64,000 nt of DNA from an uncultured Negativicutes bacterium (GCA_963721525.1 CAVRJL010000015.1:157890-221889), one strand, 5' to 3'. Counted from the first letter of the stretch, positions 1 through 64,000 are shown. The notes: generated from the letters alone by a model not told the origin. Made by a program: numbers and translations.

Positions 1-7
1 ACCTATT

Positions 8-763
8 TTAATTAATTTCCCAGCTGCTAATTTTTTTCATTGTTTGATAATCATTAAAATCAAACTGCAAAGGAGTTATTGAAATTTTTCCTGCTCTTAA
101 AGCTTCTACATCACTTTTAGGCCGTTCCGAATCATTTATATCTATACCCCCCATCCAATAATATATTCTTCCTCTAGGATCTATCCTTCTTTCAAATGTA
201 TTTTTAAATCTATTTTCTCCAATAGTGGTTATACTGATACCATTAATAATATTTTTATTAGGGACATTTATATTTAATAGCAATGGTTTTTTTTCTTCTA
301 ATAATTTAAATAATAATTTAGACGCATATTTTGCCGCTATAGAAAAATCAGCTTCCTTTCCACCATTTATATCCATTGAAATAGCTAACGCTGGTAATCC
401 AAAATTTAAACCTTCAATAGCCGCTCCAACTGTACCCGAATACATTACATTTATTCCAAGGTTAGTGCCGTGATTTATTCCTGCAGCAACGATATTGGGT
501 TTATCATTTTTTAATAGTTCTACAAGACCCCAAATTATACAATCTGAAGGAGTGCCACTAGTTTGCCATGCTTTTACATTATTTGTTTTCATATCAAAAT
601 TATTAACGATTATAGGCTTATTCAAAGTTAAAGCTTGGCTTTGGGCACTTCTTTCCCTATCAGGAGCAACAACCGTTACTCGACCAATATTAGCCAGTTC
701 TTTTGCTAAAATACGTATTCCTTTTGCCGTTATACCATCATCATTTGTAACTAAAATATGCAC
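8..763 (-). CDS. surE: 5'/3'-nucleotidase SurE
   Basis: 251-aa ORF. N-terminal MHILVTNDDGI plus GINHGTNLG and YSGTVGAA motifs are typical of SurE. Confidence 0.9.
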   Translation of the reverse strand: MHILVTNDDGITAKGIRILAKELANIGRVTVVAPDRERSAQSQALTLNKPIIVNNFDMKTNNVKAWQTSGTPSDCIIWGLVELLKNDKPNIVAAGINHGTNLGINVMYSGTVGAAIEGLNFGLPALAISMDINGGKEADFSIAAKYASKLLFKLLEEKKPLLLNINVPNKNIINGISITTIGENRFKNTFERRIDPRGRIYYWMGGIDINDSERPKSDVEALRAGKISITPLQFDFNDYQTMKKISSWEIN

Positions 764-894
764 TATTTTTTCCCTTTATGCTTATTTGCCTAATAAATTT
801 TTACTTCTATCTATGATTGTATTGCTATCTAAATAACCAATAAAATTAATTGCTCATTGTTTACCAATTTTCGTAAATACTTTGCATCTATTTT

Positions 895-1791
895 TCAATT
901 TCCATTTCCATATTCCATTTTCATAAATATTTTTGGCAAACATTTGATAATATCTGACGCTATAATATTATATTTCCCTATTTTTGACGCTTGCAAAGCA
1001 GCTTGAGAGTGTAAAAATACGCCAATTTTAGCGGCATCTTCAGGAAGTACTCCTTTAGATAGCATTGCCCCTATTATTCCCGTTAATATGTCCCCAGCTC
1101 CTAAAGTAGCATTTTTAGCATTAGAATAATTATTTACAAAAACTTCACTTTTTGGCGTACTGATAATAGTATTCGCGCCTTTTAAAACGACAATACAATT
1201 AAATTTTTTCGCGGTAAAAACAGCTTTTCCTATCCTGTCAGCTTCAATTTCTTTTACCGAACAATTTAAAAAACATGCCAATTCTCCATTATGCGGAGTT
1301 ATTATCACCGTTTTTTTCGTTGTTCTCAACAAATTCGGCCTATTACCGATAAGTACAATAGCATCTGCATCCAAAACTATAGGGACATAGAGAACATTCA
1401 ATAATTTTTCTAAGATAAATAGATTGGATATATTGCATTCTATACCTGGACCTATCGCAAAACTTTTTGCTTTTTTTTCAGCCTGGAGCATGATTTTAAC
1501 TTCAGAAGATAATATTTTATTTTTAAAAGTTTTTAATCCTTTTATTACTACTTCAGGACACAAAGTGGATAACTGTGGAAGTATATCAATACTTGTTAAT
1601 AATTTCACATACCCTGCCCCTGAATATAAAGCTGCATTTGCACATAATGCTGCAGCTCCACTACTATTAGAACTTCCCGCCCATATTACAATGCTACCTC
1701 GATTATATTTATAAGTATCTTTATTTTCCTTGGGGAAAATTGCTTTCACTAATTTTTTACTCAACAATTTACCGTTCTTTTTAGTACTCAT
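895..1791 (-). CDS. nnrD: ADP-dependent NAD(P)H-hydrate dehydratase (YjeF C-terminal, carbohydrate-kinase-like domain only)
   Basis: 298-aa ORF with LGAGDILTGIIGAML near the C-terminus and an overall YjeF_C-like pattern. Confidence 0.8.
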   Translation of the reverse strand: MSTKKNGKLLSKKLVKAIFPKENKDTYKYNRGSIVIWAGSSNSSGAAALCANAALYSGAGYVKLLTSIDILPQLSTLCPEVVIKGLKTFKNKILSSEVKIMLQAEKKAKSFAIGPGIECNISNLFILEKLLNVLYVPIVLDADAIVLIGNRPNLLRTTKKTVIITPHNGELACFLNCSVKEIEADRIGKAVFTAKKFNCIVVLKGANTIISTPKSEVFVNNYSNAKNATLGAGDILTGIIGAMLSKGVLPEDAAKIGVFLHSQAALQASKIGKYNIIASDIIKCLPKIFMKMEYGNGN

Positions 1792-1959
1792 TTTATATTT
1801 CCTATATATAACAAATTATAAGTGAAACTAACGAATAACTATTCTAACTTATTAAGTATACCTTGAAAACAAGATAAGCTATATTATTTTTATAAAAATT
1901 TAGAAAGAGTTAATTGGCAACATTTATATATTTTAAATGAGAGATAAACATCTAAACGA

Positions 1960-3603
1960 TTAAAAAATTTTATTTTTTATTAATTTATATTTACTAAGTT
2001 TTCTTATTAAAATACTTCCTATTGTAGGGAAGCATTCAATCTCTTTTTCTGAAAATACGCCGATAAATAATATAGCTGGGATATAAATAAAAATACCTAT
2101 ACTTATTGCTATTAAACAAGAAGGAACTAGTTTGCCTGTTAAATAATATAATACGTTATAAATAGTCAGCGTGCTTATGCCCATAATAATAGAAGTTCCA
2201 GTTATTTTTGCAGTTTTCTTAATATCAATGGCAAATCCAATATATTTATATACAAAAAAAACGTTTAATACAGCAGCTAACCCTATATCAATATTTGTTG
2301 CCCATGCAGCGCCTTTTATTCCTATTTTTGGCATAGCGGTAAATATCCAAGTTATTATTATTTTTATTACGGCTGAAATTATCATATTTATGAAAGGTAT
2401 TAAAGTTTTTCCCATACCTTGCAAAGCAGCGGTAGATACTTGTTGAATGCCAAGTAGAAATATCCCTATAGACGTAATAGCTATTGACCAACTTGCTCCT
2501 ACATCTTTATATAAAATAATACTTATAGGGGTGGCCAATAACCATAAACCGAAAAATGAAGGTATAGTAATTATATTTGAAATATTATAAGCTAAGGCAG
2601 TTTTCTCCTTAATATCCTTAACCTTTCCAAGGATTCGTGACTCGGAAAGTGCAGGCACTAAACTTGCAGATAAAGAATAGGTTAATATAGACACCCCGGC
2701 AATAACAGGCATTGCCATTCCTATTAAATAACCAAAAAGTTTTGTGGATTCTCTTACTGTAAATCCTGCGCATCTCAATCTAAATGGAACAATGAGAGAA
2801 TCAAGCTGAGCTACCATAGGTAACATTAAACTTGACAAAGCAACAGGAACAGCTAAAGCCCCTATTCTTTTTATTACTTTAAATGTCTTCTCTTTTTTAC
2901 TATTAATTTTCAAAATACCTAATTTTTTACTCTTAATAAAATAATAAAATATTAGTATAATAGTACCTACAACCGCACCTGGTAATGCTCCAAAATTTGC
3001 CCCTGCCGCACCTAACTCTACACTTTTATATATATGCATTCCTAGATATGCCGCTCCAAGCATTGATAATACTCGAAATATTTGTTCTCCGATCTGCGAA
3101 ATAGCATTTGGTATCATTTCTTGGAACCCTTGAAAATATCCTCTAAGAACCGCTTCAATTGTAACAAAAATTATTGCAGGTGATAAAATAACTATAGCAT
3201 AATAGGTTCTAGGATCTTGAATAATTCCAAGAGTTATTGCAAATTTTGCATAATAATACATCACAAAACTTAATAATGACCCCAAAATAAATAAAACTTT
3301 AAAAGAAATATTAAAAACGCGTTGCGCCTCTAAACTATCTCCTTGTGCGAGTTTTTCGGCAATAAGAATAGCTATCGCAGAAGGTATGCCTGCAGTCGAT
3401 ATTGATATCGCAACCAAATAGATAGCATATGCTATAGTAAACACACCCATACCTTCTGCGCCTATTACACGTGCTAAAATTATTTTACCGAAAGCTCCTA
3501 TAAGTTTAACCAATAAACCCGCACCAGTTAAAATTGTTGCTCCTTTTAAAAATTTTTCTCTACTCAAAATACAAACTTCCTTAAAAAAAGTTAAATTTAA
3601 CAT
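1960..3603 (-). CDS. MOP-superfamily flippase (polysaccharide biosynthesis protein, SpoVB/MurJ-like)
   Basis: 547-aa highly hydrophobic multi-pass ORF. N-terminal KGATILTGAGLLVKLIGAFGKIILARVIGAEGMG is typical of this family. Confidence 0.7.
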   Translation of the reverse strand: MLNLTFFKEVCILSREKFLKGATILTGAGLLVKLIGAFGKIILARVIGAEGMGVFTIAYAIYLVAISISTAGIPSAIAILIAEKLAQGDSLEAQRVFNISFKVLFILGSLLSFVMYYYAKFAITLGIIQDPRTYYAIVILSPAIIFVTIEAVLRGYFQGFQEMIPNAISQIGEQIFRVLSMLGAAYLGMHIYKSVELGAAGANFGALPGAVVGTIILIFYYFIKSKKLGILKINSKKEKTFKVIKRIGALAVPVALSSLMLPMVAQLDSLIVPFRLRCAGFTVRESTKLFGYLIGMAMPVIAGVSILTYSLSASLVPALSESRILGKVKDIKEKTALAYNISNIITIPSFFGLWLLATPISIILYKDVGASWSIAITSIGIFLLGIQQVSTAALQGMGKTLIPFINMIISAVIKIIITWIFTAMPKIGIKGAAWATNIDIGLAAVLNVFFVYKYIGFAIDIKKTAKITGTSIIMGISTLTIYNVLYYLTGKLVPSCLIAISIGIFIYIPAILFIGVFSEKEIECFPTIGSILIRKLSKYKLIKNKIF

Positions 3604-3706
3604 TTATTCCAATTATATTTTTATATAACATCCAGTATGTAGTCTGATTTCCTAATTTATTTGTTTTTAAATACAAGTTTATTATCACAAATAGCTGCTA
3701 CAATAC

Positions 3707-4125
3707 CTAGTTTGATTTATATAACAATAAATCAAACAACTTACTTGAAGCCTTACTTCTATGGCTTATCTCATTTTTTCTTTTAGCGTTAATTGGGACA
3801 TTGTTTTACCTAATTCAGGAATAAAAAATATTAAATCATATCCAAATCCAGCGCTGCCCAGTCTTTCACTTAAAATTAAACCTTCGCAACAGCCTTCAGT
3901 AACCAGAACAATTTACCAATGTTATCCCACGCAATAATGGTAACACATCGATAACGAGCAGTTCTTTTAATATCAGGGAAATTTTTCATCATCAATAACA
4001 ATTTCTGATCAGTTCCGGCAATGTGGTCAAAAAAATCCCAAGAGTGCCATTCAAAGCATCCACTTCTAATTTGCTATCATCCGCTAAACAAGGATTACCT
4101 ATTTTTTCAAAGTAATATTCAGCTT
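3707..4125 (-). pseudogene. rdgB: dITP/XTP pyrophosphatase RdgB remnant, 5'-truncated with at least 3 frameshifts
   Basis: Minus-strand translation directly downstream of rph gives KAEYYFEKIGNPCLADDSKLEVDALNG, then DIKRTARYRCVTIIAWDN, then SAGFGYDLIFFIPELGKTMSQLTLKEK and NEISHRSKA, spread over different frames. These match the RdgB/Ham1 motifs DDSGL, GFGYDPIF and SHR. One shift lies in an A6 run. About 60 N-terminal codons are missing. Confidence 0.7.
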
Positions 4126-4154
4126 TTAAATTTGAAATATTTTATAAGAAAATT

Positions 4155-4898
4155 TTAAAAACAAGCTCCAACTTGCCAAGCAGCTTCTCCCAGTACTTTT
4201 TTTTGTATTTCTATAATTTCACTAATGGCTTTTGCTCCGACTTGCAACATTTCTTGCAATTGATTATAAGTAAATGTTCCATTTTCGCCTGTGCCTTGAA
4301 CTTCTACAAAATCTCCTTTCCCAGTCATAATGAGGTTCATATCTACTACTGCTTTACTATCTTCCTCATAACATAAATCAACATATAATTCTCCATTAAC
4401 GATGCCAACTGAAATAGCAGCCAAAAAATCTATAATGGGGAAAAAAGATTTATCTGAGTTTTTATATAAATTATTCATGGCATCAACGAGAGCAATATAC
4501 GCGCCTGTTATTGCTGCTGTACGGGTTCCACCATCAGCTTGAATAACATCGCAATCTATCCAAACAGTTTTTTCGCCAAAAATATTAAGATTCATAATAC
4601 TACGTAATGAACGCCCTATAAGTCGCTGTATCTCATGTGTACGTCCTGTTATTTTTCCTTTACTTGCTTCCCTTTGCACTCTCATTTTCGTAGAACGAGG
4701 CAAAAGTGCATATTCTGCGGTAACCCATCCTTGCCCTTGTCCTTTTAACCATTGAGGAACTCTATCTTCAATAGTAGCAGAGCAAATAACTTTTGTATCT
4801 CCAAATTCTACCAAAACCGACCCTTCAGCATGTTTTAAATAATTGCGTAGAAATTTTATCTGTCTTTTGTGCGTATTTTGTCTTCCGTCAATTCTCAA
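4155..4898 (-). CDS. rph: Ribonuclease PH
   Basis: 247-aa ORF beginning MRIDGR, with [30 protein letters not shown] and [19 protein letters not shown]: RNase PH signatures. Confidence 0.92.
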
Positions 4899-5562
4899 CG
4901 TTTATACCTTCCATAACCTGCCTAAAATTCTTTATAATACATATAGGCCTTTTCTCATTTGTATTACCAAAAGGATTATTTATCAAAATATCGGCTAATA
5001 AATTTTTTTTTATTTTTTTAGTTGCTGCAACAATCAAAGATCTTTTTAAATCATTTACATCGGCTATACAAACGCCAAAACAGTTCACTTTCTCTTTTAT
5101 TTTCTTAATCTCTTTTTCAGGATGATTAGGTCCATAAACAATGTATTTATCAAAAGGAGGACAAGTACCCGTAACATCATCAATTAAGCTTGCTTGTATA
5201 CCTGCTAGTTTATAAAATACTCCTTTTTGCCCGAATAGTTTCGCTATCGCTCCTGCTATCATAGCAAATAATACTCTCCATTTTCCTGCAGCATTAATAC
5301 AAGCTTGCATACCATAAATAGTTGACAAACTTCCTTCTTTCCCAATAAACCTGTTCAATAAACGAGCTAGCCAATATATTTTCATTTCTTCATACCTTAA
5401 TATTTTACCTTGAGTAATTGCTACTACGCTTTCAGCAATACAAATAACATCATCTTTTCCTACTTTCTCTTCAGTGTAAAATGCCACAATTTCAACAATA
5501 TCATCTTTAGAAGTAAATATCCTTGTATCTATTGCAATAATCTTTATTCTATTCATGTCCAT
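4888..5562 (-). CDS. Conserved hypothetical protein (possibly CofE/gamma-glutamyl-ligase-like; unverified)
   Basis: 224-aa ORF overlapping rph by 11 nt. Coding-like composition. The family assignment is only a weak recollection. Confidence 0.35.
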
Positions 5563-5566
5563 CCTC

Positions 5567-6100
5567 TTATTTCAGTAAAGCTTTAGTTAATGCGCTGTTA
5601 ATTTCTTCGGTAGTAAATACAATACGCTCTTTATGTATATAATAATCTTTTCTAGAAACAGCTTGATAATAAATATCGATAGGTAAATCGGGCACTTGAC
5701 TTAAAACTGTCACTATGTTTTCTTGTTTAGAAATAAATTTTAAATTAATTATAATATCATCTCCTTCTCCGACATAAAAAACACTAGCGCACCAGTAATT
5801 ATCATTTCTAGGGTCATTTACTCGATACAAATTTGTATCTATTACTAATTTATTACATTGTTCATTAGGTAAATAATGTCTTGGAAAAACATCTATAAGA
5901 GATCCAAATTGCTTACCTCCATTATAAAATGGCACCGAACAAGTCATTTCGATATCATTATCGTTTTCTCGCACGACTTCTAAAGGAGTTCTTTTTTTTA
6001 TAAGGAATATAAATTTAGCCTCACCTTGTATTTTAACAAATAAATACCAACACAAACAAATGAATATAAATATTAAAATTGTAATTTGCATTGCTATCAT
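5567..6100 (-). CDS. Hypothetical single-pass membrane protein
   Basis: 177-aa ORF with an N-terminal hydrophobic helix (ITILIFIFICLCWYLFV). Tightly packed between murI and the next ORF. No family recognised. Confidence 0.4.
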   Translation of the reverse strand: MIAMQITILIFIFICLCWYLFVKIQGEAKFIFLIKKRTPLEVVRENDNDIEMTCSVPFYNGGKQFGSLIDVFPRHYLPNEQCNKLVIDTNLYRVNDPRNDNYWCASVFYVGEGDDIIINLKFISKQENIVTVLSQVPDLPIDIYYQAVSRKDYYIHKERIVFTTEEINSALTKALLK

Positions 6101-6107
6101 ATATACT

Positions 6108-6908
6108 CTACTCCTTAAAAACTTTCTTTTGTATCATAAACTTTGTATTCAAATACTTATTTGCAATTTTCCGTACTATATTTAAATTACCGCTAAAATA
6201 TAACTTTGTTTTACCATAGCTCCTCTTATAGCTTAATATTTTTTTTTGAGCTAAACTTTTAAAAACATCATTCGCTGTATCTATTGATGGATCAACAAAC
6301 CAAACTTTAGTATTAAAAAAATTTTTTAAGCTTTCTCTTATAAAAGAGTAGTGCGTACAAGCTAAAATGATCGTATCTACTTGCGCTTTAATTAATGGGT
6401 TTGTATATTTTGTAAGCAATTTTTTAAAGTTTGTATCCATTATTTTATTTTTATCAATTGAATCAGCCCATCCAGGGCATGCCTGTGAAAAAACACTTAT
6501 AGAGTTATCTGCTTTTTTTATTTCCTTTTCATGATACTCACCCATTATAGTTGCTTGTGTGCTTAGAATACCTATTTTTTTGTTTTTGGTCAAATCAACT
6601 GCCTGCTTTACTCCATTATTTACTCCAATTATTCCCACTTGCGAAAATTTTGTTCTCAAGCAATTTAAAGTGTTAATAGTTAAAGTATTACAAGCTAAAA
6701 CTATTAGCTTGCAGTTCTTAGAAAGTAAAAAGTCTGCAATTTCACAACCTATTTTTCTTAATTCGTTTTCTGGACGCGACCCAAATGGACATCTTGCACT
6801 ATCCCCAAAATAAATATAATCCTCATTTGGCATAAATTTTATTAGTTGATTTAATATATTAAATCCCCCTATTCCTGAATCTAATACTCCTATAGGTAAA
6901 TCCTTCAT
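6108..6908 (-). CDS. murI: Glutamate racemase
   Basis: 266-aa ORF with GVLDSGIGG, YFGDSARCPFG, LACNT and ILACTHY motifs, which contain the two catalytic Cys contexts. Confidence 0.9.
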   Translation of the reverse strand: MKDLPIGVLDSGIGGFNILNQLIKFMPNEDYIYFGDSARCPFGSRPENELRKIGCEIADFLLSKNCKLIVLACNTLTINTLNCLRTKFSQVGIIGVNNGVKQAVDLTKNKKIGILSTQATIMGEYHEKEIKKADNSISVFSQACPGWADSIDKNKIMDTNFKKLLTKYTNPLIKAQVDTIILACTHYSFIRESLKNFFNTKVWFVDPSIDTANDVFKSLAQKKILSYKRSYGKTKLYFSGNLNIVRKIANKYLNTKFMIQKKVFKE

Positions 6909-7804
6909 ATTATTTCTCTTTTCTTTTGTTAGCTATTTTTTAATGAATTCTCGCTTAAGTTCTACAAACAGATGTATTTAACATATTTAATAACAATTTT
7001 AATAATATCACGTCTTTAAAAAACGGCAACAATAAAAATTATTTTATTGTATCTTTTCTTTTAAATAACTACCAATAAACAACCATAAAATATCTTATAA
7101 CTGAAGTAAAAATACTCTAATCTTTTTATGAAAAAAAGTTAAGTTTATTTTTTTATAAACCTGTTTATACTTTAAATTCGAGTATTCCATCTAATAATAA
7201 AAATTTATGTTGTACAGTAAAAGCTACCGCATATGAGTATGAAGCTATTAATATTCTATATACAGTAAATTATCAGGATCATATCGATATAGATTATTAT
7301 TATTATGAATGATATTTCCCTCTAAAATATTCTATAATTAATATTCTAAAGGTAATTAAATCATAACTTGATCTACCTTGATCTACATTGTATAATTATG
7401 AAATTACTTAGATCCCTAGCAAAAACACTACCATTTATAAATAAATTATCCCCAGAAGATTTTTAAGCTGAAAGTTATTGGAAACAATTTTCTAATGAGC
7501 ATTTCAGCACAAACATCGAAATAATTTCTTATAGAACAATTATTTTCCATCAACTGTTCTTGCCTAATTAAAAATATTTCTGAAAAATTATCTATTTCTA
7601 TCTTTACTCTTTATCTCTAAACTGTGAAAAATTCAACTTCTTTTTATTCCACTAATATAAATTAAAAAGACGCTACTAATACTCCTTTATATTTATCCAT
7701 TAAAAATTTCCAATTTTTTTAATTTTTTATGAATAACTGAAACATTAATATAAAGAAAATATTTTTCTTCCACAAATAATTAGTCTTTTATAAATATAAA
7801 GTTT

Positions 7805-7880
7805 ATTTAAAGATCATAATTACCATTAATAACAGAAACAATTATATCCTCCAAATAACGAGTAATTATGATCTTTAAAT
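7805..7880. repeat. Perfect 19-bp inverted repeat (atttaaagatcataattac / gtaattatgatctttaaat) with a 38-nt spacer
   Basis: Read directly from the sequence: 7805-7823 is the exact reverse complement of 7862-7880. It lies inside a 1.44-kb ORF-free spacer. Confidence 0.9.
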
Positions 7881-8350
7881 TCAACCATTTTTAATAATTT
7901 ATTTTACTCTAACTTTTGATTTTAAGGTAATCAATCTTACTTTATTCAACAACACTACACGAAGTGTTCTCTGCTTTAAGATCATTTGGTATCGTTATTT
8001 TACTTGTCAAATAATTATCGGTTATTTATATTTTTTCTTAGCTATATATGAATTATTTTTCGTCTGTAAAATACTTTTACCGGACTTATTTTTACCAATG
8101 ATTGTATAAAATTATACATTGTTAATCCTAAGATTAATTACTTTTTAAGCACACATATACTTTTTTTAAAATGAAATAATTATATATTTTCTTATAATAT
8201 AATCATTTCGGAATTTTTCTTTTAACGACTACGATTTTCATATCCATATTCTTTAAATACTAAATTCACCAATAAAATATTAATAACAATGAAAATACTA
8301 TCTTTTGTTCTATTTGTTCTATTACTCAATACTTAACTTAAAAATTATTT

Positions 8351-8662
8351 TCAATTAATACTATTTAAATAAAACTTTATTATTTTCATTATTTGGTTTT
8401 TAGTTATTCCTTCAATTTTCACCAACTTATTTCTACTTATTTTACCTTTTATTATACTTACAAATTTTTTATGTATTTTAAGCAACTCAGATAAAAACTC
8501 ACAACAAGATTTATTGGCTTTTCCATTTACAGGTAATGATGACAAACTTATTTTTAGAGCATTGCCATACAAACCACAAATAGCATTTTTCTTCGAATTA
8601 GGCTGTAATTTTATTTTGAGTGTAACATATCTATCATATTCTTTTATTTGTAACATTATCAT
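8351..8662 (-). CDS. yggU: DUF167 family protein (YggU-like)
   Basis: 103-aa ORF. LKIKLQPNSKKNAI...ALKISLSSLPVNGKANK...FLSELL matches the YggU/DUF167 pattern. Confidence 0.7.
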   Translation of the reverse strand: MIMLQIKEYDRYVTLKIKLQPNSKKNAICGLYGNALKISLSSLPVNGKANKSCCEFLSELLKIHKKFVSIIKGKISRNKLVKIEGITKNQIMKIIKFYLNSIN

Positions 8663-8910
8663 AAACTAAAAAACTTACCTTTATATGTTTAGTTCTAATA
8701 AATTTACTATTAGCGTATAAATCAATATTTTTATATTATACAGAAATAATTTGCGCAATAATGAAAAATTAAGAATTAAAAAATTCGCTTATATTATATT
8801 TTTTAAAAAACAGTTTCAACTAAATTGCATAATTATGTTATTATATTATAATATATTTTTTTATTACTTCATAATAGCGTAAAATATTTTATCTAGTTGC
8901 CTTTATAAAT

Positions 8911-9393
8911 CTATTCCCATTCTTTACTTGTTTTAATATCAGTATTTTCAGGTACAAAAATAAAAGTAGTTGCACTTACTTTTTTTCCTGTTCCTCCAAT
9001 AGTATAAACAGCCCCACTCATGAAATCTAATATACGTCTAGATATATCTTTGGAAGTTTCAGAACAATCAATAATTACCTGTTGATTTTTTTTTATACAA
9101 TCTGCAGCTTTTTGCGCGTCTTCAAATTTTTCAGGTTGAATAACAACTAAATCTATATCTAACTTAGCGATATATTCTTGGAATTTTTCTTTTTTTGTGC
9201 CATACACATAATTTTCTTCTAAATTTTTTACATTTCTAGATTTATCAATGTTTTTCTTGTCATCCAAACGATTGAATAAATAAGGTAATGAAGTATCTTT
9301 TCCCTTTTCATTTTCTTCTTCAATATCTTCTAATCCCAGTATTTTCCATATTTTTTTAAACATTTGTATATACCTCCTAGAATCTAGCGCCAA
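8911..9393 (-). CDS. sepF: Cell division protein SepF
   Basis: 160-aa ORF. The C-terminal domain (VVIQPEKFEDAQKAADCIKKNQQVIIDCSETSKDISRRILDFMSGAVYTIGG) is SepF-like, and the gene is adjacent to yggS as in the ylmE-sepF arrangement. Confidence 0.8.
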   Translation of the reverse strand: MALDSRRYIQMFKKIWKILGLEDIEEENEKGKDTSLPYLFNRLDDKKNIDKSRNVKNLEENYVYGTKKEKFQEYIAKLDIDLVVIQPEKFEDAQKAADCIKKNQQVIIDCSETSKDISRRILDFMSGAVYTIGGTGKKVSATTFIFVPENTDIKTSKEWE

Positions 9394-10057
9394 AAATATT
9401 ACTACCTATCCTTACCATGTTCGATCCTTCTTCAATAGCTATTTGGAAATCGGAGGACATACCCATTGAAAGATAAGTAATATTATTATTTCCATAAATA
9501 TTTTTAAATTTTTGAAATAAGCTATTCATATCGCTAAAACACCGTCTTATTTCTTCAGGATTTTTTGTATAAGGTGCTATTGCCATTAATCCTTTTAGTT
9601 TTACATACTTTAAAAGTAGGATTTTTTCAATTAAATTTTCGCTTTTTTCTTTATCTATACCATATTTTTGTTTTTCGTTTCCAATATTTATTTGAATCAG
9701 TACTTCCTGAAGTTTGTTTATCTTTTCAGCTTCTCTATTTAATTTTAAAGCTAAATAATCGCTGTCTACAGATTGTATGCATCTAAAAATTTGTATAGCC
9801 TGTTTAACTTTATTTGTTTGCAAATGTCCTATTAAATGCCATTGCGTAGTTAAATTATTCTTTTCTTTTTTTAAAATTGCTTCCTGAACTTTGCTTTCAC
9901 CAAAAATATTTACACCAAGATTCATCGCTTCAATAATAGAAGATGTTGAATAATTTTTACTTACAGCAACTAATTGTACGTTTCCATTATCAATTTTTCG
10001 ATTATTATAAGCTTTTTCTATTTGTAAATAAATATTCTCTATCCTTTGTTTTAACAT
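9377..10057 (-). CDS. yggS: PLP-binding homeostasis protein YggS/YlmE
   Basis: 226-aa ORF with VQLVAVSKN, WHLIGHLQTNKVK and LSMGMSSDFQIAIEEGSNMVRIGSNIFG motifs. Confidence 0.85.
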   Translation of the reverse strand: MLKQRIENIYLQIEKAYNNRKIDNGNVQLVAVSKNYSTSSIIEAMNLGVNIFGESKVQEAILKKEKNNLTTQWHLIGHLQTNKVKQAIQIFRCIQSVDSDYLALKLNREAEKINKLQEVLIQINIGNEKQKYGIDKEKSENLIEKILLLKYVKLKGLMAIAPYTKNPEEIRRCFSDMNSLFQKFKNIYGNNNITYLSMGMSSDFQIAIEEGSNMVRIGSNIFGARF

Positions 10058-10443
10058 AATTATTTTAACAACCTTTTAGAAAAATTTTATTTTTTAAAAA
10101 AATAATTATTAAAAAGTGGCCTGTATCTTTTTACTCTTTTCTGCAAAAAATATTTCATTATTATAATAAATACATATATCTTCTTTTTATATATTTTTAT
10201 TATGTAGGCCTATATTTTTATAGTTATTCATTTATTTTAACAGTTTTTTATGCTTATCAACAATAATTTGTTCCTTATTCCCTATGTTAAATCCCATATT
10301 CTAGTTATCTAATCTATTTTTGTTTAAAAAACCTAAATAAGTGGATAATGCATTCTTTAAATTATATTTATTTAATAAATATAATTTGTCTAACCAACAA
10401 TTAACCCATACTTTTCTACATTGCATAACTTAAAAATCAAAAA

Positions 10444-10974
10444 TTAAATTTTCAATGAAAAATCAGCGTTTATTATCTTTCTTTTTAATAAGCTTTCTTG
10501 CACATCGATAATTTTTTGATTGCGAGATCCTCTATAAGCTAATTGTAAATCGCGTTCACTTTTTATGTATTTCCCATCTATAATCCAATCCGTAAATTGT
10601 AATAATTTTAATATAGAAATATCCTTTTCTCCTAATTTCAATAATTGTTCATAACAATAACCTGTATAAATTAATAAATTATATTTCTTATTGTTTTTAA
10701 TATAAGATGCTAAATTAAGCAACTTATACGCTTGTAAAAAAGGTTCTCCTCCCGAAAAAGTTACTCCACGTATTAATCTAGCTTTATCAATTATATTTAT
10801 AAGTTCTTTTTCTTGAAATTCCTGTCCACCTAATAAACTATGTGTATCCGGATTATGACAATTCGGACAATTATGTAAACAACCTTGAAAAAAAATAACC
10901 AATCTTAATCCTGGTCCATCAACTACACTTTCATTAACAATTCCTGATACTCTAATAAACATACTTCCCCACAT
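10444..10974 (-). CDS. nrdG: Anaerobic ribonucleotide reductase activating protein (radical SAM)
   Basis: 176-aa ORF with [26 protein letters not shown] (the CxxxCxxC cluster) and FSGGEP. Confidence 0.9.
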
Positions 10975-10988
10975 AAATTATATCTTTA

Positions 10989-12935
10989 TTATTTATTCTT
11001 TATTTTAATAGTACTTTTTAAAGGGACACAACATATAGGACAACCATTATCTTGGATTAGCCCAAAGTATTTGCAATTTACGCAAAAATCAACCGGGAAA
11101 TTTATTCCTGCATAACCTATATCGCAATTTTTCATATGCTTTAATAAATCTTCTACCGCTTCATAATTATTAATCGGTGAAGATACAAGCTCTACATAAC
11201 TTATATGTCCAGCATTCGTATATTTATGGAACGCTCCTTCAATCTTTATTTTTTCGAAAGCACTTATGTTGTATTTTACAGGAATATGAAAGGAATTTGT
11301 ATAATAATCTTTATCAGTAATTTTGTCTATTATACCAAATTTTTCTTTATCAATCTTAACAAATCTACCTGCTAATCCTTCGGCTGGAGTAGCAAGAAGA
11401 GTATAGTTCAACTTATAATAATTTGTGTATTCGTCTGTTTTTTTACGCATATAAGATAAAATTTTTTGTCCTAATTTATGAGCGTCTTCATCTTCTCCAT
11501 GGTGTTTTCCTTCCAAACCAATTAAAGTTTCTGCTAACCCTATAAATCCTATTGACAAAGAACCATTTTTTATGGCATTTTGTATATAACTATCTACTTT
11601 TAAATTTTCCGACCCTAAATATAACTTTTGTCCCATTAAAAAAGGCATATCTTTAACTTTTAATTTAGCCTGTATATTATATCTATGAAATAATTGCCTG
11701 GCTGTAAGATTCAATATTTCATCAAGTAGTTTGAAAAATATATCTATATTCCCTTTGGCTTTAAGTGCAATTCTAGGTAAATTTACAGTAGTAAAACTTA
11801 AATTTCCCCTACCGTCTGTTTGTTCTAATCCGTTTATATTGGAAATTACGCGTGTACGACAACCCATGTATGCTATATCTGTTCCATAAGCAGAATTAAA
11901 AGAAGAGTCCATAAAACTAAATGTAGGATTAAGTCTACGGGATGCAACTCTGATAGCTAACCGAAATAAATCATAATTAGGATCTGACTTATTAAAGTTT
12001 ATACCTTCTTTAATTCTAAAAATAATGTTAGGGAAAATAGGACTTTCTCCATGTCCTAATCCTTTTTCATAGGCCAAAAGAATGCCTTTTGTTACAGCTC
12101 TGGCCGCAAAAGACGTTTCACATCCTAAATTTAAACTGGAGAATGGAACTTGAGCACCTGCCCTACTATGCATACTATTTAAATTATAAATTAAAGCTTC
12201 CATAGCTTGATAAATTTCATTTTCATTAGCATTAAACATAAAAGGAGCCATATCGCGATCAAAAAAAGCAAAAGACTGTCCTCCATGCATATCGTTTTGA
12301 GAACTTTGCAGTATTATTGCTGCTAACGCTGTTGCCGAAGCTGGCCTTTTAGGCGAACGAATATAACCATGCCCTGTATCAAAACCTAATCGTAAAAGTT
12401 TTCCTAAAGGTATTTGAATACATGTAAGGGTTTTAGCATAAAAGTCTAAATCATGAATATGTATATCTCCATTAATATGTGCGTTTGCCATTTCTTCAGG
12501 TATCAACCTATGTAAATAATAAGCTTTTGATGCAACTGATGCTATTTGCAGCATTTTAGCTGAAGGAGAATTCGAAATATTAGCATTTTCTTTACTTGTT
12601 TCAATTAAAATTTCTGAAACAGCGTCCATCAAATCAGATTTACATTCTCGAATACGATTTCTACGGTTTCGATATAATATATAAGCTTTAGCAGTTTTGG
12701 CATGTCCAGTATCTATAAGTATTTTTTCTACTGCATCCTGTATCTGCTCAACAGAAAAAATTTTTCCACTATATATGGTAGTTTTTAAATAATCCAGAAC
12801 CACGCCAGTAAGCTCAATTGCTTGTTGTTTATTTTCTCCTCCTATATATTCGGCTGCAGCAAAAATGGCTCTACTTATTTTATTTATATTAAATTCTACA
12901 ATTCTGCCATCTCGTTTTTTTATATGCGAAAACAT
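10989..12935 (-). CDS. nrdD: Anaerobic (class III) ribonucleoside-triphosphate reductase, apparently missing the C-terminal glycyl-radical segment
   Basis: 648-aa ORF with an N-terminal ATP-cone (IKKRDGRIVEFNINKISRAI), a class III core and a C-terminal Zn ribbon (CVNC...CPIC). It stops 12 codons after the ribbon, and no RxxGY motif follows in any frame. nrdG starts 14 nt later. Confidence 0.8.
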   Translation of the reverse strand: MFSHIKKRDGRIVEFNINKISRAIFAAAEYIGGENKQQAIELTGVVLDYLKTTIYSGKIFSVEQIQDAVEKILIDTGHAKTAKAYILYRNRRNRIRECKSDLMDAVSEILIETSKENANISNSPSAKMLQIASVASKAYYLHRLIPEEMANAHINGDIHIHDLDFYAKTLTCIQIPLGKLLRLGFDTGHGYIRSPKRPASATALAAIILQSSQNDMHGGQSFAFFDRDMAPFMFNANENEIYQAMEALIYNLNSMHSRAGAQVPFSSLNLGCETSFAARAVTKGILLAYEKGLGHGESPIFPNIIFRIKEGINFNKSDPNYDLFRLAIRVASRRLNPTFSFMDSSFNSAYGTDIAYMGCRTRVISNINGLEQTDGRGNLSFTTVNLPRIALKAKGNIDIFFKLLDEILNLTARQLFHRYNIQAKLKVKDMPFLMGQKLYLGSENLKVDSYIQNAIKNGSLSIGFIGLAETLIGLEGKHHGEDEDAHKLGQKILSYMRKKTDEYTNYYKLNYTLLATPAEGLAGRFVKIDKEKFGIIDKITDKDYYTNSFHIPVKYNISAFEKIKIEGAFHKYTNAGHISYVELVSSPINNYEAVEDLLKHMKNCDIGYAGINFPVDFCVNCKYFGLIQDNGCPICCVPLKSTIKIKNK

Positions 12936-13453
12936 TTATATTTTACCTGCTTTTGCTTTCATATTTTATTTCCCAATTGCAAATATTTTACTATTAATAT
13001 AAAATTTACTATGCTTTCATATTGCTTGCAAATTGAAAGCAAAACGTACACAAAATACTTTATCAATGCTTTATAAATTATTTTCCTTATTGCCTAACTT
13101 ATTATTTCACCTCAATAAATATTACATATTTTCCGCCTTTCTTCTCAATTTAATAACCAAATTTTTAATAAAATCATTTGAGGGTTATACTTTTGTTCAA
13201 TAAACAAATAATTTCACAAAATCTATCATTTCTTACTACTAAAAAATTTACTTATTTTATTGACTTATATGGTGTAAATATTTTATCGTAACGCAAACAT
13301 TTGAAATGGCTTCTAACGGGATTTTTTTAATATGCAACACTTAATTTACTACTTTTATATCAGATATATATTAATAAAAAGAAAATATATAAACAACTCT
13401 AAAAACATATTTCAAACAAAATTTCTACATGTAAACTATATATAGCACTTTAA

Positions 13454-13487
13454 AAAATGTTATATACTGTAAAATGTTATATACTGT
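13454..13487. repeat. Perfect tandem duplication, 2 x 17 bp (aaaatgttatatactgt)
   Basis: Read directly: 13454-13470 is identical to 13471-13487. It lies in the 670-bp spacer between tRNA-Met and nrdD. Confidence 0.9.
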
Positions 13488-13575
13488 AATTTGCGTTTTA
13501 AAGGTAACTATATTTATTTTCTAAATTTATATTATAATTAATTAATAAAATTATAATTTACTGATAAAAGTAGAA

Positions 13576-13605
13576 AAGGAAAGCTCTCGCTTTCCTTATT
13601 TTTTA
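13576..13605 (-). terminator. Stem-loop terminator downstream of tRNA-Met (could work in either direction)
   Basis: 9-bp stem aaggaaagc/gctttcctt with a 4-nt loop. T-rich tracts flank it on both strands, and it immediately follows the tRNA 3' end. Confidence 0.55.
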
Positions 13606-13680
13606 TGGTGGGCCTACCTGGAATCGAACCAGGGGCCAACCGGTTATGAGCCGGTTGCTCTACCGCTGAGCTATAGGCCC
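13606..13680 (-). tRNA. tRNA with CAU anticodon (elongator Met, or Ile2 if lysidine-modified), CCA encoded
   Basis: Minus strand reads gggcctatagctcagcggtagagcaaccggctCATaaccggttggcccctggttcgattccaggtaggcccacca. It has a cloverleaf with GTTCGATTC in the T-arm. The G1-C72 pair argues against an initiator tRNA. Confidence 0.9.
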
Positions 13681-13732
13681 ATTCGCCTAACACAAAATTT
13701 ATTATATACATTTCAGCATATATAGTCAATAA

Positions 13733-14851
13733 TTAATCTAAAAAATCTCTTAGTTTTTTACTTCTAGTGGGATGCCTTAATTTTCTCAAAGCTTTAGCTT
13801 CAATTTGCCTAATGCGTTCCCTTGTTACACCAAAATATTTACCCACATCCTCCAATGTTCTAGATTTACCATCCCTTAAACCAAATCTTAACTGTAAAAC
13901 TTTTTTTTCTCTTTCTGTTAAAGTTTCTAATACTTCTTCTAATTGCTCTTTCATTAACACGAAGGAAGCTTCTTCATTAGGTGCTATTGCTTCATGGTCT
14001 TCAATAAAATCTCCCAAATGAGAATCTTCTTCTTCTCCAATAGGAGTCTCTAATGAAACAGGTTCTTGAGCTATTTTCATAATTTCTCGAATTTTATCTT
14101 CGCTAATACCCATTTCCTTAGCTATTTCTTCTACATTTGGATCTCTACCGAAACTTTGCAATAAATGCCTTGAAATACGCATAAACTTATTTATCGTTTC
14201 AACCATATGTACAGGTATCCTTATTGTACGCGCTTGATCGGCGATTGCTCTTGTAATAGCCTGCCTAATCCACCAGGTAGCATATGTACTAAATTTATAT
14301 CCTTTTTTATAGTCGAATTTTTCCACAGCTTTTATTAAGCCAAGGTTACCTTCCTGAATTAAATCTAAAAAAAGCATACCGCGACCTACATATCTTTTAG
14401 CGATACTTACTACTAACCTTAGATTTGCTTCAGCTAATTCGTTTTTTGCTTTTTCGTCGCCTTCTTGAATTCTCATTGCTAAAGATATTTCTTCATCAGC
14501 TTTTAATAAAGAAACTTTTCCTATCTCTTTTAAATACATTCTTACAGGATCATCAATATTTGTTACCTGAAGAATACTTAAATCTACATTATCTATTTTA
14601 AGTTGATTTTCATTTACCAAAACTTTATCGATTTTTTCAATCAAAGAATCATCGGACAATCCATTAGTAACTTCTTTTCCCATATTTTTCAACTCATTAA
14701 GTAAAGCATCCATATCTTCAGGTAAAAATTCATCGGGAATTACATTATTAATATCATCAAAACTAACCTGATTATTTTTTTGAGCGGCTATATCTATTAA
14801 TTTTTTTAGTAAGTAGTTATATTTATTATTTCTTTTTTCATTCTCTTTCAT
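13733..14851 (-). CDS. rpoD: Primary RNA polymerase sigma factor (SigA/RpoD)
   Basis: 372-aa ORF. Region 2 is [30 protein letters not shown] and region 4.2 is [30 protein letters not shown]. It overlaps the dnaG stop. Confidence 0.95.
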
Positions 14852-16667
14852 TGTCTCCTCCGTTCAATAAAACAATCTTTTTATTTTTCAATAATTCTTT
14901 TTCCTCGCTTAGTTTAGCCGCAATCCTAAATTTTTCAATATACTGTTCGTTACCTTGTTTTTCTAATAATTCAGCTTCTATTATATGCATATTTATCCTA
15001 TTTTCTAAATTAAATAAATATCTTCTGAGAAAAAAATCATCAATAAAATTTTTTAAATCTTGCTTGCAATCATCTAAACTCGTACTCGTTAAAATTTCTG
15101 AAAATAAAGAATTAAAGTTTTTATCAAGATCCAAAAACATCTGTGAATCAGATAAAAATTTTCTATTTTTTACATAAATTACATATATATATTCCCATAA
15201 GGATCTCGTATTTTTTGAAAGAAAATTACTCGTCTTTAGATATTCACAAATTTTACCTCTTAAATGTTCGTTTTCAAGGAAAATACGAATTATTTTCTTT
15301 TCTTCCTTTTCTTGTTTATCAATTTTAGTAGCTACTTCTTTCAATAAACGCTTATTAAAATATTTATTTTTCCCCCTTATTTTATTATATTCTTCAATAA
15401 TTAATTTTTCAGATATTTTTAATTTATTAGAAACTAAAGGCAAATAACTCTCCACTTCTATTTTATTAGGATATAAACAAAAAAAGTTTAATATATTATT
15501 AAGTGCCTTAGCTTGATTATCTAAATCAAAGCTTTTCATTGATTTTACGTTGTCCTCAATCATAAATTCCAGCACACTAAAAGTATTATTCATTAAATTT
15601 AAAAATTTTTCTTTACCAAATGTTCGAACATATTCATCCGGATCTTTAGCATCAACAATAGTAATCGGAAAAACTTTTACTCCACTATGTTTAATGGCAT
15701 CATACGCTTTTAATGTCGCAGCCCGTCCTGCGGGGTCATTATCATATGCAAAATATATAGATGATGAAAATTTGGAAGCGAGTGCCGCTTGGCGAGCTGA
15801 AAAAGCAGTTCCCATTGTTCCTACCGTATTTTTTATACCATAACTATGCAAGATGATAACATCAAAATAACCCTCTACTATAATAAGTTTGTTTGTTTCG
15901 CGTGCAGCAATACCCGCAATATTCAATCCATATAAGCAGTTTCTCTTGCTAAATAACTCCGTATCAGGTGTATTTAAATATTTGGGTTGAACATCAGTTA
16001 TTTTTCTGCCACCAAATCCTACTATCCTATTCATCAAATCGAATATTGGTATTATTATTCTATCTCGAAATATATCGACATTTCTATTAATTAATTTTTT
16101 TTTACTTAAACCTGCTCTTACTAAAATATCAGCTTGGATATTTCGCTTAATCAATGATTGAGTTAGCTTGTCGTAAAAATTTGGGGCATAACCTATCTTA
16201 AATTGTTCTATTATTTTTAAGTTGATTCCTCTTTTTTTTAAATATTCCAATGCTTTCTTACCATAATTTGTTTTTAATAAACAAGCATGAAAAAAATCAC
16301 TTGCTAATAAATTAGCTTTTACTATTTCATTTCTTTCATTTTCAGCTTTTATATTTTTAGAATTTACTTGTGGTAAACTTATTCTAAATCGTCTGGCTAA
16401 ATTATACACAATATCAATAAAAGGCCTATTTTCTATCAGTGTTAAAAATTTAAATATGTCGCCTCCTATTTGACAACCAAAACAATAGAATAGTTTTTTT
16501 TCGCTGTTAATCGAAAAAGAAGGAGTTTTTTCATTATGAAAAGGACAACAACCCCAAAAATTACGCCCTCTTTTTTCTAAAACAACATATTCAGATATTA
16601 AATCTACAATATCAGCTATCTCCTTAATTTCAGAAACCGCGCAAATAAAGGCCGAATCAAGTGACAT
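14838..16667 (-). CDS. dnaG: DNA primase
   Basis: 609-aa ORF with a zinc finger ([15 protein letters not shown]...[11 protein letters not shown]) and a TOPRIM domain ([20 protein letters not shown]). Confidence 0.93.
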
Positions 16668-17153
16668 AATACCTCTTAAATTTTAAATAATAAAATATAT
16701 ATTGTTATAATTACAGTTATTGTATATTAATTCTACGATACATTCTGTTATTGCAGATAACTATCTTTTAAACCTACAAAGTAAAGCAAAAGTCAAGTTT
16801 TCCTCCCTATAATTTAAAATTTCTCCTATGACTTATTGAATTAAATTTAATCCGTTTTTTTCTTTTGATAGAATTCAATATTCCTATATTTTACTCATTA
16901 TGATTAAAACGTCTTACTTTTCTTGTAGGTTACAAATCTTTTTTCTGTGCTATGTCCGAAAGTAGTATGCTTTACACATAACTAAGTGGCTGCTACACTT
17001 TCAATTAAACTTTAGTTTAAACACAAATCATACGCGCTCATTACCATAATTTACGCAACCACTAAACAATTAAACGAGTTCGATGATGATTATCATATTT
17101 TGATAAAAACTTGTTCTCATTTAATTCATTTTGCTCTCTTAATAATTATAAAA

Positions 17154-19277
17154 CTATCCCACTATTTTTGTACAATTAAAAAACCTGCAACTTAATTCTT
17201 TAATATTGATTAATAAATTTAAACGATTATTTTTAACTTTTTCATCATCAACCATAATCAGAATTTTATCGAAAAAATTATTAATAATATAAACTAATGT
17301 TTCGAGTTTTTCAAAATATTCAGAAACATTAATATCTTTTTCAGAAATTTTATTTAAATTTTCAATCTCTCTATAAGCTTTGTATAGTTGTAATTCAGCT
17401 TTTTCTACAAATAAGTCTTTATCTATTTTCTTTTGTTTTTGTTCAGGTAAATAATTTTTACTTATATTTATTATTCTAGTATACGCATTAATAAGTTGCT
17501 TAAATCCATCTTTCTTACTAACTTTATTTATAATATCTGCTTTTTCTAATATTTTTTGCGGATAATTCAGTTCATTGATTGTTAAAACAGCATCAATAAT
17601 ATCGTATCGTATATTATGTTTTTGCAGCACTCTCTTTAACGTTTGATTAAAAAACCTCTTAATAATTTTATAAACAGAATCTTTTCCATTACCGCTTTTT
17701 ATATTATAGTATTGTTTTTTAGAATGATTAAAATTGTTTAAGGATTTAAAAATAATAAAATCTATAGACAATTTATCAATACTTGTTGCTAAAATATTTA
17801 CAATAGCCATTATTTGTCTTCGTATTCCATGAGGATCTTGCGAACTTGTTGGTATTTCCCCAGTAATTATACAAGCACAAATATTATCTATTTTATCCAC
17901 CATGGATAATATTTTGCCTATTATTGAGTTCGGCAAACTATCTCCAATAAAACGAGGTAAATAATGTTCGTATATAGCATCTGCTACTTCTGCGTTTTCA
18001 CCAGCAAGTAACGCATATTCCCGCCCCATATAACCTTGAAGTTCAGGAAATTCACCTACTATATTTGTTGTTAAATCCGTTTTAGAAAGGTAAGCTGCCC
18101 TTTCTAAGTTAGTAAAATCAACCTCCTTTCCCTTGCTATAATTTCCGCCATAATATGTATACAAAAATTCATACGCTAAATATTTAATTCGTTTAGTTTT
18201 AGCTAAAAGAGAATTTTCAAGTAAACCTTCATAAAAAACTATATGCTCAAGCTTACTTACTCTATTTACTGGTTTTACTTTACAATCTTCATCAAAAAAA
18301 AATTGTGCATCTGCCAAGCGCGCACGCAATACTCTTTCATTTCCCTTTTTTACTAAATCCAATTGTTCATTATTACCATTACGCACCGCTATAAATTTAT
18401 TTAATAAATTCCCTTGAGTATCTTTTACAGGAAAATATTTTTGATGTTCTTTCATCGGCGTTATTATTACTAGTTCTGGTAATTTTAAATATTTTTTCTC
18501 AAATTCACCCATAAAAGCATAAGGATATTCCACCAAATAAGTAACTTCGTTAAGTAATTTTTCATCTATTTCGACTTTAATATTGCTATCCGAAGCTAAT
18601 TTTTCTATTTGCTTTTTTATTTCATTTTTACGTTCATTCTGGTCTATAATTACAAAATTTTTTGTTAATTCGGTAAAATAACGATTAATAGAATTTATTT
18701 TTATCGCTTCTTTAGTTAAAAATCTATGCCCAAACGTGAATCTATTTGACTTAATACCAGCAAATTCCATATCTATCAAGTCTTTATCCAGCAAAGCAAG
18801 TATCCAATGGATAGGGCGAACAAATTTTGTGTTCGATGTACCCCAACGCATAGTTTGAGAAAATTTCAATGTATTTATTATTTGAGTTAATATATTCGGC
18901 AAAATTTCTTGTGTTGCTATACCTTTGATAACTTTATTAGCATAGATATATCCTTCTTTTTGAACCAGACTATTTAATTCAACATTTTGTGAACGGGCAA
19001 ACCCCTCTCCTGCTTTTGTCCAGGCACCTTCTTCATTTAAAGCAACTTTTATTGATGGCCCTTTAATAGATATTTTTCTATCAGATTGTTTTTCTGGTAA
19101 ACTTTTAATAAACAATACTATCCTGCGAGGTGTTCCTAAAGATTCTATTTTACTATATTTTAGTGCATTTTTAAAAAATATATTTGCTGCTATCTCTTTT
19201 ATTTGACTTAAAATATTATCCATAAATCGTGCAGGTATTTCTTCTGTTCCTATTTCCAATAAAAAATCCTTAAACAT
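17154..19277 (-). CDS. glyS: Glycine--tRNA ligase beta subunit
   Basis: 707-aa ORF with N-terminal LLEIGTEEIPARF. It lies immediately downstream of glyQ. Confidence 0.9.
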   Translation of the reverse strand: MFKDFLLEIGTEEIPARFMDNILSQIKEIAANIFFKNALKYSKIESLGTPRRIVLFIKSLPEKQSDRKISIKGPSIKVALNEEGAWTKAGEGFARSQNVELNSLVQKEGYIYANKVIKGIATQEILPNILTQIINTLKFSQTMRWGTSNTKFVRPIHWILALLDKDLIDMEFAGIKSNRFTFGHRFLTKEAIKINSINRYFTELTKNFVIIDQNERKNEIKKQIEKLASDSNIKVEIDEKLLNEVTYLVEYPYAFMGEFEKKYLKLPELVIITPMKEHQKYFPVKDTQGNLLNKFIAVRNGNNEQLDLVKKGNERVLRARLADAQFFFDEDCKVKPVNRVSKLEHIVFYEGLLENSLLAKTKRIKYLAYEFLYTYYGGNYSKGKEVDFTNLERAAYLSKTDLTTNIVGEFPELQGYMGREYALLAGENAEVADAIYEHYLPRFIGDSLPNSIIGKILSMVDKIDNICACIITGEIPTSSQDPHGIRRQIMAIVNILATSIDKLSIDFIIFKSLNNFNHSKKQYYNIKSGNGKDSVYKIIKRFFNQTLKRVLQKHNIRYDIIDAVLTINELNYPQKILEKADIINKVSKKDGFKQLINAYTRIINISKNYLPEQKQKKIDKDLFVEKAELQLYKAYREIENLNKISEKDINVSEYFEKLETLVYIINNFFDKILIMVDDEKVKNNRLNLLINIKELSCRFFNCTKIVG

Positions 19278-19280
19278 TTA

Positions 19281-20153
19281 TTAAACACCTTTCAATAATG
19301 GAAATCCCATTTTTTCTCTTTGTCTCACATATGTTTGTGCACATAATACAGCTAATTTTCTCACTTTAGCTATATAAGTTGCCCTAGCACCAACCCCAAT
19401 AGCTCCTCGAGCTTCCAATAAATTAAATACATGGGAACACTTTAAAACGTAGTCATAAGCAGGCATAACTGCCTTTTTATTTATTGTTTTTTCTGCTTCA
19501 AGCTCATATTTATCAAATAAATCAAACAATAAATTTATATCAGCAAATTCAAAAGCGTATTTAGAATTTTCATATTCATTTTGTTTAAATACGTCTCCAT
19601 AAGATACTCCTTTTACACATTCTAAATCATAAACATTTTCTACTCCTTGCATATACATAGCAAGACGTTCTAAACCAATAGTAATTTCAGCAGCAATAGG
19701 ATTACATTCTAAACTCCCCACTTGCTGAAAATAGGTAAACTGTGTAATTTCCATACCGTCTAACCATACTTCCCAACCTAATCCCGCTGCTCCAAATGTA
19801 GGATTTTCCCAGTTATCTTCTACAAATCTTATATCATGTTTTAAAGGATCAATCCCAGTTTCCATTAAACAATTTAAATATATTTCTTGTATATTAAATG
19901 GCGCTGGTTTCATAAGAACTTGAAATTGATGGTGCTGAAATAAACGATTAGGATTCTCTCCATATCGCCCGTCTTTTGGTCGACGGCTAGGTTCTACATA
20001 GGCAACATTCCAAGGCTCGGGGCCGAGTACCCTTAAAAAACTAGCAGGATTAATTGTACCCGCTCCTTTTTCTATATCATAAGGCTGAGCTATAATACAA
20101 TTTTGCATTGCCCAATAATTCTGTAGCTTTAAAATTAAATTCTGTAAGGTCAT
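19281..20153 (-). CDS. glyQ: Glycine--tRNA ligase alpha subunit
   Basis: 290-aa ORF with [42 protein letters not shown] and [31 protein letters not shown] Shine-Dalgarno sits upstream. Confidence 0.95.
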
Positions 20154-20408
20154 TTATCCTCCATAATACAAAATATTTACTCAACGTTTTTTATGAAATC
20201 ACTTTTCATATAATATGCTTGTATTATTCCCTTATCATCATATATTCCTGCTATATCAATTTTACAATTAATTTATTGTATAAATTAATTGTTATTAATA
20301 ATGTTTAGCTACTTTAACTACATTTGCTATTTCACTTCTAGTAATAATTTTCATAGGTAAGTCTAATCTTGTAAATCTATTTGTTTTTATCTAAGTCATA
20401 AACGTAAG

Positions 20409-21203
20409 TCAATCTATTACCCTTGTCTGGCTGTTTAATATTATCGAAATAGGAGAAAATGTTTTTCTATGTTCGCTTGTAATTCCATATTTGAATAAGG
20501 CTTCCATATGTTTTTTTGTCCCATATCCTTTATGTTTGACAAATCCATACCAAGGATATAGTTCATCAAGTTTGTCCATTATCTCATCTCGAATAACTTT
20601 TGCCATAATGGAAGCTGCAGCCACAGATAAACTTTTTTCATCCGCCTTTGTAATACTGAAAACCTTGGCATCTTTTATATCTGGCAACGGCATAGCATCG
20701 CTTATTATAACTTTAGGTCTTAATTTTAAGCCCTCTATTGCTTTATACATGGCTAATTTGCTTGCCTGATGAATATTAATTTTATCAATTGTTTTCACAT
20801 CCACTATTGCAAAATTATAAGTAAGTGCTTTTTTTTTTATTTCAACAAATATTTTTTTACGCATTGATTGAGATAATTTTTTCGAATCATTTAAATTTAT
20901 TATTTTTATATTTTTCAGAAAAATTACAACCGCAGCAACAACAGGTCCAGCTAACGATCCTCTCCCTACTTCATCTATTCCTGCTATTAAAGAATACCCT
21001 TGGTTAATAAACATATTTTCATATTGTAGCATTTTTTCTAAACGTATATCTTCTTTTATTTTATTTTCCAAACGTTTTTTATACTGTTTTACTAATATTT
21101 TTACCGTTATTCTTTTATCTTTTTCTAATTGATATAAAGCATTATTGCTAATATTTCCTTTTTTTAATAAAATAGAAATCTGAGCACTTGTTAAATTATT
21201 CAA
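20409..21203 (-). CDS. rnhB: Ribonuclease HII
   Basis: 264-aa ORF with GIDEVGRGSLAGPVVAAVV and DSKKLS motifs, plus an N-terminal extension as in the Firmicutes enzymes. Confidence 0.88.
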   Translation of the reverse strand: MNNLTSAQISILLKKGNISNNALYQLEKDKRITVKILVKQYKKRLENKIKEDIRLEKMLQYENMFINQGYSLIAGIDEVGRGSLAGPVVAAVVIFLKNIKIINLNDSKKLSQSMRKKIFVEIKKKALTYNFAIVDVKTIDKINIHQASKLAMYKAIEGLKLRPKVIISDAMPLPDIKDAKVFSITKADEKSLSVAAASIMAKVIRDEIMDKLDELYPWYGFVKHKGYGTKKHMEALFKYGITSEHRKTFSPISIILNSQTRVID

Positions 21204-21610
21204 AATATTTTCCTCTTAGTTTTGTTAACCTAAAATAATGCGCGTTGAAATTATAATTTAATATAAAGTTCTTCGCATTTTATCTAATATTAATTTTTAT
21301 CTATATTTACATATTACTTTATTATTGCTCTGTTTATATATTTTATAATTAAATATTTCTTTATCTTTTAAAAAAGTTTAATCTAGCAATTAACGTTTTT
21401 TACTATCAGAAGTGTGTACTATATTTTTTATGTACAGAAAATTTCCACGCATTGGTCCGGACGCAGCCTTTAATAGTTGGGTTATTCCTATCATTACACT
21501 AAAAAAATAACTATGGTCTATATAATATTTTTTAGATATCTTGCTAATTATTTTTATCGTTTTAATTTCAATTATTATTAACCATTTTAAGTTTTTTTAT
21601 TTCGTAAGGT

Positions 21611-22159
21611 TTAATTAGAATCAATGTTATTTACGTTTTCAATATTTTTCTTATTAATATTTTTATAAGTTTTGATAAGTTCTATATAAATTTTTGCGGA
21701 TTGTTTTATTTTATTTATTTCGTTATCAGTTAATTTTCTTATAAATCTCGCTGGAATCCCAGCAAATAAAGAATAAGAGGGAACAACTTTATTTGCAGTT
21801 ACTACTGATCCTGCCGCTATTAACGCACAGTCAGATATTTTAGCTCCATTTAATATTATGGCTCCCATACCTACTAATACATTGTCCGAAATTGTACAAG
21901 CATGCACCACAGTATTATGACCCATAGTAACGTTACAACCTATTCTACAAGACTTCTCTAAATCTCCATGTATTACAGAATTATCTTGTATATTCGTATT
22001 TCTTCCAATAATAATTGGACCACAATCTCCTCTTAATACAGTATTAAACCAGATGCTTGAATTTTCTTCTATTTGTACATTGCCAATAATCCTTGTTCCT
22101 GCCGCAATAAAGCAACTTTTGTCGATTTTAGGACAATATTCTTTATATTTATAAATCAT
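21611..22159 (-). CDS. Gamma-carbonic-anhydrase-like hexapeptide-repeat protein (YrdA/PaaY family)
   Basis: 182-aa ORF. The left-handed beta-helix repeat pattern (IWFNTVLRGD...IGRNTNIQDNSVIH...GHNTVVH) is typical of the family. Confidence 0.8.
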   Translation of the reverse strand: MIYKYKEYCPKIDKSCFIAAGTRIIGNVQIEENSSIWFNTVLRGDCGPIIIGRNTNIQDNSVIHGDLEKSCRIGCNVTMGHNTVVHACTISDNVLVGMGAIILNGAKISDCALIAAGSVVTANKVVPSYSLFAGIPARFIRKLTDNEINKIKQSAKIYIELIKTYKNINKKNIENVNNIDSN

Positions 22160-22198
22160 AAAATTTCCTCTGAATACGTAAATTATTTAAACTCTAAT

Positions 22199-24286
22199 TT
22201 ATTTACCATTTACTCCTAATGATGCTTTACGAGATAAGTTTATTCTACCCATTTTATCAATTTCACTAACTTTTACTTTTACTTCATCTCCTACTCTTAT
22301 AACATCTTCAACTTTATTTACTCTTTCATTACTAAGCTGAGATATATGCACAAATCCTTCTTTATAAGGTAAAATTTCTATAAAAGCACCAAATTGCATT
22401 ATACGAGTGACTTTCCCAATATATATTTTACCTACCTCTACTTCAGCAGTTAAAAGCTCTATCATTTTTTTTGCTTTTTCTCCTGCTATTGAGTCAATGG
22501 CAGCTATGAAAATTTTTCCATTGTCTTCAATATCAATTTTTGCTCCTGTCTCCTCGATAATCTTTTTTATAATTTTCCCACCAGGGCCTATAACATCTCG
22601 TATTTTGTTTGGATTAATTGATAATTTTATAATTCTCGGCGCAAAGGGTGATAATTCAGATCTAGGTTTATCAATAATTTCAAGCATTTTTTTCAATATA
22701 TGAATTCGGCCTATTTTTGCTTGTTGCAAAGCATCATGTAATATTTCGTAGTTTAATCCATCTATTTTTACGTCCATTTGTATAGCGGTAATTCCTTTAG
22801 AGGTTCCTGCTAATTTAAAATCCATATCCCCAAGCTTATCTTCTAATCCTTGTATATCTGTGAGTATACTATAATTATCCCCATCTTTAACAAGCCCCAT
22901 AGCTATTCCTGATACAGGCTCTTTTATAGGTACTCCTGCGTCCATTAAAGATAAAGTACTACCACACACACTTCCCATTGAACTGGATCCATTTGATTCC
23001 AAAACTTCTGAAACTAAACGCATTGTATAAGGAAATTCTTCGTCAGTTGGTAACACAGGTAAAAGTGCTCTTTCAGCAAGTGAACCATGTCCTATTTCCC
23101 TTCTTCCCGGACTTCGTTGAGGTTTAACCTCTCCAACGCAATAACCCGGAAAATTATAATGATGCATATACTTTTTCGATCCTTCAATGCCAACCCCATC
23201 TAAAATTTGTTCTTCGCTTAAACAACCTAATGTGATTATTGTCATCACTTGTGTTTGCCCTCTCGTAAAAAGAGCTGAGCCATGAGTTCGTCTAAATAAA
23301 TCTACTTCGCAGCTTATAGGACGAATCTCATTAAGTGTTCTCCCATCCGGGCGTATTTTATCAACAACTATCATTTTACGAACAATATCTTCTACAATTG
23401 CTAATATTATATAAGAAATGTCTTTTTCATTATCAGGATATATTGAAATAAAATATTCTTTAGATTGTTTAACTACTTCAGCAATTGCTTCTTCGCGTTG
23501 AAACTTATCAGTATTTTTAACAGCGATTTTGAGATTATTTCCAACATATTCTATAAGCGCTTCTTCTATTGCCTTAGGTGGAACATACGCCTCCACTTCC
23601 TTTTTCTCTTTTCCTATCGCAGCAACTATTTTTTCTTGAAAAGTTACTATTTTTTTAATTTCTTCATGTGCAAAAATAATTCCATCAAGAATAACTTTTT
23701 CAGGCAATTGATCTGCTTCTCCTTCAACCATAAGTATAGCGTCTTTTGTGCCGGCAATAACCATGTTCATAGGACTATTATCTAATTGTTCTATATTAGG
23801 ATTAATAATATAATTTATACCATCAAACCCTACTTTTACTCCTGCTACAGGTCCGTTAAAAATAATATCAGATATCATTAAAGCAGTTGATGCACCTATT
23901 ATTGCCGCTATTTCAGGACTATTATCAGGATCAACAGATAAAACTGTTGCAATGACTTGAACATCGTTTCTTAATCCAGCTTTGAATAAAGGTCTTAATG
24001 TCCTATCTATTAATCTACTTGTCAATATAGCGGATTCCGGTGGTCGCCCTTCTCGTTTAATAAATCCTCCAGGTATTTTACCAACAGAATAAAGTTTTTC
24101 TTCGTAGTCTACATTAAGTGGGAAAAAATCTATGCCCGCTCTAGGTTCTTTAGATTGAGTGACAGCTACTATTACAGCCGTATCACCATAACGTACAAGA
24201 ACCGAACCATTAGCTTGTTTCGCCATTTTTCCGAACTCAAGAATAAACTCTCTACCAGCAATATTTATTTTAAAAAATCTATGCAT
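22199..24286 (-). CDS. pnp: Polyribonucleotide nucleotidyltransferase (PNPase)
   Basis: 695-aa ORF with two RNase PH-like domains, a KH domain ([23 protein letters not shown]) and an S1 domain ([20 protein letters not shown]). It is downstream of rpsO. Confidence 0.95.
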
Positions 24287-24371
24287 ATTCCCTCCTATTC
24301 ATTTGAACTTTAGACAAAACAAATATTTTTGATTCCCCAAAAATTCAGACTCGACTATATAATATTTTTAA

Positions 24372-24396
24372 TAAAAAAACGGGGAAAAACCCCCGT
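24372..24396 (-). terminator. Rho-independent terminator/attenuator between rpsO and pnp
   Basis: Minus strand reads ACGGGG-GTTTTT-CCCCGT followed by T7, 6 nt after the rpsO stop. This is the classic rpsO-pnp arrangement. Confidence 0.7.
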
Positions 24397-24401
24397 ATAT
24401 A

Positions 24402-24668
24402 TTACTTTCGAACATTCAGTTTTTCAATAATATTACGATAACGTTCGAGTGAATTAGCTTTTAAATAGTTTAACAACCCTCTACGTTTTCCGACTAGTCT
24501 TAATAATCCTCTGCGAGTATGATGGTCTTTATTGTGTTTTTTTAAATGTTCTGTTAAATAGGATATACGTTCTGTTATTAGCGCAGTTTGTACTTCAGGT
24601 GATCCTGTATCATTTTCACCGCGCGAATATAATTTTATAATTCCCGACTTTCTTTCTTTTGTTAACAT
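24402..24668 (-). CDS. rpsO: 30S ribosomal protein S15
   Basis: 88-aa ORF with [51 protein letters not shown]. Confidence 0.95.
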
Positions 24669-24934
24669 AATAATCTCCTCTAACTCAATTTAACGCTCTG
24701 TACAGTAAACTATTGAGGAAATAAATAAACCATACAGGCGTATAATTAATAAGTGTAGCATAAAAAATATAATTAGCAATTATTAGTAAATAGAAAAGCT
24801 TATACAAATAATACTATGTTATTTTTTTACTTTTAATAAATATAATTATAAACATTAAATTTTTATTGGTTTATTAACTTTTTATAAAGTATAATAGAAT
24901 ATGTTTTAAGTATTTAAAGAAAAAGGTTTTATTT

Positions 24935-26029
24935 ATGAAAGTTATACATGAAGAACTAGATATCTTAAGAGGATTTGCTCTTTTAGGACTAATCTTAAGA
25001 AATATAACATATACCTTTAACACAATCAAATTTAATGAAAAACCTATATTTTCTTTTGGCATTAATTTCGTTACAGATGTGACATTTTTTTTTATGTTTT
25101 TAATAGGAATTACAATGTTTTTGTCAAAAGAAAATAATATAGCAGAAATAATTTTAAAAAAAGGTTTAAAATTTCTAATTGCTGGATTTACTTTAAATAG
25201 TTTTAGAGCTTTAATTTTTTATCTCATAGCTAAAAAAACGTATGGAGTAGCTAATTTAATTCCTGTAGGAGGAATAAGCTGTTTTAGTCCTATATTTAAT
25301 GGAGATTTTTATCATTTTTTAGGATTGTTTTTTTTACTTTTCGGCTTAATTCTTTTTTTAAAAATACCTATAAATACTGCTTTTATTACGATTTTAGTCA
25401 GTATTTTTTTAATAAAACCAATTTTTTTAAAGGAAAATGAAATAATTTACTGGATCTATTTTTTGGGCTATTTTTATCCTCTAAAATCGTATACTGGGCA
25501 TATGCTAATTCCAATATTTTTCCCGCTATTAAGCTGGATTTTTTATCCATTAACAGGTTATTTTTTCGGATATCTGATTCAAAAATATGAAAATGATAAA
25601 GAGAAGATGTATCGAATTTTGCTTAAAATAAGTTTTTTTGTATGTATAATACTAACTTATGTATTAATCATAAAACATCCTTTATATAATCCGTTCGGAT
25701 TAGGAAAAAATAATACGCAATATTATCTACAAGATAGTATTGCGTATATCTCGATATCCCCCTATATAATCTTCGTATTAAGTTTAATCTTTTCTATTAA
25801 AGATATTATTATTCCACAAAAAGTAAAAACTTTCCTAATTCACTTAAGTAAAAATATCATTACTTACTATGTGTTGCAATGGATAATAGTTGATTCTTTA
25901 AGATTATTAATCGGGCAATATTTCAACAGTAGTTATATTCTATGGATCATCTACTATTTTTTAACATTAAGTTTAATTGTTATATTTGCAAATATATGTT
26001 TAAAAATTAAAAAAATAATAATAATATAG
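24935..26029 (+). CDS. Integral membrane protein, YeiB/DUF418- or DUF1624-like (tentative)
   Basis: 364-aa multi-pass ORF, the only plus-strand gene in block A. N-terminal ELDILRGFALLGLILRN resembles the DUF418/DUF1624 start. Extremely AT-rich. Confidence 0.5.
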   Translation: MKVIHEELDILRGFALLGLILRNITYTFNTIKFNEKPIFSFGINFVTDVTFFFMFLIGITMFLSKENNIAEIILKKGLKFLIAGFTLNSFRALIFYLIAKKTYGVANLIPVGGISCFSPIFNGDFYHFLGLFFLLFGLILFLKIPINTAFITILVSIFLIKPIFLKENEIIYWIYFLGYFYPLKSYTGHMLIPIFFPLLSWIFYPLTGYFFGYLIQKYENDKEKMYRILLKISFFVCIILTYVLIIKHPLYNPFGLGKNNTQYYLQDSIAYISISPYIIFVLSLIFSIKDIIIPQKVKTFLIHLSKNIITYYVLQWIIVDSLRLLIGQYFNSSYILWIIYYFLTLSLIVIFANICLKIKKIIII

Positions 26030-26035
26030 ATTAAC

Positions 26036-28414
26036 TTACTTTAAACTAATTTTGTCTACAATTGCTAAAGCAACCTTCTCAGGAGACATTGGTAAAGTAT
26101 AGAAATTAATACCGATTGCATCATAAAGAGCATTAGCAATGGCCGAAGGTACAGAAATCATTGGATGCTCTCCGATACCACGAGCGCCAAACGGTCCATC
26201 TGCTTGCGGATATTCTATAATAATGGGTATAATTTCAATAGGAATATCTTTAGATGTTGGAATTTTATTATCTGTAAAAGAAGAATTCAGGAGATTTCCA
26301 TCCTTGCTAAATTTAAAAGATTCCACTAAAGCCGAACCTATTCCTTGTAGTACGCCACCTATTATTTGTCCCTCAACTAATTTTCTATTGATGGCCTGTC
26401 CCACATCAAATGCAGATACTATTTTTATAATCTTGATTTCTCCTGTATCAATATCTACTTCAATTTCTACCCCATGCGCTCCAAACGTCCAATCTAAAGC
26501 TGGAAGACCTTGTCCAGTATCAGGGTTGAGGTAGGTTAATCCTTCAGCCATATAAATACCGTGAGCAATAACTGGTCCCCCAATACCATTCCCATCCTCA
26601 TATACATACCCCATAGCTAAATCTTTATAAGAAATGCGCTTATGAGTATGTTGGATATGAAAAATAGTTCCCATGCCATAATCTAATTCTTCAATTGGAC
26701 AACGCAATATCTGAACAGCAATTTCTTTCATTTGCTTCACCATATTGTGCGCACATCTTTTTACTGCATTCCCACCCATAAATGTATATTTAGACGCAAC
26801 GGTTGACCAATCATAAGGGTGTCTATCAGTATCATTCTCCTGAATTACCTTAACTTTTTCTAACGGAATATCCAAAACTTCAGCAGCAATTTGCGCTATT
26901 GCCGTATTCGAGCCTTGTCCCATATCTACTGCTCCAACCATAACACTGACATTACCGTCCTCATCCATTTGCATAATTGCTGAAGACGAAGTATTAGGAG
27001 GCATGGCAGGGGCTTTTTGCAAACAAGCTATACCTTTACCACGAACTTTACCTGTCTTTATTGCTGCTTGTTGCTTCTCCTTCGAACGATATCCTTCCCA
27101 TTCTATTGCCTTAATTACCGCTTCAATACATTTAGCAGGCTTACCTGAATTTTCAGTAATATGCTCCCCGCTAATAGTAATCGAGTTGGCGCGCAAAATA
27201 TTTTTCATACGGAACTCGTAAGGATCCATGCTAAGCTTTTGTGCAACTAAATCCATCTGACGCTCGATAATCCAATGTGTTTCCAAATGGCCGAACCCAC
27301 GATAAGCTGTACTAAAAACTTTATTAGTATATAACGTGCGAGAATGCAATTCAATATTGGAAATATCATAAGGCCCTGCTCCTGAATAAATAGCAGCTCT
27401 ACCAACATTTACCCCATAATCAGCATAGGCTCCACTATCCCAATCATAATAAATTTCCATAGCTATAATTTTACCGTCGTTAGTGACTCCTGTTTTAATG
27501 CGACCACGCATACCAGCACGACAAGGTAATTGATTGAATTCTTCTTCACGCGTAGCGGTTAATTTAACAGGGCGTCCTTTACAAGCTTTTGAAAGAATAG
27601 CTACTAATGGTTCAAGATGGATACCTGCTTTACCACCAAACCCACCTCCTACATAAGGTACAATTATTTGAATCTCTTGCCTAGAAATTCCTAATGCCTT
27701 AGCTAAAAGCTGTCTTACGCCAAAGGGAGATTGTGTCGAAGACCAGACTTTTAATTGATTAGAATATGGGTTAGCTTGAGCAATCGCTACATGAGTTTCT
27801 ATCGGTACATGCCCCACTGGTGGTAAACTCAGCTCATTTTTTACAATCAAATTTGCTGCGATAAATCCTTTTTGTATATTCCCCTTTATAGTTTTATTCC
27901 AGCTTGCAATATTAGAATCATTCTGAGGGAAAAATACTCCTTTAATATACTCTAATTCATTAATATCTTCATGAACTAATATTTTCCCCTCTAAAGCCTC
28001 ATCAATTGTTTTTACGCTGGGTAACTTATTGTATTTAACCTTTATAAGAGCAAGTGCGCGTTCGGCAGTTTCTTCATTAACAGCTGCTACGGCTACAACC
28101 GGCTCGCCTTGGTATCTCACTTTTTCTCTCGCTAAGATTCGTTTATCTACCATATATAATCCAAGTAAATATGGAATATCTTTGCCTGTAAGAATAACCT
28201 TTACTCCTGCTAATTTTTTTGCAGCACTTATGTCTATAGATACAATTTCCGCTCTGGCATGTGGAGAATGCAAGCATTTTGCATAAAGCATTCCAGGTAA
28301 TTCCATGTCAAAAGTATAAACTGCTCTTCCTGTTACTTTTTCACAAGCATCTATTCTCAAGGGAGATTTTCCAATATATCGATATTGTTTTTCAGCCATT
28401 TCCCCTTGCCTCAC
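26036..28414 (-). CDS. Xanthine dehydrogenase/aldehyde oxidase family molybdopterin-binding large subunit
   Basis: 792-aa ORF with an a/b-hammerhead N-terminus (RIDACEKVTGRAVY), YVGGGFGGKAG and a C-terminal FGARGIGEHPM (catalytic Glu context). The start is either the GTG at 28414 or the ATG at 28399. Confidence 0.88.
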   Translation of the reverse strand: MRQGEMAEKQYRYIGKSPLRIDACEKVTGRAVYTFDMELPGMLYAKCLHSPHARAEIVSIDISAAKKLAGVKVILTGKDIPYLLGLYMVDKRILAREKVRYQGEPVVAVAAVNEETAERALALIKVKYNKLPSVKTIDEALEGKILVHEDINELEYIKGVFFPQNDSNIASWNKTIKGNIQKGFIAANLIVKNELSLPPVGHVPIETHVAIAQANPYSNQLKVWSSTQSPFGVRQLLAKALGISRQEIQIIVPYVGGGFGGKAGIHLEPLVAILSKACKGRPVKLTATREEEFNQLPCRAGMRGRIKTGVTNDGKIIAMEIYYDWDSGAYADYGVNVGRAAIYSGAGPYDISNIELHSRTLYTNKVFSTAYRGFGHLETHWIIERQMDLVAQKLSMDPYEFRMKNILRANSITISGEHITENSGKPAKCIEAVIKAIEWEGYRSKEKQQAAIKTGKVRGKGIACLQKAPAMPPNTSSSAIMQMDEDGNVSVMVGAVDMGQGSNTAIAQIAAEVLDIPLEKVKVIQENDTDRHPYDWSTVASKYTFMGGNAVKRCAHNMVKQMKEIAVQILRCPIEELDYGMGTIFHIQHTHKRISYKDLAMGYVYEDGNGIGGPVIAHGIYMAEGLTYLNPDTGQGLPALDWTFGAHGVEIEVDIDTGEIKIIKIVSAFDVGQAINRKLVEGQIIGGVLQGIGSALVESFKFSKDGNLLNSSFTDNKIPTSKDIPIEIIPIIIEYPQADGPFGARGIGEHPMISVPSAIANALYDAIGINFYTLPMSPEKVALAIVDKISLK

Positions 28415-28934
28415 TTTCCAGTTTAGCCGCTGCTAATATAGCTTTAATAATTGGGGTATATCCCGTGCATCTGCAAAAATTACCGGCAATCGCCTCTTTT
28501 ATTTCCTCAATAGTTGGATTTTGATTTCGATCCAATAAAGACCGTGCTGACATTAACATTCCCGGAGTACAAAAACCACATTGCAAAGCATCATAATTTA
28601 TAAACGCTTGTTGTAAAATTGAAAGCTTTCCATCTTTGCTTAAACCTTCTACTGTAATAATTTTTGCCTTTTCAGCCTCAACCGCTAAAACCATACACGA
28701 ATTTACCGTTTTACCATTCATACTAACAGTACAAGCTCCACATTCTCCTTCTCCGCAACCTTCTTTAGTCCCAAAAAGTTTCAGCGTATTACGTAAAAAA
28801 CTCAACAAAGTCATTGTCGGGTCAATCATTGCTTCCACCTGTTCACCATTTACAGAACAACTAAGTTTAACGCGTGGAAAACTAGAATCAATATATATAA
28901 AACAATTCTGTTTATCAGTATAATTTTCGCACAT
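28392..28934 (-). CDS. (2Fe-2S)-binding small subunit of the XDH-family enzyme
   Basis: GCGEGECGACTV and QCGFCTPGM cluster motifs. The ATG at 28934 is preferred because a GAGG Shine-Dalgarno lies 8 nt upstream and it sits just after the FAD-subunit stop. The track ORF extends to 28973. Confidence 0.88.
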   Translation of the reverse strand: MCENYTDKQNCFIYIDSSFPRVKLSCSVNGEQVEAMIDPTMTLLSFLRNTLKLFGTKEGCGEGECGACTVSMNGKTVNSCMVLAVEAEKAKIITVEGLSKDGKLSILQQAFINYDALQCGFCTPGMLMSARSLLDRNQNPTIEEIKEAIAGNFCRCTGYTPIIKAILAAAKLESEARGNG

Positions 28935-28944
28935 TTTAGAGACC

Positions 28945-29790
28945 TCACATATCCAATAACTTAGAGATGCCACGCTTTACCAATATTCCTGCAATATGAA
29001 GTCGATATTGAACACAGGAGCGCACATCAGAAATAGGATTGATTTGTTTACGTACTTCATCGCATGCTAAATTAGCAAGTTCATGTGTTAATGGCTGAGA
29101 ACTAAGGAATTTTTCCAATTTAGTAAGACGTATTGGAGTCGGAGCTATTGCTGCCATAGCTATTAAGAAGAATTTTTTTGATACAAATCTTATCGCTACT
29201 CCAACAATCGTTAAATCATGTCCTTTTATTCGTGATTGCTTAGAATATACGCTATTATCATCAATATCTACATCAGGTAACGATATGCCAATCACTAGTT
29301 CTCCAGGCAGGAGAACTGTTTTTTTTACACCAATAAAAAAATCTTTAATATTCACAATACGTTTGCATTGATAACCAGCAATATGTATTTTTGCTTCGTA
29401 TATTAAAAGTGCAGGAGCCAAATCAGCTCCAGGAGATGCATTACATATATTTCCTACTACAGTAGCACGGTTACGTAACTGGTAAGATGCTAATAAATTC
29501 GCTGCCTGTATTAAAGAGCTGTACTTGTTTTGAATAAAAACGGATTGAGCTACCTGATTAACAGTAACTGCAGCCCCAATAAACAAGCCTTCTGATGGTT
29601 TATATTCTAATAATTGAGCTTCAGGTATTGATTTAATATCTAAAATATGATTAGGAGTTTCTAGATTATGGCGTAATCTTACCATTAAATCAGTACCCCC
29701 AGCAAGAATTTTAGTACCATTATTTTTCTTTAAATAAATTAAAGCTTCTTCAAGATAATACGGTCTTATATAGTTGAACTTACTTAACAC
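28945..29790 (-). CDS. FAD-binding subunit of the XDH-family enzyme (CoxM/XdhB-like)
   Basis: FNYIRPYYLEEALIYL...ILAGGTDLMVRL is the FAD_binding_5 pattern. The GTG at 29790 is preceded by GGGAGGG. The track ORF starts at a TTG at 29808. Confidence 0.85.
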   Translation of the reverse strand: MLSKFNYIRPYYLEEALIYLKKNNGTKILAGGTDLMVRLRHNLETPNHILDIKSIPEAQLLEYKPSEGLFIGAAVTVNQVAQSVFIQNKYSSLIQAANLLASYQLRNRATVVGNICNASPGADLAPALLIYEAKIHIAGYQCKRIVNIKDFFIGVKKTVLLPGELVIGISLPDVDIDDNSVYSKQSRIKGHDLTIVGVAIRFVSKKFFLIAMAAIAPTPIRLTKLEKFLSSQPLTHELANLACDEVRKQINPISDVRSCVQYRLHIAGILVKRGISKLLDM

Positions 29791-29892
29791 AGTGCCTATC
29801 CCTCCCAACCTTTTTGCCGTAAGGCAATGATGTATAAATACCCTATTTGCTTAATTAAAATTTTTAAAGCCTAATGAGAGATAATTTCGTTT

Positions 29893-30792
29893 TTATTTAC
29901 ACTTACTTTTAATAATAATTTTACTATGTTCAAAAGGACATTTTCCAGGTCTCAGGATACCACTGACAGCTTGAAGATTTCGGTCTTCTACATGGTCAAA
30001 AAGCATAGGGGATTTAGAGCCATATGTAATATATTTCAACGGTTCGGCAGACAATTTTGCTGAAACTATTTCTTCAGTTCCTCTAGCTTGAGCTAAACGT
30101 TGTGCGATTGGACTTACTATCATACTATGCCCCGCAAAATAATTATTACTTGCATCAGGACCCACTGCATTAGTTGCTATAACATACACGTGATTATCGT
30201 AGGCTCGAGCACGACATGTTAGTTCCCAAATATCAAAGCTTCGCATAAAAGCCGAAGGACGAGTAATTATTTCTGCTCCTTTAAGAGTAAGCTTTCTAAC
30301 AAGCTCTGGAAAATCTCCATCATAACAAATTATCATACCGATTTTACCTAGGGCAGTATCAAACACCGGCGTTTCTATTCCAGGAGTTGTCCAACCTCCA
30401 CCTTCAATTCCTTCTGTAGAAAAAGGATGAGTTTTTCGATAAACACCAATAATTTTACCGTCAGGCCCTATTAATACTGAGGAATTATATATTATGGGAC
30501 TTGTATCTCCTTTTTCGTACATTGGCCAAACTACATGAACTTCTAATTGACGTGCAACTTTGCCTACTTTACGAGTAATATCTCCTGGAATGACATCAGC
30601 TAATTGCTCATATATATTCTCTACGGGAATATTAGGGCTAAATCCAGTAGTCACATTCTCTGGGAAAACTACTAATTCCGCTCCATGTTCGCTAACTGCT
30701 CTGTTAAGCCATTCAAGTGCTTTAGCAGTATTATACTGTACATCATTCGGCTTAACTGCAATTTGCACAGAGCAAGCTACAAAATCTTTCAC
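29893..30792 (-). CDS. Carbon-nitrogen hydrolase (nitrilase superfamily; N-carbamoyl-amidase-like)
   Basis: 299-aa ORF with Glu-Lys-Cys triad contexts: VVFPENV, VYRKTHPF, MIICYDGDFPE. Confidence 0.85.
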   Translation of the reverse strand: MKDFVACSVQIAVKPNDVQYNTAKALEWLNRAVSEHGAELVVFPENVTTGFSPNIPVENIYEQLADVIPGDITRKVGKVARQLEVHVVWPMYEKGDTSPIIYNSSVLIGPDGKIIGVYRKTHPFSTEGIEGGGWTTPGIETPVFDTALGKIGMIICYDGDFPELVRKLTLKGAEIITRPSAFMRSFDIWELTCRARAYDNHVYVIATNAVGPDASNNYFAGHSMIVSPIAQRLAQARGTEEIVSAKLSAEPLKYITYGSKSPMLFDHVEDRNLQAVSGILRPGKCPFEHSKIIIKSKCK

Positions 30793-30875
30793 TATTTATT
30801 GTCTCCTTATTTCATAATAGAAATATTAACAAAGAAATACCGTATGTTTTTATTATATTTCGTTCTAAAGTTAAA

Positions 30876-31661
30876 TTATTCTTCATCATAAGCTACTATA
30901 CGGCAAATAGAAGATTCACCCCCTTCAAATCGCCAAGGATAGCATCCTATAATTAAATGTTTATTAAGAATTTGAGTAATTTCACCGCCGATGTTTTCAG
31001 CATGAATAATGTCATGTGGAAAAAGATCTATATGCATTAACTGATAATGATCATTAGGAAAGATATCAGAAATACTCTTATTATATTTTGCTTGAAAATA
31101 TGATTCGCACTCAACAGCCTGTTTCGGACACCAATCTCGAATTTTAGTATTCATAGGATGATCTGCAGATCCACAATCTACTCCAATCAATTTTATTTCC
31201 ATATCACGGCACCATTTAGCAAATTCACGAGTAGGACCAGGATGTTTAACCATATAACGAACCTCGTCAGCTCCTGGTTGATCCCAAGCATATTTAGAAT
31301 ATCCTGTATGAATAATCAATATGTCTCCTTTATGGACTTCTACACGGTCCGTAATATCTTTCGATGTATATATACCATAATCTTCAGCTATATCGCTCAA
31401 ATCAACTACAACCCCGAGACCTATAAGGTCTGAAAGAGGTATACTGGCAATATCACGACCATGAGTACAAAAATGTAAAGATCCATCTAAATGAGTACCT
31501 ACATGGTTAGAAGTTGTAATCAATTGACCATTAGCTCCATTAGAACTAAGCCTCTTAAAAAATTTAATTTGTAAAGGCTCATAAGTAGGCCATGGCGGAG
31601 TAAGATGACTTAATTTCTGTGTAAGATCATACATTTTTACTTTGTTCCAATTTTTTACCAT
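30876..31661 (-). CDS. Cyclase-family metal-dependent hydrolase (kynurenine formamidase/isatin hydrolase-like)
   Basis: 261-aa ORF whose NHVGTHLDGSLHF matches the HxGTHxDxPxH-type cyclase-family motif. Confidence 0.8.
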   Translation of the reverse strand: MVKNWNKVKMYDLTQKLSHLTPPWPTYEPLQIKFFKRLSSNGANGQLITTSNHVGTHLDGSLHFCTHGRDIASIPLSDLIGLGVVVDLSDIAEDYGIYTSKDITDRVEVHKGDILIIHTGYSKYAWDQPGADEVRYMVKHPGPTREFAKWCRDMEIKLIGVDCGSADHPMNTKIRDWCPKQAVECESYFQAKYNKSISDIFPNDHYQLMHIDLFPHDIIHAENIGGEITQILNKHLIIGCYPWRFEGGESSICRIVAYDEE

Positions 31662-31685
31662 TTCATTAGCTCCTTATTTGATAAT

Positions 31686-33101
31686 CTATTTAATACGCTT
31701 TGCTAAAGCTAAAAGCGCTTTTTCAAAACATTCGGCAGGGGGATTTACTATGCCAGCTCCTACTTGTCCAATTCCAGAATCTTTATGAGCCATACCAGTA
31801 TTGATAACTGGCAAAATCCCACTAGCAATAACTTTACGTACGTCAATACCTGTCGATGCACCACGAAAATTTAAATTAGGATTAGCATAATTTTGATTTT
31901 CTCCTAAAGTAATTTCAGCCATTCTTTCCGAATAAGCTAAGGCATCGTCCACAGAGCCCCCAACAAATTGTACAATAGCCGGAGCTCCGCCCATGGCAAA
32001 ACCACCAATACCTAAAGTTTCAGTGATAGCGCTATCTCCAATATCTGGATTAGCATCTTTTATTGTATAACCGGGAAACATAAGTCCTTGAATCATTTGT
32101 GCTGGTCCAGTGAACCACGTATTACCCGGACAACCACTTACACGAATACCAAATTCCACTCCATTTCGACACATAGTAGTCACAACAGTGCTATTTTCAA
32201 TACCATGCGCAGCATCTAATGCCGATTTGCAAGCAGGCATAGATAAATTCAAGAAAAAATGGTCATTAGAATTGATAAATTCAACAACCCGAATAATGGC
32301 TTGCAAATCAGCATTGACTCGTAATAGAGAAGGCGTAATACTCCTAACAAACAGGCTTGTTCCTGCTTTATTGCGATTATGACACTCATCCCCCATTTGT
32401 ACTGCTTGAGCAATAAGACTACGTATATCAATTCCTCCGGATAGTTTAATAGCTTCTTTTACAATCGGACCGAACTCAGTTTCAATCCATTTTAGTTTAT
32501 TAATAACTTCTTGATCATAAGCACCAAAACGTAATACTTTTCCAAGCCCTTCGTTAAATGAACAATATGCGAAGTTACCGTGGGTTTTATTCTCAATTAC
32601 CTGTACCGGCATTGATGCTGACAAAATACCTGCCATTGGACCTACTGCATTATGTTCATGGCAAGGAGAAAATTTTATTTTTCCCGAAGCAGCTAAATTG
32701 CTAGCCTCATTTTCATTATTAGCCAACCCTTCATAAATAAGCGCACCAACAATAGCTCCCTTCATAGGTCCAGCCATTTTTCTCCAACTAATTGGAGGAC
32801 CAGCGTGTAAAATGGTATATTTAGTCATTCCAGGGATAATATTAATAGCTGTGTCTATATCTACTAAAAATGGATGAGCCTTTATAATAACATCTACAGC
32901 TTTGGCATTAGCAACATTAATTTTATCAATATTATTTAATTTATCCAATACTTTAATAAGTTCGGGATTTCCTCCGGCAGGCGGCTTCCAATCTAACTGG
33001 ATAGCATTTATTCCTTGCAATTTAAGTTCTGCTGTAAAAGTTTCAGCACCAATATTTAAAACCGTAATTTCATTTTTAAATAAATTATCTATTGTATTCA
33101 T
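31686..33101 (-). CDS. DUF1116 family protein (YlbE-like)
   Basis: 471-aa ORF. A 4-nt ATGA overlap with the upstream FdrA gene, and the position between FdrA and the rest of the cluster, mirror E. coli fdrA-ylbE-ylbF. Confidence 0.7.
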   Translation of the reverse strand: MNTIDNLFKNEITVLNIGAETFTAELKLQGINAIQLDWKPPAGGNPELIKVLDKLNNIDKINVANAKAVDVIIKAHPFLVDIDTAINIIPGMTKYTILHAGPPISWRKMAGPMKGAIVGALIYEGLANNENEASNLAASGKIKFSPCHEHNAVGPMAGILSASMPVQVIENKTHGNFAYCSFNEGLGKVLRFGAYDQEVINKLKWIETEFGPIVKEAIKLSGGIDIRSLIAQAVQMGDECHNRNKAGTSLFVRSITPSLLRVNADLQAIIRVVEFINSNDHFFLNLSMPACKSALDAAHGIENSTVVTTMCRNGVEFGIRVSGCPGNTWFTGPAQMIQGLMFPGYTIKDANPDIGDSAITETLGIGGFAMGGAPAIVQFVGGSVDDALAYSERMAEITLGENQNYANPNLNFRGASTGIDVRKVIASGILPVINTGMAHKDSGIGQVGAGIVNPPAECFEKALLALAKRIK

Positions 33102-34657
33102 ATATACATTTCCTCCCGTTTTTTAACAATTAAACTTGCTAAACGAGCGGCCTGCGCATTACTTTTTGCCAATAATACTCCTGCTGAAGCTAATTTTTGC
33201 ATCTGTATATTGCTTCCTTGTATGTCTTGTTCAGTACCGCACACATAACCAATTATTTCTAAATTTCGTCCTGATTCTATTGCAATGCGCTTAGCTTCTA
33301 TAATAGTCGGCAACGTACTCCCAACCGGATCAGGGTGGGAACCATATCCAAGCACAAAATCCATTAAAATAACTGCTGTTTCTGGATCAGCCGCTTCTTT
33401 TAAAATACGAGGTAACCGTAAAGAAGGTTCAATCATAGGATGTGGTTTCCCTTTGGTAAATATATCATCTCCTAAATCAATAAAAGTATTCCCTTTACTA
33501 ATATTATGAGGATCATCTAAAATTTCTTCTGTGTTTTTAGTAATATTAGAATAAATTTTTAGTCCGTGGTCTTTAACTATATTTATAGCTTCAACACATA
33601 AAGTACCACCACAGAATAGACCACGAATATATTTTTGACTGATTAAAAATTTTGTATTTGTAGGTATGGCTAAATCATTAATTTTATTCTCATAGGTTAG
33701 TATATTTTCCTTTTTACAAATAGCTACAGCTGTGTGAGCTGTGGCTTCCAAAGTCTTACAAAAATATACTCCTGTTTTTTCCATTTGGACATCTTTATAA
33801 TTAAGAAAGCAAATCACAATAGGTTTCGATATATTTTTCAGTTTATCAAATATTTTATTTGTTACTTTTTTGGATGGTGGCTTAGAAATTAAAACAATAA
33901 TTTCCGTATTGTTGTGTCGCTGTAATGCATCTAAAGAGTCCAGCATAGTAATACCACCAACAGCTTCACTTAAATCTCTTCCACCAGTGCCTATAACCTG
34001 AGAAATACCTTCGCCTAAACGATCAATTAACACTGAAACTTCCTGAGTACCTGTTCCCGATGCTCCGATTATACCAATATTTCCTGCTTTAACTACGTTG
34101 GCAAAACATAATCCAAAATTATTTATTATAGCTGTTCCGCAATCCGGGCCCATTATTAAAAGTCCTTGTTTGTGAGCAAATTTTTTTAAGGCAATTTCTT
34201 CTTTTATACTTACGTTATCACTAAATATCATAACATGTAAATTGTTTTTTAAAGCTTGCATAGCTTCGCGAGCTGCATATTGTCCAGGAACTGAGATAAT
34301 AGCTAAATTAAGATTTGAGACCATTTTTATTGCAGATTCTATTGATGAAGGATTAATTTGTTTACCGTTTTTGCGAAAAGACTGCTTTTTAGTTAAAGTT
34401 TCCTCTACTGTTTGAATAGCTCCGATACAAATAGATTCGTTTTTTGCTCTAACTGCAATAATTAAATCATTGGTTCCGGCTATATCAATCTCTTTATTAT
34501 AAATTTCTATACGTTGTAACAACTCCTTATTCATATCAGTTGCCATAACTACAACAGCGTCATTTACTCCTTCTATAGCAGCAATCTTACCGGACAATGC
34601 CATTAAAGTTACAGAATCATGATATGAATCTTTTTTTATTAAGATTTTTAAATTCAA
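33098..34657 (-). CDS. fdrA: FdrA family protein (succinyl-CoA-synthetase-alpha-like, CoA-ligase fold)
   Basis: 519-aa ORF. The N-terminal KKDSYHDSVTLMALS and GIIGASGTGTQE (CoA-ligase loop) are typical of FdrA. Confidence 0.8.
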   Translation of the reverse strand: MNLKILIKKDSYHDSVTLMALSGKIAAIEGVNDAVVVMATDMNKELLQRIEIYNKEIDIAGTNDLIIAVRAKNESICIGAIQTVEETLTKKQSFRKNGKQINPSSIESAIKMVSNLNLAIISVPGQYAAREAMQALKNNLHVMIFSDNVSIKEEIALKKFAHKQGLLIMGPDCGTAIINNFGLCFANVVKAGNIGIIGASGTGTQEVSVLIDRLGEGISQVIGTGGRDLSEAVGGITMLDSLDALQRHNNTEIIVLISKPPSKKVTNKIFDKLKNISKPIVICFLNYKDVQMEKTGVYFCKTLEATAHTAVAICKKENILTYENKINDLAIPTNTKFLISQKYIRGLFCGGTLCVEAINIVKDHGLKIYSNITKNTEEILDDPHNISKGNTFIDLGDDIFTKGKPHPMIEPSLRLPRILKEAADPETAVILMDFVLGYGSHPDPVGSTLPTIIEAKRIAIESGRNLEIIGYVCGTEQDIQGSNIQMQKLASAGVLLAKSNAQAARLASLIVKKREEMYI

Positions 34658-34678
34658 ATTCTTTCCCTCCTGATTCGA

Positions 34679-35443
34679 TTATTTAGTCAATTCTACACCA
34701 AGTTCCAAACCGCTAATTAAACCAATTGCTAAGTCTGTTCCTGATAATGAACCAATTTTAAGTATTTTCAAGATAGCATTTTTTAGCGGTTGTGACGATA
34801 TAGCTGCACGTAATAAAGCGATTATATTTTCTCGGGTCTTTCCTTGCGCAGCTAATATAATCATTTCTTGACTAACAGCCGTAGTTTGCTTTCGAGCAAT
34901 AGTTGCTAAATCGAATCCTAAATTCTTATACTCCTCATCAAAAGGACTGTTGCACATATGAAAAATTGTAATTATCCCAGCACAAAAGTCATCTCCCGAT
35001 GGAGTAAGACCACCACCTAATCCAATTAATTTAGATCCCCAAAGATGCGCATCCTGAAAATTTTTTATATATAAGGCCTTTAAAAATTTTTGTGAATTTT
35101 TCGCTAAATGTTCAGTATAAATATTATTCGCTTTTATTTTAGTATTATTAGAATGTGATTTTAATAATCCGCCTCCCCTGCCATAATTTACTATATATTT
35201 TCGCAAAATATGTAAATTATTTTTTAACAACAACATATCCTGTTTCTTTGGGAAAGCAGGTAATACCGATTCCCATACTAATACGCTGTTTAATTTAATG
35301 TTCATATTTCCAACATATAAAACTCCAGAAATAGCCGTTACTATATCTCCAAGTTTAATTTTCATATCTGTAAAAGAAAATTTCGCATCTACTCGTAAAG
35401 TACGAGGAGCATTATCCTGCTGTTGTGAAGCAATGCTATACAT
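34679..35443 (-). CDS. DUF2877 family protein (YlbF-like)
   Basis: 254-aa ORF from the ATG at 35443. The frame stays open for 43 more codons upstream, up to a TGA that overlaps an AGGTGA Shine-Dalgarno-like site, with no ATG/GTG/TTG in between. The family call rests mainly on its position beside FdrA/DUF1116. Confidence 0.6.
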   Translation of the reverse strand: MYSIASQQQDNAPRTLRVDAKFSFTDMKIKLGDIVTAISGVLYVGNMNIKLNSVLVWESVLPAFPKKQDMLLLKNNLHILRKYIVNYGRGGGLLKSHSNNTKIKANNIYTEHLAKNSQKFLKALYIKNFQDAHLWGSKLIGLGGGLTPSGDDFCAGIITIFHMCNSPFDEEYKNLGFDLATIARKQTTAVSQEMIILAAQGKTRENIIALLRAAISSQPLKNAILKILKIGSLSGTDLAIGLISGLELGVELTK

Positions 35444-35640
35444 TTTACCATCACTACAATTAATATTGATAACTTGACGAAATATGCTATGTATTTGTCC
35501 AAAAAATACCGAATGTAAAATCAGCTCTACAAAAGCAATATCTCCACTAAGAATCTTTACTTGCGAAATATATCACCTACTTTGTATATATTTGAAATAT
35601 ATACTTCTATAAATTAACTTAATTTTCTCATGGCCTATTT

Positions 35641-36909
35641 TTATTTCACACTCTTTTCTACAACATCATTCATTAAAGAACACATTTCCAACACTTTAAA
35701 AGTTATACTAACTATGATAGAAACAATAGTAGCTAAAACCATTCCTTTCATTTCTACTGAACCAATGTTAATATGAGCACCACTAATACCGACAATAAAA
35801 ACAACCGAGGTTAATATTAAATTTTTTACATTATTATAGTCTACTTTAGATTCTACTAGTATACGAATACCAGACGCGGCAATAACACCAAATAATAACA
35901 TTGAAATACCGCCCATGACAGAAATGGGAATGCTTTGAATCACAGCAGCTAATTTCCCAACAAAAGACAAAGTAATAGCCATAATGGCAGATCCTGCAAT
36001 AACATATACGCTATATACCTTAGTAATAGCCATAACGCCAATATTTTCTCCATAAGTAGTATTTGGAGTAGAACCAAACAAACCAGAAATCAATGTGGAT
36101 ACACCATTACCTAGTAATGAGCGATGTAAACCAGGATCTTTAAAAAGGTCTTTTCCAACAATATTACCAGTTACCATCAAATGTCCCATATGTTCAGCGA
36201 TGACTACTAAAGTAGCCGGTATAATTATTATAATGGCATTAAGTTGAAAGGATGGTACGTAAAAAGTAGGGATAGCAAATAAAGCAGCTTTGGCTATACC
36301 ACTCATGTCTATAATTCCAAGAAAAAGAGCTAAAATATAACCGCTAAATACTCCAATAAGAATAGAAATAATAGATAAAAACCCACGAAAAACAACTGAA
36401 CCCAGAATAGTAACTACTAAAGTAAATAGCGATACTGTTACTATTTTAGGATCAAAGCTTTTAGCTGTAAATCCTGCCATGTTTGCCGCTACAGGAGCTA
36501 ATTCTAAACCAATAAGAGCAACAATCGCTCCCATAGCAGCTGGTGGGAATATTATATCAAGCCACTTCACCCCAACAACTCCAATTACTAAGGCCGCTAA
36601 AATAAATATTAATCCAACTACAATAAAACCTCCAAGAGCTGCCTTATATCCATATTGAGATAAAACGACGATTACTGGAGATACAAAAGCAAAGCTCGAG
36701 CCAAGATAACCTGGTATGCGTCCTTTGCTAATAAAGATATAAAGCAATGTTCCTATCCCATTGAATAATAATACAGTAGCAGGATTTACTTTAAATAGGA
36801 TAGGAACAAGAACAGTTGCTCCAAACATAGCAAATAAATGCTGTAGGCTAAGAGGAATACATTCTAACAAAGATGGGCGTTCATGAACATCGATAACTCG
36901 CTTGACCAT
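35641..36909 (-). CDS. NCS2/NAT-family nucleobase permease, uracil (UraA/PyrP)-type
   Basis: 422-aa multi-pass ORF with QHLFAMFGATVLVP and the NAT signature ENIGVMAITK. Glu in the first position matches uracil carriers; xanthine/urate carriers have Gln there. Confidence 0.85.
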   Translation of the reverse strand: MVKRVIDVHERPSLLECIPLSLQHLFAMFGATVLVPILFKVNPATVLLFNGIGTLLYIFISKGRIPGYLGSSFAFVSPVIVVLSQYGYKAALGGFIVVGLIFILAALVIGVVGVKWLDIIFPPAAMGAIVALIGLELAPVAANMAGFTAKSFDPKIVTVSLFTLVVTILGSVVFRGFLSIISILIGVFSGYILALFLGIIDMSGIAKAALFAIPTFYVPSFQLNAIIIIIPATLVVIAEHMGHLMVTGNIVGKDLFKDPGLHRSLLGNGVSTLISGLFGSTPNTTYGENIGVMAITKVYSVYVIAGSAIMAITLSFVGKLAAVIQSIPISVMGGISMLLFGVIAASGIRILVESKVDYNNVKNLILTSVVFIVGISGAHINIGSVEMKGMVLATIVSIIVSITFKVLEMCSLMNDVVEKSVK

Positions 36910-37214
36910 TTTTTCACCATATTTCCATTTACTTAATTCGCTTTCAGTTTAATATATTAATTTACTACTAGTATTAAACTTAAATATAAGCGGGTAATCT
37001 TTTATTAGTAATTTTATTTAAAAATCGTTATATATTGCAACTTATAACTTTATAATATTTTCAATCAACAACCAGCTGCTTCCTGACCATAAGTACAACC
37101 AATAAAATAATTTATTTAAATAGTATAGTCTAGTCTCATTCATAATACTTATTAAGGCTCAAAAACAACATTAATTATTTAAAAAATATCCTTTTTACTT
37201 ATTCTCTCATATTA

Positions 37215-37304
37215 TGGCGGAGAGAGTGGGATTTGAACCCACGAGAGCTTTCGTTCTACACGATTTCGAGTCGTGCGCCTTTAACCAGACTCGGCCACCT
37301 CTCC
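37215..37304 (-). tRNA. tRNA-Ser (CGA anticodon), CCA encoded
   Basis: Minus strand reads ggagaggtggccgagtctggttaaaggcgcacgactCGAaatcgtgtagaacgaaagctctcgtgggttcaaatcccactctctccgcca. It has the long variable arm of a class II tRNA. Confidence 0.92.
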
Positions 37305-37357
37305 AATTTCATTTATTGTTACTTGTAGGAGAAATTTAAAACTAACTATACATTATT

Positions 37358-37804
37358 TTATCTTTTATCTTTAAAAAATTCAACTAATATTTTGCTACAT
37401 TTTTCTTCTAATATCCCTCCGATCGTTTCCAATCCATAATTGAAATTTTTATCAAAAGGTATACCTAACCTAGAATGTATTGCTCCATGTTTATTGTCTG
37501 AAGCACCGTAAACAAGTTTTTTTATTCGAGCATTTACTATAGCTCCTGCACACATAGGACAAGGTTCAAGAGTTACATAAATATTAGTATTATTTAACCG
37601 CCAACTATTTAAGGATTCACAAGCTATCCTCATAGCCAGGATCTCAGCATGAGCAGTAACATCTTTAGTTGATTCTCGTTTATTATATGTTGTAGCTAGT
37701 ATTTTATCACCTAGCGTCAATACCGCTCCTATAGGAACTTCCCCTACTCTACTAGCTTTTTTTGCTTCCAAAAGAGCTATTTTCATAATTTCCTTATCAT
37801 TCAT
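37358..37804 (-). CDS. tadA: tRNA adenosine(34) deaminase
   Basis: 148-aa ORF with the HAEILAM and PCPMCAGA zinc-binding deaminase motifs. Confidence 0.9.
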   Translation of the reverse strand: MNDKEIMKIALLEAKKASRVGEVPIGAVLTLGDKILATTYNKRESTKDVTAHAEILAMRIACESLNSWRLNNTNIYVTLEPCPMCAGAIVNARIKKLVYGASDNKHGAIHSRLGIPFDKNFNYGLETIGGILEEKCSKILVEFFKDKR

Positions 37805-38055
37805 AGAATCACCAAAATTTTTTATATTTAAACTTCGATTGAAATATAAATTTAATTAATTTCAATTTTTATTAATAAATGTACCTCTGTATCTTGAATT
37901 AAAAATGTTTGTTTAAATAAATTTATCTCTTTATCTGATACACTTTCTTGCCTTTATCGTTTTCCCTATAATTTTGGCTCTCATTATTTCTATACTTTAT
38001 TTTTTGTTGTAATAATTCGCATTTTTGAAATTTTTAACTTAAGTCCACGTATTGT

Positions 38056-39366
38056 TTATTTGCATTCTCCTAAAAAGGCTCCTCTTACTTCATTTAACAT
38101 ATACAAAGAACCACAAACAACAATAAGTTCATCTTTTTCTACTTGTTCTCTCAACCAATTAACTGCCTGCGAAATTTTACAAAATGAAATCGCTTCTTTA
38201 CTGTTTTTCAAAAATTGTTTCGTTAGTTTATTCCTAGATAACCCTAAATTATTCGAAACCGTTACAGTTGCAGCTTTATATATGAGTGGAGCAAGAATTT
38301 TAATAGCTTCTATGTAATTTTTATTTACTAACATTCCGAATAATAAGTATATTTTTTTGTTTAAAAAATTTTCGCTTAAAAACTCTGCTAAACTTTTTAT
38401 TCCTTGAGAATTATGTGCTCCATCCAAAATAATTATAGGATTAAAGCTTATTATTTCTAAACGACCAGGCCACCTTGCGTTGTTTAACCCATTAGTTATA
38501 TCTTTTTCACTTATTTTTAATTTTCCACTTTTTACTATTTCTTCGATCGCAGTTATAGCTAACGCTGCATTTTGTAGCTGATATTTACCAATTAATTGTA
38601 TTGTCAAGTTTTTATAAACGCCGAAATCAAAAACCTGCTCAGTTAATGTATTTTTTTTTAATAAAATTTTATTAAAATTGACAATATTCAGTTGAGAGTT
38701 TTTTTTATTTACTTTTTTTTTTATAATTTTATCTACTTCGTTTTGCTGTTTGTAAGAAATAACTTTACAATTATTCTTTATAATACCACATTTTTCATCT
38801 GCTATTTTCGTCAAAGTATTTCCTAAAAAATTTGCATGATCAAAATCTATTGTTGTAAGCACTACCGCTAAAACATCGTCAATCACATTCGTAGCATCAA
38901 GTCTTCCCCCTAATCCTGTTTCTAATACAACAATTTCACAATTTTCGTCAGCAAAAAATAAAAAAGCAGCCACAGTCAATATTTCGAATCCGCTTAATTT
39001 TAATCTTAAAAATTTTTCTCTTTTTAATACTAAATTGATGTTATAACAAAATACTTTTTTTTTTATTTGTTCATTATTTATCTTTATTCGTTCTGTATAT
39101 TCAGCTAAATGAGGTGATGTATATAAGCCTACTTTATATCCTGCTTCTCTTAAAATTTCGGCAATAAATATAGCTGTAGATCCTTTCCCATTTGTACCTG
39201 CTAAATGGATAACCTTAAATTTCTTTTCTGGATTGCTTAGACTTGTAAGTATTTCTTTAATCATTTGCAAATCATTTTCATTGACAGATAAATTTGTTGT
39301 TTTATCCACTCTTCTATTAAGTTCATGACATATTTGTTTATAATAAAATTCTGGTTCTCTTTTCAA
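38056..39366 (-). CDS. folC: Folylpolyglutamate synthase / dihydrofolate synthase
   Basis: 436-aa ORF with the HLAGTNGKGST P-loop and Mur-ligase-like architecture (LETGLGGRLDATN). Confidence 0.88.
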   Translation of the reverse strand: MKREPEFYYKQICHELNRRVDKTTNLSVNENDLQMIKEILTSLSNPEKKFKVIHLAGTNGKGSTAIFIAEILREAGYKVGLYTSPHLAEYTERIKINNEQIKKKVFCYNINLVLKREKFLRLKLSGFEILTVAAFLFFADENCEIVVLETGLGGRLDATNVIDDVLAVVLTTIDFDHANFLGNTLTKIADEKCGIIKNNCKVISYKQQNEVDKIIKKKVNKKNSQLNIVNFNKILLKKNTLTEQVFDFGVYKNLTIQLIGKYQLQNAALAITAIEEIVKSGKLKISEKDITNGLNNARWPGRLEIISFNPIIILDGAHNSQGIKSLAEFLSENFLNKKIYLLFGMLVNKNYIEAIKILAPLIYKAATVTVSNNLGLSRNKLTKQFLKNSKEAISFCKISQAVNWLREQVEKDELIVVCGSLYMLNEVRGAFLGECK

Positions 39367-39805
39367 AAGAATTATTTTCTCCTTATTATAAGCAACTAAT
39401 TTTTTATAATATATTTTATACTTATTTAATAATTTATGCGCGAATAAGTCATTACTAGTAATTTTATTTTTTGCTATGAGATCAAGCGTTTCTAAAATAA
39501 ATCACCATTCACATAACTGGAAATATAGTTAATATTTAATAAATATAAAGTATTTGTCAAATTGCTTTTATAATCACTATTTTTTTGCAATCACTTATAA
39601 CAGTACTAAATACTTTTTTAAACTCTTCTATTTCCAATATATTATCTGATATTTTTTTATAAAGTTTAAATCCTCAATATTTTCCTCTACGTTGTTTCTT
39701 AAATAAGCTGTTAGATAATACCTTAGATCCTTCTCTTTTTTTTTATCACAAACTTTATAATTCACCATATTTATCATATAATAAATAGTCTCTCCTTTAA
39801 AATTT

Positions 39806-42384
<2,579 letters not shown>

Positions 42385-42410
42385 TAATACCTCACTACAT
42401 CACAAAAAAA

Positions 42411-42863
42411 TTAAAATCCAGTACTACCAAATCCACCGTTCCTATTTTTATTCGCCACATCATTGTCAGTCTTTAAATATTTATAAAAAATTCCTTGCGC
42501 TATTCTACTAAATTTTTTTATTAATACATTAAATTTTCCCATATTAAAAAAAGGAAGCATAATATGTCCTTCATTTGTTGGATTGTTATAATAATCACTA
42601 TCTATTATTCCTTGAGAATTAAGTAAAATAATATTGTATTTTATTGCTAAACTTGAACGAATATGTATACCTAAATATTCATCCTCTTGCATATAAGATT
42701 TGATTCCGGTTGAAATCAAAATTAATTTATTTATAGGAATTATTACATCTTCAATCGCTCTTATATCGTAGCCTGCACTATTTGTAGTTCTGCGCTTAGG
42801 TAAAGGAGTTTTCAAAATACTATCATTATATTTTGAAATATATTCAAACCCTCTAATTCTCAT
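42411..42863 (-). CDS. dut: dUTP diphosphatase (trimeric dUTPase)
   Basis: 150-aa ORF with SAGYDI, GIIDSDY and a C-terminal RNGGFGSTG motif. Confidence 0.88.
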   Translation of the reverse strand: MRIRGFEYISKYNDSILKTPLPKRRTTNSAGYDIRAIEDVIIPINKLILISTGIKSYMQEDEYLGIHIRSSLAIKYNIILLNSQGIIDSDYYNNPTNEGHIMLPFFNMGKFNVLIKKFSRIAQGIFYKYLKTDNDVANKNRNGGFGSTGF

Positions 42864-42904
42864 ATTTTAATATATCCTTTATTTTTATATATTGTCTAAT
42901 ATAA

Positions 42905-43600
42905 TCAATTATTTTTTTCTAAAAACAATAACGCTTTAGCTGCGGCACTTTGTTCGGCTTGTTTTTTGTTTTTTCCTTCTCCGTAGCTAAAAAATTTATT
43001 ATCAATAAAAACTTCTACATTAAACCAAGGCGCATGATCAGGCCCTGTAGTAGATATTAATTTGTATTCAATAATTTTCTTTACAAATTTTCTATTTCCT
43101 TGCACAATTTCTTGTAAAAGTGTTTTGTAGTCTCTATATTTACCTAAAGAGTTTAAATTTTCCTCAAATAAGGAAAAAATGACTTTTTCAGTAATTTCTA
43201 TGCCTTGACCTATATAAATAGCTCCGATTAAAGCCTCAAGTGTATCTGCTAATATAGATGGACGCTTTTCTCCTTTCGACTTCCTCTCCCCTCGTCCTAA
43301 TCTTATATATTTACCTACTCCTATCTTAATCGCCAATTGAGCTAAAGTTTTTTCACGAACTATTTCTGCTCTTAATTTTGTTAATTCTCCTTCATTAACT
43401 TTCGGAAAATGTTCAAATAAAAACCGACTTATTACTAAATCCAATACAGCATCTCCTAAGAATTCTAATCTTTCATTACTTTGAATATTTTTAATAACAC
43501 TTTTTTCATTAGCATAGGAACTATGAATTAATGCTGTATAAATAAATTTATTAAAAGAAAAATCTATTCCTGTGTATTGCTTGAGTTTAGGAGGTATAAT
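42905..43600 (-). CDS. rnc: Ribonuclease III (start codon unresolved)
   Basis: The catalytic signature NERLEFLGDAVL and the LKQYTGIDF...ALIHSSY N-terminal pattern lie upstream of the first ATG/GTG/TTG (the track ORF starts at the TTG at 43444). The frame is open to 43621 and closed by a TAA at 43622-43624. A dsRBD forms the C-terminus. The only candidate starts are ATT/ATA at 43595-43600. Confidence 0.75.
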   Translation of the reverse strand: MIPPKLKQYTGIDFSFNKFIYTALIHSSYANEKSVIKNIQSNERLEFLGDAVLDLVISRFLFEHFPKVNEGELTKLRAEIVREKTLAQLAIKIGVGKYIRLGRGERKSKGEKRPSILADTLEALIGAIYIGQGIEITEKVIFSLFEENLNSLGKYRDYKTLLQEIVQGNRKFVKKIIEYKLISTTGPDHAPWFNVEVFIDNKFFSYGEGKNKKQAEQSAAAKALLFLEKNN

Positions 43601-43699
43601 ATATTTTTTTTTTTTATTAAGTTATTTATCAATGTATTTTTTCACCACCAAGGACATATTATGTTCTTAAAAATCAAAACATTTTAATATAGCTACCAT

Positions 43700-43735
43700 A
43701 ATTTGTTCTTTTTAAAGTTTTTAAAAGAACAAATT
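43700..43735. repeat. Perfect 13-bp inverted repeat (aatttgttctttt / aaaagaacaaatt), 10-nt loop
   Basis: Read directly from the sequence. It lies about 100 nt upstream of the rnc coding region. Confidence 0.85.
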
Positions 43736-43738
43736 TGA

Positions 43739-43801
43739 ATCTAATTAAGATCATGATTTTTTAGATGTATTGTAGATTAATTTATTTGATCTTAATTAGA
43801 T
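43739..43801. repeat. Perfect 15-bp inverted repeat (atctaattaagatca / tgatcttaattagat), 33-nt spacer
   Basis: Read directly from the sequence. It abuts the 13-bp inverted repeat in the rnc leader / acpP-rnc spacer. Confidence 0.85.
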
Positions 43802-44189
43802 CATAAATATATGTATTAAAAGATCGTTTATTTTCAATAATTATAGTTCCTCTGCCTTAAATATTGCGTCGTTTAATGACAACGACACATACTTATAGCG
43901 TCTAAATCTTTATGAAAATTATCTACGTTAGCTCTATTTATGGTTTAAGACATATTTTTTTATTGCAAATTTATCTCTAACTCCCTAAAACGAATACGAA
44001 GAATATTTCGGTTAATTATTATGAATAAACAATTAAGTCTGTAAACTTTTTTTATCAATATATTTTCAAAAATCAAGATAATCTGAACTAAGTTGACGTT
44101 ACTATACTCACTTCTGTTATACTAACCCCATTTTTTATAGAAATAATTTAACTAGCCAATTATTAAAGTTTTATCCTCATTAAAGTAAG

Positions 44190-44447
44190 TTAAAGTTTAT
44201 TGCTTTTTTCCGTAATTAGTTGCACAATATCATTTATTGTTTTAATCCTTTCGGCAACATCATCTGGAATTTCAATTTCAAATTTTTCTTCAAATGACAT
44301 CATCAGTTCTACAATATCAAGAGAATCTGCTCCTAAATCATCTATAAATGTAGCTTCACCCATAATATCATCTGAATTTATTGTTAATTGTTCAGCAACA
44401 ATATCTCTAACTTGGTCAAAAATTTTACTATCTGCCGATGTGCTCAT
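44190..44447 (-). CDS. acpP: Acyl carrier protein
   Basis: 85-aa acidic ORF with the [12 protein letters not shown] phosphopantetheine attachment motif. Confidence 0.93.
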
Positions 44448-44843
44448 ATAACCATCTCCTTAACTTAGTTACTTCATTAATATTTCCCAATCTAACCAAA
44501 AAATTTGTCTATATCCTCTTAATTTACTACAGCTATACTATTTTTTGTCAATAAAACTAGGAAAGATAATATTCATTCTAATATTGCATGAAGATAACTA
44601 ATTAGATAAATATTTTACTAATCCTATAACTTCAGCTTTCGCTACTAAACAATTAACTTATGCTATATTATCTATGAAAATCGTGTTAATTTTACAATGC
44701 CTACGTTGTAAAGTCCAAATATTTATAGCATCTAACTTTTTTTGTATGTGATTACTGTCTTAATTATACGTAAGAAGATTAAAATTAAATTTACAGTAGT
44801 TGCTGTTGCTATTTTTTAATCTTTACACGTTCAACTTAATCAA

Positions 44844-45896
44844 TTATTTACTAAATTTATTTATTGCTAACATAATTAAACAATCAATCAATTCACTATA
44901 TTTTATGCCACTTGCTTGCCAAAGTTTAGTGTACATACTTATAGAAGTAAATCCAGGCAAAGTATTAATTTCATTAATAAAAAACTTTTCGTCTTTAGTA
45001 AGAAAAAAATCTATTCTCGCCAGCCCACTACAACATAAAACTTCATATGCTTTAACTGCTAAATTTAAACACTCTGTTATTTTTTTTTTCGGCAAATCTA
45101 CAGGAATTTTAAATTTTGTGTTTTTACTATCAATATATTTAACAGCGTACGAATAAAAGCGCTTATTTAATATTATTTCTCCTGGCAAAGATATTATAGG
45201 ATGCTCATTACCTAGTACAGCGCATTCTATTTCTCTTACTTCATAAAACTTTTCCACTAAAACTTTATTATCATATTTAAAAGCTAAATCAATTGCCGAA
45301 AAAAATTTTTTTTCGGAAAATATCTTGCTTATTCCTATAGAAGAACCCATATTTGCTGGTTTTATAAATAAAGGCAAGCCGAGCTTTTCTTTGACTTTTA
45401 AAAAATCTAATTTCTCATTTTTTTTAAAACTTAAAAATTCTACTATCGGTAAATTTGCATCGCGAAATAAACGTTTAGAAATATCTTTATCCATGGCTAA
45501 AGCTGAACCCAACACATTCGATCCAACAAAAGGTATTCCGAGTAAATTTAATAATCCTTGTATTGTGCCATCTTCACCATTAGGTCCATGTAAAATAGGA
45601 AAAACTACATCATATTTTACTGGGGTTTTATCATCTTTAAAAAAAATTCCATCACCAAGTCTTATACTAAGCGGTCTCCCCTTTATATTTAAATGCACCT
45701 CTCTAGAATCAGTATAATTTATCAAGAAGTTTTCATTTTCTAATAAATACCAATACCCATCTTTATCTATACCAATTATAGATATTTCATATTTATCTTT
45801 ATCTATTGCTTTATTTATATAATAAGCAGATATTAATGATACCTCGTGTTCTGCTGATTTGCCCCCACACAAAATCGCCAATTTTATTTTTTTCAT
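44844..45896 (-). CDS. ddl: D-alanine--D-alanine ligase
   Basis: 350-aa ORF with KLAILCGGKSAEHEVSL, PILHGPNGEDGTIQGLL and an ATP-grasp C-terminus (EINTLPGFT). Confidence 0.92.
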   Translation of the reverse strand: MKKIKLAILCGGKSAEHEVSLISAYYINKAIDKDKYEISIIGIDKDGYWYLLENENFLINYTDSREVHLNIKGRPLSIRLGDGIFFKDDKTPVKYDVVFPILHGPNGEDGTIQGLLNLLGIPFVGSNVLGSALAMDKDISKRLFRDANLPIVEFLSFKKNEKLDFLKVKEKLGLPLFIKPANMGSSIGISKIFSEKKFFSAIDLAFKYDNKVLVEKFYEVREIECAVLGNEHPIISLPGEIILNKRFYSYAVKYIDSKNTKFKIPVDLPKKKITECLNLAVKAYEVLCCSGLARIDFFLTKDEKFFINEINTLPGFTSISMYTKLWQASGIKYSELIDCLIMLAINKFSK

Positions 45897-46276
45897 TTTT
45901 CACCCATTATATTCTACAAGTTTTTAAAAGTCAATTTATACTTTATTACATTACAAAATTACATTACAAAACAACATGTATTTAGCGTTAGTTTTTTTAT
46001 CTTCTAATTTCTACACTAATTTTTTAGCCAAGCTTACTCTATATTTCTTAAAATTTTCTAAACTATATCTATATTATTCTTATTAACATAGCTGCCAAAA
46101 TTACAATCTTGTTGTTACCTATATATTACATCTTTATTAATTAAATATACAACTTTTTTCTTATAAGTTAGTGACTTTTAATTCTATTTATTGCTTTTTT
46201 TAAATTTCAATTATCCAATTATTAATTTATTTTAGAAAGAATTATAACATGATAATAACAAGCGCTGTGTTTATAT

Positions 46277-47461
46277 TTAATAAATAGATTTTGTTTTTTG
46301 TATTTTTAACCTTATTTTCTTCATATAAATCAAAATAATAAGAAAATTTATTAAAAGCACTATGATGGAAAAATTTAGTTTTATATTTATTTTTTCACTA
46401 TAACTATATATACTCATTCCAATTAACATAGCACTATTTTCCATCATATTTTGACACGCTACCGCTCGACCTGTACCGATAGTGGTATAACCGATTTTTT
46501 GCAAACAAGCATTTAATGGAACAACAAAAACCGCTCCAAAAACTCCTATAAACAGTAAAGATATTATAACTAAAATAAATGACTTTATAATTAAAAACGA
46601 TGATAACATTAGTGCTACACCATATCCCCCATAAAATATTCTATGAATACGTTGCATTGAAATAAAATAAGGCACAATAAAAGAACCTAAAATTAAGCCT
46701 ATTCCTGTTAAAGAAAAAAATAAACTTATATACGAAGTATTTGTTAAAGACCATCGTAATTGTAACCACATAATAAATATCATTCTAAATACTGTTGCAA
46801 CCATCCAAAAACTTGAAGTCCCCATTATCGCAAATTTACTTATAGAATTACTAAAAAGAATCTGAAAATCTTTAATGAAAGAAATTATAAAATCGTTTAG
46901 TTTTAGTTCTTTTTTTGGCATATCTTTTGGAATACCAAAACTAAATACTATCGAAATAATGAAAACTATAAAACTTAATACGATGGAAAACTTTAAAGAA
47001 TAGTTAACTAAAAATCCCCCTGTTATTCCGCCGCATAAAATAGCTACTATTGTAGTAGCTTCCATCCAGGAATTATATTTTACAAGATATTCTTCTTCAT
47101 TACATAACCAAGGCAAAAGTCCGTATTTAGGCATGGTATAAATTGCTGCTCCGCATCCTATTATAAAATAAACTACTATTGGATTTGCTATATTAAATAG
47201 CAAAACCATACTAATTAATTTAACTAAATTCCCAACTTTTAAGACATGAGTTTTAGGATATTTATCTGTTATACGTCCTAAAATTGAAGAAAATAATAAA
47301 TAAGGAACTAAAAAAAAAGTTTGAGCTAAAGGAACATAATAATGAGGGTAATTATAACATTTCACAATATTAATAATTATATAAATAATCATATTATCGC
47401 CTACTGCAGCAAAAAACTGTGATATTATTAAGAAATTTATTGGTTTATTTAAACAAATCAT
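46277..47461 (-). CDS. lplT: MFS transporter, lysophospholipid transporter LplT-like
   Basis: 394-aa 12-TM-like ORF immediately downstream of aas, which is the classical aas-lplT pairing. Confidence 0.65.
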   Translation of the reverse strand: MICLNKPINFLIISQFFAAVGDNMIIYIIINIVKCYNYPHYYVPLAQTFFLVPYLLFSSILGRITDKYPKTHVLKVGNLVKLISMVLLFNIANPIVVYFIIGCGAAIYTMPKYGLLPWLCNEEEYLVKYNSWMEATTIVAILCGGITGGFLVNYSLKFSIVLSFIVFIISIVFSFGIPKDMPKKELKLNDFIISFIKDFQILFSNSISKFAIMGTSSFWMVATVFRMIFIMWLQLRWSLTNTSYISLFFSLTGIGLILGSFIVPYFISMQRIHRIFYGGYGVALMLSSFLIIKSFILVIISLLFIGVFGAVFVVPLNACLQKIGYTTIGTGRAVACQNMMENSAMLIGMSIYSYSEKINIKLNFSIIVLLINFLIILIYMKKIRLKIQKTKSIY

Positions 47462-47507
47462 TTTAAAAAACTTCTACCCCAAAATAAAATTTTAATACTT
47501 CGTAGAT

Positions 47508-49667
47508 TTATTCCTCCTTTTTCTTCCTTTCATATAAGCCTTTAAGAGCTATATAATCGGTTTTTCCATTACCTAGTAAAGGTAAGTTATCAACTAATAT
47601 TACTTCTTCAGGATAAGCAAGCATGGTTTGACCTGTAGCATACCAACATTTTCTTAAACTTTTCAAATCGATATGCAATAAAGCAATAAATACTATTATT
47701 TTTTCGCCTCGTTTTTCATCATAAACATTTATAGCCGCACATTTAACTTTATTAAGACAAATAGAGATATTTTTTTCTACCATATCTAAACTAATCATCT
47801 CGCCGCTTATTTTCGCAAACCTTTTTAATCGTGATACAATTTTTATATAATCTTCCTCGTCAATAGAAATCACATCCCCTGTGTCATGATAATTATTCTC
47901 TAAGGGAATAAAACCCTTACCGTGCACAATATAGCCTTTCATTACATTAGGCCCTTTAACTTTCAATAAACCTACTTTTGTATTTTCTTTATAATTTAAT
48001 CCTTCTATAGGTTCTATAATATATTCGATTCCAGGTAATATTTTCCCTACACAACCTTTTTTGTGAAAGAGTTTGCTACTTATAGAAAGAAAAGGAGAAG
48101 CTTCCGTAACCCCATATCCTTCCATAACCATTATAGAAAACTTTTCCAACCATTGATTTCTTGTAAAGTCTGTTAATTTTTCTCCCCCAGAGACAACATA
48201 TCTTATACTATTAAAATCATAGTGATGTGCATAATTAGCATATCCATTTAGAAAAGTTGGAGTGCTCAAAAGGATTGTAATATTAAAATCATAACAAATT
48301 TCAGGTATTTCTTTATAATGCAATGGCGAAGGATATAATAGTAGAGGTATTCCTTCGATTAAAGGTAAAATAGCTCCTGCCATTAGTCCAAAAGCATGAA
48401 ATAAAGGTAAAGCATTAAACATAAAATCTGCTGGAGTTATATCAAAAACGCTTATCCCTTGGCATATATTAGCCAAAATTGACTTATGAGTAAGAACAAC
48501 TCCCTTCGGAATACTTTCAGTTCCACTTGTAAATAAAATAATTTCCTGGTCGGTATTATTTTTAGCTTTAAATAAAAGAACAGTTTTAATCCAACCTATA
48601 AATTTATCTAATATATTTATTCTTTTACTAATATCCTCTAGGTAAATTAAATGGCATTTTTCTTGTAATTTTTCTTCCAAAGATTCCAGGTTTGCTTTTT
48701 TTATAAAAGTTCTTGAAGTTATTATGGTTTTAACTTGTGTAGTTGCTATGCATAATAAATTATTAGTTAATCCTAAGGTATAATTAATCATTACAATGTT
48801 TTTATTTATAGAGAATAAACCAAATAAAGTAGGAATAATAGAAAGAATATTGGGTAACATAATTCCTATATATCTTTCATTTTGTAAAATATTTTTAAAT
48901 ACTTTGCCTAAAATATTAGTAGCAATTACAACCCCCTTATAGCTTAATTTTATTTCATTATTATCATAAATAATATGCTTATCCCAACCATGTTTATCTG
49001 CAGAATCCAATAATTTATTAAATAAGTTATTAATATTTCTATTTTGATACATACATGCTTTAGCCTTTAACTCCTGTAATATACTAATTATTTTATCAGC
49101 ATAAATACGTTTATAAGAATTTATAATAACATTTTCCTTAAAAGATAAATTAAAAGCTTTACCGATACATAAAGTTATTTCATGAAACCAAAAAGTCTTA
49201 TATTTATTTTTGATAAAAGTAAATCTACTATGTTCTAACCCAAACGTTCCTATAGGTAAGATTTTCGCATTGCTTTTTGCTGCTATCCATACTATACCAC
49301 TATAGCCCTTCATGGTTATCCCTGTAGTTGTTAAGCGACCTTCTGGGAAAATAAATACATGTTTTTTTTCATTTAACTTTTTTATTATATTTTTCATAGA
49401 ATAAGCATTTTTTTGATTAATAGATACAAATTCACACGCATATTTAAAAATCCAATTAAGTTTTTTTACATATTGCGAATGAATTACATAAAAAGTATCT
49501 TTAGGCATTATAGTATAAAATAATATTGCATCAATAAAAGAGACATGATTAGCTATAAATATAGTAGGTTTTTCTATTTTCTTAAGTTCATTTTTGTTGA
49601 CAATCCTAACAGTATAAAAAATTTTTATTACTAATTTACATAATAAACGCAATAATGATCTAATCAA
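47508..49667 (-). CDS. aas: Bifunctional 2-acylglycerophosphoethanolamine acyltransferase / acyl-ACP synthetase
   Basis: 719-aa ORF. It has an N-terminal PlsC-type HX4D motif (ANHVSFIDA) with FPEGRLT, and a C-terminal AMP-binding domain (FTSGTESIPKGV). Confidence 0.85.
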   Translation of the reverse strand: MIRSLLRLLCKLVIKIFYTVRIVNKNELKKIEKPTIFIANHVSFIDAILFYTIMPKDTFYVIHSQYVKKLNWIFKYACEFVSINQKNAYSMKNIIKKLNEKKHVFIFPEGRLTTTGITMKGYSGIVWIAAKSNAKILPIGTFGLEHSRFTFIKNKYKTFWFHEITLCIGKAFNLSFKENVIINSYKRIYADKIISILQELKAKACMYQNRNINNLFNKLLDSADKHGWDKHIIYDNNEIKLSYKGVVIATNILGKVFKNILQNERYIGIMLPNILSIIPTLFGLFSINKNIVMINYTLGLTNNLLCIATTQVKTIITSRTFIKKANLESLEEKLQEKCHLIYLEDISKRINILDKFIGWIKTVLLFKAKNNTDQEIILFTSGTESIPKGVVLTHKSILANICQGISVFDITPADFMFNALPLFHAFGLMAGAILPLIEGIPLLLYPSPLHYKEIPEICYDFNITILLSTPTFLNGYANYAHHYDFNSIRYVVSGGEKLTDFTRNQWLEKFSIMVMEGYGVTEASPFLSISSKLFHKKGCVGKILPGIEYIIEPIEGLNYKENTKVGLLKVKGPNVMKGYIVHGKGFIPLENNYHDTGDVISIDEEDYIKIVSRLKRFAKISGEMISLDMVEKNISICLNKVKCAAINVYDEKRGEKIIVFIALLHIDLKSLRKCWYATGQTMLAYPEEVILVDNLPLLGNGKTDYIALKGLYERKKKEE

Positions 49668-50185
49668 AGTATACCTCCGTATTTGAAAATAATTACTAAG
49701 CTTTTTATTTTCAAATTATTGTAAGGTTCTAAAAAAAGTAAAGATATAAATTTACGTAAAATTAAAATAAACGGTATTTATTATTCGTCAAAAATTGAAT
49801 AAAAATATTTTACAAAACTTACAAACATTTTAAATTCAAAACTTACAAACTGAAACTGTAGTATTCTTTTGTTTGTATAATTGCATATATCCAATCATTT
49901 AGATACTTATAAGACAAAATTTTAACCCATTGTTCAGCTAATCCAAAAACTTTGGCTAATTTAAGTTGATCTGCTGAAGCATGGATATTCTCTATACTGA
50001 GCTTTGCAGGTAATAATAAAACTATTTCTCCTTGAAAATATAATTATAAAACAAAGAAATTCAGATACTTAGAAAATAAGAACTCCACTTTAGCTGTTGT
50101 GCAATTTTTACTAATTTCATCCTAAATAAATATTTATAATTTACTTTATCTAGAAATTGTATTTCTATCATATTCATTTTACCCT

Positions 50186-51187
50186 CTACATGAAAAAAGA
50201 ACTTAACACTTCTATAATTTTGTAAAATAATCCTCCAATAACCATTGAAAAAGGAATAGTCCAAATCCAAGCTAGAAACATTTTTTTTATTGTTGCCCAT
50301 CTTACAGCATTAAATCTTTTAGCCGCTCCAACACCTGCTATAGAGCAGGATACAATATGCGTAGTACTTACAGGTAAATGTAATGAAGTTGCAGTAAAAA
50401 TTATTAATGATGAACTGAAATCAGCGGCAAATCCTGACAAAGAATCAAGCTTAAAAATTTTACTACTCATCGTTTTTATTATCTTAACACCACCCATGCT
50501 GGTCCCTGCTGTCATTGCTAATGATGCCGCAAGTTTTACCCAAAAAGGTACTTCTATATTTGATAACCAACCAATAGAAAATAAAGATAATGTAATAATA
50601 CCCATACCTTTTTGGGCATCATTTGACCCATTAGAAAATGCCATCATTGCTACAGAAACAATTTGCAACTTTTTAAAGCGCCTATTGATATCTCTTGGAG
50701 CCCATCGACCAAACATCCAAAAAAAAGCTATCATAATACAAAAAGCTATTGTTAGCGCTATCAATGGCGAATAAATTAAAAATTGAAGTATTTTTATGAT
50801 GCCTTTTATTTTTAAAACAGAAACTCTGCTAGAAGCTAATATTGCTCCGATTAATCCTCCTATTAAAGCATGAGACGAACTTGAGGGTATTCCTTTCCAC
50901 CACGTAAATAGGTTCCAAAAAATCGCTCCAATTATTGCTGCTAATATTACCTTTAAATTTATTCGATTAGCAAAAACTATATCGTTAACAATAGTTTTTG
51001 CAACTCCTGTCGAATACATTGCACCAAAAAAATTCATCACCGCAGATATTGCTACAGCTTTTCTTGGAGTTAATGCCCGTGTCGAAATAGCAATAGCAAT
51101 AGCGTTAGCTGCATCATGAAATCCATTTATATAATCAAAAACTAACGACCCAACTATAATAACAATAACTAAAGATACACTAAGCAT
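50186..51187 (-). CDS. pit: Inorganic phosphate transporter, PiT family
   Basis: 333-aa multi-pass ORF with duplicated PiT motifs (NGFHDAANAIA and NGSNDAQKGMG). Confidence 0.9.
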   Translation of the reverse strand: MLSVSLVIVIIVGSLVFDYINGFHDAANAIAIAISTRALTPRKAVAISAVMNFFGAMYSTGVAKTIVNDIVFANRINLKVILAAIIGAIFWNLFTWWKGIPSSSSHALIGGLIGAILASSRVSVLKIKGIIKILQFLIYSPLIALTIAFCIMIAFFWMFGRWAPRDINRRFKKLQIVSVAMMAFSNGSNDAQKGMGIITLSLFSIGWLSNIEVPFWVKLAASLAMTAGTSMGGVKIIKTMSSKIFKLDSLSGFAADFSSSLIIFTATSLHLPVSTTHIVSCSIAGVGAAKRFNAVRWATIKKMFLAWIWTIPFSMVIGGLFYKIIEVLSSFFM

Positions 51188-51665
51188 ATTTCATTACTAA
51201 TCCTCGAATTATATGAGCAAAATCATCACAATGATCAAGAGTGTTTTCTAGCAGTTCGTATATTTCTTTCCACTTTATTATTTCTATGGGGTTTTGGCAT
51301 TCAATGAATAAATTAGCTAACTCTCGATTGTAAATTCTATCTCCTTCATCTTCTAGTTCAATAACATTATAACATTGCTCTAAAATTTGTTCTCTATTTG
51401 TTTTCATATCCTGTAGAAACTTAAAAATTAAAAATAATTCGTCAGCACAAGATGCTAATAAAGTACACATTTCTAAAGCACCTGGAATAGTTCTTGATAT
51501 TTTAAATACAACCATCCTATCAACTATTTCTTTAATCATTCCAACAAAATTTTTAAGTTTTTTTATGATTAAAAAAATCTCTTCCCTATCAATCGGAGTA
51601 ATAAAGCTTTGATTTAATTTGTCAATAACTGCCTCATGCAGTTCAATTATTGAATAAGCATAGTT
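51180..51665 (-). CDS. DUF47 / PhoU-like phosphate-transport accessory protein, 5'-truncated at the block A/B junction
   Basis: The track ORF starts at the internal Met at 51539, but the frame continues upstream as NYAYSIIELHEAVIDKLNQSFITPIDREEIFLIIKKL (the DUF47 ITPxDRED motif). It runs into foreign, higher-GC sequence at ~51,660 with no start codon. It overlaps pit by 8 nt, as is typical. Confidence 0.75.
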   Translation of the reverse strand, partial: NYAYSIIELHEAVIDKLNQSFITPIDREEIFLIIKKLKNFVGMIKEIVDRMVVFKISRTIPGALEMCTLLASCADELFLIFKFLQDMKTNREQILEQCYNVIELEDEGDRIYNRELANLFIECQNPIEIIKWKEIYELLENTLDHCDDFAHIIRGLVMKYA

Positions 51666-52772
51666 GGTGTACTGGGTTAGTGGGGAAGACGTGTTCGTAA
51701 AGAGTTGATGGAGCTGGGAGATTTTGTTGACCTCGTTATAGGCCCGGACGAATACCGCAAGCTTCCCGCACTTATAGAAGCAGCGGACGATGGTGAAAAG
51801 GGAGTCGCCGTGAAACTTTCCCGTGTCGAAAAGTACGACGACATTATCCCTTTCCGCACGATGGAATAAGTGCCTGGGTTTCTATTATGCGCGGGTGCGA
51901 TAAATTTTGTACCATACTGTGTCATCCCTGCACACACCAGCCGCGAGCAAAGCCAATCGCTGGCTTCTATTATTGTATCGGAAATAAAAACTTCGCGCCG
52001 TGACTTTAAGGAAGTAACACTGCTTGGTCAGAACGTGAACTCATACAGCGATGGTGCATTCGATTTTGCAGATTTGCTGAATACCATTGCCGAGGTTGAT
52101 AAGAACATACGTGTAAGGTTCATGACTTCCCATCCCACGGATATATCAGCGAAGCTGATTACAGCCATTGCATCGCGGGACAACATTTGTAATTACCTAC
52201 ACTTACCTGTGCAATCAGGTTCAAATAGAATTTTAGAATTGATGAACAGAACATACACAAGAGAGCAGTACCTTGCCCTTGTCCACAAAATCAAAAAAGT
52301 TATTCCCGATATAAGTCTCTCTACTGATATTATTTCAGGCTTTCCGACTGAAACGGAAGATGACCACAAAAAGACATTAGATTTATTGCGAGAAATAGAA
52401 TTTGACGGCGCCTATACATTCAAATATTCTCCGCGAGAGAATACGAAAGCCTGGCATATGGGTGATGACGTCCCCGAAGAAGAAAAGAATCGCCGGTTAA
52501 GCGAAATCATTGATCTTCAGCGTCCTATTTCACTCAGTCGCAACTCAACGATGATTGGTACCATAGTAGAAGTTCTTGTTGAAGGGCTCAGTAAAAAATC
52601 CGTACATGATTTTTGTGGCAGAACCGATACAAATAAAATGGTTATCTTTCCCAAAAACGGCGATGCCATTGGTGATTACATCGGCGTCCATATTGAACGT
52701 GCAAATTCGGCAACATTGTTTGGTTCCAGAGCCGGACACCTGCTTCCTCAATTTGCAATGCTCACCACATAG
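51666..52772 (+). pseudogene. miaB: tRNA-i6A37 methylthiotransferase MiaB fragment (N-terminus missing; in-frame stop and frameshift)
   Basis: Begins mid-gene with GVLG*WGRRVRKEL...DLVIGPDEYRKLP. The radical-SAM motif is split across frames (SAWVSIMRGCDKFCT, then YCVIP). The rest is intact through the TRAM domain (GTIVEVLVEGLSKKS...GRTD). Confidence 0.8.
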
Positions 52773-52785
52773 GAAGATTAATGCC

Positions 52786-53478
52786 ATGAAAACGTTTATC
52801 AAAACGATTATTCGTACGATTTATATTTTCGTTTTATTCACAGGAACGCTTTCCGCTCAAACAAACTCGGGGGAGCCGGATATTCGGCGTCGTCTCGAAA
52901 TGATTGAGAAGGGTCAAGCGGAAGCAGTTCGGGCTGAGCTTCCATCGCTCATGACGAACTATCAGAACAATCCCGGCGTCATGTACTTACAGGCAGTGCT
53001 CACTGCAGATGGCGCAGAAGCGGCAAAATTGTACCAAAATATTGTCGATAATTTTCCAAAATGTGAATGGGGCGATGATGCGCTCTACAAGCTTTATCAA
53101 TATTATTATTCTATTGGCCTGTACAAAACAGCCGATCAAAAACTGACACAATTAAAAGAAGAATATCCATTTTCTGCATATGCGGCGAAAAAAATCCGGC
53201 AGTGGAAGAAAGCAAGGAGCGAAAGAAAAACCGACAATGGTGAACCGAAAAGGAAACGTGCCAAAGTTTGCAACAAACTCACCGTAGAAGTCGGTGAGTT
53301 TTCGACGCTTCAAAACGCCGGCGAGTTGAAAGCAAAATTTGAAAAAGAGGGCTATCAATCAAACATCTTTACCATTGTCAGTAATGGTAAAAAACTTTAC
53401 AAAGTTTGGGTGGGTGAATTCCAGACTTATAAGGACGCGACAAAATTCACTGCGGAAATTAAAAGCAAATCAATTTAG
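52786..53478 (+). CDS. Secreted SPOR-domain protein
   Basis: 230 aa starting from the ATG at 52786, which is preceded by AGGAAG. It has a signal peptide (MKTFIKTIIRTIYIFVLFTGTLSAQ) and a C-terminal SPOR-like repeat (VEVGEFSTLQNAGELKAKFEKEGYQSNIF...YKVWVGEFQTYKDATKF). Confidence 0.6.
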   Translation: MKTFIKTIIRTIYIFVLFTGTLSAQTNSGEPDIRRRLEMIEKGQAEAVRAELPSLMTNYQNNPGVMYLQAVLTADGAEAAKLYQNIVDNFPKCEWGDDALYKLYQYYYSIGLYKTADQKLTQLKEEYPFSAYAAKKIRQWKKARSERKTDNGEPKRKRAKVCNKLTVEVGEFSTLQNAGELKAKFEKEGYQSNIFTIVSNGKKLYKVWVGEFQTYKDATKFTAEIKSKSI

Positions 53479-53503
53479 CATCGATGGTTGTCTCACGTTT
53501 TTA

Positions 53504-54624
53504 ATGGACCGAGAAGAATTCCAGCAAATATACGGCATTGTTGGGAAATCGCCGGAGATACAGGAAATTGTTGATGTCGTTCAGCAAGTAGCACCGACCG
53601 ACATTACTGTGCTTATTTCTGGAGAGAGTGGGACGGGTAAGGAAATTATTGCCAAGGCGATTCACGGTGCAAGCAAGCGATCTCAACACGCTCTCGTTTC
53701 AGTTAACTGCGGAGCGATTCCGGAAGGTCTTATTGAAAGCGAGCTATTCGGACATGAAAAAGGCGCGTTTACCAGCGTTGCGGATATGCGCCATGGATAT
53801 TTTGAGATTGCAGATGGTGGAACCATTCTCCTCGATGAAATCGGCGATATGCCGCTCTCGACACAAGTGAAGTTATTGCGCGTGCTGGAAAGCGGAGAGT
53901 ATATCAGAGTCGGCTCATCGTCGGCACGCAAGACAGATGTGCGTGTCATCGCCGCGACGAACAAACTGCTGGATTATGAAGTTCAACAAAAACATTTTCG
54001 TCCTGATTTATATTTTCGATTACGCTCGGTTAATATTCATTTACCACCGCTCCGGAACAGGAAGGAAGATATTCCTGCGCTTGTTGAGCAATTTGTGAAA
54101 GAGATCTCGGACAAGAACAAGATTCAGTTTGGCGGATTTACCGATGATGCAACCGAACTATTGATGAATTATAGCTGGCCGGGAAACATCCGTGAACTGC
54201 GAAATGCAATCGAAAGTATGCTTATTCTAGAAAATGGCAAGCGCCTTGATGGGCGACGACGTAAGAAAATATCTTCGTGAGCAGCCCTCGGTGCTGACGG
54301 AACGAAATCTGCCTGTTGTTTCAAACAAAACCGTTGAGCAAGCAGAACGTGAGCTCATTTATCGTGCCTTGGTGGATCTTAAATCCAATATTATTGAGAT
54401 GAAAGAGCTGTTGACCGGGCGGATCTCTCATACGAGTGAATTCGATGGTAATAACACACAACCACACAACGGCAATGGTATTCTGACTATGGATGAAATG
54501 GAACGACGGATGATTTCCAGCTCACTGAATCGAAACAAAGGGAATCGTGGTCTCGCCGCAAGAGAATTGAACATTCAGCGAGCGGACGCTGTACCGAAAA
54601 ATAAAAGATTTTGGACTTCAATGA
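53504..54624 (+). pseudogene. Sigma-54-dependent AAA+ transcriptional activator without an N-terminal sensory/receiver domain; 2 frameshifts
   Basis: Walker A is GESGTGKE, Walker B is ILLDEIGDM, and WPGNIRELRN is present. The sigma-54 contact motif reads GAFTSV rather than GAFTGA. The frame shifts near 54,240-54,280 and again near 54,575. The Fis-type HTH (SERTLYRKIKDFGLQ*) is readable only in a third frame. Confidence 0.75.
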
Positions 54625-54668
54625 AAAACAAAAAAATGCAAAACAGAAACTGTAAAACGTTAAGTAGA

Positions 54669-55186
54669 ATGTCGAATCCAGGGAATCTTTTTTTCATTTC
54701 ATTTTATTTTTCATTTTTCGTTGTACCTGTCGGATGTTCCTTATTCCTTCAAAGGTGGATCGGTACCGCCTCATTTAAAAACAATTGCAATTCCTGTTGT
54801 GGAAGATGTCAGCCCATATGGTGATCCGACACTTCGGACGACATTCACAAATCAATTAGTGGCTTTATTTACCGGCGATAATACACTTCAACTGACAGAT
54901 CGTAATCCAGCAATTCCTATGCTCGAAGGTGTGATAACAGATGTGACAGATGTGCCCTTGGTGTGCAGGGCGGTGAACAGGTCGCCCAGCGTCGTATCAC
55001 GGTTACCGTACAGAATCGACGTTCAGGATTTGAAACTTCGCAAGAAAATATGGGAAAAAAGTTTTACGCAGCTGGGGAGATTATCCTTCGGGTGGCGGTT
55101 TTGCACAGCGCGCAGCGAAGGAACTACAGAGGCGGTCAGAAAAAATAACAGAAGATATTCTCAACGAAACAGTCGCAGGATGGTAA
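54669..55186 (+). pseudogene. LptE-like lipoprotein, multiple frameshifts (tentative)
   Basis: It has a lipoprotein-type signal ending VPVGC, then YSFKGGSVPPHLKTIAIPVVEDVS...LEGVITDV..., and ends ITEDILNETVAGW*. The pieces lie in at least 3 frames. The call rests on its position after miaB and the sigma-54 activator, as in Bacteroidota. Confidence 0.4.
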
Positions 55187-55187
55187 T

Positions 55188-56240
55188 ATGACACTCGCAA
55201 TATTTTTATTTAGACAGGAAATTATAGAAAATCCAGCATTCTCGGATTTCGTAATGTATCTCTATTTTATTTCGTTGCTCATTCTCTTCGCATTCGGTGC
55301 ACACGGATTTGTGATGGTGTATCATTTATGAAACAGCGCGGCACTGCAAGCGTTCAACCGCCTCTGAAAGAGACACCCGTCGTGACGATACAGCTCCCGT
55401 TGTTCAACGAACTGTATGTTGCCGATCGCTGATCAGATGCAGTATGCGCGCTTGATTATCCCAAAGATAAATTGGAAGTGCAGGTGCTAGATGATTCGAC
55501 AGATACAGACGGTTAATTAGTGGAGACAGCTGTGATCGCGCTATCGTGCTCTCGGATATGACATAAAACATTTATGTCGATCATCTCGTTCTGGATATAA
55601 AGCGGGTGCCCTGAAATACGGACTCGAGACCGCGCGCGGTGAATTCATAGCGATCTTCGATGCAGACTTTATCCCCAATACGGATTTTCTTGAAAAAACT
55701 ATTCCTCATTTTTTCACCGACCCAAAAATCGGCGATCGTACAAACACGCTGGGAACATATAAACCACGAATTTCAATGCTTACCCGTGCACAGGCCTTTG
55801 CGCTTGACGGACACTTTGTTGTGGAACAAGATGTGCGCAACAAAGCGGGATTCTTCATTCAGTTTAATGGTACGGGAGGGGTTTGGCGCAAGGCAACCAT
55901 TCTTGATGCCGGAAATTGGCAATCAGATACATTGACGGAAGATTTAGATCTAAGTTACCGCGCACAACTTCGGGGGTGAAGGTTCAAATATCTCACCGAT
56001 GTCACCTCACCGGCTGAATTGCCTGCGGAAGTAAATGCTTTGAAGTCCCAACAATTTCGCTGGACGAAGGGAGCTATCGAAACTGCCACGCAAAATGATT
56101 CCAGAAGTATGGAAATCAAACATACCACTGCGTATTAAAATTCACTCAACATTTCATTTAACAAGTAATATTGTTTATCCATTTATTGTATTCGCTGGAA
56201 TATTGAACAATAGGTTCCAGCTTATTTTCATAAAACAACA
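55188..56240 (+). pseudogene. Family-2 processive beta-glycosyltransferase (cellulose-synthase-like), several stops/frameshifts, 3' end cut by a junction
   Basis: GT2 motifs are readable across frames: AGALKYGL, FIAIFDADF, FNGTGGVWRK, TEDLDLSYR and [11 protein letters not shown] (QxxRW). At least 5 frame disruptions occur between 55,330 and 56,100. Confidence 0.7.
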
Positions 56241-57825
56241 AGGAGCGATTCGCTTGGACCCGGTCTACCTCGGCGTGTCGATCAACGGCGTTCGCGCGGC
56301 CAGCGCCGAAAAGGCGTCCCGGGAATCCGCGTTGGACGTCTTCCCGTCCAACCTGGTCGCCTCGATGGAAGTGACCAAGGTGACGACGCCCGACATGGAG
56401 AGCGACGCCATCGGCAGCGTCAACGTGCTCACACACAACGGCCTCGAGCAGCAGGGGGCGTACGGAATGTTTTCCGCCGGGGGCAGCTATGCCAACCAGT
56501 TGCAGAAGACGGGCGGCTTTGCCGTGGCCGGCAACTACGGCGACACGATCATGAATGGCAAGCTCGCCTTTGCCGTCGGGTTGGCGGCGGACAAGCGCCT
56601 ATCCTCGACTTTCTCCGAACCGGAGACGACCGTCTGGTCGCAGCTCAAGTCGCCGACCGACGGCCAGATGCACTGGATTCTGGGCGGACAGGATTTTCGC
56701 GACTACGATTCGATGCGCGCCCGCCAGGGGGCGACCGTTTCCGTCGACTACAAATTCAGCGACACCAGCAAGGTCTGGGTCCGGCTGCTCAGCTGCGCCT
56801 ACCTCGAACGAAACGAGCAGTGGCTGACCACGTTCAACTTCGGCGCAGGCACCGTCCAGGCGCTCACCGACACGACGGCGTCGGTCACGCTTCCATCCAA
56901 GCAGATCCTGAAGTCGATGACGATGATCGTGAATAACAAGCGCTCGAGCTCCGCCGTCGGCGGATATGAGGGAAAATTCGGCGCCTTTACCGATGATTTC
57001 ACGACGGGTTACACAGCCGGCAAGTACACCCGGCCCTCCCTCCAGATCGCTTTCCAGAACACCGGCTCTACGGGTCTCACCTACAACCTCGCCAATCCGT
57101 ACGACAATGTCGTGACCCAGACCAGCGGGCCCGACATCGGCAACCCCGCCAATTATTCCCTGAGCACCAAGAGCGGCTACAGCAACACGACCTCCAACAT
57201 GCACGAGGAAACGGTGCGCGACGACCTGCGCTACGACTTCACGGCCGCGGGCCGGCCGGCCTACCTGAAGTTCGGAGTGGAATACCGCAACAAGAACAAC
57301 AATCTGGACACGTTCAAAGAGGGCATCACGGCGATCCCGTGGACGCTCAACAGCGGCACGATCTATCCCGGATATGACACTCGGACGAGCTTTGGGCATT
57401 TTGCGAATTTCCAAATCCGCCAGGAGCAGGTGGAGAGCTTCTACCAGACCCAAAGCCAGTACACCCAGGCGATGACGCCAGCGACCACCTATGGCGGCGC
57501 CTTCGTGGCGCTGGAGGACATTTCCTCCGCCTACGTCATGGGTGGCATGACCTTTGGCAAGCTAAAGGTCATGGCCGGCTCGCGTTTTGAGCACACGCAT
57601 TTCTGGATCGACGGCTGGCAGTACGATGCGACAACGGCGGTCGCGACGCCGGTCATCTACGTGAAGAATTATGACAACGCGCTGCCCTCCGTGGTCTTCA
57701 CGTACGAATTCACCCCGCAGACGATCGGGCGGGCATCCTGGAGCAACACGCTGGCGCGGCCGGATTACCAGGTGACCGCCCCGGGACGGGCGATCAACGA
57801 TTCTGCCCGCACGGTGTATGTCCTC
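56241..57825 (+). pseudogene. Internal fragment of a TonB-dependent outer-membrane receptor (both ends missing), high GC
   Basis: Plug-domain pattern: IRLDPVYLGVSINGVRAAS...ALDVFPSNLVASMEVTKVTTPDMESDAIGSVNVLT, followed by beta-barrel-like alternating sequence rich in Y/G/T/N. There is no start, TonB box, signal peptide or C-terminal aromatic residue. About 60-68% GC in sampled lines. Confidence 0.75.
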
Positions 57826-58507
57826 CAGTTCTTTTAATGAATGTACGATATAGGTGGGCCGGACTGTCGGGGGGATATGCAGGTGATCAATATAAACCTG
57901 GTCCATGCCCACATTCATTGCCCCAATAATATCCGCTTCCACATTGTCCCCGAGCATAATGCTTTCCTCTTTTAACGCACCGGTTTTCTGGAGCGCATAT
58001 TCAAAAATTTCCTTCTGTGGCTTTAGACTGTTGGAACTCTCCGAGGTGATTACTTCCCTAAAAAAATAATCCGAGCCCGGAACTTGCCAGTTTGTTATGC
58101 TGGGTTTTTTCAAAACCATTGGTTATCAGGTGAAGCTGGTAATTCTTTTGGGTCAGGTATTCCAGTATTTCTTTGGCATAGGGGAATAATATTTTTCGGG
58201 TAGGGAGGGATTCCAGGAAATACACCCCCATTTCCCTGGCCAGTGGTTCACTTCCTATTTTAAAATCCAGCAATGTGAGCCACATTCTTTTCCATCGGAG
58301 TTCCTCTGCCTTGATAAAACCATTTCGGTACCGATCCCAGAGTCTTTCATTGTGAGCCAGGTAATTTTTATGAAACCGGTCAAAATCATCCACCCCTTTT
58401 GACTGTAACTGCATCGTGTGATACAATTCCAGCAGGGTCTGCCTGCTGTTGGCTTCAAAATCCCAAAGCGTATGGTCCAAATCAAAAAAAAGGTGACGGT
58501 ATTTCAT
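57826..58507 (-). pseudogene. HAD-superfamily hydrolase (YjjG-like nucleotidase family), 1 frameshift, extreme 3' end cut by a junction
   Basis: Starts at the ATG at 58507: MKYRHLFFDLDHTLWDF (DxDxT motif)...LITNGFE. The frame shifts near 58,060-58,085, then continues REVITSESSNSLKPQKEIFEYAL...MLGDNVEADIIGAMNVGMDQVY. Confidence 0.75.
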
Positions 58508-58579
58508 GTGCACAATGTACGATCTTGAGGGAAGATTGTCATTTTTGTCCTTAACTTGCCAACGATAAAAAACGGGTCC

Positions 58580-59281
58580 ATGAATGTGATTATCACTGGG
58601 GCATCGAAAGGATTGGGCAAAGCAATGGCGGAATCCTTTGCCGCCCAGGGACATTCCCTGTTCCTTTGTGCGCGCAATGAATTTACCTTGTACCAGGCAA
58701 TGGAGGAACTGACCGTAAAGTATCCATCGGTCCGCATTAAAGCAAGGCCATTTGATCTCAGCAAAAAAGCAGATGCGGAAGCCTTTGGCGAATGGGTGTT
58801 GGCCTTCGGGGTTTCCATCGATGTGCTGATCAACAATGCGGGTAGCTTTGTCCCCGGAAATATCAGCAATGAACCATCCGGCGCCCTTCAGGAAATGCTG
58901 GAGGTGAATCTTTTTGCTGCTTATCATCTTACCCGGACGCTGCTCCCCGCCATGAAAAAACAACGGCAGGGCCACATTTTTAATATCTGTTCAATCGCTT
59001 CCCTGCAGGCCTATCCGAACGGGGGAGCCTACAGCATCAGCAAATTTGCACTGGCTGGTTTTTCCAAAAACCTGCGGGAAGAATTAAAGACGGATGCTAT
59101 TAAGGTAACCAGCGTTTACCCAGGGGCCGTATATACGGATTCCTGGTCGGGCAGCGGGGTAGACCCAAATCGGATCATGCGGGACACAGATGTGGCACAA
59201 ATGGTTTATTCCGCCTCCCAGTTGTCGCCGCAGGCGGATGTCGAGGAATTAGTAATGCGTCCACAACTGGGCGATCTTTAA
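58580..59281 (+). CDS. Short-chain dehydrogenase/reductase (SDR)
   Basis: MNVIITGASKGLGKA (TGxxxGxG), NNAG and YSISK (YxxxK) motifs. The internal Met at 58580 is preferred over the ORF start at 58556. Confidence 0.85.
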   Translation: MNVIITGASKGLGKAMAESFAAQGHSLFLCARNEFTLYQAMEELTVKYPSVRIKARPFDLSKKADAEAFGEWVLAFGVSIDVLINNAGSFVPGNISNEPSGALQEMLEVNLFAAYHLTRTLLPAMKKQRQGHIFNICSIASLQAYPNGGAYSISKFALAGFSKNLREELKTDAIKVTSVYPGAVYTDSWSGSGVDPNRIMRDTDVAQMVYSASQLSPQADVEELVMRPQLGDL

Positions 59282-59422
59282 TCCGGCCGGTATAGAGGAC
59301 AAACGATAAATCTTAACTGGTTTTTAACCCTATCAACCCAATGATCCGACCTTATCCCTGTTTAAATTTGCAATGAACGGCGCATGATTAGTGAAATGTA
59401 TCGGAAGGAACAAGTTAATTCC

Positions 59423-61289
59423 ATGAGTATCGAAAATTTTGTACGCAACAGTTTTATGGGTTTGATCATGGGTTTATCGCTGACAGGCGCAGCGATTGGA
59501 CAGGTCAAATTCACTACTGTGCTCAGCAGCAAGGAAATTGGGCACGGCGATTTGTTACAGGTGGAATTCATTGTCGAAAATGCAAATCAGATTGATAACC
59601 TGGTTCCTCCTTCCTTCCCGAATTTTAAGATAGCGGAAGGCCCCATCCAATCCAGTGGCATGAGTATCATTAATGGGAATACCTCTCAGTATAAGGGAGT
59701 CTCCTATGTTTTGCAGCCGCTAAAGCCAGGCAGGTTTACCATCGAAGGTGCCACGGCCAAAGTCGATGGTAAGCTGATGCACTCTAATACGGTTTCAGTT
59801 GTCGTGAGCACCGCCGCGACGGTGTCCCCGGTGCCTTCATCCATGCAACCCCTATGGCCGGGGGAGCCTGCCAGCCGGAGCAGGAATACATCCTAAAGCC
59901 TGGTGAAAAACTTTCGGAAAAGATTAAAAAAAATATTTTCGTACGGGTAGAAGCAGATAAAACAAGCTGTTATATCGGGGAACCGCTCGTCGTGACATAT
60001 AAATTATATTCCAGATTAAAATCAGAATCTAAAGTCACCAAAAGGCCTTCCCTGAATGGGTTCAGTGTCTATGATATGATGGAATCCTGCCAGCGATGCA
60101 CAGACTGTGGAGACGGTCCATGGCAAAACATTTGCCGTGCATGTTATCCGCAAGTCCCAGGTAATCCCCTTGCAGCCAGGAACGATTGCCCTGGACCCCG
60201 CGGAAGTGGACAACAAGGTTTATTTTGTGAAACAGTCTCAAGCCAGCAGAAAAAAGACGAGTCTGCTGGATGAACTCTTTGGCCAATCCATGGGGGACCC
60301 AGGGGAAGAAGTGACCCAAAACATCACCCTGCAAAGTCAGCCCCTTTCCATTACTGTAAAACCACTGCCAGAGTTAAACAAACCGGCCGACTTCAATGGA
60401 GCAGTGGGACATTATACCATCGAGGCCGGTATCGAGAACAGAAAAATAGCTGCGCGCGATGCAGGTACCCTGAAAGTGATACTACAGGGTACCGGGAACC
60501 TTCCTATCGTCAATGCCCCACAGGTAAACTGGCCGGACTCCATTGAAGCCTTTGATCCTACCGCCAAAGAAAAAGTGGACAATACGATAGCACCCCTGGC
60601 TGGTTCGAAAACCTTCGAGTATGTTTTTACGCCCCAAAAGCAGGGAAAGTATAAACTCGGACCTGTCGCTTTCTCCTATTTTGACCCTACCAGTGCGAGT
60701 TACAAAACCATCGAAAGCCAACCCCTGGATATCGAAGTGGAACCTGCTGCCATTCAAAAATCAGGGGTAATGGCCTCCATCGCAACCAAAGGGAGTAATT
60801 TCCGCCAATTATTCCAGCCTTACCTGGAATGGATACTCGCTGTGTTTGCCCTGTCTGTGCTGGCCTATTATCTCTGGAATACAAAATGCGCGGTTGCGCA
60901 AAGAGGATGCTCAGGCCAAACTGATCAGCAAGCCACCTCCATCCCTGGAGGAAAAACTGATTCCCACCGTTCTGCCCGAACCGGTGGATCCGTTTCTCAG
61001 GGCAAGGAGGATGCTTGCCCAATCTGATTTTAGTGGATTTTACCGGGAGTTCAGCCAGTCATGGGATACCCTGCGGGATGAGCTTAAGATACCCTCGAGC
61101 GAGTTAAATAAACAAAATATTGTAGCCGCCCTTTTGCAAAAGGGCTGGGATGGACAAACTATTTCTACCCTGCAAAAAATTCTAAATGATTGTGAGATGA
61201 ACCTATACTCCCAGAATCACAATGAAAACAATATGCAGCAGATGCTGGAGCAGGCAGAAACCATCTGCAATTGCTTAAAAATGGCCTGA
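59423..61289 (+). pseudogene. batD: BatD-family (aerotolerance-operon-type) protein, at least 3 frameshifts
   Basis: It has a signal/TM segment, then VKFTTVLSSKEIGHGDLLQVEFIVEN...PLKPGRFTIEGATAKVDGK. A second repeat reads IGEPLVVTYKLYSR and GHYTIEAGIENRKIAARDAGTLKVILQGTGNL, followed by a C-terminal TM helix and tail. The pieces lie in 4 successive ORFs (breaks at ~59,880, ~60,100 and ~60,885). Confidence 0.65.
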
Positions 61290-61303
61290 TCATGGCCTGA
61301 GGA

Positions 61304-62026
61304 TCATTCCGTGTATTTATAGCCGACCCCTCTCACGGAATGGAAAAATTTTGGCTTGCGGCTGTCTGCCTCAAAGTATTTTCTAAAACTTAAAATGAAG
61401 TTATCAATCGTTCTGGTAGTCGGATAAACATTATAGCCCCAAACCGCCTGGAGTATTTTTTCACGGGTCACCACCTCGTTTTTATTTTCAATCAGAAGTT
61501 TCAGGAGCATCGCTTCCTTTTTACTGAGCTGTATGCGTTGCCCTTTCTGGATGATCGCCTCCTGAGCCTTAAAATCAATGGTATTCTTTCCGAAACTGTA
61601 GGTGTCCCCCAGGGAATCTTTATCCTGTAGTTTTTTGTTTTTTTCTATGAGTTTATGCACCCGCAGGATGAGTTCTTCCAGATTAAAAGGTTTGGTAAGG
61701 TAATCATCCGCCCCTTTTTTCAAACCCAGGACCCGATCCGCCCCGGTATTTTTGGCGCTAAGCATCAAAATCGGCACTTCGTTATTCTGAACCCGTATAC
61801 TCTGCGTGACATCAATGCCATCCATTCCCGGCAGCATCACATCCATAATAATCAGGTCAAAATATTCCTGCTGGACAATCTTGATGGCCTGTGTGCCATC
61901 AAATGCTGAACTGACGGCGTAACCTTCCAGTTCCAGGTTCAGTTTCAGGGCCTCATGCAGGTTTTGCTCATCTTCAACCAGGAGGATAGAAATTTTATTT
62001 TGTTCGCTCATAGACGTGTGATCCAA
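61304..62026 (-). CDS. OmpR/PhoB-family response regulator
   Basis: 240-aa ORF with a receiver domain (ILLVEDE, DLIIMDVMLPGMDG, LSAK) and a winged-helix domain (VRGVGYKY). No histidine kinase is adjacent. Confidence 0.9.
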   Translation of the reverse strand: MDHTSMSEQNKISILLVEDEQNLHEALKLNLELEGYAVSSAFDGTQAIKIVQQEYFDLIIMDVMLPGMDGIDVTQSIRVQNNEVPILMLSAKNTGADRVLGLKKGADDYLTKPFNLEELILRVHKLIEKNKKLQDKDSLGDTYSFGKNTIDFKAQEAIIQKGQRIQLSKKEAMLLKLLIENKNEVVTREKILQAVWGYNVYPTTRTIDNFILSFRKYFEADSRKPKFFHSVRGVGYKYTE

Positions 62027-62255
62027 AGCTTATTTTATACAATGTCATGCAAAAATAATGGCTGGACCTGAATTTGCCGAAACCCTTCCCCCTTTTTGAC
62101 CCGGTATATATGGTAATGGGGGTAGGAATTGGCTCTGAATCACGGGTTTTTACGATGCCCGGATCCGATTTATACGAGGACCAAAAGATTTCTGCTTTTT
62201 AACTTGCACCGCAATTTTAACGCAGTAATTTCGTTATGTAATTCGTACCCTAAAA

Positions 62256-62384
62256 ATGAAAAACATGAAGAAAAATTTTGTATTAGCTATTGTGTTAATT
62301 TCTTTTTTGGCCGCCTGTAGCCGTTCTGTAACGCCTTACGAAGCCGCCAACAATCATTATGGACATTGCAGACCCGTGAGATAA
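62256..62384 (+). CDS. Small putative lipoprotein (42 aa)
   Basis: MKNMKKNFVLAIVLISFLAAC-SRS... has a lipobox LAAC. Found by reading the sequence; it is too short for the ORF track. Confidence 0.35.
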   Translation: MKNMKKNFVLAIVLISFLAACSRSVTPYEAANNHYGHCRPVR

Positions 62385-62498
62385 ATAGATAAATAAATGA
62401 TTGCGTCCTACGCACCTGTCAAATTTTTTAAGTGGTTGCTCTCAAACGGCAGCCATTTTTATTTTTAATCAGTACTTTTACCGCCTAATTCTCCGGGC

Positions 62499-62975
62499 AT
62501 GACGCTTCAGTTTACTTATGATAAAAAACAGGTCCTGGAAGGCCTTCGCAGTCATTTTTTTGGCAGGACCGAAATCAGGACCCTATTTATCATCACCAAT
62601 GTATTTGCCATTGTATCGGCGATTCTTTTTTATTTTAAGAAAATACAGCCCCTGTCTTTTCTGATTTTTTCTCTGCTTTGGTTTATGCTTTGGATTACCG
62701 TAAGGCGCATTTTGCCCTTAAGTATTTATAAAAGGTCGGAGACTTTCCAGGATTCCTTTATCCTGCATATTGAAGAAAATGGGTTGATTCTGCACAGCAG
62801 TAAAAACGAACAGGCCTGGCAATGGAGTGATTTTATGATGTATAAGGAAACCCTCCACTTCTTCTTACTCTATTTTGACGGGAAATCATTTTTTATGGTT
62901 CCCAAAGAGGCGTTTAAAGACCTCACCGAAATCCAGGCTGTACGGGAGCTCCTGCGTACAAAGATTACCAAATGA
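62499..62975 (+). CDS. YcxB-like membrane protein
   Basis: 158-aa ORF with two central TM helices followed by a C-terminal FFLLYFDGKSFFMVPKEAF pattern typical of the YcxB-like family. Confidence 0.6.
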   Translation: MTLQFTYDKKQVLEGLRSHFFGRTEIRTLFIITNVFAIVSAILFYFKKIQPLSFLIFSLLWFMLWITVRRILPLSIYKRSETFQDSFILHIEENGLILHSSKNEQAWQWSDFMMYKETLHFFLLYFDGKSFFMVPKEAFKDLTEIQAVRELLRTKITK

Positions 62976-63162
62976 TTAACTAAGATTGGTTCGATGGTTT
63001 AATTTCCCAATTACCCCGTTTCGGCGTATCTTGTGGCGTCAAATGCCATTAATCCTTTGGGGGATTATAAAAGATTCTGCAGATTTTTTTCTCAGCTTTT
63101 TTATGCGTTTGGCTGGATTAACTCAGTAAGACTGGTTAACGTTAACCGATAAAAAACGCTTT

Positions 63163-64000
63163 ATGTCTAAAATTTCTTTCAACAATAAAAGTCATGCTTT
63201 CTACGATACGCTAAAATATTCCGTTGATCAATATTTCAGCAATAATCACCTTAAAAAAACCGGGAACTGGAAGTTATATGCAAAGAGCAGCATCCTGATT
63301 CCGATGGCTATCGGAATCTATATCTCCCTGCTTGTTTTTTCGATGCCCGCTGCGCTTGGCATCGCCCTTTCCTGTCTGCTGGGTCTGGTTCTGGCGAGCA
63401 TTGGTTTCAATGTGATGCATGATGCATGCCACGGAAGTTATTCAAGCAAAGGCTGGGTGAATGAAATCATGGGGCTCAGCCTGAATGCGCTGGGAGGAAA
63501 CGCATTTATCTGGAAATTCAAGCACAATATCATCCACCATACCTATACCAATGTGGACGGCATTGATGATGACATAGCCAAAAGCCCGCTGATGCGTCAG
63601 TGCACGACCCAAAAATGGGTGCCTGCCCACCGGTTTCAACAATATTATGTGGTGTTGGTATATGCCATCTCCTCCTTTGCTTGGGTTACGATGATGGATT
63701 TTAATAAATATTTTAAGGGGAGGATACAAAGTATGCCCCTGCAGAAAATGAGTTTGAGAGAGCACTTTGTATTCTGGCTAAGCAAGGTTTTATACCTTTC
63801 CTTTTATGTAGTCATCCCGATTGCTGTGCTGGGCTGGAAGCCATGGGCAATAGGATTTGCCTGCATGCATCTTGCGTTGGGACTGACCCTGGCCATGGTA
63901 TTCCAGCTGGCTCATGTGGTCGAACATGCCGAATTTGAATATGTCGCCGAGAATGAACATAAGAAGATTGATGAAGAATGGGCTATTCATCAAATTAAGA
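63163..64000 (+). CDS. Membrane fatty-acid desaturase (acyl-lipid/acyl-CoA desaturase family), 3'-partial at the window end
   Basis: Open from the ATG at 63163 to the window edge, so it is absent from the ORF track. His boxes HDACH and HNIIHH have the correct spacing between TM segments. The third His box would lie beyond the window. Confidence 0.85.
   Translation, partial: MSKISFNNKSHAFYDTLKYSVDQYFSNNHLKKTGNWKLYAKSSILIPMAIGIYISLLVFSMPAALGIALSCLLGLVLASIGFNVMHDACHGSYSSKGWVNEIMGLSLNALGGNAFIWKFKHNIIHHTYTNVDGIDDDIAKSPLMRQCTTQKWVPAHRFQQYYVVLVYAISSFAWVTMMDFNKYFKGRIQSMPLQKMSLREHFVFWLSKVLYLSFYVVIPIAVLGWKPWAIGFACMHLALGLTLAMVFQLAHVVEHAEFEYVAENEHKKIDEEWAIHQIK

Follow-up and report, generated by a model that had tools for sequence, protein, structure and literature searches.

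The stretch of DNA analysed here, a 64-kb window from an uncultured Negativicutes bacterium, carries nine intact and closely packed ORFs on its minus strand at 26036-36909. An ORF check found all nine where the first-pass annotation had placed them, and its description of co-directional genes with short spacers or overlaps was borne out: spacers along the operon are 197, 21, -4, 24, 83, 84, -29 and -23 nt, the -4 nt spacer being an ATGA overlap of the AllF stop and AllG start seen in the sequence, and the -29 and -23 nt overlaps between molybdenum hydroxylase subunit genes resting on mechanical ORF starts. The genes equal their Sporomusa rhizae orthologues in length, and therefore give no sign of truncation. 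An AT-rich leader of 305 nt (36910-37214, minus strand) lies between the permease start and a tRNA-Ser(cga) gene at 37215-37304, and is a likely promoter region. A search for Rfam elements in this leader found none, and its single sigma-70-like match (37040-37011) is of a kind that shuffled sequences give as often or more.

Pfam and NCBIfam agree with the family originally called for every gene, and all motifs quoted at that stage are present.

The first gene (35641-36909, minus strand, as for all genes below) encodes an NCS2/NAT nucleobase:cation symporter of the UraA type (Pfam Xan_ur_permease, E 1.9e-93), which passes the NCBIfam uracil-permease equivalog NF007995 (661 bits, cutoff 477) and carries the NAT motif ENIGVMAITK at residue 288, with Glu in first position; it is proposed to import uracil (or thymine). 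The next three genes encode the putative subunits of an AllFGH-type carbamoyltransferase: an AllH-like protein, formerly DUF2877 (34679-35443; Pfam PF11392, 83 bits against a cutoff of 25; 29% identity to E. coli YlbF across the C-terminal 109 aa), an AllF/FdrA-like protein with a succinyl-CoA-synthetase-alpha-like fold (33098-34657; Pfam CoA_binding and Ligase_CoA; 512 bits against the FdrA subfamily model NF004760, cutoff 433; 39% identity to E. coli FdrA), and an AllG-like protein, formerly DUF1116 (31686-33101; Pfam PF06545, E 2.7e-100; 49% identity to E. coli YlbE). The C-terminal tail of the FdrA model matches the N-terminal ~50 aa of AllG, so that a tail segment of E. coli FdrA corresponds to the AllG N-terminus in the present operon. 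AllFGH is a proven oxalurate phosphorolysis enzyme (PMC11326118), and the link of fdrA-ylbE-ylbF to an oxalurate/oxamate carbamoyltransferase, given in the first-pass annotation, is correct (PMC11326118; Pfam names AllG and AllH).

Two hydrolase genes follow. The first (CYC, 30876-31661) encodes a metal-dependent hydrolase of the cyclase family (PF04199; Pfam Cyclase, E 4.4e-35), with the metal motif HVGTHLDGSLH at residue 53 and a fold match to isatin hydrolase and kynurenine formamidase; it fails the arylformamidase equivalog (49 vs 223 bits), and its structure model is of low confidence across the metal-site segment. Isatin hydrolase and dihydrophloroglucinol cyclohydrolase, ring-opening members of this family (PMC10470551), have the same PF04199 fold and HxGTHxDxxxH metal motif (PMC6117287, PMC10470551), and provide precedent, in that a five-membered lactam and a six-membered 1,3-dicarbonyl ring are opened by hydrolysis. 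Nevertheless, CYC is only 15-19% identical to solved family members and belongs to an orthologue group of its own, in which conservation is very strong (66-89% identity in many phyla), and its proposed substrate, unlike theirs, is a cyclic ureide, barbiturate. The second gene (29893-30792) encodes a nitrilase-superfamily C-N hydrolase (Pfam CN_hydrolase, E 2.2e-51) with its Glu (FPEN), Lys (YRKTH) and Cys (ICYDG) contexts, which passes no NCBIfam equivalog cutoff; it is a candidate malonamate amidase that may also cleave ureidomalonate.

The last three genes encode a molybdenum hydroxylase, with an FAD-binding subunit (28945-29808; Pfam FAD_binding_5 and CO_deh_flav_C) below all XdhB equivalog cutoffs, a 2x[2Fe-2S] subunit (28392-28973; Pfam Fer2 and Fer2_2; CGEGECGACTV at residue 73, CGFCTPG at 132), whose real start probably follows the mechanical GTG, the domain beginning at about residue 35, and a molybdopterin-binding catalytic subunit (26036-28414; Pfam Ald_Xan_dh_C and MoCoBD_1/2; GGGFGGK at residue 256, GIGEHPM at 746), the proposed uracil/thymine dehydrogenase (C6 hydroxylase). 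XdhABC, PucCDE and selenium-dependent XDH share its three-subunit FAD / 2Fe-2S / Moco layout and catalytic Glu. However, the Mo subunit reaches none of the NCBIfam equivalog cutoffs (at best 538 bits, for XdhA, vs 780), and among solved structures it is closest to 4-hydroxybenzoyl-CoA reductase alpha rather than to any XDH. In an alignment whose reference fragment was checked against PDB 2ckj, the catalytic Glu749 is conserved, whereas the equivalents of the purine-binding Glu802 and Arg880 of bovine XDH are Ala263 and Ala340. A like pattern is seen among 53 linked Mo subunits, with the catalytic Glu in all 53, Ala or Ser at the Glu802 equivalent and never Arg at the Arg880 equivalent. This residue pattern predicts a hydroxylase for which xanthine is excluded as a substrate, and the comparison with bovine XDH gave no pointer to a known pathway.

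The system is conserved in hundreds of oxygen-avoiding bacteria, and relatives of CYC are encoded in at least 572 species genomes. Related loci were fetched in 85 cases, 80 of them genome-contig loci and 49 with full 10-kb flanks. Among the latter, AllG is found in 48, AllF in 46, the Mo subunit in 39 and the permease in 37, with AllF, AllG and the Mo subunit jointly in 38. The order H-F-G-CYC, with AllH at the head, occurs in 50 of the 80 genome-contig loci (39 of the 49 with full flanks), and is maintained across Negativicutes, Thermotogota, Synergistota, Spirochaetes and Eisenbacteria. Many genomes without close relationship share the gene set, and the arrangement goes beyond chance. A fortuitous neighbourhood of genes without a common pathway, for which the 197-nt gap after the permease and the absence of a regulator gene from the window might speak, has a negligible probability, and is effectively refuted by the repetition of gene set and order across dozens of genomes from distant lineages. 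A literature search found no paper describing this gene cluster or assigning it to a route. The outcomes that the first-pass annotation had named as refuting its proposal therefore did not arise, be it in gene conservation, in the literature or in the Mo-subunit residues.

From gene content, intactness, co-conservation, residue patterns and the kinds of genes that lie nearby in relatives, all of them observed, we infer a route in which every substrate is proposed, as is the assignment of the ring-opening and malonamate steps to CYC and the C-N hydrolase. On balance, the operon probably encodes an oxygen-independent oxidative pyrimidine route from uracil via barbiturate and ureidomalonate to carbamoyl phosphate and malonate. 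Uracil, possibly thymine, would be imported by the permease and hydroxylated at C6 to barbiturate by the molybdenum hydroxylase, with two electrons reaching a cellular acceptor by way of the 2Fe-2S clusters and FAD. CYC, replacing the unrelated barbiturase, would open the ring to ureidomalonate (3-oxo-3-ureidopropanoate), which is longer by one carbon than its homologue oxalurate, on which the E. coli enzyme acts. AllH-AllF-AllG would then convert ureidomalonate and phosphate to carbamoyl phosphate and malonamate, and the nitrilase-superfamily hydrolase would convert malonamate to malonate. Carbamate kinase, whose gene lies at another site in this genome but within the cluster in relatives, would turn carbamoyl phosphate into ATP, CO2 and NH3. 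The comparative evidence favours the order of steps suggested at the outset, from uptake through Mo-dependent ring hydroxylation and hydrolytic ring opening to carbamoyl transfer.

The oxidative pyrimidine pathway of aerobic actinobacteria, reportedly described by Hayaishi and Kornberg in 1952 and by Soong, Ogawa and Shimizu in 2001-2002, comprises uracil/thymine dehydrogenase (EC 1.17.99.4), barbiturase (EC 3.5.2.1) and ureidomalonase (EC 3.5.1.95). Its intermediates uracil, barbiturate, ureidomalonate and malonate are those proposed here, and its first enzyme is likewise a molybdenum-iron-sulfur flavoprotein. In contrast, a cyclase-family hydrolase stands here in place of the absent AtzD/TrzD-family barbiturase, the ureido group would leave as carbamoyl phosphate via AllHFG rather than as urea via ureidomalonase, and an amidase step from malonamate to malonate is added. 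Furthermore, the present hosts are strict anaerobes, and relatives tie the route to conservation of ATP and a sodium gradient. The first-pass annotation's statement that the operon matches no known route therefore stands at the level of genes, but in chemical terms the best reading is the established oxidative (barbiturate) route, carried out past its first step by non-homologous enzymes.

The initial guess of a pyrimidine substrate is strengthened by the permeases, the Mo-subunit residues and neighbouring genes in relatives. The uracil-type Glu at the first NAT-motif position is found in 42 of 46 linked permeases; the Moorella permease also exceeds the uracil-permease equivalog cutoff, and that model is the best among specific models for 7 of 9 other linked permeases scanned. 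Related loci include a cytosine-deaminase-like gene in 5 cases and a PreA-like gene in 4, and in two Elusimicrobia a uridine-phosphorylase-like gene directly follows CYC. A purine flavour, counted against the pyrimidine reading, comes from PucR-type regulators (33/80 genome-contig loci, 34/85 of all fetched) and from the two linked permeases for which a pbuX-like model scores best. Together with an adenine-deaminase-like gene adjoining a CYC-XDH unit in a Thermotogota MAG, and with YqeB and YqeC, maturation genes that mark selenium-dependent purine-type hydroxylases, in 10 related loci, these could indicate that the same logic serves another N-heterocycle, such as a purine (xanthine, hypoxanthine), a modified pyrimidine, orotate or an azapyrimidine, with hydroxylase, ring hydrolase and carbamoyltransferase acting on a different ureide. 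We regard this as rather unlikely, given that the xanthine-binding residues are missing in 53/53 Mo subunits and XDH equivalog cutoffs are all missed, that the permeases are mostly of uracil type, that xanthine hydrolysis yields an aryl-urea and not an acyl-urea, with imidazole-handling genes not present, and that malonate and (methyl)malonyl-CoA decarboxylases suit a C3 pyrimidine backbone.

The E. coli system of AllFGH and carbamate kinase AllK resembles the present one in its three homologous subunits and in the proposed chemistry, phosphorolysis of an N-acyl-urea to carbamoyl phosphate and an amide, and a carbamate kinase gene is present in 12 related loci (one above the arcC equivalog cutoff). 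It differs in its gene order (F-G-H-K vs H-F-G), in the allantoin branch (allB, C, D, E), absent here, and in a substrate one CH2 shorter than that proposed. A portable AllH-AllF-AllG(-CK) module is also seen in Tissierella carlieri, where AtzD (cyanuric acid amidohydrolase) precedes AllHFG-CK as ring-opening amidohydrolase, and in the BiuH-like-AllHFG-CK clusters of Enterococcus casseliflavus and Virgibacillus. In common with the CYC clusters, these combine the module with a hydrolase ahead of it that opens a ureide, a PucR regulator and a permease of the NCS2 type, but the opener is the cyanuric acid amidohydrolase or an isochorismatase-type biuret-hydrolase-like enzyme instead of CYC, there is no molybdenum hydroxylase, and the substrates are likely s-triazine or biuret-type compounds. 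The presence in Tissierella of a ring-opening enzyme before AllHFG-CK counts in favour of the uracil route. Since AllG is 62-66% identical across the present, cyanurate and biuret contexts, the substrate of AllHFG is unreadable from sequence.

That malonate is the likely product follows from genes for its handling in sister clusters. Two loci (L020, L024) have an mdcA equivalog (884 vs 789 bits) and a MadB-like subunit directly after H-F-G-CYC, and the Sporomusa rhizae and Carboxydothermus clusters contain a carboxyltransferase of Mmd type together with a gamma subunit, a biotin carrier and a beta subunit. Genes that explicitly encode a decarboxylase for malonate or (methyl)malonyl-CoA are found in only 6 loci. 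A dicarboxylate-type CoA-transferase occurs in 29, and in relatives malonate would be activated by it and then undergo decarboxylation, either through malonate decarboxylase or through a biotin enzyme that pumps sodium. Counted against malonate, the linked CoA-transferase is closest to the acetyl-CoA:oxalate CoA-transferase YfdE (40-45% identity; best NCBIfam score 383 bits, under the cutoff of 522). This, and the proof of AllFGH activity for oxalurate only (PMC11326118), would suit an AllHFG acting on oxalurate as in E. coli, with upstream enzymes making oxalurate from some cyclic ureide such as a parabanate-like ring, hydrolases converting oxamate to oxalate, and oxalate activated by the CoA-transferase. 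Such a scheme is highly doubtful: tblastn of the 85 loci and the 64-kb window found no AllD, AllC, AllE or oxalyl-CoA decarboxylase, a C2 product would leave malonate and Mmd-type decarboxylases without a sensible role, and the gene order is H-F-G and not F-G-H-K. We also know of no hydroxylase route from an imported nucleobase to parabanate. If the uracil route holds, release of carbamoyl phosphate is worth one ATP, and uracil breakdown would yield ATP anaerobically. No carbamate kinase or malonate-using genes lie within the 64-kb window, and the route here may therefore serve nitrogen scavenging rather than energy.

The C-N hydrolase is encoded in 22 related loci and missing from about two thirds of related clusters, where the preferred uracil route therefore leaves the fate of malonamate unaccounted for; CYC could be the amidase instead. 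A swap or other change of roles, with CYC as malonamidase, the C-N hydrolase as a hydrolytic decarbamoylase or ureidomalonase parallel to AllHFG, and the ring opened by another protein or AllH, has in our view a low probability. In its favour, CYC always adjoins AllG, CYC-CNH pairs occur without AllFGH in Atribacterota and Elusimicrobiota, and many carbamoylases belong to the nitrilase superfamily. Yet in Thermotogota CYC also stands close beside the hydroxylase genes, in a CYC-FAD-FeS-Mo unit that lacks AllFGH, and ring opening or formamide cleavage are the activities of those members of the cyclase family that have been characterised (PMC10470551). In Tissierella, the ring-opening AtzD takes the place beside AllHFG-CK that CYC holds elsewhere. 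The C-N hydrolase itself scores closer to amidases than to carbamoylases, with 98-110 bits for Nit/omega-amidase and amidases against 52-69 bits for carbamoylases in a PDB search.

The operon at 26036-36909 comprises nine open reading frames, all on the minus strand, separated in transcription order by 197, 21, -4 (an ATGA overlap), 24, 83, 84, -29 and -23 nt, with starts assigned mechanically, so that the final two overlaps may be overestimated. The first gene encodes an NCS2 permease (661 bits with the NCBIfam uracil-permease equivalog, cutoff 477) and is followed by genes for AllH (PF11392, formerly DUF2877, above cutoff), AllF/FdrA (FdrA subfamily model, 512 versus 433 bits) and AllG (PF06545, formerly DUF1116, above cutoff). 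Gene 5 encodes a cyclase-family hydrolase, here termed CYC (PF04199, 121 bits for a cutoff of 23), gene 6 a C-N hydrolase (CN_hydrolase HMM, 175 bits), and genes 7-9 the FAD, 2x[2Fe-2S] and molybdopterin (Mo) subunits of an enzyme of the xanthine dehydrogenase (XDH) family, as assigned with Pfam and NCBIfam. Gene lengths match those of the closest orthologues, indicating that the operon is intact. The nine-gene operon reported in the first-pass annotation is confirmed in its reading frames and families, and all motifs quoted there were read in the genes concerned. No riboswitch or leader RNA was detected in the region using Rfam, a scan found no terminator after the last gene, and promoter-like matches were rarer in the region than in shuffled sequence. 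The AT-rich spacer of 197 nt between the permease gene and allH (35444-35640) possibly contains an internal promoter or regulatory site; its scan returned weak consensus matches only, and the remaining junctions are of at most 84 nt.

The operon is flanked by housekeeping genes, with tadA and tRNA-Ser(cga) upstream, and a convergent acyltransferase gene followed by rpsO and pnp downstream. The host, uncultured and low in GC, is related to Negativicutes, and its PNPase is only 66-72% identical to the best named matches (Thermosinus, Sporomusa, Lucifera and Pelosinus). Adjacency to tRNA-Ser and a GC content of 35%, compared to 27-28% in the flanks, had prompted consideration of a recent genomic island. 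Operon proteins are 50-88% identical to their counterparts in Sporomusa rhizae, compared to 67% for the host PNPase. However, third-position GC of the operon is barely above that of the host (0.19-0.25 versus 0.15-0.20), and the GC content of pnp itself is 34%. Neither flanking tRNA-derived repeats of at least 14 nt nor an att-like copy of tRNA-Ser were found. Recent transfer of the operon is thus not supported, and the observed similarity looks like the outcome of strong constraint or of an old transfer.

The gene set recurs widely. CYC homologues form 2900 clusters (90% identity) at E<=1e-10, and the top 120 of these share 67-87% identity with CYC of the window despite originating from lineages as distant as Erysipelotrichaceae, Moorella, Thermotogota, Omnitrophota, Bathyarchaeia, Ignavibacteriales and Deltaproteobacteria. 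When one genome per species was scanned, at least 572 genomes proved to encode a CYC relative. The best 80 loci were compared by tblastn with all nine window proteins and by clustering of every ORF, and the order AllH-AllF-AllG-CYC is kept in most of them. Among the 49 loci with 10 kb available on both sides, AllG is encoded in 48, AllF in 46, the Mo subunit in 39 and the NCS2 permease in 37, with AllF, AllG and the Mo subunit occurring together in 38. Chance adjacency of the nine genes is excluded by this recurrence of the same set in distant lineages. Of the 80 genome_contigs loci, 33 encode a PucR-type regulator (34 when all 85 fetched loci are counted), and the molybdenum cofactor (Moco) maturation genes XdhC, MobA, YqeB and YqeC occur in about 10 related loci. 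The cluster is also present in cultured strains of Moorella thermoacetica, Sporomusa rhizae, Alkaliphilus metalliredigens and Clostridium magnum that are genetically or biochemically accessible, and the hypothesis developed here is therefore directly testable.

The XDH-family enzyme misses all of the XdhA, PucD and XdhB equivalog models (best XdhA score 538 bits for a cutoff of 780), and the solved structure nearest to its Mo subunit is the alpha subunit of 4-hydroxybenzoyl-CoA reductase. The comparison with bovine XDH proposed in the first-pass annotation was made by aligning 53 cluster-linked Mo subunits with a human XOR fragment, confirmed on residues 792-1285 of PDB 2ckj. The catalytic base Glu1261 (bovine XDH numbering) corresponds to Glu749 of the window protein, within GIGEHPM, and is conserved in 53/53 subunits; Arg912 (window Arg372) and Phe914 (Phe374) are kept. 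Both purine-binding residues are lost throughout: Glu802 is replaced by Ala263 in the window protein and by Ala or Ser in the 53 subunits, never Glu, and Arg880 by Ala340 in the window protein and by Ala, Ser, Thr, Gly or Val overall, never Arg. Phe1009 is replaced by Pro (window Pro469). Retention of the catalytic Glu with loss of the Glu802 and Arg880 equivalents implies that the chemistry of hydroxylating a C-H beside a ring nitrogen has been kept and the purine pocket has not; judged by these residues, the enzyme is a hydroxylase, and not one for xanthine. YqeB is encoded in about 10 related clusters (L017, L032, L036, L052, L053, L065, L067, L075, L079 and L081; one copy scanned scored 385 bits for a cutoff of 220), mostly together with XdhC and a MobA-like protein, and often with YqeC. 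Since YqeB is associated with selenium-dependent Moco maturation, some versions of the hydroxylase may be selenium-dependent; YqeB, YqeC, XdhC and MobA-like genes are absent from the window.

Several lines of evidence suggest that the compound entering the pathway is a pyrimidine. Permeases of both the window and Moorella pass the NCBIfam uracil-permease model, and among nine other linked permeases scanned, seven score best as uracil permease and two as pbuX when specific models are compared. In the NAT motif of NCS2 carriers, an initial Glu is typical of uracil and pyrimidine carriers (Glu290 of UraA) and Gln of xanthine and urate carriers; the window permease displays ENIGVMAITK, and 42 of the 46 linked permeases likewise begin the motif with Glu. 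Five loci include a cytosine-deaminase-like amidohydrolase within the cluster, and four a PreA-like dihydropyrimidine dehydrogenase subunit. In two Elusimicrobia (L044:9965-11602 and L030:5294-6893), a uridine-phosphorylase-like gene (277-278 bits, equivalog cutoff 280.3) directly follows the CYC gene, with neither AllFGH nor the hydroxylase nearby, and these pairs constitute an independent link of CYC itself to pyrimidine nucleosides. The interpretation of the operon as a pyrimidine catabolic system, tentatively advanced in the first-pass annotation, is thereby both supported and sharpened by permease, hydroxylase and neighbour-gene evidence. In Sporomusa rhizae, the cluster permease and PucR regulator genes flank one for a methyl-accepting chemotaxis protein whose dCache_1 match falls below threshold (L007:2089-4140), and this protein may be a chemoreceptor for the pathway substrate.

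C6 is the sole C-H position of uracil adjoining a ring nitrogen, and its hydroxylation yields barbiturate, in the reaction of uracil/thymine dehydrogenase. The XDH-family trio of the operon, with its catalytic Glu, is a candidate for this dehydrogenase of the oxidative route. We infer a route, in each of its substrate assignments, in which the Mo hydroxylase would convert uracil to barbiturate, CYC would open the barbiturate ring to give ureidomalonate, AllHFG would cleave ureidomalonate with phosphate to malonamate and carbamoyl phosphate, and the C-N hydrolase would hydrolyse malonamate to malonate and NH3.

There is precedent for the second step in the cyclase family, members of which open the lactam of isatin and, in dihydrophloroglucinol, a six-membered 1,3-dicarbonyl ring (PMC10470551). 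The HVGTHLDGSLH motif of CYC corresponds to the metal-binding HxGTHxDxxxH, and the arylformamidase equivalog TIGR03035 is missed (49 versus 223 bits). Using Foldseek, the AlphaFold model of CYC matched the cyclase family only (TM 0.56 with isatin hydrolase), the model being poor over residues 18-62, metal motif included. A parallel for a ring-opening role is also found in Tissierella carlieri (L090:670-13648), where genes for PucR, an AtzD cyanuric acid amidohydrolase (equivalog 560 versus 360 bits), an amidohydrolase and a permease precede AllHFG and carbamate kinase.

As to the third step, AllFGH was identified in 2024 as the oxamic transcarbamylase of E. coli, converting oxalurate and phosphate to oxamate and carbamoyl phosphate (PMC11326118). 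The window subunits, likewise encoded together and each above its model cutoff, are 39% (FdrA), 49% (YlbE) and 29% (YlbF) identical to those of E. coli. Compared with oxalurate (H2N-CO-NH-CO-COOH), ureidomalonate (H2N-CO-NH-CO-CH2-COOH) has one additional CH2 group, so that little new would be demanded of AllHFG. Unlike in E. coli, where carbamate kinase is adjacent, the 64-kb window contains no carbamate kinase gene, although one lies inside 12 related clusters, e.g. in the order AllHFG-CYC-carbamate kinase-C-N hydrolase in Sporomusa rhizae, and one copy scanned passes the arcC equivalog cutoff. Departure of the carbamoyl group as carbamoyl phosphate is supported by this gene content. A carbamoyltransferase gene adjoining that of CYC in L045 was rejected as evidence, as it encodes a true ornithine carbamoyltransferase. 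In addition to Tissierella, a BiuH-like isochorismatase hydrolase precedes AllHFG and carbamate kinase in Enterococcus casseliflavus (L088:1949-12360) and Virgibacillus halodenitrificans (L089:3998-12362), and all three loci also encode two unannotated proteins of about 500 aa. These arrangements suggest that the AllFGH family may be a general module for phosphorolysis of acyl-ureas and biuret. AllG identity to the window protein fails as a marker of substrate, since the range in cyanurate/biuret contexts (62-66%) overlaps with that in CYC-linked ones (48-85%). Transposase and resolvase genes surround the Enterococcus casseliflavus copy. The first ~50 residues of the window AllG (32930-33101) match the C-terminal tail of the E. 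coli-type FdrA model (positions 507-555), and Alkaliphilus metalliredigens features a separate 56-aa ORF between AllF and AllG (L002:8477-8647); the boundary between the two genes has therefore shifted during evolution.

The C-N hydrolase retains its Glu-Lys-Cys triad contexts in sequence, matches no specific NCBIfam equivalog, and has higher similarity scores with Nit/omega-amidases and aliphatic amidases than with carbamoylases. Given a shared malonyl-enzyme intermediate, it could also cleave ureidomalonate directly, which would account for the pairs of CYC and C-N hydrolase found without AllFGH in some loci. The roles of the two enzymes could also be exchanged. The C-N hydrolase is absent from about two thirds of the related clusters. 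On the preferred assignment, with CYC as ring opener and the C-N hydrolase as malonamidase, the pathway would deliver malonate, and a C3 dicarboxylate and a carbamoyl group are indeed the expected products of a C6-oxidised pyrimidine ring. In two Firmicutes MAGs (L020 and L024), the genes downstream of AllHFG and CYC encode a MadB-like membrane subunit, malonate decarboxylase alpha (mdcA equivalog 884 versus 789 bits and PF16957 E 2e-266 for the L020 protein) and then more decarboxylase subunits. Between the C-N hydrolase and hydroxylase genes, the clusters of Sporomusa rhizae and Carboxydothermus islandicus encode every component (MmdA-like carboxyltransferase, gamma subunit, biotin carrier and beta subunit) of a sodium-pumping biotin decarboxylase of methylmalonyl/malonyl-CoA type. 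A family-III CoA-transferase of dicarboxylate type, most similar to the oxalate enzyme YfdE, occurs in 29 loci; by tblastn, oxalyl-CoA decarboxylase, ureidoglycolate dehydrogenase, allantoate amidohydrolase and ureidoglycine aminohydrolase are absent from all loci. Malonate-utilisation genes, like carbamate kinase, are lacking in the window, and nitrogen release may be the main role of the operon in this organism.

Clusters without the C-N hydrolase carry either the CoA-transferase alone or a three-gene thiolase module. This module stands in place of C-N hydrolase and CoA-transferase in 20 clusters (L001 at 18100-20305, L014, L015, L022, L028, L031, L033, L037-L039, L041, L043, L047, L048, L060, L066, L068, L072, L077 and L085), and consists of genes for a strongly conserved 215-230 aa protein, a thiolase-like protein and a DUF35/ChsH2 OB-fold protein. 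Copies of the 215-230 aa protein are 56-89% identical to each other and have no Pfam, NCBIfam or PDB match, profile search included; a GNAT-like motif, RGLRIGAQLF, was recognised by eye.

Four routes of pyrimidine breakdown are recognised: reductive Pyd, oxidative, Rut and URC (PMC12507026). The dihydropyrimidinase/PydA, RutA/B and Urc1 families are absent from the nine proteins by Pfam and NCBIfam, which rejects the Pyd, Rut and URC routes, as are YgfK, SsnA, YgeW and YgeX of the ygeW-ygfK urate route, and the xanthinase route was discarded as the nine proteins, judged by domain content, include no xanthine amidohydrolase. An allantoin regulon or xanthine dehydrogenase operon was also rejected, with AllD, AllC and AllE, unlike in the E. 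coli allantoin regulon, absent from the window and 85 related loci by tblastn, and with the XDH models and Glu802/Arg880 missed. The chemistry proposed here is that of the oxidative (barbiturate) route, but in terms of genes the first enzyme class is the only one that would be common to both: AtzD/TrzD barbiturase (PF09663), for which CYC would substitute, has no match among the nine proteins, and phosphorolytic AllHFG with the C-N hydrolase would take the place of the urea-releasing ureidomalonase. No description of the cluster was found in full-text searches of the literature outside subscription journals. The operon is most likely a widespread, apparently uncharacterised variant of oxidative pyrimidine catabolism. 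Whether it also represents a hitherto undescribed way of fermenting uracil and thymine with conservation of energy, spread over more than 10 phyla of anaerobes, is, in our estimation, evenly balanced.

To our knowledge, the reductive route is the only one known for pyrimidine breakdown in strict anaerobes. If the proposed pathway is correct, anaerobes would run oxidative chemistry without oxygen and turn the ureido group into ATP rather than urea waste, gaining reducing equivalents and one ATP via carbamate kinase per uracil, with malonyl-CoA decarboxylation adding a sodium gradient in some hosts. Genes and sequences would be assigned to uracil/thymine dehydrogenase, a sequence-orphan enzyme as far as we know. 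New activities would include a cyclase-family barbiturase, extending the substrate range of this family to a cyclic ureide, a nitrilase-superfamily malonamidase, and a ureidomalonate:phosphate carbamoyltransferase, making AllFGH a general acyl-urea phosphorylase family and a portable module behind varied ureide openers, of oxalurate, cyanurate/biuret and barbiturate type. More speculatively, fluoropyrimidine drugs might be further substrates of a uracil C6-hydroxylase in anaerobes.

A separate observation concerns the end of the window (51500-64000), where GC content rises abruptly from about 28% to 40-61%. This segment, in which no rRNA was found, holds cut-off or frame-overlapping gene pieces, including fragments of radical-SAM/TRAM, sigma-54 activator, TonB-dependent receptor and BatD genes, as well as pieces for a HAD hydrolase and an OmpR-type regulator, and looks like a foreign or misassembled mosaic joined to the low-GC chromosome.
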